Shown piece after piece: positions 1 to 64,000 of a stretch of DNA of 64,000 bases. The translations under genes and the position numbers were made by a program. Source of the stretch: Marsupella aquatica (taxonomy: Eukaryota > Plantae > Marchantiophyta); contig OZ316899.1 in the NCBI GenBank assembly GCA_973895155.1, positions 9,050,287 to 9,114,286 on the forward strand, in the 5' to 3' direction. The notes beneath the pieces were generated by a model. It searched no databases, was not told the origin of the DNA, and saw nothing but the letters and a program-made list of their open reading frames with translations. Within the stretch, counting starts at the first letter, position 1; every line of letters begins with the position of its first letter.

Positions 1-6
1 TGTAAG

Positions 7-1724
7 TTGAAAAATCATTGGATCACACCGGAAAGGGAAATGTATGCAGTGATCTACGCGTTGAAGAAGTGGGAGATTTACCTTAAGAACGGTCCCAAAG
101 TGGTAACACACACAGATAGCTTGCCGGTTGGGTACTTCAGTTCTAAGCTAAGGCTGAACCCCAAGGAAATGTGTTGGCAGATGTTCTTGGCGGATGTTGA
201 TTTCAAAGTCCGTCATGTTCCGGGGAAGACAAACACGGCAACTCACGCATTATCGCGTAGGGACCATCATTGTGTCAATGGGATCACAACGCTGAAATCC
301 AAGTGGCCAAAGGTTCTGGCCACGGCGTATGGGGATGACAGGTTAGCTAAGGAATGGCAAAGCAATGGGGGTAGCCAAGCCAAGGTAAGGCACGTTTCAT
401 TGGGGTTTGATACCGCGCACAATGTCCAGTTATGGCAATACAAGCAGAGGCGTGTGTACATCCCAAAGTCTCTAAGGTTAGAGGTTCTACAAAAGTATCA
501 CGACTCACCCTGGGGAGGCCATGGCAGACACAACTGCTATGTATCGCAGCATGTCACGGATGTGTATTGGCCAGATATGAAGCAATCGGTTCTTCGCCAT
601 GTGCAAAGTTGTTACTTGTGCCAAAAGAACCAAATGGTCTATAGGGCAAAAGGAGGACTACTACAACCCTTACCAGTAGCTGCGGCTCCATGGGAGTCTA
701 TCTCCATGGACTTCATTGTTGGGTTACCTGAGTTCCATGGCAGTAACTTCATCTTAACAATCGGGGATCATTTTTCCAAGATGACGTATTTCTTGCCGAC
801 TACAAAAATGGTTTTGGCCCGAGAGGTTGCCGGTCTGGTGTTTGACAATGTCTTCCAACAATGGGGATTGCCGTTGCATATCCTGTTCGACCACAATACC
901 AAGTTCACGGGCCATTTTTGGAAGGCGTTGTTTTGGTTATCCGGAACAGACCTTACTAGAGGATCAGGGTAACATCACGAGACAAATGGCCAAACGGAAT
1001 GGGTGAATGGTATTGTGGAGGACTACTTGCATCACTTTGTGATGACCAATCAAAAGGATTGGGCTAAGCACTTAACAATGGTCAAGTTTAGGTATAACTC
1101 GACCAATCATTCAGCAACGGGGTTTGCGTTGTTTGTCTTGGCCATAGGGAGGACGCCAAGGAAGCCCTCCTGGTTCATAAATCCGGAAGCTTGGCGGGCG
1201 GAAAGCAAGGTCCTTCTGCGGACAATTTTTATTTGAGAGCAACGCTTAGTTGTGGAAGTGGCTACCAAGGGTATGACCCTTGCCCAAAGTCATACAAGGA
1301 GCAAGGGGACAAACATCAATGTCAGGTAAGCTTTGAAATTGGGGAGAGCGTTTGGTTGCAATTGAGACCTGAACAATACCATGGGAACATAAGTAGGAAG
1401 CTGGCTCCCAAATATGCGGGGCCCTATCGCATCATATGATGGGCCCACAAGGATAATTTGGTTTTGGTGGTGTTGGAGACACCCAAGGAAATGGGCATAG
1501 GCAAAAGCTATCATGTTAGCCGGCTCAAGAAATTTGTCAAAGACAATGATCCCAACCGGGATCAAGTCTTGCGTCCGGACGCCATGTTGGTGGAGGACAC
1601 TAAGGAGTTTGAGGTGGAGGCAATTATGGACCACCGTTACAAACGCAAGTTGGGAAGGCAAATCTTGGAGTATTTGGTGAAGTGGGCTGGCTATGATCAG
1701 GCCGAGAGTACTTGGGAACCGTGA
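7..1724 (+). pseudogene. Gypsy pol remnant: RNase H C-terminus, integrase and C-terminal chromodomain, broken by stops and frameshifts
   Basis: REMYAVIYALKKWEIYL...HTD (RNase H); H-x6-H...C-x2-C zinc finger; PWESISMDFIVGLP (integrase core); KLAPKYAGPY (GPY/F motif); FEVEAIMDHR...YLVKWAGY...STWEP (chromodomain). Split over ORFs 7-972, 1003-1236, 1191-1439 and 1458-1724. Confidence 0.93.
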
Positions 1725-2741
1725 AGAAAATTTGGGTAATGCCCCAAAGATCCTTGGAAGCTATCGTAAGTGAAGCGGCCTACCGTCTTTGTGAACTGGT
1801 ACAAGCAGCTATAGCTAGGGTCATTGTAGCGTGCGAGGAAACAGTAAAAAAATTCCTTGCACGGGATCATTTTCTCCTTGGAATACCCAAAATTTGGCAC
1901 GAAAACAACCTCGCTAGCATAAAGTGACTCTCGCTAGCCTAAAAGGAACCTTCTATTTCACCTATTTATTTAACTCCCGTTGGGTTTAAAAAGCGATCTC
2001 GACAATGCATTGGTACATATTAAGTATTCCCCGGACATGAACGGTTGTCGATGGCACCATAATTCAATATATAATTCCAACGTACATCAGGCCGATATAT
2101 ATTTCGTGCAAGAATGATGGGCAGAGTTGCACGAAATACTCCGTGCGGTCATGACCCACACGACAAGCACTCATTAGAAAGCACGAGTGTAAACAGTTGC
2201 AAGCACTACACCGGATCATATCATGACAGAATCCAACGTCCCCTTCCTCATGAGTGAAGCGTGAAACGCAAAACCATTTCAGAGGATCCGAGGCTCCCAA
2301 AATGCACTATATGTCATTCGGACCTCTCGACTCATCTCCATTCCTAACAATGTTCTCATTATTTGACTTTCATCGTCTCCTCACTCTTTCGCGATCGTCT
2401 CCTCACTCTTTCGCGATCGTCTTCGCATTGCAGAGTAATTTCAATCGAGCTTGTGTTGTCATATCCTCGGGCGAGGAGGGGATCTAGTGTTCTTGGCTGT
2501 GTCTCATTCTTGCAAAGTTTTTGTCGCACAAGGAGATGTAAGTTTGATACCAGGAGACCTCTTCACAGCAAGTAGCGTTATTGTTAATGAGAAAGTTTGG
2601 TTTTCCCAGTTCTATTTTCCTTCTCATAGTTTTGCGCGTTTTGACTCGATGAGCTTGGATGTTTTGAAGGTGACTATTTCTATTTGGTAAACACATGTTG
2701 AGAAAGTAATCTGATACACAGCAGCGTTTGTTACAGACAAA

Positions 2742-3170
2742 ATGGCAAAGAACGATGACTCTTCCGCTCCAAAAGCCAAATGGGTTCTGGAGGTCCGCCG
2801 CTACAACGCCAAAACTGACGGCCCAATGGACTCGCCACCAAGCTCTCCTCTGGCAAGGAAGAGTGTACCCCCTCCGCTCAAGACTGGATCATCATCCAGT
2901 TGGGTCCCGCCTGTTGTCTGTGCTTCAACTCAGCAACCTGCACCGCCAAAGGAAACAACTTCAAGCGTTGTTTCTAGAGCACCAATGTCTTCTTGCACAA
3001 ACGTATCCGTTTCAATGGGAGTTTCAGAGAAGCGGAAGAGAGAGGAGGAGGAGTCTTATTGGAGGGACATCGACATACACAACTACTGGACATCCGATAT
3101 CCTAGCTTCGTCCGATTATGATACGGATTTGGACACAAATTTAGACGTCTACAAGGCAGCATCTACATGA
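2742..3170 (+). CDS. Small Ser/Pro-rich protein of unknown function (142 aa) with a basic KRKR patch and an acidic C-terminus; probable transposon cargo
   Basis: Open ATG-to-stop frame with good start context (aaaATGG), preceded by a CT-rich leader and a probable 5'-UTR intron. No recognisable domain. Confidence 0.4.
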   Translation: MAKNDDSSAPKAKWVLEVRRYNAKTDGPMDSPPSSPLARKSVPPPLKTGSSSSWVPPVVCASTQQPAPPKETTSSVVSRAPMSSCTNVSVSMGVSEKRKREEEESYWRDIDIHNYWTSDILASSDYDTDLDTNLDVYKAAST

Positions 3171-3689
3171 ATAGTACCCGAGACGACAATCACTCCGCGT
3201 TGCGAACCCCCGTAGTTTTACAGTTAATCTCTGTCAAGTCCGTGACCTTACAATGAAATGATCGGTAGGACACGGACATTTTGTCAGTTACAGATGTTTT
3301 GATAAATATTGGACACATATCTGAATAAAGATTCAAAAGTTTTTTCAATTTCATGAGTGCATACCTTGCTAGCGAGATCGCTAGTAAATATTGTCTACCG
3401 GTACTTGAGTGATTTCTGTTGTGGATGGCATGCAATCACTCCGTGTATGTTAAACTTTCACAGAAGTTTGGTTGAATTAAATCTTTATATGTGTTGTTAA
3501 TTGTTAGCGACATCGCTAGTTAAAATAAGCAACATTTAGGACCCACACTTAATATACAGAAGGTCCTCACTAACATACCATCAGCATTCTTATTACTTGG
3601 AAAGTGTCCGTTGTTCAAGTTTTGAAACCTGGAATGTGACAAAAACAGGTACCCGTTAACGTCCACCTTAACGGATAAAAGAGATGGAC

Positions 3690-6600
3690 TCAACTACTGT
3701 GTAATGGAATCAAACTCCTCAATTCACCAACAGTCAGAATTGGCTGTTTCACAAGATCGTCTCTCTCTAGATTAAGCAAAAACTTATTTAAGTACACCCA
3801 GAGGAGATGTTTACAAGACATGTAGGGTCTTCCTCGCATGTGCCTCTTGTAGAAGTCATCACAAGAGCAACAAGGGAAGCAGCACACTTGAACCCAGTAG
3901 TTGTGTGCAATTCTAGAGTCACTCTCGTGAGTAGCGATGAAATATTGCCATCCCCATCCGTTTCCTGTGCAAATCTTGTCACTTCCAATGACTCTCATCT
4001 GTTCGACAGTCGCAGATCGGATGCGTTTAAGAAGCTCCAGGGTGTTCTGGAAATGTTGCCGAACGCCTTTCCCATTCCGAGTCTTCAATCGACGATTTGG
4101 ATAAGCAATGTCAACCCTTTCGGGGAAGGCGTTCACATCAATTCGGAGGTCAAGACGACTTGCAGGAGAGAATGACCTGATTGGCGTCGCATCATAGTAT
4201 AATAACCCTCTGATTTGAAAGCCATTTTGAAGGAGAAAATCAATCTCTTCAGGGGTCAGCCTAGTTCCTCGTTGGACTTACAGTGCCTCAGGTGGTTGCG
4301 GGAGCTGGGCAAGAGTCCTTCTTCCACCTGTTTTATGGCACTTATTATTCAAACAGAAGTACAGAAGCTGACAATGTGGGGAGGACAACCTCAATCCGTG
4401 AATGGCCACACCAACAACTCCAGTCTGGAATGCCTTATATCCAGTTTTCTTGATCAGATTACGACATTCTTCTCTACCAAAGACACTCCGATCCACTAGC
4501 CCATTGCACACAGGTCCACTCCCTTTCCCACTTCGTCTCAAATGCCAGGTCCCATACAAAACATCAACCTCTTCAATAAAAGGGATCCTTTGGGGGGCAT
4601 CCCGAATCCGATCCTGACTATTTTGAGGAGATGGTATTTCTCCAACATCATTTGTAATCGATGTTCCTTCTACATCTGTTCCAGGGCTTCGTTCTTCACC
4701 ATCATCTGAGATATTGATAACTTCACGAGGGAGAGCATCTGTCTGGCGGGTGGGACTGTTTTCATTATCAGGAATACACGACGGTCCCCCAAGGTCAGAA
4801 CCACTTCTGAAACTACTGAATTCAGTGTACAGATTCCTTCTTTTCAAGCTTGACGGAGACGTTACTATACGCAATATTTTATCATGTCGATGAGAATCAT
4901 TCTCATGAATAGATGCGGAAGCATTACCCTTCCGTTTTCCTGACATTGTCCAAATATCCCCATGTAAAGGCTCTGTTCTATAGAACTCATACTTTCCAGA
5001 GGATTCAAATAGTAGATTGGATGCCTTCTCGTAGGCATCCAACGATCCCATCGTATCTGCATTGCGATAGGCCAACTCAAATATTGTAGGACCATTACCA
5101 CGATGACATCCTTCCATATACGCGGTGAACGCGGCAATCTGTCCAACTGCTCAATTCTGATCAACTTCACATGCTTCCATCAAACCAATTCTCTTCTTCG
5201 GTTGGCACGATCGCATTGAAGCATGAGAAGATTCAGATCCCGCACAGTTTGGCATCAAGGCAGACTCTTTTGCATTTTGTGTCTGCCACAGAATCAATGT
5301 TAGTCAATGTATTCAGGCTAGCGTCCTCGCTAGCAAAAAGCACAATAGTTACAGACTAGCTAGGGTTAAAACAATGATATTTAGGCTAGCAATCTCGTTG
5401 GCTTAAATGGATCATAAATGATGGATAAAACTTACCACTCGAATAAAATTTCCCCATTGTCTCCATCGAACAACCCACCATGAAATCCAACCTTGAAGGG
5501 ATTTGAGCTTTGAAGGATGACAATTCCCCTCTTTTCACCATTTCTGAATGTCGTCTGCAATTCTATACGCTTCGACGTAAGTTGGGGCAATCCTTAACTT
5601 CTCCCACATCTTATAATGCTCTGCATGACACCCCTCCTTGATGCCATCCAATGTGTGTCTCCTCAGGGACTGAGAAAAATGGAAAGCATCGTTGTGCTCT
5701 TTCATAGGATTTCGAATACCACCAAAAAAAACTCGTCGTATAGCAATCCAACCAGCCTCTGCATTGTCGGCTTTGAATCCTCCAATAACAAGATTATGCA
5801 CTCCATTCTCCGATGCCACATCTACCATCAATTGCCATGCAGTTTCAAGGGACTCGGTGTCTTTGGCTCTCAACTCACAAGTAAAAATTGTACGCCCGGT
5901 AATTGTGGTCATAAACATGTGCATTGAATGTCAACCATCCAGTAGTGATGCGATGCATCACGTCAAAACTGACCCAAGCACCTTCCAAAACTCCTCCAGA
6001 CTCCATGCTCCGCAAAATGTCCACACCAGATCCAGGTCCATTTGTACTCATTTTGAATACATGCGCTCGATCATTCTTATTCCCTTGACCAGGAAAAAGG
6101 TACCTTTGCACAAAAGGGAAATTATTCCTTGACTGCATTTCACGAAGGGCATCAAGTTCTCCTTTTTTGGGATTATCCATCTTGATACTCCGGAGTATAG
6201 CTTGGAACTTGGGAGCAGTGGAAACCACACCTATGGAACTCCAGATTTCCATCTCTTCTTCTCTCAACAACTGAGATGATGATTCTGGATGCAAAAGTGA
6301 GACAAGGCTGCCAATGGACTGGTTCCTCACATGTGCTGGAGTTGATACTGGATTCAATCTATGGACCCCTAAAACGACATCTTCCGCAGTCTTTCTCGTT
6401 GAACGAGATTTCCCCTTCCAAACTGGATGGTCATGGAATCCCATATGGACAGCCAACCTGGACATATGCATTGAAATGTGACTCTCCAAACCTGGCTTAG
6501 GGTACATGTACAACAGTTTTGCCGGGCAATTTTGAATACAAAGCGGCCGCTCTTCACAGATCCACAGACTATGCCACCCTCACTCACGTGCTTCCCAAGA

Positions 6601-9600
6601 CGGAAGATGTCAGTCAGTAATCCTTTCCCTCTAAACGAGCAAGCATTTTTCTCATTCGTATGCTTGAACTTCCGACATCCCAAATTCTGGCATTCATGTA
6701 GAGTAGGGTTTAAGGAAATATGAACTACTTTCCTCTTAAACAACCAGAATTCGTTCTCGTTAAGAGCTTGTGAGACCTAAAAGATTGTATTAATATACTT
6801 TGAGATAGTTAAGCTAACCTATCTCAGATTTTAAGCCTTTACCGACATGCTTAGGTCAGGTGGAAGGAGTTTTTAATACATCCTTAGGTATTGCGATGTT
6901 TATATCATCAACAGTGCAATAATCAATTCTAAAAAATATAAGAAAACAACCAAAAGCCAGACGCGTAAATATAGAATTAGGCGAGCCTTAAATGTCTCAT
7001 CTCCTCTTGCCACTTAGCAATCTATGACTAAGTTAGGCACGATTAAGAGTCAATAGAGAGTTTGACTAAATTAGGCTGATGCCTAAAGCTAATCCTTAAA
7101 GCCAACCATCTAAGAATTTGTAAAATATGCATATAAGATAGCCCGTATTAACTTTCTGGCCTATGTCAAGGCAAAGGTGGTACTGGTTACTCCGAACTAA
7201 CTTATTCTTCTATTCAATCCTTCAGATTGCTCTTTTAGGACTACGCAATTTGTGAGTTCTCGTATGGTGCTTCTTCCACTAATACTTAATAAGCCATAAG
7301 TATTTCATAGTCAACATGAATCTTTAGACCTTTGCATGGTCTCAGGCATGCATTTCCAGTCAGCCTAAAGGTTAACTATGACATTGCTAGTCACTTTTCA
7401 TAGATTTTCTAGCAAGAATGGTCACACACTAATGTCCAAACACAAAGCATAGATCACCAAAATTATGAATCTATTACTTCTCTTCAAAGAAGGAGACTTT
7501 CAAAAGTGAAATGCAAGTCTGAGTAAATGGTGGAAACTTTCCCTCTTATATTTAGGGACAAGTCTCCTCTAAACAAAAGTTGAAGAGGTATGCCTCTTCA
7601 ATTCCTAACCTAAGTGTAAAAGTAAAAAGTAATGCTAAAGTTTGAAACTAGACTATGAGATAAAGTGCTCAGCAAAAATTCAAAGTCTAATTCTTCCTAT
7701 ACTAAGTTTTATAGGGCTTCAAACACGAAACCGGATAAAAAACCGGGTGGGAAACCAGATGGGAAGCCGGTTCAACTTCCGGATGGAATAACTTTTTACT
7801 CTTCAGGAGTTGAAGTGTCAGGCTTCACCGATGTGGAGTCTACTGCTGGATCAATGGAGTTGAGAGGGTTTGGCATGAAAGTGATACCTCCAAAGGTAGT
7901 AGTAAAATAGGAAGCAAGTAGTACATTTCTTGGTTTCAAAGTGAAAGGTTTCCAAAAATGAGGTCTTGAGATAATGTCCATTGGTGTAAGTAAAATGTAG
8001 GAGTGCCAGAGTAATAAGAATTTGACTATCGAGTCTCTCCATCTTCCAATGAATGGGTATATCTTTTCATAGTATCTTTTCATACTTATCCAACCATTTT
8101 GATTGGTTAAGGTCTTTAGCAATGGATCATGCTTCCTATTGGTCCAAAGTCAGACATCTTGAAGGTCAAATGGTGTGGAAACAACGCTTCAAAATCTTCA
8201 TTCCATTATTTGTCCGGAAATCTCGGATATCTCTTGGTTGCACCGGTTGGAGTCTCATAATATTAAGTGGGTCATTTCGAGCCCATTTTCAGACTTCTTT
8301 ATATATATCTTAACTGCATTGGAAAGAGCTTTTCAACACATTTTACAGATCTTGATTTGGATAAATGGTTTGAGAGTTATGGTAATTTTTCTACCGGATA
8401 GTATGTCCAAACCGGATCAAAAACCGGCTCAAAAACCGGATGGAAACCGGTTCAAATTCCGGATGGAATAACTCCTCAATTTCCATCACTTAGTTGGTAT
8501 AATTTTTTCCATGAACTACTGGAAGGTGGGGTAACACAACCTTGATAAAAGATTGAGCTACTTGTTGCTGAAATGCACTGATTAATTCACCTTAGAATTA
8601 GCCGTCTAACTCAAATTTGTGAAAAGTTGGACCTCAATTCCAAAGTTAAACCTTTGCTTGAGGGGTTGAAGTAGGTCTCTCCTCGCTATCAGATTTTCCC
8701 AATACCAATCCATTTATGGTTTTATTCCTCTTTCACTATTGAGTCGGATGAGGGACCATAACATCTTTATATGCACCTTGGCATGATTCAAGCTTAATAT
8801 ACTCACAGATGCTTAAATAGTCATTCAAGGTCCTCAACATGGTCATTGAAAACTATTTTTTTCACATAAGATAACTTTTCTATCCTTAAGGGCTTAACCC
8901 CTCTATTACAATTCAAGTATTCCAGCACATCGGACTTTCGAGACAGACCAATGGAACCTTGGCTTCAGGTTTGCAGACGTAGTGACAAGTTGAGTCCACG
9001 AATAGCCGTTGTTCTCTCGATCCATATCTTGAAGACCTCCTCCGCGTCCGGACTCTTTGATGGGAGGAAGTTCAAAAACAATGTTACCATTGTATGTCGA
9101 TGGCTGACTAGGAACCTGGCATTCCTTCCACTGATTCCCTCTTCAAAATTGTGCAAGTTCACTCGCGCCACTTATATTGAGGAAAGCATCATAAGCACTC
9201 ATCCGATACATTGTTGGCATGGTAAGCACATCCATTTTCTTGACCAATCCTCCGGGTTCCGAACCACCTCCTGACTTGGCTGACCCACAAGATGTGTCCT
9301 GCCTTACACTATCGGGAGATATTTCAATGATATCCGGGGCCATTTCTTTTGTAGGCGTTTCCAGATCGATCATACGAGTAGTCTCTTCTTCAGGAGGAGA
9401 ATGCACATGGTCCAAAATGATTTCAGGAATGTCATCTTTACTCGACACAACCTCTACATGAGATCCAACCTTCAATGTCCAAACCCTGTTGGAAGTACTA
9501 CTCTCTTCTCTCAACTCGTGACTACGTGTTCCATTTTGACAATACAACTCAAACAACTTGCAGATGATATCACCATCTAGAAGTCCAAACCGAGTTGTAA

Positions 9601-9796
9601 GGAATGATTCTGTCACTGTCACCTCCAATGAACCTGGTGTGCTAGTAAGCACAACTACATCTCCCGTCATTCTACGCTCCAAAACGACTTTGCAAGCCAT
9701 CTCAATCGTCCCTGACAAAATTTTAGATGACAACAAAAGAAGATGACTATGCTTAGGATCATCGATATGACCCTTATGATGAAGCTTTAATCTCAT
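3690..9796 (-). pseudogene. MULE-like DDE transposase with C-terminal SWIM zinc finger; decayed, intron-containing, interrupted at ~6786-8910
   Basis: VSFDVMHRITTGWLTF (first Asp), GFKADNAEAGWIAIRRVF (second Asp), AFHFSQSL (CxxH-like), WISWWVVRWRQWG, PNCAGSESSHASM (Glu motif) and CSCDDF...SCKHLLWV (SWIM), over ORFs 9143-9796, 8965-9171, 6369-6743, 5875-6513, 5535-5924, 4278-5117 and 3690-4136. GT-AG intron at ~5283-5435. Whether the 8965-9796 part belongs to the same gene is inferred. Confidence 0.75.
6786..8910 (-). mobile_element. Solo-LTR-like insertion (~2.1 kb) inside the transposase gene
   Basis: AT-rich block with termini TGTATTA...TATTACA, a TATA-like ccctaaatataagagg on the minus strand (~7542-7557), and a ~65-bp internal repeat (7728-7793, 8409-8473). 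Coding-like sequence flanks both sides. No matching TSD found. Confidence 0.5.
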
Positions 9797-10322
9797 TTCA
9801 TCCCAACGGAAACAACCAATTGACCAAATTGTCAGAGAGTTTCCGTTGATGTGACCGTTGTTTTGTCTTTTACTACTTGTATCGTCGGAGTCCTCATGCT
9901 AGCAAGATCGCTAGCATATAACGACACGCTTTATGGATATATTTATAAAGATTTTCCTAGATTTTATGTAGATATAGACTACGGGTTTCAGGCCAGCAAT
10001 CTCGCTAGCCAAAAAGTAATTTCAATGGTCTTTAATTTTACCGTTGGGATTCCGTTGATAATAGTCAACGGGTACCAAAATGTCAACGGTACAAACTACG
10101 ACCGACACCTGTCCTATTTTGTATGGATTACATACTCCCGGTCGTGAGAGTTGTTCTTCGCATTTTCCCAAAAGTACAACTAGTGATCTCTGCCAGGAGA
10201 TTTCTGTTATTCCTTCCTTGGATTCTACATCGTCTTCTGTATTCACGACTGTACCTCTTTATGACTTCAACTAGTCTTTGTAACAATCTGTACGGCTGTC
10301 CGATACTGATTGTTGTTGACGT

Positions 10323-13300
10323 TTGTCACTCATGCTGGGGTTGCATCCTCTGGACAGGAACACTCTTCAGCAAAGTACACTCTTTGGCGAAGGGTTTTAT
10401 TTCGTGGAGTTGTCGTTGCCTCCAGAGAGTATTTCTTCCAGAGGATCATTCCAGTCCAGGGAGTCAACTAGAAGAGAAACAAGGTCTACAGCAAACAAGA
10501 AGGTGCTAGCATCGAGATTGAAGACTCCAAGACGACCCAAGATGGTGACAGCAGTAGATGTTGTGGCATCGGTGTTTGATCCGAGCGCTTCGGAACCTTA
10601 TACTATTGTCATAAACCGTCATCTTTACTCTTTCAGAGTGAATGAGTTTGGTTTTTCTCTGGCTCCCCCTCGAATTCCACTCTGCAGGATGAGGAACATG
10701 CAAATTGTTCGATCTCTACAGAAGGATTCAACTGCGATAGACACACTGAAGTCCAAGTTCAGGACCCAGGGTTACATTGAAGATGCACCTCAGTTTTACG
10801 TACAGATGACCAACAAGGATGGAGAGCTCCAATTGTGTACTGATGCGATCCGTGAAACTTGGGATGACATTTGGGTGCTGCAGAACGAGGAGTTCGAACA
10901 CGAATGTGATTCCCATGTATCTTTCCACGTCCTCAAAGACAAGATGTTCTTTGTTTTTGATGGAAACCATTGACTGTATTCTTGGACTCAGCTTGCAGAA
11001 GAGCATCCGGAAGATACTAAGTACCATCCACGAGTTGTTTGCAAGATTTTTAAGGGTGATAAAAACTCATTTGTTCAGATCGAGTTGGCAATGCACGCAT
11101 TGAACAGGTACAATTTCTAAGTATAACATTTTCTTGAAATTTGTGTTTCAGTTAATCACTTTCTGCTAGCGATCTCGCTAACATGAAAATTCTCTGGCAA
11201 GTTGACACAATGTCACGTTGAAAACTCCTAGTTTTAGAGGCCGAACGGGTCCAGAAGATTATGAACAACGACTTGTCAGTTTACAAGGATATCATCGATG
11301 CTGAGAATTACAAACTTTTCCAGCAAAAGATGGCAAACGTGCGGAAGGAAGCTTGGTATTCCAAGAACATGACGCTGGATGCCTGCACTTATATTCTATC
11401 CGTTGCTAACATTGCATCTCAGACGGAAGACCTCAAGAAAAAGTTTGCTTTGAAGGAAGCTCAAGGGGAGCCCCTGTCGAAGGCCTCACAGGACTTAGCA
11501 ATGCGGGAGATGATGAAGGAGAAATTGGCTGATTGGAATGTGAAAGTTCCTAAGATCGGTCCATTACTGAATCCAGAATTTGGAGACTTTTTCAAGAAAT
11601 GTGTAGAAATGCATAACTACTGTGAGAATGAGAGAAAGGAGGCCCAAAGAACTAATGACAAAGGACGAGGAAATGTTTCTTGTGGTCTTGATCGAGCTTG
11701 GTTGTTCACAGGGGTGACGTCCTTATCCCCAGAACTCCGATGTACACTCCTAGAAGCGTAGTGTTGTCCAGAGCTTCGAAAGAAGTTCTTTCATCCTGGT
11801 CAATTTTCAGATAGTGAAACAAAGCTTTGGCTTCACCATTGGGCAGTGTGGGAGCAAGTCAAGTCAATTGCGTCTTCCCTCATGTCTGAAATTGTGTCTG
11901 AGGTTATGCCTACTATCCCAGAGTCCCGGATCCTTAGTTCTTCAGAAAAGACCAAAGCTTCGCTCATCCTTGACATTGAGGAGGATTTTGAGGATTTCCA
12001 GACTTGTGTGAAGACTCGTTTCTTCAAGCAGATTTGGCCTCCCAAGACAGGAGAGAAGATCGAGATTGCATTGTTTCGAAGGAGAGCAAAGAGATACACG
12101 TATCGATTTTTTGTAGACAGAGAAGTAGCAGACAAATTCTACTGGTGGTCCTACCCAGCTTGCTTCTCCCCATGGATTGCAGGAGTTAAAGAGGATCCTA
12201 TAGGTGACAAATTTGGGGATTATTCTATGTTTCCTTGCGTGGGATGTGAGGCTCCGAGGAGAATGAGCGAGTGGGAGATTCTTCATTGTCCATGGTATTT
12301 GGACTCGGATAAGTGGTCTGTCACCTTTGACACTGCAGAGAAAGCCGCTCTTCATATGATCAATCATGGATTCCTTCCGGAGTCTTACATCCTGGAGTCC
12401 AAATTGGCACCCACTGACGCTGAAGTTTAGGGTGGTTGCGAGGCTATGGAAAAGGCTTGTCTTGGTGTAGCTGCAATAGTGGATAGGAGTCGGTCTTGAA
12501 AGCCAAGGAAAGGTGCAGTGAAAGACACATCCAAAGATGGGTCCCAAATATCGGGAAAGCCAAGTAAGTGTGTCAATGTTTTGCTTCATTTTCTTTTCAC
12601 GATCTTATGTGTTTATGAAGAGACAGATTCTAATAGCTATTTTTTTACAGAGAGGAGGAAGGGTACTGCTTTTGAGAGTTTGAAGAGTGGGGCAGATGAT
12701 GGAGAGGAACCTCAGTCCCAGATGTCAAGTAACAACAAAGAGCGTAGTGGATTTAGGAAGTATAAAGCATCTGAAACGAAAGAGGAATGTCCAGATTCTG
12801 TCGGATTTTGACGATGATGAAGTTTCAGTTGCTCAAGGCGTCGCTCGGATGTGTGGGTTGAAGATGGATGGCCAGAGACATTTCCTTGCTTGCAGTAATT
12901 TGACCGACACTGCAAATTCTATCAGCGTAAAGAAAGTAAGGCCATCTTGGATGGGAGATGGAGATTGATGGATTTCTGGGATGTCCAAGAGCGTCGAATG
13001 CCCAAACCCTGTCATCATTAACGGAAAGCCATATGCTGGGATTGGAGCACATTTGGGATTCATTTCTCTTCCAACAGGGCATAGAACACGCGTTACAGAC
13101 AAAGAGGTCCCGTCCTGGAATGTGTGGAGCGAGAAGCTGCCTTATTACTTTTTTGGAGTCATGAGACCCATGCTTTCGGACAAAGGATATGTGGCTGTGC
13201 TTCATAGCTCGGATTTCAATCACATGCGGCAAATATTTACTACAGTCGAGCAAAAAAACAAATTCAAACACGTGCAACAATATACAATTTTATTATCCAC

Positions 13301-14005
13301 TCCTTTATGGAGAGCCGATATGGATATTGAGGTGCATATTACTGAGCTATTTTGATGCGGTTTATGCTAGCGATGTCGCTAACAAACATCTTATCATTTT
13401 CAACTCAAAAAAGGTTCATTTCCATCTTTAAATTAATGCTAGCGATCTCGCTAACATAGTTTCTGGGATTTTCTAATAGAATGTCGTTCTTCCTTTAGGT
13501 GTGCACTCTCATTCTGGACGTCTTCTGTCGAGTGGAATTTAATGCAAAAATTCCCAAAGACCCTGCCTATGTTCCTTTGACGTCTTCGGAAGATGCCAGG
13601 CATAAATCAATGTTGAACATTTGTTATCCAAAGATTGACCCCTGTCCAACAGCGGCCGTTGCTGGATCAAAAAGGCTATCAATTGGCTTCATGCAAGCCG
13701 TGATGGAGTTCCTCACGAAGCCGAGAGATATTGTCCTTGACTGGACAGTGTGTGATGGAAGCTCATTTTCCGCAGGGGAATACTCCGGTCGGTTTGTTGT
13801 TGGTGTTGAGGACAGGGACATTCTCCATTCCTATGCTCAGAAAGGTTTAACAAGCGTTTTGGAGAGGTACTCTAGCAAGTCCAAGATGATTAAAGATCAG
13901 GAAAAGAAGGGTAATCAGGATGCTGGGTCTGATGATGAGTTCACGATACCAGGAGATGAACAGGCTGGACCTTCAAGCGAGAAAGACAAATTTGACCTGG
14001 AGTAA
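10323..14005 (+). pseudogene. Multi-exon gene: N-terminal ParB/Srx-like domain, helical middle region, C-terminal beta-class (N4C/N6A-type) DNA methyltransferase-like domain; decayed
   Basis: IVRSL...LKSKFRTQGY...MFFVFDGNH*LYSW (DGNHR motif, TGA at 10971-10973 in place of Arg). GFISLPTG...PSWN...RPMLSDKGYVAVLH (motif IV-VI-like), then FLTKPRDIVLDWTVCDGSSFSAGEYSGRFVVGVE (motifs X, I, II). A clean GT-AG intron at 13332-13498 joins ADMDIE|VCTLIL in frame. Confidence 0.7.
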
Positions 14006-14010
14006 AGTAC

Positions 14011-14448
14011 TTGGCCTCTTCTGGTGTCGGACTCCCTATTTGGTTTCTTTTGTTTTATTCATTTTGTTGCTCTTCCTCAACTGATGCCGGTGGTTGCTTC
14101 AATGATAGGAGGGTGGATTGGTTTTCTGAGGAGAGATTTCATCTTCGAAAGGAAGTGGAGGAATCCATCGTGGTTACTCCAGAGAAGCCTTTCAATCTTC
14201 CGTGCTATGCTGAGAAGTCGGCAAAGGAGGTTGATGACGCTCCTGTGGTCTTGACTTGGGAGGCGAAAGGGCTTCGCTCAATTAGAGGAGCTCGTAGATA
14301 TCTGGATTGTTCAAGGTTTATTGACAATGCAGCGGGGACAGTTAGCCAGTATTTAGATGAGTCTGCCGAGTCTACTGAGAAGGAGACCAGTAGCGATCCC
14401 AGTAGAAGTTCAATATCTGATGATTCAGAAGATGAGGTTTATGACTAA
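14011..14448 (+). CDS. Possible short acidic-tailed ORF or exon near the transposon's right end; function unknown
   Basis: 145-codon open frame without an ATG start, ending ...SRFIDNAAG...SDDSEDEVYD. Confidence 0.25.
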   Translation: MASSGVGLPIWFLLFYSFCCSSSTDAGGCFNDRRVDWFSEERFHLRKEVEESIVVTPEKPFNLPCYAEKSAKEVDDAPVVLTWEAKGLRSIRGARRYLDCSRFIDNAAGTVSQYLDESAESTEKETSSDPSRSSISDDSEDEVYD

Positions 14449-15255
14449 TGCAATAGCTTCAGTGTTAAACTGGCTGTACTGCTTACCCTTGACTCTTATA
14501 GTTTTTTCTGTGTGCCAGTTTTAGGATATCCATACTTTCAATGTATAAAGAATGACCATTTTCTCATGAAAGTGCCTGCTATTCGGTTATTGTTTTCCAA
14601 TATCGTTGTGCGCAAAGTCAAGTATGGAATGCATATGACAATCATGCATGAATTTCCGTAGTTATAACACTTTCATTACTTTGAGAGAGGGAAAACAGTG
14701 AAATTTGGTCATTTTTCCATTAATGTGGTCGTGAGTTCGACCATAAAATGTGCCTCGCTAACAATGATGCCTCGCTAACAATGATGCCTCGCTAGAAAAA
14801 ATTATTGTTTGCTTGCACCGTAAAATTCCTCCTATAGCTACCTTTGTGAGTTGTATCCTAGTTTCACTCCTCCCGGCCTCTTGAGGATAAAGTTGGATTG
14901 CGTGGGCACTAGAGGTTGTTGGGCGGCCGATTTTCTTTTCACAAGTGGAAATTGATGGTGTCCGCTTCACATCTTTGGGCGGGCTGGTTCAAACCAAAGG
15001 GGGGTACCCCAAGGGGAGAACAATGGGTCCGACAAGTTTGGAGTAAGCTTACCCGCTTGAACTGGCATCCTACTTGGACAACTGGGATAGGTTGGAATTT
15101 CCTACGTCTGGAATGCGCATACCAACCTGGATTGCATCAGCCTTATGGGCAAACCATTTGTTACCTCATAATATTTTTAAGACCTAAAGTGGTCTAGGCA
15201 TGCTAGAACGTTTACTTAGGTCACGCAGACGTGACCATTTTTAAGGGGGGGTGCA

Positions 15256-16751
15256 AGTCATGGAACTCGACTACCTTAACACTTAGCTCCGGCGTTGCTG
15301 ACTTTGACGCCGAGCTCCCTTATGGTCTAGGCCCGGATAGGCAATCCGGGGAGGACTTAGCATGGGGCGACTTGTGGGCGATGGGATGTGGCAACAGCGA
15401 AGGCAACGCGCCAAGCTAGTGACACACACTAAGAACTTAGACTAGTCGAGTGTTGGTCGGTTCAAGAGGAAAGGGGCCGGGCTCAAGGTTGACCGTCCAG
15501 ACCCTCGGAAGGACTTTGAGTTCTGAGGGCTTGAGTGAGAACTCCTCTTGGGCCCAACGCCAATGGAGTTGACGCCATGGGCAATGGACGCTTGGGGCGC
15601 GAGTCATGGCCCAATCCGGGTTTGGCCAATCGGGGGACCCTAGCGGCGATGAGGTCTGAGAGCCTAGGCATGAGCACTGGCTTGGCCCAATCACAACGGG
15701 CTAAGGCACTCCGCTTGCGGATGCCTAACTAGGAAGTTATGGGCGTTGCCAGTTGGTGGCGTGCCCAGACATGCGGGATAGGATCCGGGTTGTGGACCAA
15801 AATGTTGAGGACCAAAGTTGGTCCGAGGGTGACAAGTCTCCATAAGCATATATGAGGGGAGCGGTGTCTCCCTAGGGGCTAAGGGCGAGCCAAAGTCGTG
15901 AGCCGCAGTGGTTGCGACATTAAGGTAAAATGCCAAACGGAAACGGCGATATCTTCCCAATGAGAAGTCCGTTGGAGGTCTTCTTGGGTGCGTTGGAAAG
16001 CGCTCAAGGAGGGTTACGTCCTCTTGAGATCAGCTGGGTCTTGGGGTGCCATGGGTTATCAAGGTTTGCGGGTGTTATCTCGCTCGCTTGCCAAATCCTG
16101 CCGAAACAACAGCCAAGCCACGTTCAGTCTCCCAAGGGAGCTTGCGTTGGGGAGGCAAGGCCAAGTAGGCGTGGAGGTTGAGTTCCAAGGGTGCTTGGCC
16201 CCTAGACCATCCATGGGGCGAGAACCGGGAGTTGGTTGCTAGAGTCGGGGCCATTCTGGTCCCGACATGTTGGGGCAAGCTTCGGACGAGCTTTAGGACA
16301 AGCTACGCTTTGGGCAATGAGCATGTCCTGGGGGAAAGGCGGTCAATTGATGATAGATAGGTACAAGGGGAAACACAGGCGACGCCCAAGGAAAGGGCTA
16401 TTCTGGATGAACAGTGCGCGTTGGTTCTGGTTCCTGCTTATGGCATTGTGAAGACCTATTGCTGACCTACTTACCAATGTCTGTTGAGCTTGAGTTAGGA
16501 TCTAGACTTGGGGAGATCTAGATCCCAAAGGGTTACTTACCAAGACGCTTGGTTGCTAGTGCAGATAGTGAGGACCATTGAGTAGCGGTCATGTTGGAGA
16601 GCAAGTGCAACTTTGTATGGGCAGGGCCGCTGGTGGTGCAAGGGGCACTAGGTTGTTTCTCGAGGTATTCCGTGGAGGCGTTTGGGCACCAGGGGCACTT
16701 AGGTGTGGGTGATGGGATTGGTGAGGGCGCTGGGTGGCCAGGTTCACCACT
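15256..16751 (+). repeat. 3' LTR of family C (1496 bp) with AGT...ACT termini
   Basis: Follows the PPT. Its start matches 63014 onward (agtcaYggaactc) and its end matches 52641-52963 (..caccact). Confidence 0.85.
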
Positions 16752-17220
16752 GTGTGCAAATGTTTGCAACGCCTCAATGTCCTTACTACCCGGTGTCGAG
16801 CCCAGAATTCAATAGAGAAAAATCAAAGTAAAATTGAAGGGAGAATGGAGCTCAACGCTGCGGCTGAATGGAGAGCCAATACTCCACAAAATCAAGTAAG
16901 AAGAACTGGGCTGGAATGCTGGGCTCAAGGAGAATCAGAAGACCTGAACTAGAAGAGGAAATCCTGGAGCACGAATTAAAGGAGGAGATTGAAGGGAAAG
17001 CAAAGGCTGGAAGGGAAATTAATAGAGAAGATTGAAATTTCTGAATCAGAGAGAATATTTTACCAAAAGGAGAAGTCATCGACTGCTAACAAGGGCGCTC
17101 TTCAAGCAAAATCAACTTGCACCTTCTATAGGGGAACTTTTGAGGTGGCATAGTGGACAGCTAGAAGACCATTTCCTCAGCTAGGGCAATTGACAAGATA
17201 TCTAAGTTGTGGCCCTTAAC

Positions 17221-17371
17221 TTCAGGAATTGAATGCAGGATCAAGTCCATAGATATATTCTGAAATTAGAATGCCTGCTCTTTGGACTTCAGCAATTGAA
17301 TGCACTATCAAGTCCATAGGTATATTTCTGAAATTAGAATGGCTGCTCTTTGGACTTCAGCAATTGAATGC
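17221..17371. repeat. Tandem repeat, ~67-bp unit x ~2.2, in an LTR-like region
   Basis: ttcagSaattgaatgca..atcaagtccatag.tatat(t)tctgaaattagaatgSctgctctttggac repeated head to tail. Confidence 0.8.
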
Positions 17372-18167
17372 TACCAAGGTCAATCGACAGTCGAGAGAAG
17401 TACACATGGAAGGGAGATATTTTTGTGAGAATGAAGGGCTGGTCTGAACGGAAGCACTGGCCAGACTTCCTTCAAATAACCCATGATCCCTTCAAACAAG
17501 TTCAGTTCTCTAAGTTCTAGCTTAGTTCTCTCCTTGCTCCAAACTGAATCAGGCAGTCGACTCTGCCATAGATTGGAAGCATTCATTCTCCTATTGCCAT
17601 GAGTTCTTTCTCTCTGTTCACCCATGCACTTACTATCAAGACCAGGGCTTATATTTCACAAGGCTTATATTTCACAGGAGTACTGGGCCTTTATGTTTGT
17701 AGTCTCATAGCGTTACTATTTGGCTTTATACACCTGAGTTTACACAGGCAGGGTCAGGCAAACCAAGTTTACACAAGTAACTAAGCCTTGAGATAAGGCT
17801 GACCCTAGTTTAAAGTGATGATATTGATGGGTTCTGCTGAAACCTGAATAACTCGCTCAGTTTAGACTCAATCGGAGTACTTTTAAATGCATGGGAAAGC
17901 TATTGACGGTGGCTAGAGGTTGGCACGAGCTAGGAGGATTGGGAGTTCATTAATATTCTCCTGGGAATCAGGTTCTATAACAGTTTGATTTTGCTGGCTA
18001 CTTGAGAGGTTTGGATCGTGCTTACACTCTAAAAGGAGGTCAAGTGGGACTACAATCAAAGTGCATGACTGATCCAAAAGGGCTGCCTGATCAGCATTTT
18101 TCTCCCCTGGTCCACAAGGCTAAGTTCACCTTGTGGAGTAAGCATGGGAGAACACATGCTGACCCCA

Positions 18168-21100
18168 TGTGGTGCGTCCCATGGCTCCCTAAACCCAAGA
18201 AACCCCCCAGCTCAAGCCGATTCCCGCAGGTTTCGTGCTTGGCGAGGCCGTTTCCGCGGCTTAGCGGCATGGGACGCTGCTAACCTTCTACTACTACTAT
18301 TAACATTTTACACACATATACTGGACAGATCCTTCATCGGGTCATGAGATACGTAGCTGGCCTAATATAGGTCTTCCCCTGTCTTCCCCTCCGTCTTGTT
18401 AGGTATGTTTGGATTCCGCCGCCGGAATGATCCCCAATAGGCTTGGTTAAGCTGCTAAGACCTCTCTCAGCTCGACACATCCAACTCTCACTCCCCTGCT
18501 TACTTTCCTTCCTTCTGTTGATGTGGGCACTCTTCACACAAGTTAATGCGACACACAAATAGCAAAATGACTCATTCTGACTGAGTCATACCATGCACTT
18601 GCCATACAAACAGTACATCTCATACACCAGTTCTGCGAACTAAGCCGTGAGGCCAACTCTATTCAGCTCTTAGGCATGAGGAAACATGAATATACACAAG
18701 GGTCACTGTATGACTAACCGAGAGCTTCTCGTACTACTTGATCCCAGCCCGGCTGGTGCAAACTAAAAACTTGCTAAAGAAGAGGCCCTGAGCTCCCCGC
18801 TGCCCAGGTACTTATCCTGGTAGTGGATCCGCCATTCTTTGCATCGTAAGCCTAATCTACCTGACAGTAATCTACTTGCCCGAATCTACCTATGTACAGC
18901 AAGGCAGGAGCACAAGTGTTGCTCCTACCAGTGGAACCGCAATCCCACTAAGCTAAGTGTCAGGGCCGCTCCTGGTTCTAATCCTAATCCTAAACGTGGA
19001 GATCCGCGCCCGCCCTGCCCACTCACGCCTCCTCCCTCCACGTCCGCCCTCCCTAAAAGGAACGGCGCCCTTGCACCGTCACGACACCGGTGGTGGATCC
19101 TCAATGGACGCCCCCAACACTTCCCCCTCAGCCACTGCCGTTGGCCCGCCTACTGACAGATTACCTGCCCTTGACCGAGTCAACTCTCCCTCGGCCTGAC
19201 TGGGTCCACCTTCGGCTTCAGCCTCGACACCGGCCTCGGCAATACCCACGGCTTCGGCCTCAGCCACTCCCACGGCTTCGGCTTCCCCTTCCCCTAGGGT
19301 AGTTGGATCCTTAGCCGTGACCCTGTCTGGGGTCGGTGCTGGGTCTACCTCCTTGATCACCACGGCCTGTGAAGTCGTATTACTCCTTGACCTTGAAGGT
19401 TTCCGCTTCTTCTTCGTTGGTGGCTCGGCATCTGGTCCCTTCCCCTTCCCACTTACTTCCGGCACTGGTGCAGGTGGCGCGGCCTGTCCTTCGGCAATTA
19501 CCACCCCTGGTAACTGGTTTGTCCCAACGGGAGATGGACCTGCTGCAGCTAAGCATTTAAATACTGCGGCTTGTTTCTTCAGCCGCTCAGTTTGGTTGTC
19601 GGCCCGCCGCTGTAGGTTCTCCATCTTCCTCGTGATTTCCTCCAACTCCTCTTGGGTTTCATCCAGGTCCTTACGTGCTCCCTCCAGCTCGTTTTTGGCC
19701 TCCTCCTGCTCCCTGTGGGCTTCCTCCAATTCCTTCTTCAAGGTAGCCCTCTCCTCCTGGGTTGCTCTTAGCTCCTTGTTGAGCTCTGCAATGATGACAG
19801 ACTCCATCTGATTCATCTTGGCGTAAGTCTGTTCGAGCATCTCGTCCTTCTCCCTTAGGTCGGCCTTGAAGCTGGCCGTCAGGGACGCAAGCTCCTGCTG
19901 CAGCGCCATAATCCCTTGATAGGATTTCCCTAACTCGGCCTCCTTCTGCTCAAGGGCTCCGCGGATTTTCTCGAGCTCCCCTTTCAACGCCCATTCCTTT
20001 CTTTGGGTCTCCGCCATGGCCCGGCTGTTGGCTGTTATGTGGGCCTCCTTTGTATTCTTCAGCTCTTGCTTCCACTTCTCCCTCTCTTTGATCGTGTCGG
20101 CCAACTCTTCCTGCGTCTGAGTCAGTTTATCCTTGATATTCTGATTATCAGCCTGCGCGGTGTCCAACTGCCCCTGCATGATGTTCAGCTCATGTCGTTT
20201 AATCCGCAGTTCATCTTGGGCTTTCTTGGCCGCCCTTAGATCTTCAATCTCGGCTTCCATCCTCCTAAGCCGCCGAATGACCTCGTCCTTCTTGCTTCTC
20301 TCTAAAGCCACCGCTTCTTCTAATTGGTGCTTCTCCAACTGCTCCCTATGGAAAAAGGGTCCTACCTCCAACTCCTCTCCAAAGATGCCGAGCGCAAGTT
20401 CCCCACACATCTCACCATACTCCATGGCTCTATTCTTAGCGTAGGTGGAGTAAGTAGAAGTGATCGGCATCGCCCATCGTGGCCTCTGCTCCCAAGCCGT
20501 CCTGCGGATCTCTTCAATCGTGGCTAGAGGTTTGCTTCCTTTTTCGGCTAGCCGCCTGATGTCCTCCGGCCAATCTCCTCCTGGTAAATCCTTTTCCTTA
20601 GCCAGGGCGGCCTCCTCTTCCTGCTTGATTCGCTCCTGAAATTCCTGCACCGTCTGTTTTATGCCGTCGAAGCTCGGGGGGGCAACGTCTGGTGGGGGAG
20701 ACTCAGGGCTACTCTGCTGGTTGGGGTCCCCTCGCACTACCCTTGGAAGTGTGGGGACAAACCGGCCACAGGTCCTTACTCCTGGAACGTGATGGTCCGA
20801 CCCATAGCCGGAATTATCATGGCTGCAGTCCTCCACTGCCTCCTCTACCTCTTGGACGTCCGGCTTCTCCCTCTCCTCTTCGTCGGTAGGAGCTTCAGGC
20901 AATTCTGCCTCAGATTCGGAGCTTGAGGTTCCCACGTACATTCGAACACCTGGCTTGGATTTCGGCCTGATTCTCTCCTTGTCTCCAGCAAAGGGGTTTT
21001 CTCTTGTGAGCCGGTGTAGGCCTACCTCTGTAGTAGTGTCCTGCATTGTTGCCGTTGCCGTTGTTGTTGCCGATGCCGATTTCTTTTCTTTCTCCAGTAG

Positions 21101-22793
21101 TTTCAGCAGACTCTGCATGCCTGGTTGCTGCATCGGCAAGTCCTCCTTCCTGGGCCTAAACACCTGCTCGATCGTAGGACTAACAGGTGGTTGAGGCTTC
21201 TCAGCCAACGGCCTCGGCGTTGGAGCTTCCTCGGGTGCCCTTACCTGCAGGGGAAGTACCGGGGCAAAAGTCTGACCTCTGGCATACCGGCACAACAGCG
21301 GCATGTGATAGCCAAGCCGCGACACGCTCCCCATGCCGATTACCTGCTGCTCCTCCTTTAAGATCTTCTTCAATTGGTTGAGGAGGTACCCGTTGTAGTC
21401 CCGGCTTGGGTCTGGCCTTTCTGCCAGATAGACCTGTGCCTTGCCGATCTTTGCCCTCGGCAAGTTACAATGCATGGTCACCCGCAAGAAGTTGATCATC
21501 TCTCCTATGTGCGGGTTGGTGCAGGTGTTCCGGAAGAAGCCATTCTTCGTTGATGGCCCGGGGAACGACCGGAACTCCTTGTCAGGCAAGGTCTTCCTGG
21601 TATCAACTTTGGTCTTATTGCCTATCGGCAGGCCAAACACTTCGGCAATTACCTTGGGAGTAAGATAGAAATCCTTCCCATATATCCTCGTGCAATTGGT
21701 CTCGGGTTCCCATGACCCCACGAATTCTAATAGGTCTGACTCCGGTACCTCCGGCTTCAGCCATGGTAATCTTACAAAGGCCTCCAAGCCGGATCCGGCC
21801 ATGAAGCCTTGGTACTTCTTGGTCTGCATGGCCGTAAAGCATGCATCCTCCTCCCGTGCAAAATGTAGTTGCACCTCCACCGGTAGGGTTGCCGCCCAGC
21901 CCTTCCAGGTGTCATCCCTGGTTGGAATGGCCTTGATGGGATCGACCTCCTCTTCTTCGGCTTCTCCCTGCCTCCTGCTCTGCTGCTCGGCTGGCTTCTT
22001 TGGTGCCGCCGATCACGTTCTTTTTGCCGGGGTGGCTTCATCGTTGACGGCTCCCTTCCTCTTCATCTCTGCTGCCGTGGAGGTTTCTCCTAGCACCGTT
22101 GCCTGGGTCCACCTTTCCGTGCTACCCTTTAATTCCCAGTGTATGTCGTTGCAGTTCTTGATGGCCTCTCGGATGCCGACGACGCTGTCTTTGCAAAACA
22201 GAAGATCGTCGAGTTGATTGGAAGTAGGCGTCCACAGGAACTCGTCCTTGATGAGTTCGCCTCCTAAGAAAGCCGTCTTCTGCAGCTCCCACAATCGAGC
22301 GAGCTCCTGCCATTCTCTAGCTGCCCTTTCTGATTCCTCGTCCTCGTAAGTCTTGATGTACTCAGTTGCCCGTTCGAACAGGCATCCCCAGAAATGTGCC
22401 GCTTGATTGACGTTGCTCATACCCTCCTTAGGTTGATCGTCGGTATCTACTCTCTCCCCGAGTGCTTGCCTAAGCAGCTGACAGTAGTTGGCCTCCCGTA
22501 GTCGTCTGCCTAGTTCGTGCTCGCAAATGAGCCACTATTTCCTGCAAGCGCTCCTTACCCCTCTCCTTTGCCGGTCCTTCTTCCCGTTGATCCTTCCTAG
22601 CCGCCGACGCTTAACGCGCCCTAACCCTAATCGGGTTTTCACCCTTAGCCTTACCTCCGGCCTCGGCCCGGGTTCCATGGTTGCCCCTAATTGTTTATAT
22701 TTTCCTTGTTTTGTCACTATACTAAGGTGTTCCTAGGGTGCCTTCCTGCTTTACCCACTTAACCGGCCGAGTGATTCCTGTCTAGGCATCACA
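18168..22793 (-). repeat. Element A 3' LTR (4626 bp)
   Basis: Near-identical to 29015-29298 + 44187-48538. Differences seen are scattered substitutions, mostly transitions, and one 10-bp unit (gtcttcccct x2 versus x3). Confidence 0.97.
19079..21880 (-). CDS. LTR-encoded accessory protein of element A (3' LTR copy): PMD/Transposase_32-like N-terminal region, long coiled coil and NLS; the C-terminal 933 codons of a 1200-codon frame starting at ATG 22678
   Basis: LLEFVGSWEPETNCTRIYGKDFYLTPKVIAEVFGLP resembles the plant mobile domain core (W.PET...T...A..LGLP). ~270-aa heptad-rich E/K/Q/L segment; PTKKKRKP. In frame with ORFs 22013-22420 and 22535-22717. Confidence 0.75.
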   Translation of the reverse strand: MEVQLHFAREEDACFTAMQTKKYQGFMAGSGLEAFVRLPWLKPEVPESDLLEFVGSWEPETNCTRIYGKDFYLTPKVIAEVFGLPIGNKTKVDTRKTLPDKEFRSFPGPSTKNGFFRNTCTNPHIGEMINFLRVTMHCNLPRAKIGKAQVYLAERPDPSRDYNGYLLNQLKKILKEEQQVIGMGSVSRLGYHMPLLCRYARGQTFAPVLPLQVRAPEEAPTPRPLAEKPQPPVSPTIEQVFRPRKEDLPMQQPGMQSLLKLLEKEKKSASATTTATATMQDTTTEVGLHRLTRENPFAGDKERIRPKSKPGVRMYVGTSSSESEAELPEAPTDEEEREKPDVQEVEEAVEDCSHDNSGYGSDHHVPGVRTCGRFVPTLPRVVRGDPNQQSSPESPPPDVAPPSFDGIKQTVQEFQERIKQEEEAALAKEKDLPGGDWPEDIRRLAEKGSKPLATIEEIRRTAWEQRPRWAMPITSTYSTYAKNRAMEYGEMCGELALGIFGEELEVGPFFHREQLEKHQLEEAVALERSKKDEVIRRLRRMEAEIEDLRAAKKAQDELRIKRHELNIMQGQLDTAQADNQNIKDKLTQTQEELADTIKEREKWKQELKNTKEAHITANSRAMAETQRKEWALKGELEKIRGALEQKEAELGKSYQGIMALQQELASLTASFKADLREKDEMLEQTYAKMNQMESVIIAELNKELRATQEERATLKKELEEAHREQEEAKNELEGARKDLDETQEELEEITRKMENLQRRADNQTERLKKQAAVFKCLAAAGPSPVGTNQLPGVVIAEGQAAPPAPVPEVSGKGKGPDAEPPTKKKRKPSRSRSNTTSQAVVIKEVDPAPTPDRVTAKDPTTLGEGEAEAVGVAEAEAVGIAEAGVEAEAEGGPSQAEGELTRSRAGNLSVGGPTAVAEGEVLGASIEDPPPVS

Positions 22794-22810
22794 TAGCTCC
22801 CCACTTAATT
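22794..22810 (-). promoter_or_regulatory. Element A polypurine tract (aattaagtggggagcta), lying inside the integrase coding end
   Basis: Directly abuts the 3' LTR start on the minus strand; homologous to B's aattaagagaggagcta. Confidence 0.85.
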
Positions 22811-25800
22811 GTGAAGCGTCCTCGCGAACAACTTCATCTTCGTCCATATAGTATTTCTTGAGGCGGTCATAATGGATGCGAACTGGATATACCTCTCCCG
22901 TAATGTTGGCCAATTGTACGGAGCCATTGGGGAACATCATGGTTACTCTAAAGGGTCCTAACCAGCGAGTGTAAAGCTTTCCTGGAAACCTACTATACCT
23001 ACTGTCATAAAGTAGCACAAGATCACCGGTATGAATACTAACTACTTTTAACCTTTTATCATACTGCTGCTTCATGATATTCTGTCTATATTCTACTCTC
23101 TCGGCTGAAATCATTCTCGCTTCCTCTAAAGCTTCTAACCTATATTCTCGCTCCTTTAGGCTCTCCTCCGCTGAGGCTCTTTCCTCAATTGTAACTTGAA
23201 ATGTCGGTATCTCAAGTTGCGTGGGTACCAGGGCTTCTTGTCCAAAGGTTAAGAAGAAGGGTGTATGACCGGTAGTGGATTTATAGGCAAGATTGTAAGC
23301 AAAAACAGCAGCAAACAATTTATCATCCCAATCGAGTTTGTTCTGAGCTACTGTCTTGTTCAATATCTTTCCTATAATTCCGTTTGCTCGTTCTGTCAAC
23401 CCGTTTGCCTTTGGATGGTAGGGAGTAGTAGGCCTATGTTTAACTAAATACTGCTCATTTAAACGACTAATTATATCATTCAAAAAATGGGTTCCTCTAT
23501 CACTAACTAATTCTAGGGGTGCTCCATACCTGGTGAAGATCTGCTCATACATGAATCTAGCCGTAGTAATTGCATCATCCTTCGTTGTTGGTCTGGCCTC
23601 TACCCATTTAGTTGCATAATCCGTAGCCAGGATTATGTACTTGTTCCGTCGAGGGTGGGTCAGTGGTTTCAGAGGTCCAATGTAATCAATACCCCACTTC
23701 TCGAATGGTGCCAGAGGTAGAATAGGGTGCAGTGGATGCCTGGTGGACGCGCTTGGTCCTCCCGCTCGTTGACAAGGATCGCATTGTTTGATAAACTGAT
23801 AGACATCTTTGTGCAAGGTGGGCCACCAGTAACCGGCATTTAATATCTTCTTAGATGTGGTTACTGGGGCAAAATGTCCTCCGGCCTCCTCTCCATGCAT
23901 GGCCCGTAGGACTCGTTTTACCTCTCTCTTTTCCAAACATCTTTGAATCGTGCCGTTGATTCCATGCTTGTGCAGTATGCCTTTAATGCACTGATACTGT
24001 CTGACCTTCCGCACAAAGACTGCGGCTTGCTCTCGGCTTAATCCTGGCTGTAATCTGGAAGTGCTGAGAAATTGTAAAATCTCAGGGTACCATGTACCAG
24101 CTATTTCCACAACGAATAGCTCCTCGTCGGGGAATCGATCATCGATGCAATCCATGGCAGGTTTACCTGTGATCCTTGAAAAGAAGTCGGCATTGGCATG
24201 TAACTTTCCCGGCTTGATCCTCAGCTCATAGTCAAACTCCTGTAATAGCAAAATCCATCTTGCTACTCTGCCTGTAAGGTCCGGCTTATTGACTAGGTAC
24301 TTCAAACTTTCATGATCAGTATGAAAGATTACCTTGTACCCTAGTAAATAATGCCTAAACTTTTTACAAGAATAAATGACTCCTAATGCTTCTCTTTCCG
24401 TGGTAGAGTAGTTCCGTTCGGCATCGGCAAGCTGACGGCTTGCGAAGTATATGGGATGGTCCCTTCCTTTCTCATCCAACTGACTTAGTACTGAGCCAAT
24501 ACAGAAGCCCGAGACATCTACAAAAACATGAAAATCTTTGTTCCAGTCCGGTGCTATCATGACTGGGGCCTCTACTAACATCTGCTTCAATTCTACCACC
24601 GCTGTGACTCGTTCGGGTGTGGGTTCGAAGTCTGCTCCTGCCTTGAGCATATTGGTTAATGGTAAAGCTAGCTTGGCAAAATCCTTGATGAACCGGCGAT
24701 AGTAACCAATGCATCCCAAGAAGGATCTTACATCCTTTATGTTCTTAGGTTGCATGATATCTAGCCATACTGCTAGCTTACCTTTGTCAATCTCAATGCC
24801 CTTCCTTGATACCTTGTGACCTAGTAGCACCCCCTCGGTTACTGCAAAAAAACATTTATCTGGGTGTAACTTGAGACCCACCTCTCTACATCTCATGAAG
24901 GTTTTTCTGAGGTATTTAGCATGTTTCGATGCCTTCCCGAATACTGCAAAGTCATCAATGAAGATTTCCATGAACTTTCTCAAGTAATCATGGAAAATGT
25001 TCACCATTAATCGTTGGAACATAGCTGGTGCGTTGCAGAGTCCAAACGGCATACGATTGAAGACATAGATCCGCCATTCCGTGATGAAGGCCGTCTTGAT
25101 TTGGTCTTCCTGCCGAATCCGGATTTGGTTATAACCAGAGTATCCATCCATGAATGAATATAGTTCATGACTGGCTACCATGTCTAGTACCATATCAGTA
25201 AACGGTAAAGGAAAATGGTCTTTTAATGTTGCTTCATTCAGCTTCCTGTAATCCTGACAAACCCGGATCTTGGGTTTACCATCGGGTCCAGCTTTCTTGG
25301 GAACTATCACAATTGGAGACACCCAGTCTGAATGCAGGACTGGAGTGATGAATCCAGCTTCCACTAGTTTGTCGATTTCTGTTTTGACCAGCAGGGAATA
25401 CTTCGGGTTCATCCTTCGAATTGGTTGTCGGAATGATTTGGCTCCCAGCATGAGATCAATTCGATGTTCCCCTAGTGTTGGATCTACTCCCTTTAGATCT
25501 TGGTGACTCCATGCAAACACATCCTGAAATTCAATCAATAAGTCACTAATCTCTTTCTCGAGCTCAGGTGCTAGATTTCTCCCTAAGTTCAGTTCTCTTC
25601 CCTCTCCTAAGTCGAGCTTTCGATATTGCCGTGCTTGGATCATATTAATCTGCTTCTTCAAATTCGGGTCCAGTTCGGCTTCCAGTCTCTCTAATCTCAT
25701 ACCTCCATAAACTGGGATTTCGGCTGGACTAGCCGAGTCGGTCCCTTCCTTGGTGTCCATAGATTGTCCCCTTACCGGTCTATTCGGTTTTGAATTAGTG

Positions 25801-26039
25801 GTCGGCTCCCCTTCCTGCCTTGGCTCTGGATCGTGTCTGTCCATCTCATCCACCTCTTGCTCCTGAGAGTTAGGCCGCTGTGCTCTCTCGGCTTCTAATA
25901 GGGCCTCAATTTGTTCTGCCCTCGTAATCGGCTTGTATGCCGATCCCTTGGTATTTAATTCCTTGCTGATGATCGATGGCGTTGTGAACCCTGCCGGCTC
26001 TGCCACAACGCCTGCAGAAAATTCACTGTCCCTGCTACT

Positions 26040-26051
26040 GCTCCCCACTTA
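26040..26051 (-). promoter_or_regulatory. Candidate central polypurine tract of element A
   Basis: 12-nt exact copy (taagtggggagc) of the 3' PPT at 22796-22807, at ~49% of the element length. Confidence 0.6.
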
Positions 26052-28993
26052 GCCGTTTCATCCAATTGGTCTACATCCTTTACTTCCTCCGGAATTGCAG
26101 CTAAAAAGGTGGATTCTATTGTAAAGCAGTCCTCGACCTCTGCGTCTTCTTCTTCCAAGTCACCTTCCATTGGTTCCTGCCATAATCCGCTGGGGGGTAC
26201 CTCAGGTCCAAAGACACCTTCTTCGGTTAGGTTAGTGAGGCATTCTAACCAACGTACTTCATCGGCTGACTCCAATCCACTGTCGTACCCATCTACTTCC
26301 CTTATGCTTTTCCTACGGTCATCCTTAGTGTCCCAGGATACTGTGATAGAGGGGGTCCCGAAAGTGAACTGCTTTTTACCCCAATCTTCTATTACCTCGG
26401 CTAGGTACAGCCATGGCCTACCAATCAATAGCCGGAATGACGTAGGGTTTACCGGCTTCATTACTACATAGTTAATGCTAAAGAAGATACCTCCTATCTC
26501 TGTCTTGATGCCGGTTAACACTCCCGTAGGAATGACCTGATATCCATTGGCCATGTTCAACACTCTTCCAGTCATCTCCGGTGTTAGACCCCACCCTTTT
26601 GCTGTTGAATCAATCATAATACATACCCCTGATCCTCCATCGATGGGTACCCGTAGTAATAATTCTCCTTGAATCATTAATGGTAATGCTGGGGCTCCTT
26701 GATCTTCTTCTATCATTAGTACGTCGGATCTGGTTGCTACCTTGGGTAATCTCGGCTTGCCGAGAATAGCCTTCCTTAATTGCTTCCGGAAGTACGGGCT
26801 ATTTTTCAATAGTTGACCTACTGTTGCCGAGACTCTAGATTCTAGTACATCTTTAGCCAGGTCATAGGGAACAATCGGCTTCTCCTCTGGTGGTGTTTCC
26901 TTGGATTCGGCCAGTTTTGCCACGCTAGTCTCCACAGCTGTTGGGTCTTCCGAAGCAAACAATGCTTTTGCTCGTTTTACATCTTTGGCAATGGCTTCGG
27001 TATTCTCCAGGGTTTCTAATTCTCTTAGTTGTTCCTTAACACTAGCCGTAACAGAGGGGTAGAACAACTTAGGATGATCTCGATTGAAGTCGCTATCTTG
27101 TGAAGGATTGGGTTCACTGGTGGGCTCATGGCTTACCTGTATTGCCGGAGCCCTCCCTTCTCCTTCTGTTGATGTTGACGAAGAGTCGATCCTTTCCTCC
27201 GTAACCTTCCCTTTATTTTTGGCCAGCCCATCCCACCTTTCCTTCCTTCTGGTAGATCGAGTAGAGACCCGGTAGCAATCATGATCTAAATCCTCCTCTG
27301 AGAAGGTTGATAGGGCTTCGGCCTCATCATCAGATGGTACGAACTCTGCCTCGGCATCCTCTTGCCATCCTAGTTCGATGTGGTTGATTTGAACTCCTCC
27401 GGGGGTAGTACCTGGTGGTAAGATCTTGATCGGCAAAAGCTTATGATTTGCGGCCAGGCCTGCCAACCAAGTAGGACATTGCCCTAGCATATGACCTTCC
27501 TGTCGGCATCCCATACATAGCTGAGCTGGTTGTCCATCACCCTGTTTGCGTGCATTCGGGCATTCTCTAGCAAAATGGCCAGGTTGACCACAATTATAGC
27601 ACGCCGCAAATCATTGCACATTCGGCCTAGGAGGTACTGACGGGTTCTGAATAATCCGAGGATACATCTCTCCTGGATTGTTCCTTAACCCTGACCACAG
27701 AGATGCAGGTCTGTTGGATAGGTCTCGTGCTCCAATCTCACTGATGCCGAAAACACTATCAGCGGCATCTCCTAAAAAGTACTCTACTTCTCCCTGACAT
27801 GGTCTGATCTCGGCCACATGCCGAACATGATTAGTATTAAGCTTAGGACACGCATCTTTATGGTGTCCGGTTTTATAACATAAGGCACACCATACAGAGC
27901 TATCCTCCTGTACTACCTTCTTCTTTGGTTTTACCTCTGCAATGATAGCTTTAAGTTGCTCGGTAAGGGCTACGATGTTATCTGGTGGCTTAGCCTCCAT
28001 CTTGACTTTCGTCTTCCCTCTCCTTCTGCCCTTCCTTTTCCTAGTTTTTTCTTCTTCAGAACTAGAAGATGACTCACTCTTGCTACTCCCACTATTCGAG
28101 CTTGACTTATCACTTCTAGACTTCTTGGAATGTTTCTTCTTCTTATCTTTTTTCTTATGGGGTGATCCCTCCTCTGATGAGGAACTCTCAGACTTAAGCT
28201 GTTTCTTCCGGCTTGTGATATCTGCATTAATGTATAATTGAATATCCTTAATTGCTTCGGCTAAAGTCTCCGGGTTCTCCTTCCTAATTGCAAAACTCAT
28301 CTTCTGTGGCAAAGCATTCACCAACCATTGAAGTTGCATACCTTCAGATGCATTGGTCTTTGTACGTCTTACCAGTTTCTGAAAGCGTTGCAAGAACTTC
28401 CTGAAGGATTTATTCTCCTTGAACCGAAGTTGTCCCAACTTCAGCACTGCTAGTTCTGAAGTTCCAATGGGTCGAAACTCCTTAACAAAGAGTGTTTTGA
28501 AGATATCCCAGATGGCTTGATCTTCCACATCTAATGCTCTGTACCAAGGCCTAGCCTCACCCTTGAACAGGCCGGGAAGAATCTGCATCTTGATGGCCGA
28601 TTCTCCATTTGCTGCAGCGGTTCCCTCGAAATCATCCAACCATTCGTCCGGATCCTCATCTCCTCTCCCATGAAATGCCTTGTAATGTATGCACGACCGC
28701 TGGCTCAATCTGGTCCCTGACCTCTCGTCTGGCCGTGCCTCTGGTTCCCCCATGTCGGTTGTAGACTCACTTCTCCTTACCGACTCTTCTTCTGGTATGT
28801 CTTCTTCGATGCCACTTCCAGTTTCGGAGCTACCAGCTCTTTCTGCCCCTCTCAGTCGCTGTGTATCATGCCACCCGGCGAGCTGCTGCAGTCGAGCTCT
28901 CTCCCGTTGAATCACTCTTTCTTCCCTCGGCGTAAGGTCAGTCATTACCTACGCTTCCGTTCTAACTTCATATCTCACGGCTTAAGAAATGCC

Positions 28994-29010
28994 CCCTCCA
29001 TCTAGCGCCA
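28994..29010 (-). promoter_or_regulatory. Element A primer-binding site, tRNA-Asn type
   Basis: TGGCGCTAGATGGAGGG, 4 nt after the 5' LTR; one mismatch to the complement of the plant tRNA-Asn 3' end as recalled (TGGCGCTAGAAGGAGGG). Confidence 0.8.
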
Positions 29011-29799
29011 AAAATGTGGTGCGTCCCATGGCTCCCTAAACCCAAGAAACCCCCCAGCTCAAGCCGATTCCCGCAGGTTTCGTGCTTGGCGAGGCCGTTT
29101 CCGCGGCTTAGCGGCATGGGACGCTGCTAACCTTCTACTACTACTATTAACATTTTACACACATATACTGGACAGATCCTTCATCGGGTCATGAGATACG
29201 TAGCCGGCCTAATATAGGTCTTCCCCTGTCTTCCCCTGTCTTCCCCTCCGTCTTGTTAGGTATGTTTGGATTCCGCCGCCGGAATGATCCCCAATAGGTG
29301 TGACGGGTACCCCGTCACGGGAAGTCACACATAACTGGTTGCAAAGGCCGATACCTTGTTAATAGTCAATGTAAATAAGCCATTTTTTAATTTTTAGTTA
29401 ATTCCGTCATTATAGGTTGATGATGCCCCAGGTGACTTTATATTCTTTCTCTCATAATAGTTCTAAGATTTGCGGCGACCTAAGTGGGCAAATATTTTGG
29501 GACCTTGAAACTAGCCAGGACCAGCCCCATAGGACTTACCGTTTTGCTTCAAGAGCTATTGTTGAGACCCCCATTGCAAAGTCAGGAGAGGGGGGGGTTT
29601 TTTTTTTAAATAAATCCCTCCTCAGGAGGGCGAGTCCCATTAGTGGCCGTCCGAGAGAAAGAGGGGCTGCCTCGCGAGCCCATAGGGCTGCGTGCCCGGG
29701 CGATTAATGGGGCTCCGCGAGCTGAAGGGGCTGCCTCGCGAGCCCATAGGGCTGCGTGCCCAGGCAATTAATGAGGCTCCGCGAGCTGAAGGAGCGCAA

Positions 29800-30033
29800 G
29801 CGAGCGGGGGGGGGGGAGTTAAAGGGCCTCCCGCGAGCTGGGAGGATCACGCGAGCGGGGGGGAGTTAAAGGGCCTCCCGCGAGCTGGGAGGATCACACG
29901 AGCGGGGGGGAGTTAAAGGGCCTCCCGCGAGCTGGGAGGATCACGCGAGCGGGGGGGAGTTAAAGGGCCTCCCGCGAGCTGGGAGGATCACGCGAGCGGG
30001 GGGGAGTTGAAGGGCCTCCCGCGAGCCAGGAGG
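29800..30033 (+). repeat. 47-bp GC-rich tandem repeat, ~5 copies, in B's LTR (second copy at ~40550-40783)
   Basis: Unit gcgagcgggggggagttaaagggcctcccgcgagctgggaggatcac; preceded by two copies of a related ~65-bp unit. Confidence 0.92.
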
Positions 30034-30462
30034 AATGGCCGCGCGCCCTGCATAGGGCCGCGCGCAGGAGGACGCAAGGGTAAGGCCCGAGAAATGGGCC
30101 GGGGCGCATGGCGAAGGCGCCAGGAGTTTTTTCGGTTCTATTTTTTTTTTTTTTCCTTCCTTTTTCTTTCCCTCTTCCTTTTGCACGACCCTCTCATTGC
30201 CGAAAGCAAAAACGGGGTTCTTCTCTCTCTTGCCGGAAGCTCTCTCCAGATTCTAATTATTTTTGAAGCTCTCTCTTTCATGGTGGATTAGTGGGGCTTG
30301 CTGGCGTCATTCTTCCAGGCATTAGTGGCGGCCGCACGGAGTAGTGACGGGAAATTGAGAGAATTTAAGTGATCGGGCTACGGGGGCTGTTTCGGGCCAG
30401 GGAATTGACATTGCCACGGGTGACGGGATTGGTGATTGAGAAATTGATTTCGGGATGCATGG

Positions 30463-32319
30463 ATGCTAGATCAACCAGAGTTTAGTGCGTCACGCATTCG
30501 GAGATACAAGGCTGCTTACCGTGACTACGTGGAGACTCGGATTACACGGGAAAGGGAAGAGAGAGAAGTTATGATGAGCACGGGATTGGCAGCGGGTTCC
30601 TCACCGGTGGGTAGGAAGATTTTTCGTCGAATTTATCCCAAGACCTCCACCAAGGTGATGGAGGATTGTCGGAACATTTTCCAAGCCACCGGGCTTACAG
30701 AATTCATGAAGGTGGAGATTACCATCCCTTCAGGGAAGAGCTGGGACATTGAGGCCGGGATGGAGTTCCGAACGGAGGGAATCTACTTTGAATGTCTCAA
30801 ACGTGTAGTGCCCCATGTGGAGTTGGCTAAGCTATTGTTTCTTGAGAATCAGAAATTCTCATTCACACCTCGGAATATCAGGGGAGAACTCACGTTGAAA
30901 ATGGTGGCCACTTGGGTGACCAATCCTACCTCCACCACCGCCATCCCTCTTTCTGCTGTCAAGGATGTTGAGTATAAGGGCTTCCTGGCCAAGGTGCATC
31001 AACGGGTTCTTGGCAACGTGCAATCCGGAGTGCTGAATGAGGAGCATTTCGTGGTAGCTATGGACATCAAGAACTACCCAGCCCATGTGTACGGATGGTG
31101 GTGCTACGGATTGAAGAAGCTATTGGCCGCTGAGCCCGGGAGTGTGAAACCAGGTGGGGCTGTACATTTGATGGGGTCATTTGTATTGGCCAGGGCAGAA
31201 GGGTTGATTGGTTCTCCGGGGCATGAAGACACGGGATCATCTCTCACCACGGAGATCCGGAGTATTGCCACTACCGTTTTAGGGAAGCTCACGGAGGAAT
31301 CATTGTCTGCTGGTGGGGAGGATAATAGAGAAGAAGAGAACCAGGAGGATGATTGCACATTGGAGTGGCTTGAATCACTCGTGGGAGATCCGAAACAGCC
31401 TCTGGAATACAACATTCCGGATGTTTACTTGGCAGAGCTACGGGATTTCAGAGAGGGAGTCCACGAGGGACTCAAGCTAGTCCACGCATTGAGGGAGTCT
31501 CTCAAGCACGCCACAGTCAAAGTAGAGACGTTAGAGCAGAGCATCCTGTCACTGAAGGAGGTGATCAAGACCAAGGAGCAGACCATTCATGAGAAGGTCA
31601 GGCACATCAATGCAGCTCACGTAGAGATCACCAACTTGAAGGGAGCTTTGTCCACCAAGGCCAAGGAAGCAGAAGAAGTAGGAGCGTTGAGGCAAGCATT
31701 GGCCAAAGAGAAGCAAAATTCTGGAGAAGTGATGGAGTGGAGGAACCAGGTGGGAGCACTACGGAGTCAGGTGGCAGCCTTTGAGACACGAGCGAAGAGA
31801 AGTGAGGCCCTGAGTCTAGGGAAACGGAAGAGTCCCGGCACACCTGGCTCCACACTTTCCCCGGATGTGATCTCCCAAGCTATCGAGATGGTGGTGAAGG
31901 AGGTTAGTGGGAAGTATGGACCCTTGTTGGATGGAGCCAAGAAGAGTCAGGAGAAGAGTAAGAGCTTGGAGAAGAAGCTCCGGGAGGTACGGAAATCGTT
32001 ACGGGAGGCTCAGGTCAGTACGGGGATGCCACCCAGGTCTGTCACCCCCGGGACTCCCATGGCCACGGGGCAAGTTCTACCGTTGGAGTTGCGGTCCGGA
32101 GAAGAGGCTACCCTCTGGAAGGACACAATTGGTGAGGGGTACATCAAGGCGTGGCAGGCCTTGGCTGCTTTGAGGAAGCGCGGGAGCAGCAGCACTAAGA
32201 GTACTCCGTCGAAGAAGAAGAAAAGTACGGTGGCACTCACTCCCGTGAGTGATGAGGAGGAGGACCACTCACGGGGCACAAGTCCGGGCACCGAGAGCGA
32301 AGAAGAAGAGGAGGATTAG
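30463..32319 (+). CDS. LTR-encoded accessory protein of element B (618 aa; globular N-terminal domain, coiled coil, basic NLS-like patches, acidic tail), 5' LTR copy
   Basis: Intact ATG-TAG ORF wholly inside the LTR; identical protein in the other LTR; coiled-coil-like stretch at ~aa 325-445; SKKKKS; ends ESEEEEED. Confidence 0.85.
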   Translation: MLDQPEFSASRIRRYKAAYRDYVETRITREREEREVMMSTGLAAGSSPVGRKIFRRIYPKTSTKVMEDCRNIFQATGLTEFMKVEITIPSGKSWDIEAGMEFRTEGIYFECLKRVVPHVELAKLLFLENQKFSFTPRNIRGELTLKMVATWVTNPTSTTAIPLSAVKDVEYKGFLAKVHQRVLGNVQSGVLNEEHFVVAMDIKNYPAHVYGWWCYGLKKLLAAEPGSVKPGGAVHLMGSFVLARAEGLIGSPGHEDTGSSLTTEIRSIATTVLGKLTEESLSAGGEDNREEENQEDDCTLEWLESLVGDPKQPLEYNIPDVYLAELRDFREGVHEGLKLVHALRESLKHATVKVETLEQSILSLKEVIKTKEQTIHEKVRHINAAHVEITNLKGALSTKAKEAEEVGALRQALAKEKQNSGEVMEWRNQVGALRSQVAAFETRAKRSEALSLGKRKSPGTPGSTLSPDVISQAIEMVVKEVSGKYGPLLDGAKKSQEKSKSLEKKLREVRKSLREAQVSTGMPPRSVTPGTPMATGQVLPLELRSGEEATLWKDTIGEGYIKAWQALAALRKRGSSSTKSTPSKKKKSTVALTPVSDEEEDHSRGTSPGTESEEEEED

Positions 32320-33450
32320 ATAGGCGTACGGACGTGGGTGTACGGCCTCCAGATTTCCAACATTTTAGTGGGGGGTCACTCATGGGCTTGTTGGGATGAG
32401 CTCGCGGAGCTGATTCCAACAAGAGGCGGCGCTCCTCAAACGGAGCCAGGATGAGCAAGTTATGGCCTGGAGAACTTATGTTTTTGCGGTACGGAAACGG
32501 CCATAACTCAGGCGTCTGAAGTCCGTTGAGGGAGCGACTTAGTGATTCGGAAGCAGGAAAAGAAGAGCTATCCAGGGGTGAGCTCAGGTGTGCACTTGGA
32601 AGGGCACCTAGTTTCGGCCATTTTGGGGTGCCTCTCACTTTCAGGGTTCACGTGTACTGTTGGGGCGCCGTCGAAGGCACCGTCGGCCCCCTTGTTTTGG
32701 GTTTAGGGTTTTAGCAGCATGTGTGTGCCGCATGCTCCTCTTCAGTTTAAGGATTTCTCTTAGTGCAAGGTTTTAGCGGCGCCGCTAGGGTAGCCGCCAC
32801 CGTTGTGACCCTGTGAGGGGTGCTTTGGTGTGATTTTTCAGTATTTAGGGGGATAGCCCCGAAGTAGTTAGGGGGACTCAGTGTGAAGTTAGCAAGGAGG
32901 GATAGAGTGGAGCCTGAGGAGTTTGAAAGCGTGTTCAGAGTAGTGAGGGGGAGCCATACTCATTGTCCGGAGAGGCAGGAGTTGAGTAGACGGCAGGAGG
33001 CCGGGTTACTCATGCAATGTGTATCGTTTTTCCCAAGAGATATGGATCTGTACATTTGACTTGATGGGCTTTTGTTGTGTGTTCCTTCTCCCTTTTTCGC
33101 TTTCCGAATTGTGTTCTCCCGTTCTATGATTTGAAGAAACTTGCTTGGTTTGAGTCGGCCTTGTGAGTAGGGGTGGTGACAGCACTCTTTGGGTGACTCC
33201 GAGTGAAGGTGTAGTGGGGTAGTCGGCAGGACTTGATCAAAAGCTGTGGGGTGAGGGTAGTCGGTAGACTTGATCAAAACCTACATTTCCGGGAGCGGAA
33301 ACCAAAATACTCATCCTGGTGTGAAAAGAATCCAAATAGCGTCCCTCCACGACCCCGTAATACGATACCAACGGTTTAAGCGAAGAAAAGTGCGGTTTGC
33401 ACGTATTAACCGTTGGAGAGGCAAGTGACATAAGTGTGGTCTTTTGTTTT

Positions 33451-33468
33451 TGGCGCCGCTGCCGGGGA
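33451..33468 (+). promoter_or_regulatory. Element B primer-binding site, tRNA-Asp (Athila) type
   Basis: TGGCGCCGCTGCCGGGGA, one mismatch to the Athila-type TGGCGCCGTTGCCGGGGA; 20 nt downstream of the LTR end. Confidence 0.85.
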
Positions 33469-33685
33469 ATCCTTCTTCTTGTTTGACGACACGAAGGAGG
33501 GGAGCTACGTCTATTGGGAGTTCAAACCTATCAACCACAACGCAACTTGCGACGGTTGATACGTGAGAAGTTTGTTGGTTACTTTGTTATTGTACGTCAA
33601 CCACAACGCATCGTGCGACGGTTGATGTTTACAAATATTGCTTTCTGAGACATTGGTGTAAGTTTGGAATGCAGGTCTCAATGGG

Positions 33686-36600
33686 ATGCCGAGAGGGAGA
33701 AGGGGAGGTAGAGGAAGTCCCCAACACACACGTACCCCAAGATCAGAGCTAGAAGGGGGGCCCTCTTGGATTGGGACCAGACGACGAGTTGCTGCCGAAG
33801 AACGCTTACGGCTTGCAGAAGAGAGGAGGTTGCCACTGGTGCTGGAAGAACAAGTTGGTGTGCAACAGGAAGAGGCTCAACGTAATGAGGCCATATGCCC
33901 AGACGAAGAGCCAGACATAGATCACGAGCGAGAAGAAGGAGAGCCCTTTGTGTTGGTGCAGTCTGAGTTACAAAATCTGATCCCAGAGCTCACTGCATTG
34001 CCACAAATCATCTCACACCTATCATCGGTGCTGTTACCGGTGGCCCAACAAGCGCCATTACCACCTGTGTTGATACAGGCACCGGCTGCACCGATGGCAG
34101 CTGCACAACGTACCCGTGTTCAGTACGTACCCTTCAAGGGGAGACCAAAGGATGATCCAGACGAATGGATTGAGGAGTTTGAAGGGATTGCCGAAGCTAA
34201 TGGGGAGTCTGCACATAAGCTCACTATCATTCCTGGAATGATGAGAGGGGAGGCAGGTCCATGGTTCATTTCGTTGTTGGCCAACGTGAAAGCTGATTGG
34301 GCTCTGTTCAAGCAAGCCTTCTTGAAGGAGTTCAGATCCATAGGAGTGGAGGCCACCTCACTATTAAAGGTGGGCCAACTCAGGATGAAGAAGAAGGAGT
34401 CATTACGGAGGTTTTTGCAAAGGTTCCAAAAGCTGGTACGTCGGATCCAAGCCCGTACCGATGATGCTATGCGTCAAGCCTGGTTTGTGGCTGCCCTACC
34501 AAGCAAGATGGGGTTCTTTGTACGTCAAGCCAAGCCAACCACATTGGCTGAAGCTATTGCAGCAGCGGAGTCATACACCGCAGCTGATGCCACAAGCAAG
34601 CGTTGCCGAAGAAAGAAGCTGAAGCCGGTTGACAGTTCCTCCAGTGAGGAGTCGAGTGGATCTGATTCAGATAGTAGTGATGAATCTGAGGATTCTGAGA
34701 GTACTACAGAGTCAGACACTACGGAGTCAGAAGCTGAAAGACGAAGGAGGAAGAAGAAGAAGTTGTCAAAGAAAGTCAAGAAGTCCTCTCACCGTGAAGT
34801 GATACTACCCACGGTGGCCGTTACACCATTGTCTACGGCAAGACGCCTGAAGGAGCAAGAGGCCAGATATGATGAGCTGACGGAGCAAATGAAAGCGTTG
34901 AAAGTACATTTTGCCGGACTCAAACCTGAGAGGAGAAAAGTTCCGGTGGAGAGAGCCAATGTGTGGTGCACCAAGTGCATGAAGTTTGGTCATGCCCCGA
35001 AGGAGTGCCCAGCGGGAGAACCAGCCAAGGTTTTCCAAGTACGGGAGGAGGATGTTGAGGGGGCAAGCTACTCAAATCCTTCATATGCAGCGGAAGGGCC
35101 AATAGAGTACTTCATGGAGGAGCCACCAGAGGCCAACGTGTATAGTGTACAACCTCTCAACCCGGGACCACGGAGCATTCATGGAGTTTCAACAAACGCC
35201 GGAGCACCCGCATACTCCAACTATCCCAACGCTAACCCAGGGAATCGACCACCGTACCCTGGAGTGAGGAAGATCCCTATTTGTTACAATTGTAGAGTGG
35301 CGGGCCACTACGCTAATGTGTGCCCAGAGCCCACCCGTCAAGGCAATGGAGATTTTGCCCGGCTGTGTCAACTATGCAAGGGGGAGGGTCATCTTGCACC
35401 ACACTGCCCAACCTTGGAGGCGTTCAAGGCTCAACCGATTGGGGCACAAGAGAAGAAGGGGCCGCCACCTCCTCTGAAAGAAGCTAGCGTCAACTTTCTC
35501 ACCACGGAAGCAGTCGACACCCCTCTAATCACTAGAAGAGAAGAAACCGTAGTGAACATTCCCAAGCAAAGGATGACCACCATAACGGAGGAGGTGGTAC
35601 CGCTAGTCGTTGTAGTATCTCCAGTTGTTGAGATACCGGTGGTTGTTGTTGCAACATCTACGGAAGTTGAAGTTGCTAACCCCTCACCCCCAAGTCATGA
35701 GTGGACTCATGCTGAGAATCTACCGGAGGAAGACAGCGACGAGGAGAGAAGGCATTACTCTTGTTACCGAGTCTCCACTCGATCCGGCAAAAAGAAGGGC
35801 AAGTCCGAGCTCAAGCAGAAGTACAAGGAGGTGCATCAAGCTTCCACATCGGGTACCTCACACGAACCGGAGGTGCCACCCATGGAGGATAGTGACTTTG
35901 ATCGGGACAACCCCAAGTTGTTCTATCCGAAGGTGGGAGAAGAGGTACGTAAGCAGTTGGAGGAGCTAGAAGCACAAGCCATGCAAGCGGCCATTGACAA
36001 AGACATGGAGGAGGCAAAGGCCAGAAAGAAAGCGGAGGAGAGGGTTGTTCGTTGGAAACCGGGAGAAGAGGTCATCCCACCCATACCTCCTGCAACCGCG
36101 TACAACATTGCTCAAGACATTCTGGATTGCCCAGTCAGTGCCACAATTGGTCAACTATTACGGGATAGCTCCCTATACCGTCGCCAAGTCAAGGAGATTC
36201 TCATGAGGAGGAGACGTAGAAGAAGGTTACCCAAAGTTGGGGCTGACCCCATACAAGTCAACTGGGTCACGGAGGATTTGGGTGCCCCAGAACTCACGGT
36301 GGACATCAATGGATGTGCAATACGGTTTGTACCGGTGGACGGGGGCTCGGGAGTCAACATCATGACTGAGGAGACGGCAAACCGGTTGGGGTATACAGAG
36401 TTAGAACCACCGGCACGTGCCATGAGGTTGGCTGATGGTGCACGGGTGGTGCCGTTGGGGTGTCTCACCAAGATTCCAACAATGATTGGGGGAAAATCTT
36501 TCCCCCTCAACTATTTGGTGATGCGACCCGTTCGGCCGTACGGTTTTCCCATTTTAATTGGCAGGCCATGGTTGTATGTGGCCAAGGTCACAAGTGATTG

Positions 36601-39600
36601 GGGCAAACGGCAGTTTCGGTTTGGTATCCCCACTATCACTATTCCATGGTCAGCGGAGTCACCTCACGGGGAGACTACGACTATGGAGGAGGAATATGAT
36701 TCAGAGGTCACCTCAGATGAAGACGAGGATGAAGTATACATGGTGAAACTGATTTCTCACCTCACGGAGGAAGATGTTTTTGGCCCCGGAGTTGCTACTC
36801 AAGAGCATGCAGTAGAGGAATCAGTTAGCCAAGTGCACGCTGTTCTAGAAGAGATGGAAGACGAGCGAAGCAAAATTGTGGAGGCTGAACCTCTAGAGAT
36901 TCATGATAGGGAGGCAGAGGATCACCCCGAGGAGGTGGAAATGCAAGCCCACACGATCATGTTTGATGATGAGCAAAGAGAGCAGTTTTTGAATGACATC
37001 CTGGATGATGACTTTAGAGAGGAGCTATTGTCACATTACAAAGAATCTGACGTTGAAGAAATAATGGCCCATGTGACAAAGGATCCACCTCCATCCCGAC
37101 CAGACCAGGAGGAGAGTGATGCACTGGTGTATGGAGGGATGAGGCTCGCACGGTTGGAAGAAACCTTTGATGAGGAGACACGCAACAAGTTGGACGTGAT
37201 CAGGCCGGAGCAGTACACAAAGGTGGAAGTGGGTGAGGGCAAGACACTCAACATTGGTAGTAAGTTGGATGCTACGGAGCAACGCACGATTCAGGAATTG
37301 TTGAAAGAGTACCAAGACGTATTTGCGTGGAGCCACCAAGATTTGAAAGGAGTGCCACCTGAGTTTGGTGAGCACAGCATTGACCTGATGTCAGGAGCAC
37401 GACCTGTGAGGCAACGCCAATACCGCCTCAACCCCAAATACTCACTCATGGTGAAGGAGGAGATTGACCGTTTGTTGGATGCAGGATTCATTTATCCGGT
37501 CATGCATAGTGAGTGGGTGTCACCCATCGTAATCGTGCCCAAGAAAAAGGGGCCAGACGGGAAGGTGAAAATACGGGTGTGCCAAGATTTTCAAAAGTTG
37601 AATGATGCGACCAAGAAGGATCACTACCCGCTACCGTTCACGGATATCGTGTTGGACATGGTAGCAGGTTGGGAGATATACAGCTTCTTGGATGGCTACT
37701 CTGGGTACAACCAAATCTGGATACGGGAGGAGGACCAACTCAAGACGGCTTTCACAACAGAGTGGGGGATTTTTGCATTCCGGAGAATGCCTTTTGGGTT
37801 GTGCAATGCCCCTGGCATGTTCCAACGGCTCATGATGAATATATTTCATGACTTTTTACGCAGGTTCTTGGAGATCTTTATTGATGACTTTGCTGTCTAC
37901 GGCAAACGAGTCAAGCATCCGGAACACTTACGGTTGACTTTTCAGCGGTGCCGGGAGACTTGCCTGAAGCTGCATCCGGAGAAATGTTTCTTTGGAATTG
38001 AGGAGGGAATCCTATTGGGCCACAAAGTGTCTGCACGAGGGATTGAAGTTGATCGTGAGAAGGTCGCCGTGTGGGTAGCAGTCTCATTTCCCAAGAATGT
38101 GAAGGAAGTGAGAGGGTTCTTGGGGTGTGTTGGCTACTACCGACGCTTCATCAAAGACTTTGCCAAGGTAGCCATGCCACTCACTTCCATGTTGAAAAAA
38201 GGAAGTGAGTTTGAACCTACTCCTTCCCGTCAGGCTGCTTTTGATGAATTGAAGAAACGATTGCTAGAGGCCCCCGTGCTCATTACGCCCAATTGGAATA
38301 AGGAATTCCATGTTTACGTAGACGTATCAGGATTTTGCATCGGTGCCGTTTTGAGTCAGTTAGATGATGATGGAAGAGACCATCCCATCTACTTTGCCAG
38401 TAGGCAGTTGGCCCCGGCAGAGAAAAACTACTCACCCACCGATAGGGAGGCACTTGGTATCATCTACGCTTGTAAGAAGTATCGTCATTATTTGTTGGGG
38501 TACAAGGTTGTGTTCCACACGGATCACAACAGCTTGAAATACATGGTCAACAAGCCAGATCTGTCCGGGAGAATTGCACGTTGGGTTTTGTTGCTACAAG
38601 AGTTCAACTATGAGGTGAGAGTAAGATCGGGGAAGAGTCATAGCAATGCAGACTTCTTCTCCCGTATTGAGGGAGCATCTGACTCCCAGGAGATTGATGA
38701 TCGGTTCCCGGATGAGGAAGTGTTCAGCGTGAATACAGAGGCCACTACTTGGTATGGAGAAATTTTGGAATTTCTCCGCACGGCTAGAGTTCCCTCACGT
38801 TTGGGCCCGGAGAGAGCAGCAGTGTTTTTGCGTAAGACAGGTCCCTACTTGCTTGTGAAGGGAGTACTTCACAAGTACGGCATGGATGGCCGACTTCGTC
38901 GTTGTTTGGAGGAAGCGGAGATACGTACAGTCATGGCAGCATTACATGAGGAGGAAGCTGGTGGCCACTTTGCACGGGAGACCACCGCAAGGAAAATACT
39001 AGATGCTGGATATTGGTGGCCAACTCTCTTTCGGGATGTACACCGGTACATCCAGCGATGTGATCCGTGCCAGCGTCAAGGCAAACCAGGGCCCTCCTCA
39101 CGACACCCATTGGTGCCCATACTTCCTCTTGCACCCTTTGAGAAGTGGGGGGTGGACTTCATTGGCCCTTTCACTCCCATCACACGAAGAGGGAGGAAGC
39201 GCTACATCATTCTTGCAACGGACTATGCCACCAAGTGGGTGGAGGCCCGAGCTACTGCCAAGGATGATGCCAACACCACGGCACGTTTTTTGTATGAGCA
39301 GATTTTTACACGATTTGGTCCACCATTGGAGTTGGTAAGTGACAGGGGTACTCACTTCCTCAATCATACGATTGAACGTTTGACGGAGAACTACTTGATC
39401 TCACATAGGAAGACCACTCCGTACCACCCTCGAGCCAACGGGCTCACTGAGAGAGCCAACGGGATCATGGGCAAGATCCTCAACAAAACGGTATCCGCTC
39501 ACAAGACCGATTGGGATTTGAAGTTGTTGGCTGCCACTTACGCTTACAACCTGGCTCACAAGACTACCACGGGCCACAGCCCCTATTTCCTTGTGTTTGG

Positions 39601-40084
39601 ACAACACTCTCTTGTGCCGGTGGAATTTGAGGTTCCAACCATTCGAATCCTAACACGGGAAAGGGAAGGGGCAGAAGAAAGTGTCGCTTCACGGATCCAA
39701 CAGTTGGAGCAACTCACGGAGACACGAGAAGAGGCTTTGACACATACGGAGCAGGAGCAAGGCAAACGCAAGTCACATTACGATTCCCGTCTCCGTCGTG
39801 TGTCCATTGAGGAGGGAGATTTGGTGCTCCTCTACGATAGCCGCTTCATGCATTTCCCCGGGAAGTTGCATACACGGTGGATGGGACCCTACGTAGTGGA
39901 TGCCGTCTACTCCAACGGCTCGGTTCAACTCAAGACATTGGAGGGGCAACTACTCAACACACGGATCAATCAAGAGCGCCTAAAGAAGTACTACACGGAG
40001 GAAGAGTATGGTGCTCGCGGGGGCGCTTCGCAATTAAGAGAGGAGCTATGTGACGGGTACCCCGTCACGGGAAGTCACACATAA
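33686..40084 (+). CDS. Element B Gag-Pol polyprotein (2132 aa): Gag, 3 CCHC knuckles, aspartic protease, RT, RNase H, integrase
   Basis: Single ORF. CTKCMKFGHAPKEC, CYNCRVAGHYANVC, CQLCKGEGHLAPHC; VDGGSG; LDGYSGYNQI...MPFGLCNAP...FIDD; VYVDVSGF; KWGVDFIGP...SDRG...NGLTER; WMGPY. No chromodomain or second RNase H seen. Confidence 0.98.
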   Translation: MPRGRRGGRGSPQHTRTPRSELEGGPSWIGTRRRVAAEERLRLAEERRLPLVLEEQVGVQQEEAQRNEAICPDEEPDIDHEREEGEPFVLVQSELQNLIPELTALPQIISHLSSVLLPVAQQAPLPPVLIQAPAAPMAAAQRTRVQYVPFKGRPKDDPDEWIEEFEGIAEANGESAHKLTIIPGMMRGEAGPWFISLLANVKADWALFKQAFLKEFRSIGVEATSLLKVGQLRMKKKESLRRFLQRFQKLVRRIQARTDDAMRQAWFVAALPSKMGFFVRQAKPTTLAEAIAAAESYTAADATSKRCRRKKLKPVDSSSSEESSGSDSDSSDESEDSESTTESDTTESEAERRRRKKKKLSKKVKKSSHREVILPTVAVTPLSTARRLKEQEARYDELTEQMKALKVHFAGLKPERRKVPVERANVWCTKCMKFGHAPKECPAGEPAKVFQVREEDVEGASYSNPSYAAEGPIEYFMEEPPEANVYSVQPLNPGPRSIHGVSTNAGAPAYSNYPNANPGNRPPYPGVRKIPICYNCRVAGHYANVCPEPTRQGNGDFARLCQLCKGEGHLAPHCPTLEAFKAQPIGAQEKKGPPPPLKEASVNFLTTEAVDTPLITRREETVVNIPKQRMTTITEEVVPLVVVVSPVVEIPVVVVATSTEVEVANPSPPSHEWTHAENLPEEDSDEERRHYSCYRVSTRSGKKKGKSELKQKYKEVHQASTSGTSHEPEVPPMEDSDFDRDNPKLFYPKVGEEVRKQLEELEAQAMQAAIDKDMEEAKARKKAEERVVRWKPGEEVIPPIPPATAYNIAQDILDCPVSATIGQLLRDSSLYRRQVKEILMRRRRRRRLPKVGADPIQVNWVTEDLGAPELTVDINGCAIRFVPVDGGSGVNIMTEETANRLGYTELEPPARAMRLADGARVVPLGCLTKIPTMIGGKSFPLNYLVMRPVRPYGFPILIGRPWLYVAKVTSDWGKRQFRFGIPTITIPWSAESPHGETTTMEEEYDSEVTSDEDEDEVYMVKLISHLTEEDVFGPGVATQEHAVEESVSQVHAVLEEMEDERSKIVEAEPLEIHDREAEDHPEEVEMQAHTIMFDDEQREQFLNDILDDDFREELLSHYKESDVEEIMAHVTKDPPPSRPDQEESDALVYGGMRLARLEETFDEETRNKLDVIRPEQYTKVEVGEGKTLNIGSKLDATEQRTIQELLKEYQDVFAWSHQDLKGVPPEFGEHSIDLMSGARPVRQRQYRLNPKYSLMVKEEIDRLLDAGFIYPVMHSEWVSPIVIVPKKKGPDGKVKIRVCQDFQKLNDATKKDHYPLPFTDIVLDMVAGWEIYSFLDGYSGYNQIWIREEDQLKTAFTTEWGIFAFRRMPFGLCNAPGMFQRLMMNIFHDFLRRFLEIFIDDFAVYGKRVKHPEHLRLTFQRCRETCLKLHPEKCFFGIEEGILLGHKVSARGIEVDREKVAVWVAVSFPKNVKEVRGFLGCVGYYRRFIKDFAKVAMPLTSMLKKGSEFEPTPSRQAAFDELKKRLLEAPVLITPNWNKEFHVYVDVSGFCIGAVLSQLDDDGRDHPIYFASRQLAPAEKNYSPTDREALGIIYACKKYRHYLLGYKVVFHTDHNSLKYMVNKPDLSGRIARWVLLLQEFNYEVRVRSGKSHSNADFFSRIEGASDSQEIDDRFPDEEVFSVNTEATTWYGEILEFLRTARVPSRLGPERAAVFLRKTGPYLLVKGVLHKYGMDGRLRRCLEEAEIRTVMAALHEEEAGGHFARETTARKILDAGYWWPTLFRDVHRYIQRCDPCQRQGKPGPSSRHPLVPILPLAPFEKWGVDFIGPFTPITRRGRKRYIILATDYATKWVEARATAKDDANTTARFLYEQIFTRFGPPLELVSDRGTHFLNHTIERLTENYLISHRKTTPYHPRANGLTERANGIMGKILNKTVSAHKTDWDLKLLAATYAYNLAHKTTTGHSPYFLVFGQHSLVPVEFEVPTIRILTREREGAEESVASRIQQLEQLTETREEALTHTEQEQGKRKSHYDSRLRRVSIEEGDLVLLYDSRFMHFPGKLHTRWMGPYVVDAVYSNGSVQLKTLEGQLLNTRINQERLKKYYTEEEYGARGGASQLREELCDGYPVTGSHT
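37016..37028 (+). promoter_or_regulatory. Candidate central polypurine tract of element B
   Basis: 13-nt exact copy (agagaggagctat) of 40037-40049, at ~52% of the element length. Confidence 0.6.
40032..40048 (+). promoter_or_regulatory. Element B polypurine tract (aattaagagaggagcta), inside the integrase coding end
   Basis: Abuts the 3' LTR start at 40049. Confidence 0.85.
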
Positions 40085-43000
40085 CTGGTTGCAAAGGCCG
40101 ATACCTTGTTAATAGTCAATGTAAATAAGCCATTTTTTAATTTTTAGTTAATTCCGTCATTATAGGTTGATGATGCCCCAGGTGACTTTATATTCTTTCT
40201 CTCATAATAGTTCTAAGATTTGCGGCGACCTAAGTGGGCAAATATTTTGGGACCTTGAAACTAGCCAGGACCAGCCCCATAGGACTTACCGTTTTGCTTC
40301 AAGAGCTATTGTTGAGACCCCCATTGCAAAGTCAGGAGAGGGGGGGGTTTTTTTTTTAAATAAATCCCTCCTCAGGAGGGCGAGTCCCATTAGTGGCCGT
40401 CCGAGAGAAAGAGGGGCTGCCTCGCGAGCCCATAGGGCTGCGTGCCCGGGCGATTAATGGGGCTCCGCGAGCTGAAGGGGCTGCCTCGCGAGCCCATAGG
40501 GCTGCGTGCCCGGGCAATTAATGAGGCTCCGCGAGCTGAAGGAGCGCAAGCGAGCGGGGGGGGGGGAGTTAAAGGGCCTCCCGCGAGCTGGGAGGATCAC
40601 GCGAGCGGGGGGGAGTTAAAGGGCCTCCCGCGAGCTGGGAGGATCACACGAGCGGGGGGGAGTTAAAGGGCCTCCCGCGAGCTGGGAGGATCACGCGAGC
40701 GGGGGGGAGTTAAAGGGCCTCCCGCGAGCTGGGAGGATCACGCGAGCGGGGGGGAGTTGAAGGGCCTCCCGCGAGCCGGGAGGAATGGCCGCGCGCCCTG
40801 CATAGGGCCGCGCGCAGGAGGACGCAAGGGTAAGGCCCGAGAAATGGGCCGGGGCGCATGGCGAAGGCGCCAGGAGTTTTTTCGGTTCTATTTTTTTTTT
40901 TTTTTCCTTCCTTTTTCTTTCCCTCTTCCTTTTGCACGACCCTCTCATTGCCGAAAGCAAAAACGGGGTTCTTCTCTCTCTTGCCGGAAGCTCTCTCCAG
41001 ATTCTAATTATTTTTGAAGCTCTCTCTTTCATGGTGGATTAGTGGGGCTTGCTGGCGTCATTCTTCCAGGCATTAGTGGCGGCCGCACGGAGTAGTGACG
41101 GGAAATTGAGAGAATTTAAGTGATCGGGCTACGGGGGCTGTTTCGGGCCAGGGAATTGACATTGCCACGGGTGACGGGATTGGTGATTGAGAAATTGATT
41201 TCGGGATGCATGGATGCTAGATCAACCAGAGTTTAGTGCGTCACGCATTCGGAGATACAAGGCTGCTTACCGTGACTACGTGGAGACTCGGATTACACGG
41301 GAAAGGGAAGAGAGAGAAGTTATGATGAGCACGGGATTGGCAGCGGGTTCCTCACCGGTGGGTAGGAAGATTTTTCGTCGAATTTATCCCAAGACCTCCA
41401 CCAAGGTGATGGAGGATTGTCGGAACATTTTCCAAGCCACCGGGCTTACAGAATTCATGAAGGTGGAGATTACCATCCCTTCAGGGAAGAGCTGGGACAT
41501 TGAGGCCGGGATGGAGTTCCGAACGGAGGGAATCTACTTTGAATGTCTCAAACGTGTAGTGCCCCATGTGGAGTTGGCTAAGCTATTGTTTCTTGAGAAT
41601 CAGAAATTCTCATTCACACCTCGGAATATCAGGGGAGAACTCACGTTGAAAATGGTGGCCACTTGGGTGACCAATCCTACCTCCACCACCGCCATCCCTC
41701 TTTCTGCTGTCAAGGATGTTGAGTATAAGGGCTTCCTGGCCAAGGTGCATCAACGGGTTCTTGGCAACGTGCAATCCGGAGTGCTGAATGAGGAGCATTT
41801 CGTGGTAGCTATGGACATCAAGAACTACCCAGCCCATGTGTACGGATGGTGGTGCTACGGATTGAAGAAGCTATTGGCCGCTGAGCCCGGGAGTGTGAAA
41901 CCAGGTGGGGCTGTACATTTGATGGGGTCATTTGTATTGGCCAGGGCAGAAGGGTTGATTGGTTCTCCGGGGCATGAAGACACGGGATCATCTCTCACCA
42001 CGGAGATCCGGAGTATTGCCACTACCGTTTTAGGGAAGCTCACGGAGGAATCATTGTCTGCTGGTGGGGAGGATAATAGAGAAGAAGAGAACCAGGAGGA
42101 TGATTGCACATTGGAGTGGCTTGAATCACTCGTGGGAGATCCGAAACAGCCTCTGGAATACAACATTCCGGATGTTTACTTGGCAGAGCTACGGGATTTC
42201 AGAGAGGGAGTCCACGAGGGACTCAAGCTAGTCCACGCATTGAGGGAGTCTCTCAAGCACGCCACAGTCAAAGTAGAGACGTTAGAGCAGAGCATCCTGT
42301 CACTGAAGGAGGTGATCAAGACCAAGGAGCAGACCATTCATGAGAAGGTCAGGCACATCAATGCAGCTCACGTAGAGATCACCAACTTGAAGGGAGCTTT
42401 GTCCACCAAGGCCAAGGAAGCAGAAGAAGTAGGAGCGTTGAGGCAAGCATTGGCCAAAGAGAAGCAAAATTCTGGAGAAGTGATGGAGTGGAGGAACCAG
42501 GTGGGAGCACTACGGAGTCAGGTGGCAGCCTTTGAGACACGAGCGAAGAGAAGTGAGGCCCTGAGTCTAGGGAAACGGAAGAGTCCCGGCACACCTGGCT
42601 CCACACTTTCCCCGGATGTGATCTCCCAAGCTATCGAGATGGTGGTGAAGGAGGTTAGTGGGAAGTATGGACCCTTGTTGGATGGAGCCAAGAAGAGTCA
42701 GGAGAAGAGTAAGAGCTTGGAGAAGAAGCTCCGGGAGGTACGGAAATCGTTACGGGAGGCTCAGGTCAGTACGGGGATGCCACCCAGGTCTGTCACCCCC
42801 GGGACTCCCATGGCCACGGGGCAAGTTCTACCGTTGGAGTTGCGGTCCGGAGAAGAGGCTACCCTCTGGAAGGACACAATTGGTGAGGGGTACATCAAGG
42901 CGTGGCAGGCCTTGGCTGCTTTGAGGAAGCGCGGGAGCAGCAGCACTAAGAGTACTCCGTCGAAGAAGAAGAAAAGTACGGTGGCACTCACTCCCGTGAG

Positions 43001-44181
43001 TGATGAGGAGGAGGACCACTCACGGGGCACAAGTCCGGGCACCGAGAGCGAAGAAGAAGAGGAGGATTAGATAGGCGTACGGACGTGGGTGTACGGCCTC
43101 CAGATTTCCAACATTTTAGTGGGGGGTCACTCATGGGCTTGTTGGGATGAGCTCGCGGAGCTGATTCCAACAAGAGGCGGCGCTCCTCAAACGGAGCCAG
43201 GATGAGCAAGTTATGGCCTGGAGAACTTATGTTTTTGCGGTACGGAAACGGCCATAACTCAGGCGTCTGAAGTCCGTTGAGGGAGCGACTTAGTGATTCG
43301 GAAGCAGGAAAAGAAGAGCTATCCAGGGGTGAGATCAGGTGTGCACTTGGAAGGGCACCTAGTTTCGGCCATTTTGGGGTGCCTCTCACTTTCAGGGTTC
43401 ACGTGTACTGTTGGGGCGCCGTCGAAGGCACCGTCGGCCCCCTTGTTTTGGGTTTAGGGTTTTAGCAGCATGTGTGTGCCGCATGCTCCTCTTCAGTTTA
43501 AGGATTTCTCTTAGTGCAAGGTTTTAGCGGCGCCGCTAGGGTAGCCGCCACCGTTGTGACCCTGTGAGGGGTGCTTTGGTGTGATTTTTCAGTATTTAGG
43601 GGGATAGCCCCGAAGTAGTTAGGGGGACTCAGTGTGAAGTTAGCAAGGAGGGATAGAGTGGAGCCTGAGGAGTTTGAAAGCGTGTTCAGAGTAGTGAGGG
43701 GGAGCCATACTCATTGTCCGGAGAGGCAGGAGTTGAGTAGACGGCAGGAGGCCGGGTTACTCATGCAATGTGTATCGTTTTTCCCAAGAGATATGGATCT
43801 GTACATTTGACTTGATGGGCTTTTGTTGTGTGTTCCTTCTCCCTTTTTCGCTTTCCGAATTGTGTTCTCCCGTTCTATGATTTGAAGAAACTTGCTTGGT
43901 TTGAGTCGGCCTTGTGAGTAGGGGTGGTGACAGCACTCTTTGGGTGACTCCGAGTGAAGGTGTAGTGGGGTAGTCGGCAGGACTTGATCAAAAGCTGTGG
44001 GGTGAGGGTAGTCGGTAGACTTGATCAAAACCTACATTTCCGGGAGCGGAAACCAAAATACTCATCCTGGTGTGAAAAGAATCCAAATAGCGTCCCTCCA
44101 CGACCCCGTAATACGATACCAACGGTTTAAGCGAAGAAAAGTGCGGTTTGCACGTATTAACCGTTGGAGAGGCAAGTGACA
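40049..44181 (+). repeat. Element B 3' LTR (4133 bp)
   Basis: Direct repeat of 29299-33430, followed by TSD ATAGG. Confidence 0.98.
41214..43070 (+). CDS. LTR-encoded accessory protein of element B (618 aa), 3' LTR copy
   Basis: Translation identical to 30463-32319. Confidence 0.85.
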   Translation: MLDQPEFSASRIRRYKAAYRDYVETRITREREEREVMMSTGLAAGSSPVGRKIFRRIYPKTSTKVMEDCRNIFQATGLTEFMKVEITIPSGKSWDIEAGMEFRTEGIYFECLKRVVPHVELAKLLFLENQKFSFTPRNIRGELTLKMVATWVTNPTSTTAIPLSAVKDVEYKGFLAKVHQRVLGNVQSGVLNEEHFVVAMDIKNYPAHVYGWWCYGLKKLLAAEPGSVKPGGAVHLMGSFVLARAEGLIGSPGHEDTGSSLTTEIRSIATTVLGKLTEESLSAGGEDNREEENQEDDCTLEWLESLVGDPKQPLEYNIPDVYLAELRDFREGVHEGLKLVHALRESLKHATVKVETLEQSILSLKEVIKTKEQTIHEKVRHINAAHVEITNLKGALSTKAKEAEEVGALRQALAKEKQNSGEVMEWRNQVGALRSQVAAFETRAKRSEALSLGKRKSPGTPGSTLSPDVISQAIEMVVKEVSGKYGPLLDGAKKSQEKSKSLEKKLREVRKSLREAQVSTGMPPRSVTPGTPMATGQVLPLELRSGEEATLWKDTIGEGYIKAWQALAALRKRGSSSTKSTPSKKKKSTVALTPVSDEEEDHSRGTSPGTESEEEEED

Positions 44182-44186
44182 ATAGG

Positions 44187-47100
44187 CTTGGTTAAGCCGC
44201 TAAGACCTCTCTCAGCTCGACACATCCAACTCTCACTCCCCTGCTTACTTTCCTTCCTTCTGTTGATGTGGGCACTCTTCACACAAGTTAATGCGACACA
44301 CAAATAGCAAAATGACTCATTCTGACTGAGTCATACCATGCACTTGCCATACAAACAGTACATCTCATACACCAGTTCTGCGAACTAAGCCGTGAGGCCA
44401 ACTCTATTCAGCTCTTAGGCATGAGGAAACATGAATATACACAAGGGTCACTGTATGACTAACCGAGAGCTTCTCGTACTACTTGATCCCAGCCCGGCTG
44501 GTGCAAACTAAAAACTTGCTAAAGAAGAGGCCCTGAGCTCCCCGCTGCCCAGGTACTTATCCTGGTAGTGGATCCGCCATTCTTTGCATCGTAAGCCTAA
44601 TCTACCTGACAGTAATCTACTTGCCCGAATCTACCTATGTACAGCAAGGCAGGAGCACAAGTGTTGCTCCTACCAGTGGAACCGCAATCCCACTAAGCTA
44701 AGTGTCAGGGCCGCTCCTGGTTCTAATCCTAATCCTAAACGTGGAGATCCGCGCCCGCCCTGCCCACTCACGCCTCCTCCCTCCACGTCCGCCCTCCCTA
44801 AAAGGAACGGCGCCCTTGCACCGTCACGACACCGGTGGTGGATCCTCAATGGACGCCCCCAACACTTCCCCCTCAGCCACTGCCGTTGGCCCGCCTACTG
44901 ACAGATTACCTGCCCTTGACCGAGTCAACTCTCCCTCGGCCTGACTGGGTCCACCTTCGGCTTCAGCCTCGACACCGGCCTCGGCAATACCCACGGCTTC
45001 GGCCTCAGCCACTCCCACGGCTTCGGCTTCCCCTTCCCCTAGGGTAGTTGGATCCTTAGCCGTGACCCTGTCTGGGGTCGGTGCTGGGTCTACCTCCTTG
45101 ATCACCACGGCCTGTGAAGTCGTATTACTCCTTGACCTTGAAGGTTTCCGCTTCTTCTTCGTTGGTGGCTCGGCATCTGGTCCCTTCCCCTTCCCACTTA
45201 CTTCCGGCACTGGTGCAGGTGGCGCGGCCTGTCCTTCGGCAATTACCACCCCTGGTAACTGGTTTGTCCCAACGGGAGATGGACCTGCTGCAGCTAAGCA
45301 TTTAAATACTGCGGCTTGTTTCTTCAGCCGCTCAGTTTGGTTGTCGGCCCGCCGCTGTAGGTTCTCCATCTTCCTCGTGATTTCCTCCAACTCCTCTTGG
45401 GTTTCATCCAGGTCCTTACGTGCTCCCTCCAGCTCGTTTTTGGCCTCCTCCTGCTCCCTGTGGGCTTCCTCCAATTCCTTCTTCAAGGTAGCCCTCTCCT
45501 CCTGGGTTGCTCTTAGCTCCTTGTCGAGCTCTGCAATGATGACAGACTCCATCTGATTCATCTTGGCGTAAGTCTGTTCGAGCATCTCGTCCTTCTCCCT
45601 TAGGTCGGCCTTGAAGCTGGCCGTCAGGGACGCAAGCTCCTGCTGCAGCGCCATAATCCCTTGATAGGATTTCCCTAACTCGGCCTCCTTCTGCTCAAGG
45701 GCTCCGCGGATTTTCTCGAGCTCCCCTTTCAACGCCCATTCCTTTCTTTGGGTCTCCGCCATGGCCCGGCTGTTGGCTGTTATGTGGGCCTCCTCTGTAT
45801 TCTTCAACTCTTGCTTCCACTTCTCCCTCTCTTTGATCGTGTCGGCCAACTCTTCCTGCGTCTGAGTCAGTTTATCCTTGATATTCTGATTATCAGCCTG
45901 CGCGGTGTCCAACTGCCCCTGCATGATGTTCAGCTCATGTCGTTTAATCCGCAGTTCATCTTGGGCTTTCTTGGCCGCCCTTAGATCTTCAATCTCGGCT
46001 TCCATCCTCCTAAGCCGCCGAATGACCTCGTCCTTCTTGCTTCTCTCTAAAGCCACCGCTTCTTCTAATTGGTGCTTCTCCAACTGCTCCCTATGGAAAA
46101 AGGGTCCTACCTCCAACTCCTCTCCAAAGATGCCGAGCGCAAGTTCCCCACACATCTCACCATACTCCATGGCTCTATTCTTAGCATAGGTGGAGTAAGT
46201 AGAAGTGATCGGCATCGCCCATCGTGGCCTCTGCTCCCAAGCCGTCCTGCGGATCTCTTCAATCGTGGCTAGAGGTTTGCTTCCTTTTTCGGCTAGCCGC
46301 CTGATGTCCTCCGGCCAATCTCCTCCTGGTAAATCCTTTTCCTTAGCCAGGGCGGCCTCCTCTTCCTGCTTGATTCGCTCCTGAAATTCCTGCACCGTCT
46401 GTTTTATGCCGTCGAAGCTCGGGGGGGCAACGTCTGGTGGGGGAGACTCAGGGCTACTCTGCTGGTTGGGGTCCCCTCGCACTACCCTTGGAAGTGTGGG
46501 GACAAACCGGCCACAGGTCCTTACTCCTGGAACGTGATGGTCCGACCCATAGCCAGAATTATCATGGCTGCAGTCCTCCACTGCCTCCTCTACCTCTTGG
46601 ACGTCCGGCTTCTCCCTCTCCTCTTCGTCGGTAGGAGCTTCAGGCAATTCTGCCTCAGATTCGGAGCTTGAGGTTCCCACGTACATTCGAACACCTGGCT
46701 TGGATTTCGGCCTGATTCTCTCCTTGTCTCCAGCAAAGGGGTTTTCTCTTGTGAGCCGGTGTAGGCCTACCTCTGTAGTAGTGTCCTGCATTGTTGCCGT
46801 TGCCGTTGTTGTTGTCGATGCCAATTTCTTTTCTTTCTCCAGTAGTTTCAGCAGACTCTGCATGCCTGGTTGCTGCATCGGCAAGTCCTCCTTCCTGGGC
46901 CTAAACACCTGCTCGATCGTAGGACTAACAGGTGGTTGAGGCTTCTCAGCCAACGGCCTCGGCGTTGGAGCTTCCTCGGGTGCCCTTACCTGCAGGGGAA
47001 GTACCGGGGCAAAAGTCTGACCTCTGGCATACCGGCACAACAGCGGCATGTGATAGCCAAGCCGCGACACGCTCCCCATGCCGATTACCTGCTGCTCCTC

Positions 47101-48538
47101 CTTCAAGATCTTCTTCAATTGGTTGAGGAGGTACCCGTTGTAGTCCCGGCTTGGGTCTGGCCTTTCTGCCAGATAGACCTGTGCCTTGCCGATCTCTGCC
47201 CTCGGCAAGTTACAATGCATGGTCACCCGCAAGAAGTCGATCATCTCTCCTATGTGCGGGTTGGTGCAGGTGTTCCGGAAGAAGCCATTCTTCGTTGATG
47301 GCCCGGGGAACGACCGGAACTCCTTGTCAGGCAAGGTCTTCCTGGTATCAACTTTGGTCTTATTGCCTATCGGCAGGCCAAACACTTCGGCAATTACCTT
47401 GGGAGTAAGATAGAAATCCTTCCCATATATCCTCGTGCAATTGGTCTCGGGTTCCCATGACCCCACGAATTCTAATAGGTCTGACTCCGGTACCTCCGGC
47501 TTCAGCCATGGTAATCTTACAAAGGCCTCCAAGCCGGATCCGGCCATGAAGCCTTGGTACTTCTTGGTCTGCATGGCCGTAAAGCATGCATCCTCCTCCC
47601 GTGCAAAATGTAGTTGCACCTCCACCGGTAGGGTTGCCGCCCAGCCCTTCCAGGTGTCATCCCTGGTTGGAATGGCCTTGATGGGATCGACCTCCTCTTC
47701 TTCGGCTTCTCCCTGCCTCCTGCTCTGCTGCTCGGCTGGCTTCTTTGGTGCCGCCGATCACGTTCTTTTTGCCGGGGTGGCTTCATCGTTGACGGCTCCC
47801 TTCCTCTTCATCTCTGCTGCCGTGGAGGTTTCTCCTAGCACCGTTGCCTGGGTCCACCTTTCCGTGCTACCCTTTAATTCCCAGTGTATGTCGTTGCAGT
47901 TCTTGATGGCCTCTCGGATGCCGACGACGCTGTCTTTGCAAAACAGAAGATCGTCGAGTTGATTGGAAGTAGGCGTCCACAGGAACTCGTCCTTGATGAG
48001 TTCGCCTCCTAAGAAAGCCGTCTTCTGCAGCTCCCACAATCGAGCGAGCTCCTGCCGTTCTCTAGCTGCCCTTTCTGATTCCTCGTCCTCGTAAGTCTTG
48101 ATGTACTCAGTTGCCCGTTCGAACAGGCATCCCCAGAAATGTGCCGCTTGATTGACGTTGCTCATACCCTCCTTAGGTTGATCGTCGGTATCTACTCTCT
48201 CCCCGAGTGCTTGCCTAAGCAGCTGACAGTAGTTGGCCTCCCGTAGTCGTCTGCCTAGTTCGTGCTCGCAAATGAGCCACTATTTCCTGCAAGCGCTCCT
48301 TACCCCTCTCCTTTGCCGGTCCTTCTTCCCGTTGATCCTTCCTAGCCACCGACGCTTAACGCGCCCTAACCCTAATCGGGTTTTCACCCTTAGCCTTACC
48401 TCCGGCCTCGGCCCGGGTTCCATGGTTGCCCCTAATTGTTTATATTTTCCTTGTTTTGTCACTATACTAAGGTGTTCCTAGGGTGCCTTCCTGCTTTACC
48501 CACTTAACCGGCCGAGTGATTCCTGTCTAGGCATCACA
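44187..48538 (-). repeat. Element A 5' LTR, main part (remainder at 29015-29298)
   Basis: Continues A-LTR sequence exactly after B's TSD. Confidence 0.97.
44824..47625 (-). CDS. LTR-encoded accessory protein of element A (5' LTR copy)
   Basis: 933-codon frame with six amino-acid differences from 19079-21880; same upstream in-frame stops. Confidence 0.75.
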   Translation of the reverse strand: MEVQLHFAREEDACFTAMQTKKYQGFMAGSGLEAFVRLPWLKPEVPESDLLEFVGSWEPETNCTRIYGKDFYLTPKVIAEVFGLPIGNKTKVDTRKTLPDKEFRSFPGPSTKNGFFRNTCTNPHIGEMIDFLRVTMHCNLPRAEIGKAQVYLAERPDPSRDYNGYLLNQLKKILKEEQQVIGMGSVSRLGYHMPLLCRYARGQTFAPVLPLQVRAPEEAPTPRPLAEKPQPPVSPTIEQVFRPRKEDLPMQQPGMQSLLKLLEKEKKLASTTTTATATMQDTTTEVGLHRLTRENPFAGDKERIRPKSKPGVRMYVGTSSSESEAELPEAPTDEEEREKPDVQEVEEAVEDCSHDNSGYGSDHHVPGVRTCGRFVPTLPRVVRGDPNQQSSPESPPPDVAPPSFDGIKQTVQEFQERIKQEEEAALAKEKDLPGGDWPEDIRRLAEKGSKPLATIEEIRRTAWEQRPRWAMPITSTYSTYAKNRAMEYGEMCGELALGIFGEELEVGPFFHREQLEKHQLEEAVALERSKKDEVIRRLRRMEAEIEDLRAAKKAQDELRIKRHELNIMQGQLDTAQADNQNIKDKLTQTQEELADTIKEREKWKQELKNTEEAHITANSRAMAETQRKEWALKGELEKIRGALEQKEAELGKSYQGIMALQQELASLTASFKADLREKDEMLEQTYAKMNQMESVIIAELDKELRATQEERATLKKELEEAHREQEEAKNELEGARKDLDETQEELEEITRKMENLQRRADNQTERLKKQAAVFKCLAAAGPSPVGTNQLPGVVIAEGQAAPPAPVPEVSGKGKGPDAEPPTKKKRKPSRSRSNTTSQAVVIKEVDPAPTPDRVTAKDPTTLGEGEAEAVGVAEAEAVGIAEAGVEAEAEGGPSQAEGELTRSRAGNLSVGGPTAVAEGEVLGASIEDPPPVS

Positions 48539-50039
48539 CCCCAACATTTGGCTGGCCCAATACCTAGCTTGCTCAAAGGTGGACAAGAGGGGCAGAAGTT
48601 CAAATCTGAGGGCTTTCACCAAGGTGTACCTCAAGCATTTCAGAGAGGACAACCAGATTACCAAGCCACTAACCAGTACGGTAAGGAAGTACCATGCTTG
48701 GGTCATTCGCAAGGCCCTAATCGGATGGGTGAGACCTGGAGAAGGGCTCTTTCATGTCAAGGGGACCTAGGCTGGTTCTGGAGTCCAGGAATAAGGAGGG
48801 TAAGGAGTGGAGTCCTTAAAGCCAACATGGAGGGTACCTAAGGACCTGAGTTACATGGAGAATTGGAGGAACTTGGAGGGCCATTGGAAGTTGATCCCTC
48901 TACTATTTTTAGAGCTATTTGGTAGATAGGGATGACTGTACTTTGGAGGCTGACTTAGTCCCTGATTTGGAGGGATAGGACAGCCAAGTCAGGAGGTGAG
49001 GTGGACCTGAATGAAGGGCTGAAATCAAGGAGTTGATTTAGGCTTTCAAAAGGTCACCAACTAGCTCATTAGTTAGGTAAGACAAACAAGTGAGTTAGTG
49101 AGATAGTTAGGAGGATAAGTAAGGATCTTTGACCCCCCTTGAAAGGTGGGCTGGTCTTTTTTTAGTGGTGAGTCACTTGCTGGCCTTTGGGGTGGTTTTG
49201 GACTTTGTGATGAGTTGGAGCCAAGCAAGGAGTACTTAAGTTGGTGTGAGTTACTTTGTGTGGGTCCAAGTATGGAGAATCAAGGAGTAGCACTAAGAGA
49301 CCTTAGGGGAACTAAGGTAGATGTTCTAGGGGTACTAGAACTCAAGTGTATGCCTTGAGGCATGAAAGGACCATAGTGTTAAGTAGTAGGAGTTGAAGAA
49401 GCTAAAGTATAGCAAGTAGGTAGTGACAACCTACCCATGTACTTCCTTTGAAATTCTTATGAAATTTCAGCGCATTTCTGGGAAAGAAATTGTTGATGTG
49501 CACTCATCTGAAATCTTGAGGCCCTTGTGGTCTAGCATGTTGCTTATATGATCTTTGTTAGTCCAGAAGTCTTCTCTTTGGGTAAGGGAGACCTAGATTA
49601 GTTGTCTTGCCGAGTAGGGGGACATTTCCAGCGGTGGAAACCAAAGAATGCCCATTTCTGGTGACGAAAATTAAATACATCTGCACAGTCTCAAGGAGAA
49701 GCAAAGGCTTAATGGAAATAGAGGTAGTTCCTTCTTATGGAGTGTCCCTCCCGTAGTTCCTGGTGATAAAGAGCTATCAAGTGCAAGTTTTTAGTACAAT
49801 AAGGCTTATTAGCTCAGAAGCGAGGGTCTGACAATAATAGTTGCCATATTGTATGTTACAATATCTATAGAGGGACGAAACAATAAATGAATATCAATAT
49901 CGTATTGCATAGATCCAACTCAAATCATATCTTGCTTATTTGAGCAAGATCTATGCAATTCTCGTGTGGAATATCGTATTGCATAGATCCAACTCAAATC
50001 ATGACGATGAAGGCTTAGAAAAAATTCCTCCTTTCAACA

Positions 50040-52640
50040 TCCATGTCCTCTGCTTTGAAATCAATTGGCTTCTCCCTACTCTGGTAATTGGCAAATTTCA
50101 TGACAAACACTCCGCAATTGTAGTCATGGGTTTGAAGAGGAATGTCTTACAAAAGTTTCTCGCCCACAACAAAGCATTCAGTTCCTTATGAGTTCTGAAT
50201 ATGGCTTCATCATCTAGATATCTTGCTAGATTCTCTAGAACTTCAGGGTTATCTCCGTGCAACGAATCCAAATAGTCCAGTTTCTTAAGACCCATGTCAA
50301 CGACAACGAGTGCCCAATGGTTATGTCCCTGATGAATAGGGACCATGACCATCTCTACATCAATTAAAAAGTACTCCAATTTTGAGGTCCATGTTTGGAC
50401 GTCCTCATACTTATATCCACCTTGAGCAATTTCATAATAGAACCAAGTATGAAAAAGATGAACCTACAAGAGCTCGCTGCCCACGGATTTTGCTCTCAAA
50501 GCAATCAGACCAAAATAAACATTCAGATTTTCAGAAGTTATCCATCGCTCAGGAGCTAGACATGCCATCTTGCGGCCAGTTATGACGCATCCACTGATTG
50601 TCAACAAAACAAAATCCTGATCCAAGTTAGGGTTGAGGCAAAAGTCTATCGCCACATCATCGTTCAGGTTGAGAGAAGTGGGAAAGAGTGAATTCATTGG
50701 CACCTGCCTCATTTGTAGGCTCCACTGCAAGTTCCACAACAACATTACCAAAATGTTTGATGACGGGCTTGACCTCACAAGGACCCTGATTTTCTGCCCA
50801 AGCTAGTGTGGGGAGGGGATGGATTGACAATGTTTACGGCTTCTTGAACTCCACTTACAACCCAAAGGTAATCGGAAGGATCCACAGACATGACCGGTGC
50901 GATATCATTTACAATTGAGTCCACCTTGCCAAACAACCCCACACGAGGCTCACATAGAGGGCTATGAGATTGTGGAAGAGATAGAGCTATCCCACCGTCG
51001 TTGTGTTCTTCCTCCACGAGAGGTCCTTTGAAACTCCCTAAGTGGTAGATCGGTCTTTGGGCCTCACCAAATTCCCAATGACGGCAAATCTGTTGGCCAA
51101 CATTAATCATACCGACACAAGAATAAGAAATCTGTTATCGTCTTCTAGACGGGTATGATGGGAGACTGTTCCAATGATATGATAGTGCCCCCCTTTGTTT
51201 GCGCCACTTACATTAGAGTTTTGCGTTGAGCTGCCTTCCTCTCCTGGAAGTTTCCATAAGGATTTTGCAAATTGTGTGACACCCTCCAACGACTTGAGAT
51301 TTTTGCATAAGCTGTGAGGTCCATCACATCCGCCCTTTCCAAACAAAACAAGAAACATTCCCTTTCTAGAAGAAGGGCATTCTTTAAAACTTGCCCACCA
51401 GTAAAGAAGTCCAACACAATTTCTTTTCGGAAAATTGAAGAATGATTGCCTTGATAATTCTGCTGGGCTTAATGTTTGATGTAAAGGTTCTGCCACCGGG
51501 GGTCCGAAAAGGAAAGAGTCTTTGCAAGTGATCTCCAAGAGCAGATATTTGCTTTGCTCCAACCTCTTGCTTGGAAAGGCCAATGTAATCTTCTTTGGCA
51601 GGTCTTGCAAGCTCAAGCTAATCCATAGATTCAGCCAAGAAATGACCTTGAAACCCTCTGAAATGTTTTTCCCAATCCGGTTCTTGTTCCTGGGAGACTC
51701 CAAGGAAAACAAATGGACTCAATAATACCCGACATGAAATGCAATGATTGGACTTCTTTCACACTCTTCCAATAGCTTCCATACTCTAGATGAGCATTGT
51801 AACTTGAAGGTAGATCAATGACAGCTTCAATAATTCTGGCCAGCAAGAGACTTGGGTGCACAAAAAACACGATAGTCACCAAGTCGTTGGTGGGGACATT
51901 CAGGACAATCTTTGAGAAATTTAGCAGCTTCGATTGTGTCCAAGTATTTTGAATTGAGTGTGTCATATTGACAATAGCAAGTGACGCCATAATCCTCTCT
52001 CTACAACTTGTCAAATCAAAAGGAGGCTCTGCAAAAGCAAGAAGATTCCCAGAGTAAAATCTTTGATATGGATTTATTCTCTCGGGTTATAGGTTACGGA
52101 ATATTTACCAAATTTGCGAGAGAATAAATACCTATTCTTCAAGGGTTGCGGCATGTCGGATTTTGCAAAGACTTTGACTAAACTCTTGAAATAAGCATTG
52201 TCGACCATTCCGCAACATTGATCCAATTCTTCATTGGTGAAATTAAACTCGCGGACCATGTCTGACCAAACGGCCCCAACATTGAAAACATTTTCATAGG
52301 CTCACAGTAGTACCACAAGATTGCACCTTTGAGCTTTTCTGTATACTTGGCTTTCATCGCAAGATTGAACATTGAAGGTATATCTGTCCTTGCATGTCTT
52401 CTCTTCATCAAGAGAACCTCTCCCAATTGAACTTTATTCAAGATGGAGGTAATGTTGGATTCTTGCGCCCCCTCAAATACCCTGAATGTTGTTCCCGTTA
52501 GTTTCTTTGCTTCCCTCTTCTTCCCAGTCATCTCTCCATTGTTTTCAGGTAAACTACCGGACAACCAACTATTGTAGATGGACATCCATAACTTATAGAG
52601 GCTCTTTGATGTAAAAAGGATCCAGTTGTATTCAAGCATC
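50040..52640 (-). pseudogene. Decayed gene ending in a Ulp1-like (C48) SUMO protease domain, probably DNA-transposon cargo; truncated by a family C LTR
   Basis: CLAPERWITSENLNVY; VPIHQGHNHWALVVVD...YLDSL; after a frameshift PLQTHDYNCGVFVMKFA (His-Asp-Cys triad). Fragmented upstream frames 51107-52639 have no recognisable domain. Confidence 0.8.
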
Positions 52641-53108
52641 GGTTATGGTTCCGGCTTATGGCATTGGGAGGACCTATTGTTGACCTACTTACCAATGTCT
52701 GTTCAGCTTGAGTTAGGATGCTAGACTTGGGAGATCTAGATCCTAAAGGGTTACTTACCAAGATACTTGGTTGCTTGTGCAGAGACCGTTGAGTAGTGGT
52801 CGTGTTGGAAAGCAAGTGCGTCTTTGTATGGGAGGGGTTGCTGGTGGTGCAAAGGGCACTAAGTTGCTTGCTCGAGGTATTCCGTGGAGGCGTTTGGGCA
52901 CCAAGGGCACTTAGGCTTGGGTGTTGGGATTGGTGAGGGTGCTGGATGGCAAGGTCCACCACTTGTGGTATCAGAGAAATTGCCGGCATAGACACCGGGT
53001 CGGGGTTGTGCTAGGTCAGAATCCAAAAATCTTAGCCAATTTTTGCGAGGACTTAGTGCTTCAACATGCCTGGCGGGTCGACTACGGGCAGATTTGGTTG
53101 CTGAAGAC

Positions 53109-54859
53109 ATGGCTAAGAACACTCAAACAAAGAGTGGCAAGAAGGATCCCCCCGCCAAGGGGAGAGCCCAAGCTCAAGAAGAACAAAAGGAGGACGGGTT
53201 GACTTCCCTAGACAAACATTACAAGTAGGATGACAAGGACGTGGCGGCCAAACCATCAACCGCTGCAGCAAACATGTCAAGTGCAAAGCGCCATTGACTT
53301 AAAGGGAAGAAGGTGGCCAATCCTCGAGAGGACGGGTTGGGCAACGACGGCACTGACTCAGATGGAAGCAATGACGGTTTAGAGGCTAAACCGGAGGAAG
53401 AGGGTCAAGACCTAGGAGAGGAATTTATCCTAGCCTTGACAGGGTTGGATGCAGAACTAGAGGATGATGTCGAGCCGAATGTCATTGTGGACAATTTGAC
53501 CAAGCAGAACCAGGGCAATGCAGGTGATGCCTCAGCCCTAGGAAGTCATAGTGCCCGCAAGTCGCGGGGGGTGTCACCAAAGTCCACTAGAGAACCTAAG
53601 GACAGGCGGCCCACAAAGGAAAGATGGTTGGAGGACCATCCTCATACAACCCGCAGGGGCCCAGCCGTTGACGATGGTTTGGGTCCGTTGAATCAAGACC
53701 AATGACTCATTTATGAGCAGTTGGAACATAACAAGGGGGCCCATATTAAGTACTTACTTAGTCTGGGTAGTCAGAGTGCGATGCGTCCCAAGGGGAGAAT
53801 GGTAGTTGGACGGAGTATGTTCCAAGTGAACCAGCTACCGACTCCTCCAACTTACAACTGGGCCTACAAGCAAAGTGGACAAAAGTTCCTGAGTTGGGTC
53901 TCCACGATGGAGATTCATCTCCAAGCATGTGTTGAGCGTTCCACTTGGGCTACCGCAACCGCTCCTTACCTAAAGGACTATGCCTTGACTTGGTACAAGT
54001 CTTGGAAGAAGTTGCATGAGGAGTCCTTCTTGCCGTTAACTTGGGAAAACCTGGTTGAGGGTCTCCGTGCTCATGTCACCACTAAGTACCCAGAGCGACA
54101 CGCTCAAAAATATGTGACGGAGATGAGCTTTAGGGGTCATATCCAAAAGTTCATCACTTATTGGTCACACAAACCAGTTGGCATGTATCCCGGTGGGACA
54201 TGAGTCCCTACATACAGAGCTTCACAACTTTATAGTGAAGCTCCCGCCATTGCTCAGGGAAAAGTTGCAAGAAAAGCGTCATGAGTTTAAAATGCTTTTT
54301 GACGCCTTCGACAAGGCCACTATGTTGGTGACTAACCGGCCAGACTTGGCAAGGGATCCAAGGGGAAGCCAGGAAAGCGAAAGGTCCGGGGAACAAGCGC
54401 AAGCAGCCTGAGGGGGCGGGGGCCAGTGGTTTGGACCCTCAGCCCTAGAATGGAGAAGCAAAGCGTGGCCAGAAGACCAGTAACTTCAAGAAAGGAACCT
54501 CATTGGCGCAAAAAGCAAAGAAGCAGGCGTTCACGGATCAAAGGCGGGCTGAAGGTTTGTGTTTCACGTGTGGCATCATGCGCCATCAAAGTAAGGATTG
54601 CTCCACAAAAGGTGGCACGCCGAGCGGAGATGGGGGGCAAAAGGGCATTAAGGTAAGTATCGCTCTAACCGAACCCTTAGTAGTTGACGAGGTCCCTATA
54701 GGGGATGTTCCTGCCGGAGAGAAGGTACCTAAAGTTAAGGTGAAAAACTGATTTTTGTGAATGTCATTCTAACGGTAATTTGGGTGTTGCTTTGGTGGAT
54801 ACAAGCGCGACTGCCTGCTTCATAGGTGGGCAGGTGGCGGTATGTCTTGGGGTGGACGT
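53109..54859 (+). pseudogene. Family C gag and protease N-terminus, decayed
   Basis: YLKDYALTWY...LTWENLVEGL gag core, CCHC knuckle and DTS protease motif; several stops and frameshifts. Confidence 0.8.
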
Positions 54860-57800
54860 TGTTGTGCCAAAAAAATTTGGCTTGGGAATGGCTTTTATAG
54901 AGGCTGATGGGCAAGGCGTCGCTGATCAGTTGTGGGTTTGCTGACTCGGAAAGGTTGCTTGGTTGGTTGGTGATAAGGTTTGATGTTTAGGTGACTTGTT
55001 GTCACTAGGTTTGATGTTTGGGTGACTCGTGGTCACCAGGTTCAATGTTTGGGTGAGCCTCGTTGGTGGCAGCTGGCTCGGGCAGGAAGGTTGGTTTTGG
55101 AAGCTATTTAAGGCTTGAGGGTTCCGTTCTGTTGGTTCTGCATTGTTGTTCTGTGCTGTTGGATCTATTTGGCTATTTGTTGGTTTGGCTGTGAATTTGG
55201 CCGATTGATGTTGCTGTTCCGTTGTTCCATCACTTGTTGCTTGTTGTGAGTGATGGTTCATTGAGGTTGATCGAGGAGGTTTCAAGTATAAGAGGAGATT
55301 TGGTTTGGTTTTTGGTGTGAGCTTTGAGCTCCGAGTCTTGGGCCTTTGAGCGTCAAGTCTCATTGGTCCAAGCCTGAGTTCTTTGCAAGCTAGATTGCGA
55401 CTAGTCAAGTAGCTAGTCAGTTTTGGAGTTTTGTGAGCTAAGGAGGAGGGTTTTTCCATCAGTTTTGAGTAGACAACCACTTGACAAGTTCAGCTTGACA
55501 AGTTAAAGGTAGCGGCCAGTCGCAGTGTCAGCTACCAGACTCTTGCAAGCAAGCTTAATCGAGGGCACCCATTGTAACCATTGAGAAAAAAGAAGAAAAG
55601 GAGTGAGATTTCACTCCGAAAAGTGCTTGTCGCCTGTCCCAATCGCAGCCATAAATGCAAAGTTGACCCAAGGAGCCCTAACTTCTAGTCCTTGCAACAT
55701 TGGCGACCATACAGGGGAGTCCTTGGGGTGATTGGTTGAGAGTTGATCAGATTTTGGGTATTGACAGAGGTTGATGTCTACAAGTTGGACAAAGAGACGA
55801 CAGTGAAAGAGTTCATGGTGCTGGTCGAGAAGGAGTTGAGTTTAACGGTGCAAACCATCGTTAACTCGGCTGAGAGTTGGGAAGACTTTGATCAGAAGAT
55901 GAAAGAGGAGTTCCAAGCGGAGGATGCTGATCGGGTCACGCAAGCTACCTTCTTGGATTGGGTGAATGATAGGAACAAGAAGCTTAAGGGGCCGCAAGAG
56001 CTGCTAAGGGAGTTCAAAAGAAGGGTGTCTCAGTTACCAAAGAGAGATGTGGGAATCATCAAGTTGTAGCGCTCGACACTCTTCTTGAGGGCAGCCAACA
56101 AGGACCTTCAAGAGGAGCTTGAGAACGCGATAAAGCTATTGGAACCGTCAAGAGTTACCTTGTCAAATGATTGGAACCAAGTTGAGAAAGTGGTGTCAAA
56201 AGTGAGCAATCATCACCGGAGGCGAGAGCTGGACAAAGAAGCAACCACTCTCAACCTAAGGCTGCCGGAACCAACATTGAGGAAAGGGAAGCAAGAACCA
56301 ATGAAGGAAGAGATCAAACTAGCGGTGGATGATCTTGCCAAAATGATGTAGAACCTGAAGATTTTGGTGGCACATATGATTGAGAATCCGAAGCCAAGGG
56401 TTGCGAGTGCTCCTGAGAGGAAGTGAGAGATGCAGAGTTGGCCTTGCATGTGGTGCAACAGCAAAGAGCATGACAAGAGGGAGTGCCTGGACCTGAGGGA
56501 AGCTACGGATAAGGGGCTGATCAAGTTCATCGGTGAAGTTGGTTAGAAGAAGATATTATTTGCCCATACTGAAGAGCCAATTTTGTTCAACTCCAACAAG
56601 GGAGGCATGAAGGCTTTGGCCGAGAAGCAAGTTGGGAAGCGAGTTGAAGAGGCATCCTCTTCACACCTAGAAGCAAATGTTTACAATGTGGAGGTGGATG
56701 GCCCCGTGACGGGAATGGATAAGTTTTACAAACGCTTGGCGGATCTGGTTTGAGAGAGATCCGGATGGAGTGATCCAGTGCCAATCAATGCGATAACTGT
56801 TGGGCTAGATGGGATGCTTTGGTTGAGTCAAAGAGAAGAAGACCGATGAGGATGACATCCGTGTCAATCAGGGGAACGAGAGAGGCGGGATACGTAAGAT
56901 AGGGAAAGGAAAGTCAGATTCAAAGATGACGAATCAAGTGGGAAAGAGTCAACTAAGGAGAAGCCGATCAGAAAGGATTCGGGATGGGTGCTAGGAAGGG
57001 ATGTTGACGAGGCTATGTACTCGGAGGTCGTAGCTGAGAAGTTCTGGAGCCAATAGGCTCAAGGGTTTACCAATGTTGAGTTCTTTGGTAGCATGAGGCG
57101 GGAGATCCAGGAAGCAATCTTGGAGAGATCCAAGAGGAAGCGCATTTACAAAGAGGGCCCTCACACCTTGATGGGGCAGGCTGGCGAGTTGGAAATAGGA
57201 AGTTACCAAACCTATACTATTGGGGTGTCTGTGGGTTTCGGAAGGGAGCTTGCTGACTCCAAAGAGTCAGACTTGGGGAAACCAAAGAGGATCAAGACCC
57301 TAAGAGGGAAGCCCATGGGTCATGATGAGCTTGTGAGTTCTTTTTATGAGTTTGTGGACTCTGATGATGAGTTCTTTGATGCGGAAGAAGAGCTCATGGG
57401 AACCAAAAGTGAAGCTGAGTCCGTGGCAAACAGGGAGCCGGTTGAGGAGGAAAAGCGAGAAGGCACTATTGCGCAATCGAGGACCATTCATGTCATGGGC
57501 TCAATGAAAGGGAGCGGTTATGTTTACAGAGATGGATACTAGGCTCGAGCAAGTCCGCAGAGTGAGTGCCAGCTAGAAGGAATGGAAGGGAAAGTTTGGG
57601 CGCTCATTGATACCGGTTCGGAGATTAACTTGATGGATCCAAAGGTGTTTCAAAAGGGGAATTGGCCGGTGGACAATGAGTTGCTTTGGAGTGTGAATTT
57701 GGTGAGCTCGATGAAGGACTATCTTTGGGGCGGATGTCCAAATGTGATGGTAAGGTTTAGGAATGTCAATCAGGCTTGTAACATTTTTGTTCACGAGCAC

Positions 57801-60800
57801 TTGTCATTTTCAGTGATACTGGGCATGCCATTCAATACTGAATGGAGGATGGAGACAAAGGTTCTCAACGACACCACCTTCATGGTGAAGGTTTGAAGCA
57901 AAGATGGGAAGGAGGTGGTTCAGTTTCTGGCTGTTCTACCTGAAAACGAGAGGAACAAGAAGGGTTGAGGACTAAGAGTGCCGACTCTGGTCCAGGTCCG
58001 GAAAACAACATGGCACTTTGCTGAAAAGAGTGGACCGGCAAAGTGCTCATTCCTTAGCTCCTCATGAGGGGGGAGACACGATGGATAATGGGGAGGATGA
58101 GCCACTTGAAGGTGTAGAGTCTAACTTGGGAAGGGACAAGCTGGAGGAAGAGTTGGAAAGGTAGTACTCGTCTATGACCGTGCTGGTATACTCGGATACC
58201 AAATACAAGACAGTCGACAAGAAAGTGAAGCTGGTAGCGATGCCTCTGCCGCATGATGCGATGGAGGTTATGGATCGAGCAAGATTGGAACCAAGGTTGA
58301 GGCCAATTGATCGGATTGGGCATAAGTTTACTCAAGAGAGTTTGTCTAGGCTTAAGATCGGTTTGGATGGGTTACTTGCTAAGGTGGAACAAGTAGCATT
58401 TTGAAACATGATAATGGAGCATGGCAAGGCATTCTCATTTTTGATTGACGAGATTGGTTGTGCGGATCCGAGTAAGGTGACACCGATGATCATCTTTACT
58501 GTCCCTCATGTTCCATGGGATCTGAAACCGATTCCATTCCGTGGGCTTTGGCTCCAAAGCTTGCAGAACTACTTAAGGAGAAGCTAAGTGCCGGGATTCT
58601 TGAGAGGTCCGATGCTCCCTACTCAAACAGGTGGTTTATAGTGAGGAAGAAAAATAGAAGCTTGAGGTTCATTCAGGACATGCAACCGCCCAATAAGGTG
58701 ACCATCAAGAATGTGGGAGTTGGGCCACTCGTGGATGAGTTTGCGGAGGAATTTTCTGGAAGGGCGATCTACTCTATGGGTGATCTGTTTTTGGGTTACG
58801 ACCAGTTCCAATTGGCACAAGAGAGCCAAGACATTACGACTATGAGAACCCCGTTGGGCCTCTTGAGGATGTGTGCACTCTTCCTCAAGGGACGACAAAC
58901 TTGATAGCACATATGCAAAACGGGATGAGTAAGATCTTGGAACCGTTCATTCCGAAAAAGGCAAGACCGTTCATTGATGATGTCCCAATTAAGGCTTGCT
59001 TGGCCAAAGGGAAGGATGAGACCTTGAGAAGCAATGAGATCCGACAGTTTGTGTGGGATCACATTACTGATGTTAAGACGGTTCTCAAGAAGTTGATCGA
59101 TGTGGGAGTCACTCTTTCGGAGGAGAAGTCTGAATTTGGGATGAAAGAGGTGAAAGTTGTTGGGCAGATGTGCGAATCTTATGGAAGGAAGCCGAACATG
59201 GACAAGGTGAGAGCTATTTATGAAATGAAGGATTGAAAATTGGTGCCGGAAGTTTGGAGGTTTCTAGGTGCTTGTATCTTCTACAAGATCTGGATCCCTC
59301 ACTTCTTGCACCTGGCAGACCCACTCTATGAGCTATTGAGGAAGAAGGTTAAGTGGCAATGGTTACCAGAGCATAGCAAAGCCATGGCCAAGCTTAAGAG
59401 CGCTCTCATGAGTCCGCCAATTCTCCGAGCTGCGGACTATGAGAGCAAGCGACCATTGATAATGACAATTGATGCGAGTCCATTTGCAGCCGGGTGGCCG
59501 AGCTGTTGGGCAAGATGACAAAAATGGTGAAAGGTATGCTATCAGATTTTGGGCAAAACAATTTACGAAAAGACAAAGGAGGTATGCTCAAGTGAAAAGG
59601 GAGCTTTGGGGTGCCAAAGTGGCACTCCACCAGGAGAGGAACTATTTGATTGGGGCACCAGTGGTGGTTGAGACTGATTGCCAATCGTTGCTAGGAATGA
59701 TAGTGAATCGTGACACACCTGACATAGCAATGCTTAGGTGGATTGCTTTCATTCAAATGTTCAACCCTGAGCTAAGTCACACTGCGGGAAAGGATAATCC
59801 GGTTGTTGACATGCTGTCAAGGGCAAGGTTTAGAAATGAGGTAGCAACGAGAGTTGACGAGGTGACCGGAACCAAAAGTGTTGGAAGTCTAGAGTTCAAG
59901 GAAGAACTTTACTCGGGAGAGTTGCTTGATATCGGGCGTTACATTAGCACTTTGGAGAAGCAACTAGAGTGGAGCTACCAGGAGTTTGTCAAGATCCAAA
60001 ACAGATCTTACAAGTTCCTATTGAGGGAGGGCTACTTGTGGCGAAGGCAGAAGGACCAAGTAGTACGCAAGCAAGAGGGTGAAGATCTTCAATAGGACTA
60101 AAAAGGGGATGGACTCAAGTTCCAACTTGAGTGAGTTTGAAGATGAGGCGTTCGTCCAGGCGCATCCAATGGACTTGAGTTTCAAAAGGGAAGAGACTGA
60201 TTTGGATGAGTTGGACTTTGAGTTTCTGGAAAGTGGAGTGCCAAAGGCTAAGTGTGAAGGCTTCAGTTTTGAGTTTCTTGAGGAGGAAGTGGTCTAGGTG
60301 CATGTTTCAATCTCAGATTTAGACTTAGAGGAAATCTGATGGATTGGAGCAGACCAGAGGCTGCTCAGGTTTATTGGGGGAGGATGTTGTGCCAAAACAT
60401 TTTGGCTTGAGAATGGCTTTTATAGAGGCTGATGGGTGAGGTGTCGCTGATCAGTTGCGGGTATGCTGACTCGGAAAGGCTGCTTGGTTGGTTGGTGATA
60501 AGGCTTGATGTTTGGGTGACTTGTTGTCACCAGGTTTGATGTTTGGGTGACTTGTTGTCACCGGGTTTGATGTTTGGGTGACTCATCATCACCAAGTTTG
60601 ATGTTTGGGTGAGCCTCGCTGGCGGCAATTGGCTCGGGCAGGAAGGTTGGTTTTAAAAGCTATTTAAGGCTTGAGTTGCGGCTCATTGGGGTTCCATTTT
60701 GTTGGTTCCGCATTGTTGTTTAGTGCTGTTGGATCTGTTGGGCTATCTATTGGTTTGGCTATGAGTTTGGCCGATTGATGTTGTTGTTCCGTTGTTCTGT

Positions 60801-61735
60801 CACTTGTTGCTCGTTGCAAGTGATGGTTCATTGAGGTTGATCAAGGAGGATTTCAAGTCTAAGAGGTGAATCCGTTTGGTTGGTGTGAGCTTTGAGCTTT
60901 GAGTCTTGGGCCTTTGAGCGTTGAGTCTCCTTGGTCCAGGCCCAAGTTGTCACACCATTCTAGGTAGTGTTGGAGTATCTCGTACTATCTAGATCCGTAT
61001 GTTTGATATGTGTGCTATATGAGCCGATAAGGTTCCATTAGGTTTGTGTGAGAGGGTACTTCTCTCTTGTGAGGCATTGAAAGGTCATCTTTCAATGTTG
61101 AGCCTTGGAGAGAGAGGAGCTTGAGTGTGGCTATGGTGCCTGTGAGCTCCGCTTGTGTAACGTGGATTCCTTGAGTAGTGCAAGGTGCGTTGGCTTGACA
61201 TACGTGTGTGATCGGATCAGTGCGGGATCGATAGGGTATTGTTGACCGGGATCGTTGTGCCGATTGTATTGAGATTATTGTGGGTTTTGGACATGTGTGG
61301 ACATGAGTTCCACTTGTATTTCATTCTCTTGTGTTTGTGATGTGGCAGTGTGACTATGTCTAGATGTATGTGACAAGCGATGTATGTTGTGTAGCGATGT
61401 GTATGCGCACGACAAAGTTCTTTGCAAGCTAGATTACGACTAGTTGAGTAGCTAGTCAGTTTTGGAGTTTTGTGAGCTAAGGAGGAGGGTTTCTCCATCA
61501 GTTTTGAGTAGACATCCACATGAGAAGTTTAACTTGACAAGTTAGAGGTAGCGGCCTGCCGTAGGGTCAGCTACCAGACTCTTGCAAGCAAGCTTACTTG
61601 AGGGCACCCATTGAGAGAAAAGTAAAAACAATAAAGGAGTGAGAGTTTGCTCCAAAAAGTGCTTGTTGCCTGTCCCAATCGCAGCCAGAAATGCAAAGTT
61701 TACCTGAGGAGCCCTAACTTCTAGTCCTTGCAACA
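54860..61735 (+). mobile_element. Element D: decayed Ty3/Gypsy element with a 4-bp TSD and no integrase
   Basis: LTRs 54860-55699 and 60385-61735 (TGTTG...CAACA); TSD ACGT (54856-54859 and 61736-61739); PBS TGGCGACCATACAGGGGA at 55701-55718; PPT tttattgggggagga at 60370-60384. Confidence 0.92.
55743..60297 (+). pseudogene. Element D gag-protease-RT-RNase H remnants
   Basis: CMWCNSKEHDKREC knuckle; ALIDTGSEINLM; YSNRWFIVRKKN...GDLFLGYDQ; FIDDVPI; TIDASP...YAQVKRELWG...VETDC. No integrase core before the PPT. Confidence 0.88.
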
Positions 61736-61739
61736 ACGT

Positions 61740-62990
61740 GCAAGAGTTGCTAGAGCCGTTAGTGTGCAAGTTCGCCAATGACACGAAAGGGATAGTGTCA
61801 AGAGTGGTACATAGACTTTGGGTAGAGGTCATAGGCAAACAACAAAATTTTGTTAGTCAAGAGATGTTCTACGTTCTAGACGGTCTAGTCGTAGACATCA
61901 TTTTGACGATAGGTTATCTCAAAAAGCACAATGTTACCTTGAAATCGGGGGATGAGGTGCTCAATTTTCCCAATAAGGGCGGTGAGCCCATTGTTGTACA
62001 CAAAATTACCAAAAATAAAGAAAGATTTCTCAAAGTAAGTAAAGTGTCGTGGTTGTCTCCGTGTGTATCGACAAAGCAATGGTGGAAAGACTTCAAGGGT
62101 GGACCCACTTAAGGAGGCTGCTTTGCAGTTGAAGGTTGAGTCAGCTAAGGTCAGGCCCGACTGCGGTCAAATTCCTGAAATTTTAGAGGAATTCAACAAT
62201 GTGCTCTCGCAAAAGCTACCTAAAGGTTTACCCCCACAGAGAGAAGTGGATCACCAAGTTGAGTTGGAGCCAAGTTTGGCTCCTCAGGCTAAAGCTCCTT
62301 ATCGTCTGAACCTGAATGAACGAATGATGTTGAAGAACGCCTTGGAAGAGTTGATCAACCAAGGGTTCATTTGTCCTTGTAAGAGTCCTTATGGGGCGCC
62401 CACTCTGTTTGTGTCCCAAAAGGATGGTACTTTGAGATTGTGCGCAGAATATCGGGCCCTCAATAAGCAAACAGTAAAAAACAAGTACCTGTTACCTCAT
62501 ATGGATGACCTCTTTGATTGCCTCTCCGAGGCTAAGAAGTTTTCAAAGGTGGACTTGCGGTCTGGGTATTACCAGATTCGCATGGCTAAGGGAGACGAGT
62601 ATAAGACCACAATGCGCACAAGGTTTTGATCCTATGAATTTTTGGTTATGCCGTTCGGGTTGTGTAATGCAACCGCAATGTTCATGAAGATGATGAATAC
62701 CATCTTTCATGACTTGTTGGACCAAGAAGTGGTCGTCTTTATTGACAACATCCTAATCTACTCAAAAATGTTGGAGGAACATGAGCAATTGCTCAGGGAA
62801 GTGTTCTCTTGCCTTCGTAAGGCTTGTCTCTTTGCTAAACCTAGCAAGTGCAAGTTTGTGATGAACGAGATTCAGTTCCTGGGCCATACCTTTACCCCGG
62901 AGGGGCCCTAAGGGGATTACGCCTAGTCAGGACAAGCATAAGGAGATCAAAGAATGGGAGCGCCCATCCAATGTAAGGCAGGTTAGAGTC
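61740..62990 (+). pseudogene. Family C protease C-terminus and reverse transcriptase, decayed
   Basis: [17 protein letters not shown]...[18 protein letters not shown]...[13 protein letters not shown]; VMPFGLCNA; KCKF...IQFLGH. Confidence 0.92.
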
Positions 62991-63013
62991 GTCAAAGAAT
63001 GGGAGTGCCCGTT

Positions 63014-64000
63014 AGTCACGGAACTCAATTACCTTAACACTTAGCTCCGACGGCGCTGACTTCGACGCCAAGCTCCCTTATGGTCCAGGCCCTGATAGGC
63101 CATCCGGGAAGGACGTAGCATGGGGAGACTTGTGGGCAATGAGACGTGGCACTAGCAAAGACAAGGAGCCAAGCTCGTGACACACACACTAAGGACTTAG
63201 GCAAGCTAAGAGCTGGTCGGGTCAAGGGGAAAGGGGCCGGATTCAAGGTTGACCATCCAAGCCCCCGAACGGACTTTGAATTATGAGGGCTTATGTGTGA
63301 GCTCCTCTTGGGCCCAAGGCCAATGGAGTTGACGCCATGGGCAACGAACGCTTGGGGCGTGAGTTATGGCCCAATCTGGGTTTGGCCAATCAGGGATCCC
63401 AAACAGCGATGAGACCTGAGGGCCTGGGCATGAGCACTAGGTCAGCCCAATCACAATGGGCTAAGGCACTCCGCTTGCGGACCTAATGAGAAAGTTATGG
63501 GTATTGCCAGTTGGTGGCGCGCCCAGTATGCGCGATAGGATCCGCGTTTGAGGCCAAATGTTTAGGGACCAAAGTTGGTCCGGGGGTGGCAGGTCTCCAG
63601 AAGCAAATATGAGGGGAGTGGTGTCGTCCCTGGGGGCCAAGGGCGAGCCAAAGTCGTGAGCCACGACGGTCGCGACACTAAGGGAAAGCGCCAAACGGAA
63701 ATGGCGATATCTTTCCAACGGGAAGTCCGTTGCAAGACTTCTTGGGTGCATTAAAAACCTCTCAAGGAGGGCTACGTCCTACTGAGATCAGATGGTTCTG
63801 GGAGCACCATGTATTCTTGAGGTTTGCGGGTGTTAGCTCACCCGCTTGCCAAATCCTGTCGAACAACAATCAAACCGCGTTCAGTCTCCCAAGGGAGCTT
63901 GCGTTGGGAAGGCAAGGCCAAGTTGGCATGGAGGTTGAGTTCCAAGGGTGCTTGGCCCCCGTTGAGTTCCAAGGGTGCTTGCTTGCTAGAGTCGGGGCCG
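63014..64000 (+). repeat. Family C LTR, third copy, running off the window
   Basis: Colinear with 15256-~16250; starts AGTCACGG; no PPT upstream. Confidence 0.88.

Follow-up and report, generated by a model that had tools for sequence, protein, structure and literature searches.

A liverwort Ty3/gypsy retrotransposon with a complete accessory gene inside each long terminal repeat

Long terminal repeats (LTRs) are usually treated as non-coding. A 64-kb stretch of the Marsupella aquatica genome (the window) therein raises the question of how a complete gene came to lie inside both LTRs of a retrotransposon, and what its product may do for the element that carries it.

A recent insertion with a gene in each LTR

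We established that positions 29299-44181 of the window hold an intact Ty3/gypsy LTR retrotransposon of 14.9 kb (the inner element), on the plus strand. Its 5′ LTR (29299-33430; 4132 bp, TGT...ACA) and 3′ LTR (40049-44181; 4133 bp) are flanked by a 5-bp target site duplication (TSD), ATAGG, at 29294-29298 and 44182-44186. One open frame of 2132 aa (33686-40084) encodes gag-pol, and Pfam matches cover gag, a zinc knuckle (zf-CCHC), protease, reverse transcriptase (RT), RNase H and integrase, so that the Gag-Pol is intact, as the original prediction had it. The polypurine tract (PPT; 40030-40048) lies within the end of the integrase frame and abuts the 3′ LTR. A sequence resembling a primer-binding site (PBS), putatively of the tRNA-Asp or Athila type, is found at 33451-33468; a search of the 64-kb window for tRNA genes found none. 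The TSD, PBS-like and PPT signals on which the prediction relied are all in place. The two LTRs, judged by eye to differ at about four positions, differ on alignment at exactly four (three substitutions plus a poly-T run that is longer by one T; LTR positions 464, 730, 842 and 3285), all of them outside the open reading frame (ORF) at LTR positions 1165-3021. The insertion is very recent.

Three observations go beyond the original prediction: the pol stop codon (40084) falls 36 bp within the 3′ LTR, 20 nt separate the end of the 5′ LTR from the PBS-like sequence, and the element is nested in a second, like-built one. Self-priming was considered as the cause of the PBS offset and rejected, the LTR holding just an 8-nt complementary match, at chance level.

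The accessory gene is doubled as claimed, being present once in each LTR, wholly within it and in sense orientation (30463-32319 and 41214-43070, plus strand), with identical translations of 618 aa; about 45% of one LTR is coding. At the local base composition, 623 codons in a row without a stop would arise by chance with a probability of ~4e-10. The computed features match the predicted layout of globular N-terminal domain, coiled coil, basic patch and acidic tail: an N-terminal helix (residues 9-40) precedes a conserved globular domain (~57-241), an acidic linker (246-320), coiled coil (~320-451 and 467-520) and an acidic tail (576-618), with a basic patch, KKKK, at 584. The basic patches could serve as nuclear signals. 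The protein has neither a hydrophobic (top 19-residue Kyte-Doolittle mean 1.09) nor a transmembrane segment and is not membrane-bound. GC-rich tandem arrays (64 bp × 2.0 and 47 bp × 4.8; plus strand) lie 5′ of the gene at 29662-30034, and the same arrays recur in the 3′ LTR at 40412-40784; they form a candidate binding or enhancer array. Composition further marks a pyrimidine-rich stretch 5′ of the gene (30099-30298, plus strand) as a candidate leader or 5′ UTR intron and a T-rich stretch 3′ of it (32999-33198, plus strand) as a candidate 3′-end or poly(A) region. No canonical TATA box was found in the inner LTR.

We then assessed selection on the ORF from the variants listed across family copies. 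Firstly, 21 of the 40 are synonymous, where 29.5% would be expected (p=0.002, omega ~0.38), a proportion that reaches 7 of the 10 listed in codons 1-260 (omega ~0.17). Secondly, none of the 40 creates a stop. Thirdly, both indels listed in the ORF are 3 nt long, and none of the six listed in the non-coding LTR is a multiple of 3. Neutral evolution is contradicted by the synonymous excess. Together with the frame-keeping indels, likewise seen among diverged copies, this excess identifies the 618-aa ORF as a genuine gene that purifying selection maintains across the family. The dominant subfamily is almost invariant, with one 2444-bp contig covering the ORF at high depth. The ratio of LTR to internal contig depth is ~2 in the two sequencing runs on which it rests (depths in run X2 were too scattered and run X7 held little of the element) and, together with the TSD and PPT, it supports the 4-kb repeats as real rather than an artefact of assembly. 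By the same ratio, solo LTRs look rare in the young subfamily of the inner element. The original interpretation is supported in part, but its emphasis on a mobile cassette surviving in solo LTRs is not: a solo LTR is not mobile alone, and would be a gene copy left behind.

A second element of the same layout and the place of both

The inner element sits inside the 5′ LTR of a related element on the minus strand (the outer element), which is bounded by a 5-bp TSD, CCCCA (18163-18167 and 48539-48543). The insertion severed the 3′ end of that LTR (29015-29298) from its main part (44182-48538); the outer 3′ LTR spans 18168-22793 (4626 bp). Between them, the outer gag, protease and pol extend over 22782-28945 (gag 27611-28945; protease region 25955-27514; RT-RNase H-integrase 22782-26048), and the pol stop lies within the LTR. 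The outer LTRs likewise carry a gene, of 1,150 codons with one internal stop (173 codons, an in-frame TGA, then 977 open codons), at 19079-22534 and, with the same TGA, at 44824-48279, both on the minus strand; it makes about 75% of the LTR coding. Its protein has no hydrophobic segment (top 19-residue Kyte-Doolittle mean 0.98), and pairwise comparison detected no similarity between it and the 618-aa protein. The two elements are 74% identical in RT-RNase H, their PPTs are near-identical, and they have in common an LTR-borne gene, a pol that ends in the LTR and a PPT in the integrase end. Since the last two features hold in both, the region from pol to the LTR, with its tandem arrays and accessory ORF, has likely been absorbed into the LTR. 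Plus-strand priming would have shifted to the end of pol, whereby the arrays and the accessory ORF became U3, and every round of reverse transcription would place a copy at either end.

Two LTRs, TSDs, a PPT, a PBS-like sequence and the order gag-PR-RT-RH-INT mark a Ty3/gypsy element. The 5-bp TSD, single gag-pol ORF, size in range and lack of both aRH and chromodomain are as in Athila (OTA non-chromoviruses; ATHILA PF03078, Transposase_32 PF20167), whose PBS type the inner element may share, and the accessory ORF 3′ of pol, with its probably related fold and coiled coil, is a further likeness. Several features set the inner element apart from Athila: each LTR contains a copy of the ORF, no internal region separates pol from the LTR, the Athila domains gave no Pfam hit, and RT-RNase H stands apart from angiosperm rows. 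In a quick RT-RNase H tree (52 rows without classified references, midpoint root), the inner and outer elements cluster with Riccia and metagenome rows (SH-aLRT 99), separate from the angiosperm rows (100). No chromodomain was matched in Pfam at the integrase end at E up to 0.1, which argues against a chromovirus. Neither element matches aRH (PF13456), which argues against Tat, although the Z1/Z2 clusters of Tat lack this domain (PMC10508981) and the RT tree took in no Z1/Z2 reference. Phygy and Selgy, tabulated in supplement 3 of PMC6317226 as short, with 4-bp TSDs and no extra ORF, differ from the 14.9-kb element with its 5-bp TSDs and extra ORF.

Fold of the protein and family-specific words

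Six homologues cover the N-terminal domain of the 618-aa protein at 30-59% identity, one of them sharing its start position. Homologue P0125 aligns over residues 57-229 (E 2.5e-11, 28% identity), and a coiled coil follows there too. In eight of ten rows, its Atlas model matches streptophyte clusters, Transposase_32, ATHILA, PMD and DUF1985 among them, with TM 0.56-0.66 over 172-183 residues, values that all fall under the naming bar of the structure search. On this model-based lead, the N-terminal domain is likely PMD/Athila-ORF1-like. Closer homologue P0121 gave weak zf-BED-type feature matches only (0.83). AlphaFold models of the 618-aa protein itself are of low confidence (mean pLDDT 44 and 41); Foldseek and VIA-align searches with them yielded nothing usable, nor did a PDB sequence search, and against VANC21 the alignment was confined to the first helix, with no Z of 5 or more. 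By sequence, no Pfam family scored above cut-off for the 618-aa protein, and none matched at E up to 5 for its N-terminal part, P0121, P0125 or the outer ORF part. Word-index protein searches returned no relatives, either for the 618-aa protein (7994 candidates scored) or for the outer 916-aa protein, represented by its residues 1-250 (1270 candidates scored). Searches of genome_contigs and viral_contigs with RT-RNase H found no locus; metagenome locus L001, found with the ORF alignment, was discarded as an unrelated frame matching over just 21 residues.

Known proteins related to this fold act on silencing in both directions. VANC, the anti-silencing protein of VANDAL transposons, is described as structurally homologous to MAIN, and coiled-coil pentamers are predicted for VANC and the Athila domain (PMC13547354); the PMD-fold proteins MAIN and MAIL1 act in host silencing (PMC5418596). 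The predicted fold of the homologue fits, indirectly, the anti-silencing role guessed in the original prediction, and it is compatible with an effect in either direction.

VANC target words are described as forming family-specific tandem repeats (PMC5735166), and words of this kind differ between the two elements. The inner element contains 14 copies of CGCGAGC, the outer element and the flanks (33.6 kb) none. Twelve of the 14 lie in the tandem arrays of the 5′ LTR, and the enrichment stems mostly from tandem duplication; once the arrays are masked, the inner element shows no significantly enriched word. Conversely, ATGCCGA is counted 13 times in the outer element, once in the inner and never in the flanks, and ATGCCG, the second-ranked word of outer gag-pol, is enriched again in the outer LTR ORF (8 vs 2.0; 0/1000 shuffles). 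The best dispersed inner word, ACGGGA, has a corrected p of 0.20 in gag-pol and a marginal p of 0.043 in the ORF: dispersed words are weak in the inner element and clear in the outer. The observed/expected ratio of CpG (0.58-0.87 in the element vs 0.51-0.62 in the flanks) is alike or slightly higher in the element.

What the LTR-borne gene may do

We propose that this young Ty3/gypsy element houses an accessory module in its LTR whose protein binds the DNA of its own family as an oligomer and counteracts silencing, a reading to which we give an even chance; our best guess for the 618-aa protein, at about the same odds, is a VANC-like, self-protecting chromatin factor. A promoter of the gene's own, close to the arrays, would drive it, and the poly(A) region of the LTR would end its transcripts, as the sag gene of MMTV has its own U3 promoter (PMC9412291). 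The N-terminal domain would belong to the PMD/Athila-ORF1-like group, to which VANC is structurally related, and the coiled coil would oligomerise the protein. The oligomer would bind the family word (candidate CGCGAGC) and, acting in trans, reduce methylation or other repressive marks on copies of its family. A wider version, in which a liverwort Ty3/gypsy lineage has shifted its entire accessory module into the LTR and carries fast-diverging, VANC-like anti-silencing genes there, each matched to its own word (CGCGAGC arrays here, ATGCCG/AAGCCG in the outer family), is offered more tentatively, at clearly less than an even chance.

A real gene of the same origin may instead serve another step of the life cycle: targeting of integration to certain kinds of chromatin, entry of the integration complex into the nucleus, or RNA export or packaging. 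Selection and location fit such a role equally well, insertion into a relative's LTR could be explained by a targeting factor, nuclear accessory roles are among those proposed for plant extra ORFs (PMC7264820; PMC11963269), and the dispersed-motif signal of the inner family is weak. A single nested insertion, however, is no sign of a preference, the fold lead is towards PMD/VANC-like domains that act on chromatin, and the words typical of one element are rare or absent in the other; we regard this alternative as possible, well short of even. That the protein is an ordinary transcription regulator of its own LTR (an activator or negative feedback) that leaves silencing marks untouched is unlikely: the arrays directly 5′ of the gene occupy the usual place of an enhancer and the two acidic stretches would suit such a protein, but the enriched word of the outer family is spread over coding sequence and is not promoter-bound. 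An env-like or cell-to-cell movement protein would agree with a sense ORF 3′ of pol, the place of env-like ORFs (PMC7264820), and with the long coiled coil, yet neither LTR protein has a hydrophobic segment and we consider this very improbable. A passenger ORF kept open by the youth of the family, or an artefactual 4-kb repeat, could account for the near-invariance of the dominant subfamily but is largely refuted, and the least probable reading of all, given the selection on diverged copies, the homologues, the TSD, PPT and depth ratio, and the same layout in the outer element.

The LTR-borne gene has parallels in several known systems. In Retand and Ogre (Tat; TRP28 PF04195, PMD PF10536), family-specific arrays likewise lie beside an accessory ORF, but their module is described as internal and mostly antisense, with Retand LTRs of 315-1194 bp (PMC11963269; PMC6317226), whereas the module here is in sense orientation within a 4.1-kb LTR and aRH is absent. 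VANC of the VANDAL Mutator-like transposons is also element-encoded, is reported as a MAIN/PMD-related coiled-coil oligomer and has its words in tandem repeats (PMC13547354; PMC5735166); it comes from a DNA transposon of eudicots and has a proven function, while the gene described here rides in a retrotransposon and encodes a protein of putative fold and putative binding. MMTV sag, as described, is a complete ORF inside the LTR at both ends (PMC9412291), in a retrovirus and for an unrelated protein, while ours is of 618 aa with a probable U3 position. Rice Retrosat2/RIRE3/FRetro3 combine LTRs >3 kb with an extra, fast-evolving ORF0; an LTR-borne position of the Retrosat2 ORF0 was considered and set aside, since passages of PMC3485330 describe LTR and ORF0 as separate parts, with a single ORF0 upstream of gag-pol and no mention of its duplication in the LTRs. 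In reviews, the extra ORFs of plant elements are assigned to the internal region (PMC7264820). In the literature on LTR-borne ORFs in retrotransposons, covered mostly through open-access papers, MMTV was the only clear case, and an earlier description may exist.

Two related families with mostly or partly coding LTRs show that LTR boundaries can shift over a whole gene, and the intact, recently active inner element offers a test bed for the role of PMD/Athila-type accessory ORFs, a long-open question. If the wider proposal is true, the gene and its binding array would be doubled at each insertion and remain in any solo LTR, and retrotransposons would run a VANDAL-like, sequence-specific anti-silencing system far outside the eudicots. 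A sequence-specific anti-silencing factor would make the protein-word pairs candidate tools for targeted demethylation, and would mean that the VANC strategy is also used by retrotransposons and in early-diverging land plants.

Structure and copy depth of the inner element

The inner element, a young Ty3/gypsy retrotransposon, is bounded by two LTRs (29299-33430 and 40049-44181, +) that align over their full length, begin with TGT and end with ACA, with ATAGG on either side of the element. As originally predicted, each LTR contains a complete ORF (30463-32319 and 41214-43070, +), and the two translate into an identical 618-aa protein. The LTRs differ by three substitutions and one extra T over the whole alignment, in line with the four or so differences first counted by eye, and the ORF is free of differences. 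Codon positions in the LTR ORF show the pattern seen in the other coding frames, and a stop-free length such as this has a chance of ∼4e-10. Gag-pol (33686-40084, +), which had also been described as intact, is indeed one open frame of 2132 aa, in which gag, zinc knuckle, protease, RT, RNase H and integrase are all matched; Pfam profile matching gave neither a chromodomain nor an aRH match. The PBS-like sequence (33451-33468) begins 20 nt beyond the LTR end set by the TSD, and a search for a self-priming match that could account for this offset found none; the corresponding spacer of the outer element, the host retrotransposon, is 5 nt (29010-29014).

In sequencing run X1, possibly that of the source sample, one 2444-bp contig spans the entire LTR ORF at a depth of 270, and five near-exact internal-region contigs lie at 131-160; in run X3, which belongs to a different study, LTR contigs reach 1524-1664 and internal contigs 687-724. 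The LTR/internal depth ratio of 1.7-2.4 in these two runs lies near 2, the value expected if each element has two LTRs and solo LTRs are scarce, but is a hint only, because contig depth is not copy number and the depths of run X2 were too scattered to enter the ratio. The 4-kb repeats are true LTRs of the inner family rather than the assembly artefact considered at the outset, and the ratio hints that solo LTRs, for which a count had been proposed, are few. Joints skipping the whole inner element, at a depth of 2298 in X1, show that many host-LTR copies are without the inner insertion.

Selection on the LTR ORF and architecture of its product

Variants of the LTR ORF were collected from four runs of two studies at 80% likeness, and the best-supported 40 of 254 variant rows were analysed. 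Among these 40 there are 21 synonymous and 19 missense variants, and no stop is created; under an identical mutation spectrum 29.5% would be expected to be synonymous (p=0.002), giving an omega of ∼0.38, which is rough since the variants come from several subfamilies and possibly from related species as well. Within the same best 40, 7/10 variants are synonymous in codons 1-260 (omega ∼0.17) and 14/30 in the remaining codons (p=0.04). The sole indel listed with these variants is of 3 nt. Among the 12 of 74 indels listed for the element, both of those in the ORF were of 3 nt, and none of the six in the non-coding inner LTR was a multiple of 3. The dN/dS comparison suggested by the original prediction thus speaks against neutral evolution: the LTR ORF is under selection.

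The 618-aa protein comprises an N-terminal domain conserved among homologues (residues ∼57-241), an acidic linker, long helices predicted at residues 320-451 and 467-520 (pLDDT ∼70-80 in their cores) and, in its C-terminal part, a KKKK patch followed by an acidic tail. Pfam returned weak coiled-coil matches only; models of the N-terminal domain reached a pLDDT of 41, and fold searches with that low-confidence model were uninformative. With residues 1-276 as query, a full HMMER search of 1.84 billion representatives gave six homologues at 30-59% identity. The homologue P0121 has the same start, lacks the last third of the domain and shows only weak zf-BED feature hits; P0125, of 596 aa, has the same plan, with 28% identity over 189 residues, and offers the only lead to a fold. 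The Atlas model of P0125 residues 1-210 matched streptophyte clusters in 8/10 rows (TM 0.56-0.66 over 172-183 residues), including Transposase_32, ATHILA, PMD and DUF1985, all under the naming bar. According to PMC13547354, VANC shares structural homology with MAIN, and coiled-coil pentamers are predicted both for VANC and for the Athila domain.

The outer element and the lineage of both

The outer element (18168-48538, -; TSD CCCCA) has LTRs of ∼4.63 kb, one of which is interrupted by the inner element. Its LTRs differ by 14 substitutions and one 10-bp indel, and the outer element is older, since LTR divergence is 0.30% versus 0.07% in the inner element, the order demanded by the nesting. The copy number of a 10-bp unit at 29218-29247 differs through slippage, with three units in one outer LTR and two in the other. 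Each outer LTR bears a sense frame in which one TGA separates 173 codons from a further 977; because the same TGA (22013-22015 and 47758-47760, -) splits both copies, it was already present in the RNA template, pointing to two genes, to readthrough, or to a mutant copy still able to transpose. The outer polyprotein (22782-28945, -) lies in three pieces (gag, closed by a stop; the protease region, still in the gag frame; and RT-RH-INT, in an overlapping frame), which may represent programmed readthrough and frameshift, or decay. The outer element (18168-29014) is also rich throughout, coding sequence included, in GCCGA-containing words (ATGCCGA 13, AAGCCG 31) that the inner element and the flanks seldom contain. 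Flank repeats of 82-89% identity (15256-16202/63014-63959, 54851-55699/60376-61735 and 16423-16756/52641-52967) are probably older element ends or fragments.

In a 2154-bp stretch of pol the two elements are 66.5% identical, and their RT-RNase H proteins share 74% identity; comparison of their LTR proteins gave no detectable similarity. In both, pol stops inside the LTR (36 bp in for the inner, 12 bp for the outer), a near-identical polypurine tract occupies the last integrase codons, and no internal region lies between pol and LTR.

Among the matches listed, the most similar named RT-RNase H sequences come from Riccia (up to 66% identity) and Marchantia (up to 57%), and identities of 82-83% are seen with unnamed metagenome proteins. 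In a quick tree of 52 rows (50 hand-picked from 120 listed matches, plus the two elements), Riccia and metagenome rows joined both elements in one group (SH-aLRT 99), separate from the angiosperm rows. The host is therefore probably a liverwort or another bryophyte. Judged by the table of PMC6317226, the features found here (a 5-bp TSD, one ORF and no aRH) agree with Athila and disagree with Phygy and Selgy. We leave the inner element as a putative Athila-like non-chromovirus, with no finer label, because the tree holds no classified references and Tat clusters without aRH are described in PMC10508981.

A gene module inside the LTR and its candidate function

From 5′ to 3′, the inner LTR comprises two GC-rich tandem arrays upstream of the gene, a pyrimidine-rich stretch (LTR positions 801-1000), the ORF and a T-rich region (3701-3900), an order that suggests a cassette with its leader at 801-1000. 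Words at LTR 3351 and 3406, which we take to be G-box-like and telobox-like motifs, could mark a second promoter, for genomic RNA. MMTV sag is a precedent for a gene in U3 with its own promoter (PMC9412291), and the LTR ORF would likewise lie in U3; a location in R is possible.

According to PMC7264820, the extra ORFs of plant elements belong to the internal region. In Retand, the 3-6.5 kb that separate pol from the 3′ LTR hold tandem arrays and an accessory ORF (PMC11963269), whereas in the inner element this module is found within the LTR, with the PPT at the end of pol. In the simplest history, plus-strand priming would have shifted upstream, so that the module joined U3; we infer this direction only, because no relative with an internal module was retrieved. 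No account of a plant retrotransposon with a complete gene in each of its LTRs came up in the literature searched, whose coverage is partial.

The short words to which VANC proteins bind are specific to each family and accumulate in tandem repeats (PMC5735166). CGCGAGC is found in both array repeat units and 14 times in one LTR plus the internal region, 12 of these inside the arrays, a count inflated by tandem duplication alone; it is absent from the outer element and from 33.6 kb of flank. With the arrays masked, no word was significant in the inner element, and ACGGGA, its best dispersed word, was only marginal under a shuffle keeping protein, codon use and junction dinucleotides. The word signal of the outer element is clearer: ATGCCG, the second-ranked word of its gag-pol, is overrepresented again in its LTR ORF (8 versus 2.0 expected, 0/1000 shuffles) and shows no enrichment in the inner element; the words ranked first and third failed to replicate.

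Several functions may be considered for the 618-aa protein. Another role in the life cycle is a possibility of real but lesser weight, and a plain regulator of the LTR is unlikely. An env-like protein is very improbable, hydropathy giving no transmembrane segment. Least probable of all is a passenger ORF or artefact. The reading we favour, at an even chance, is that the 618-aa protein is a self-protecting chromatin factor.
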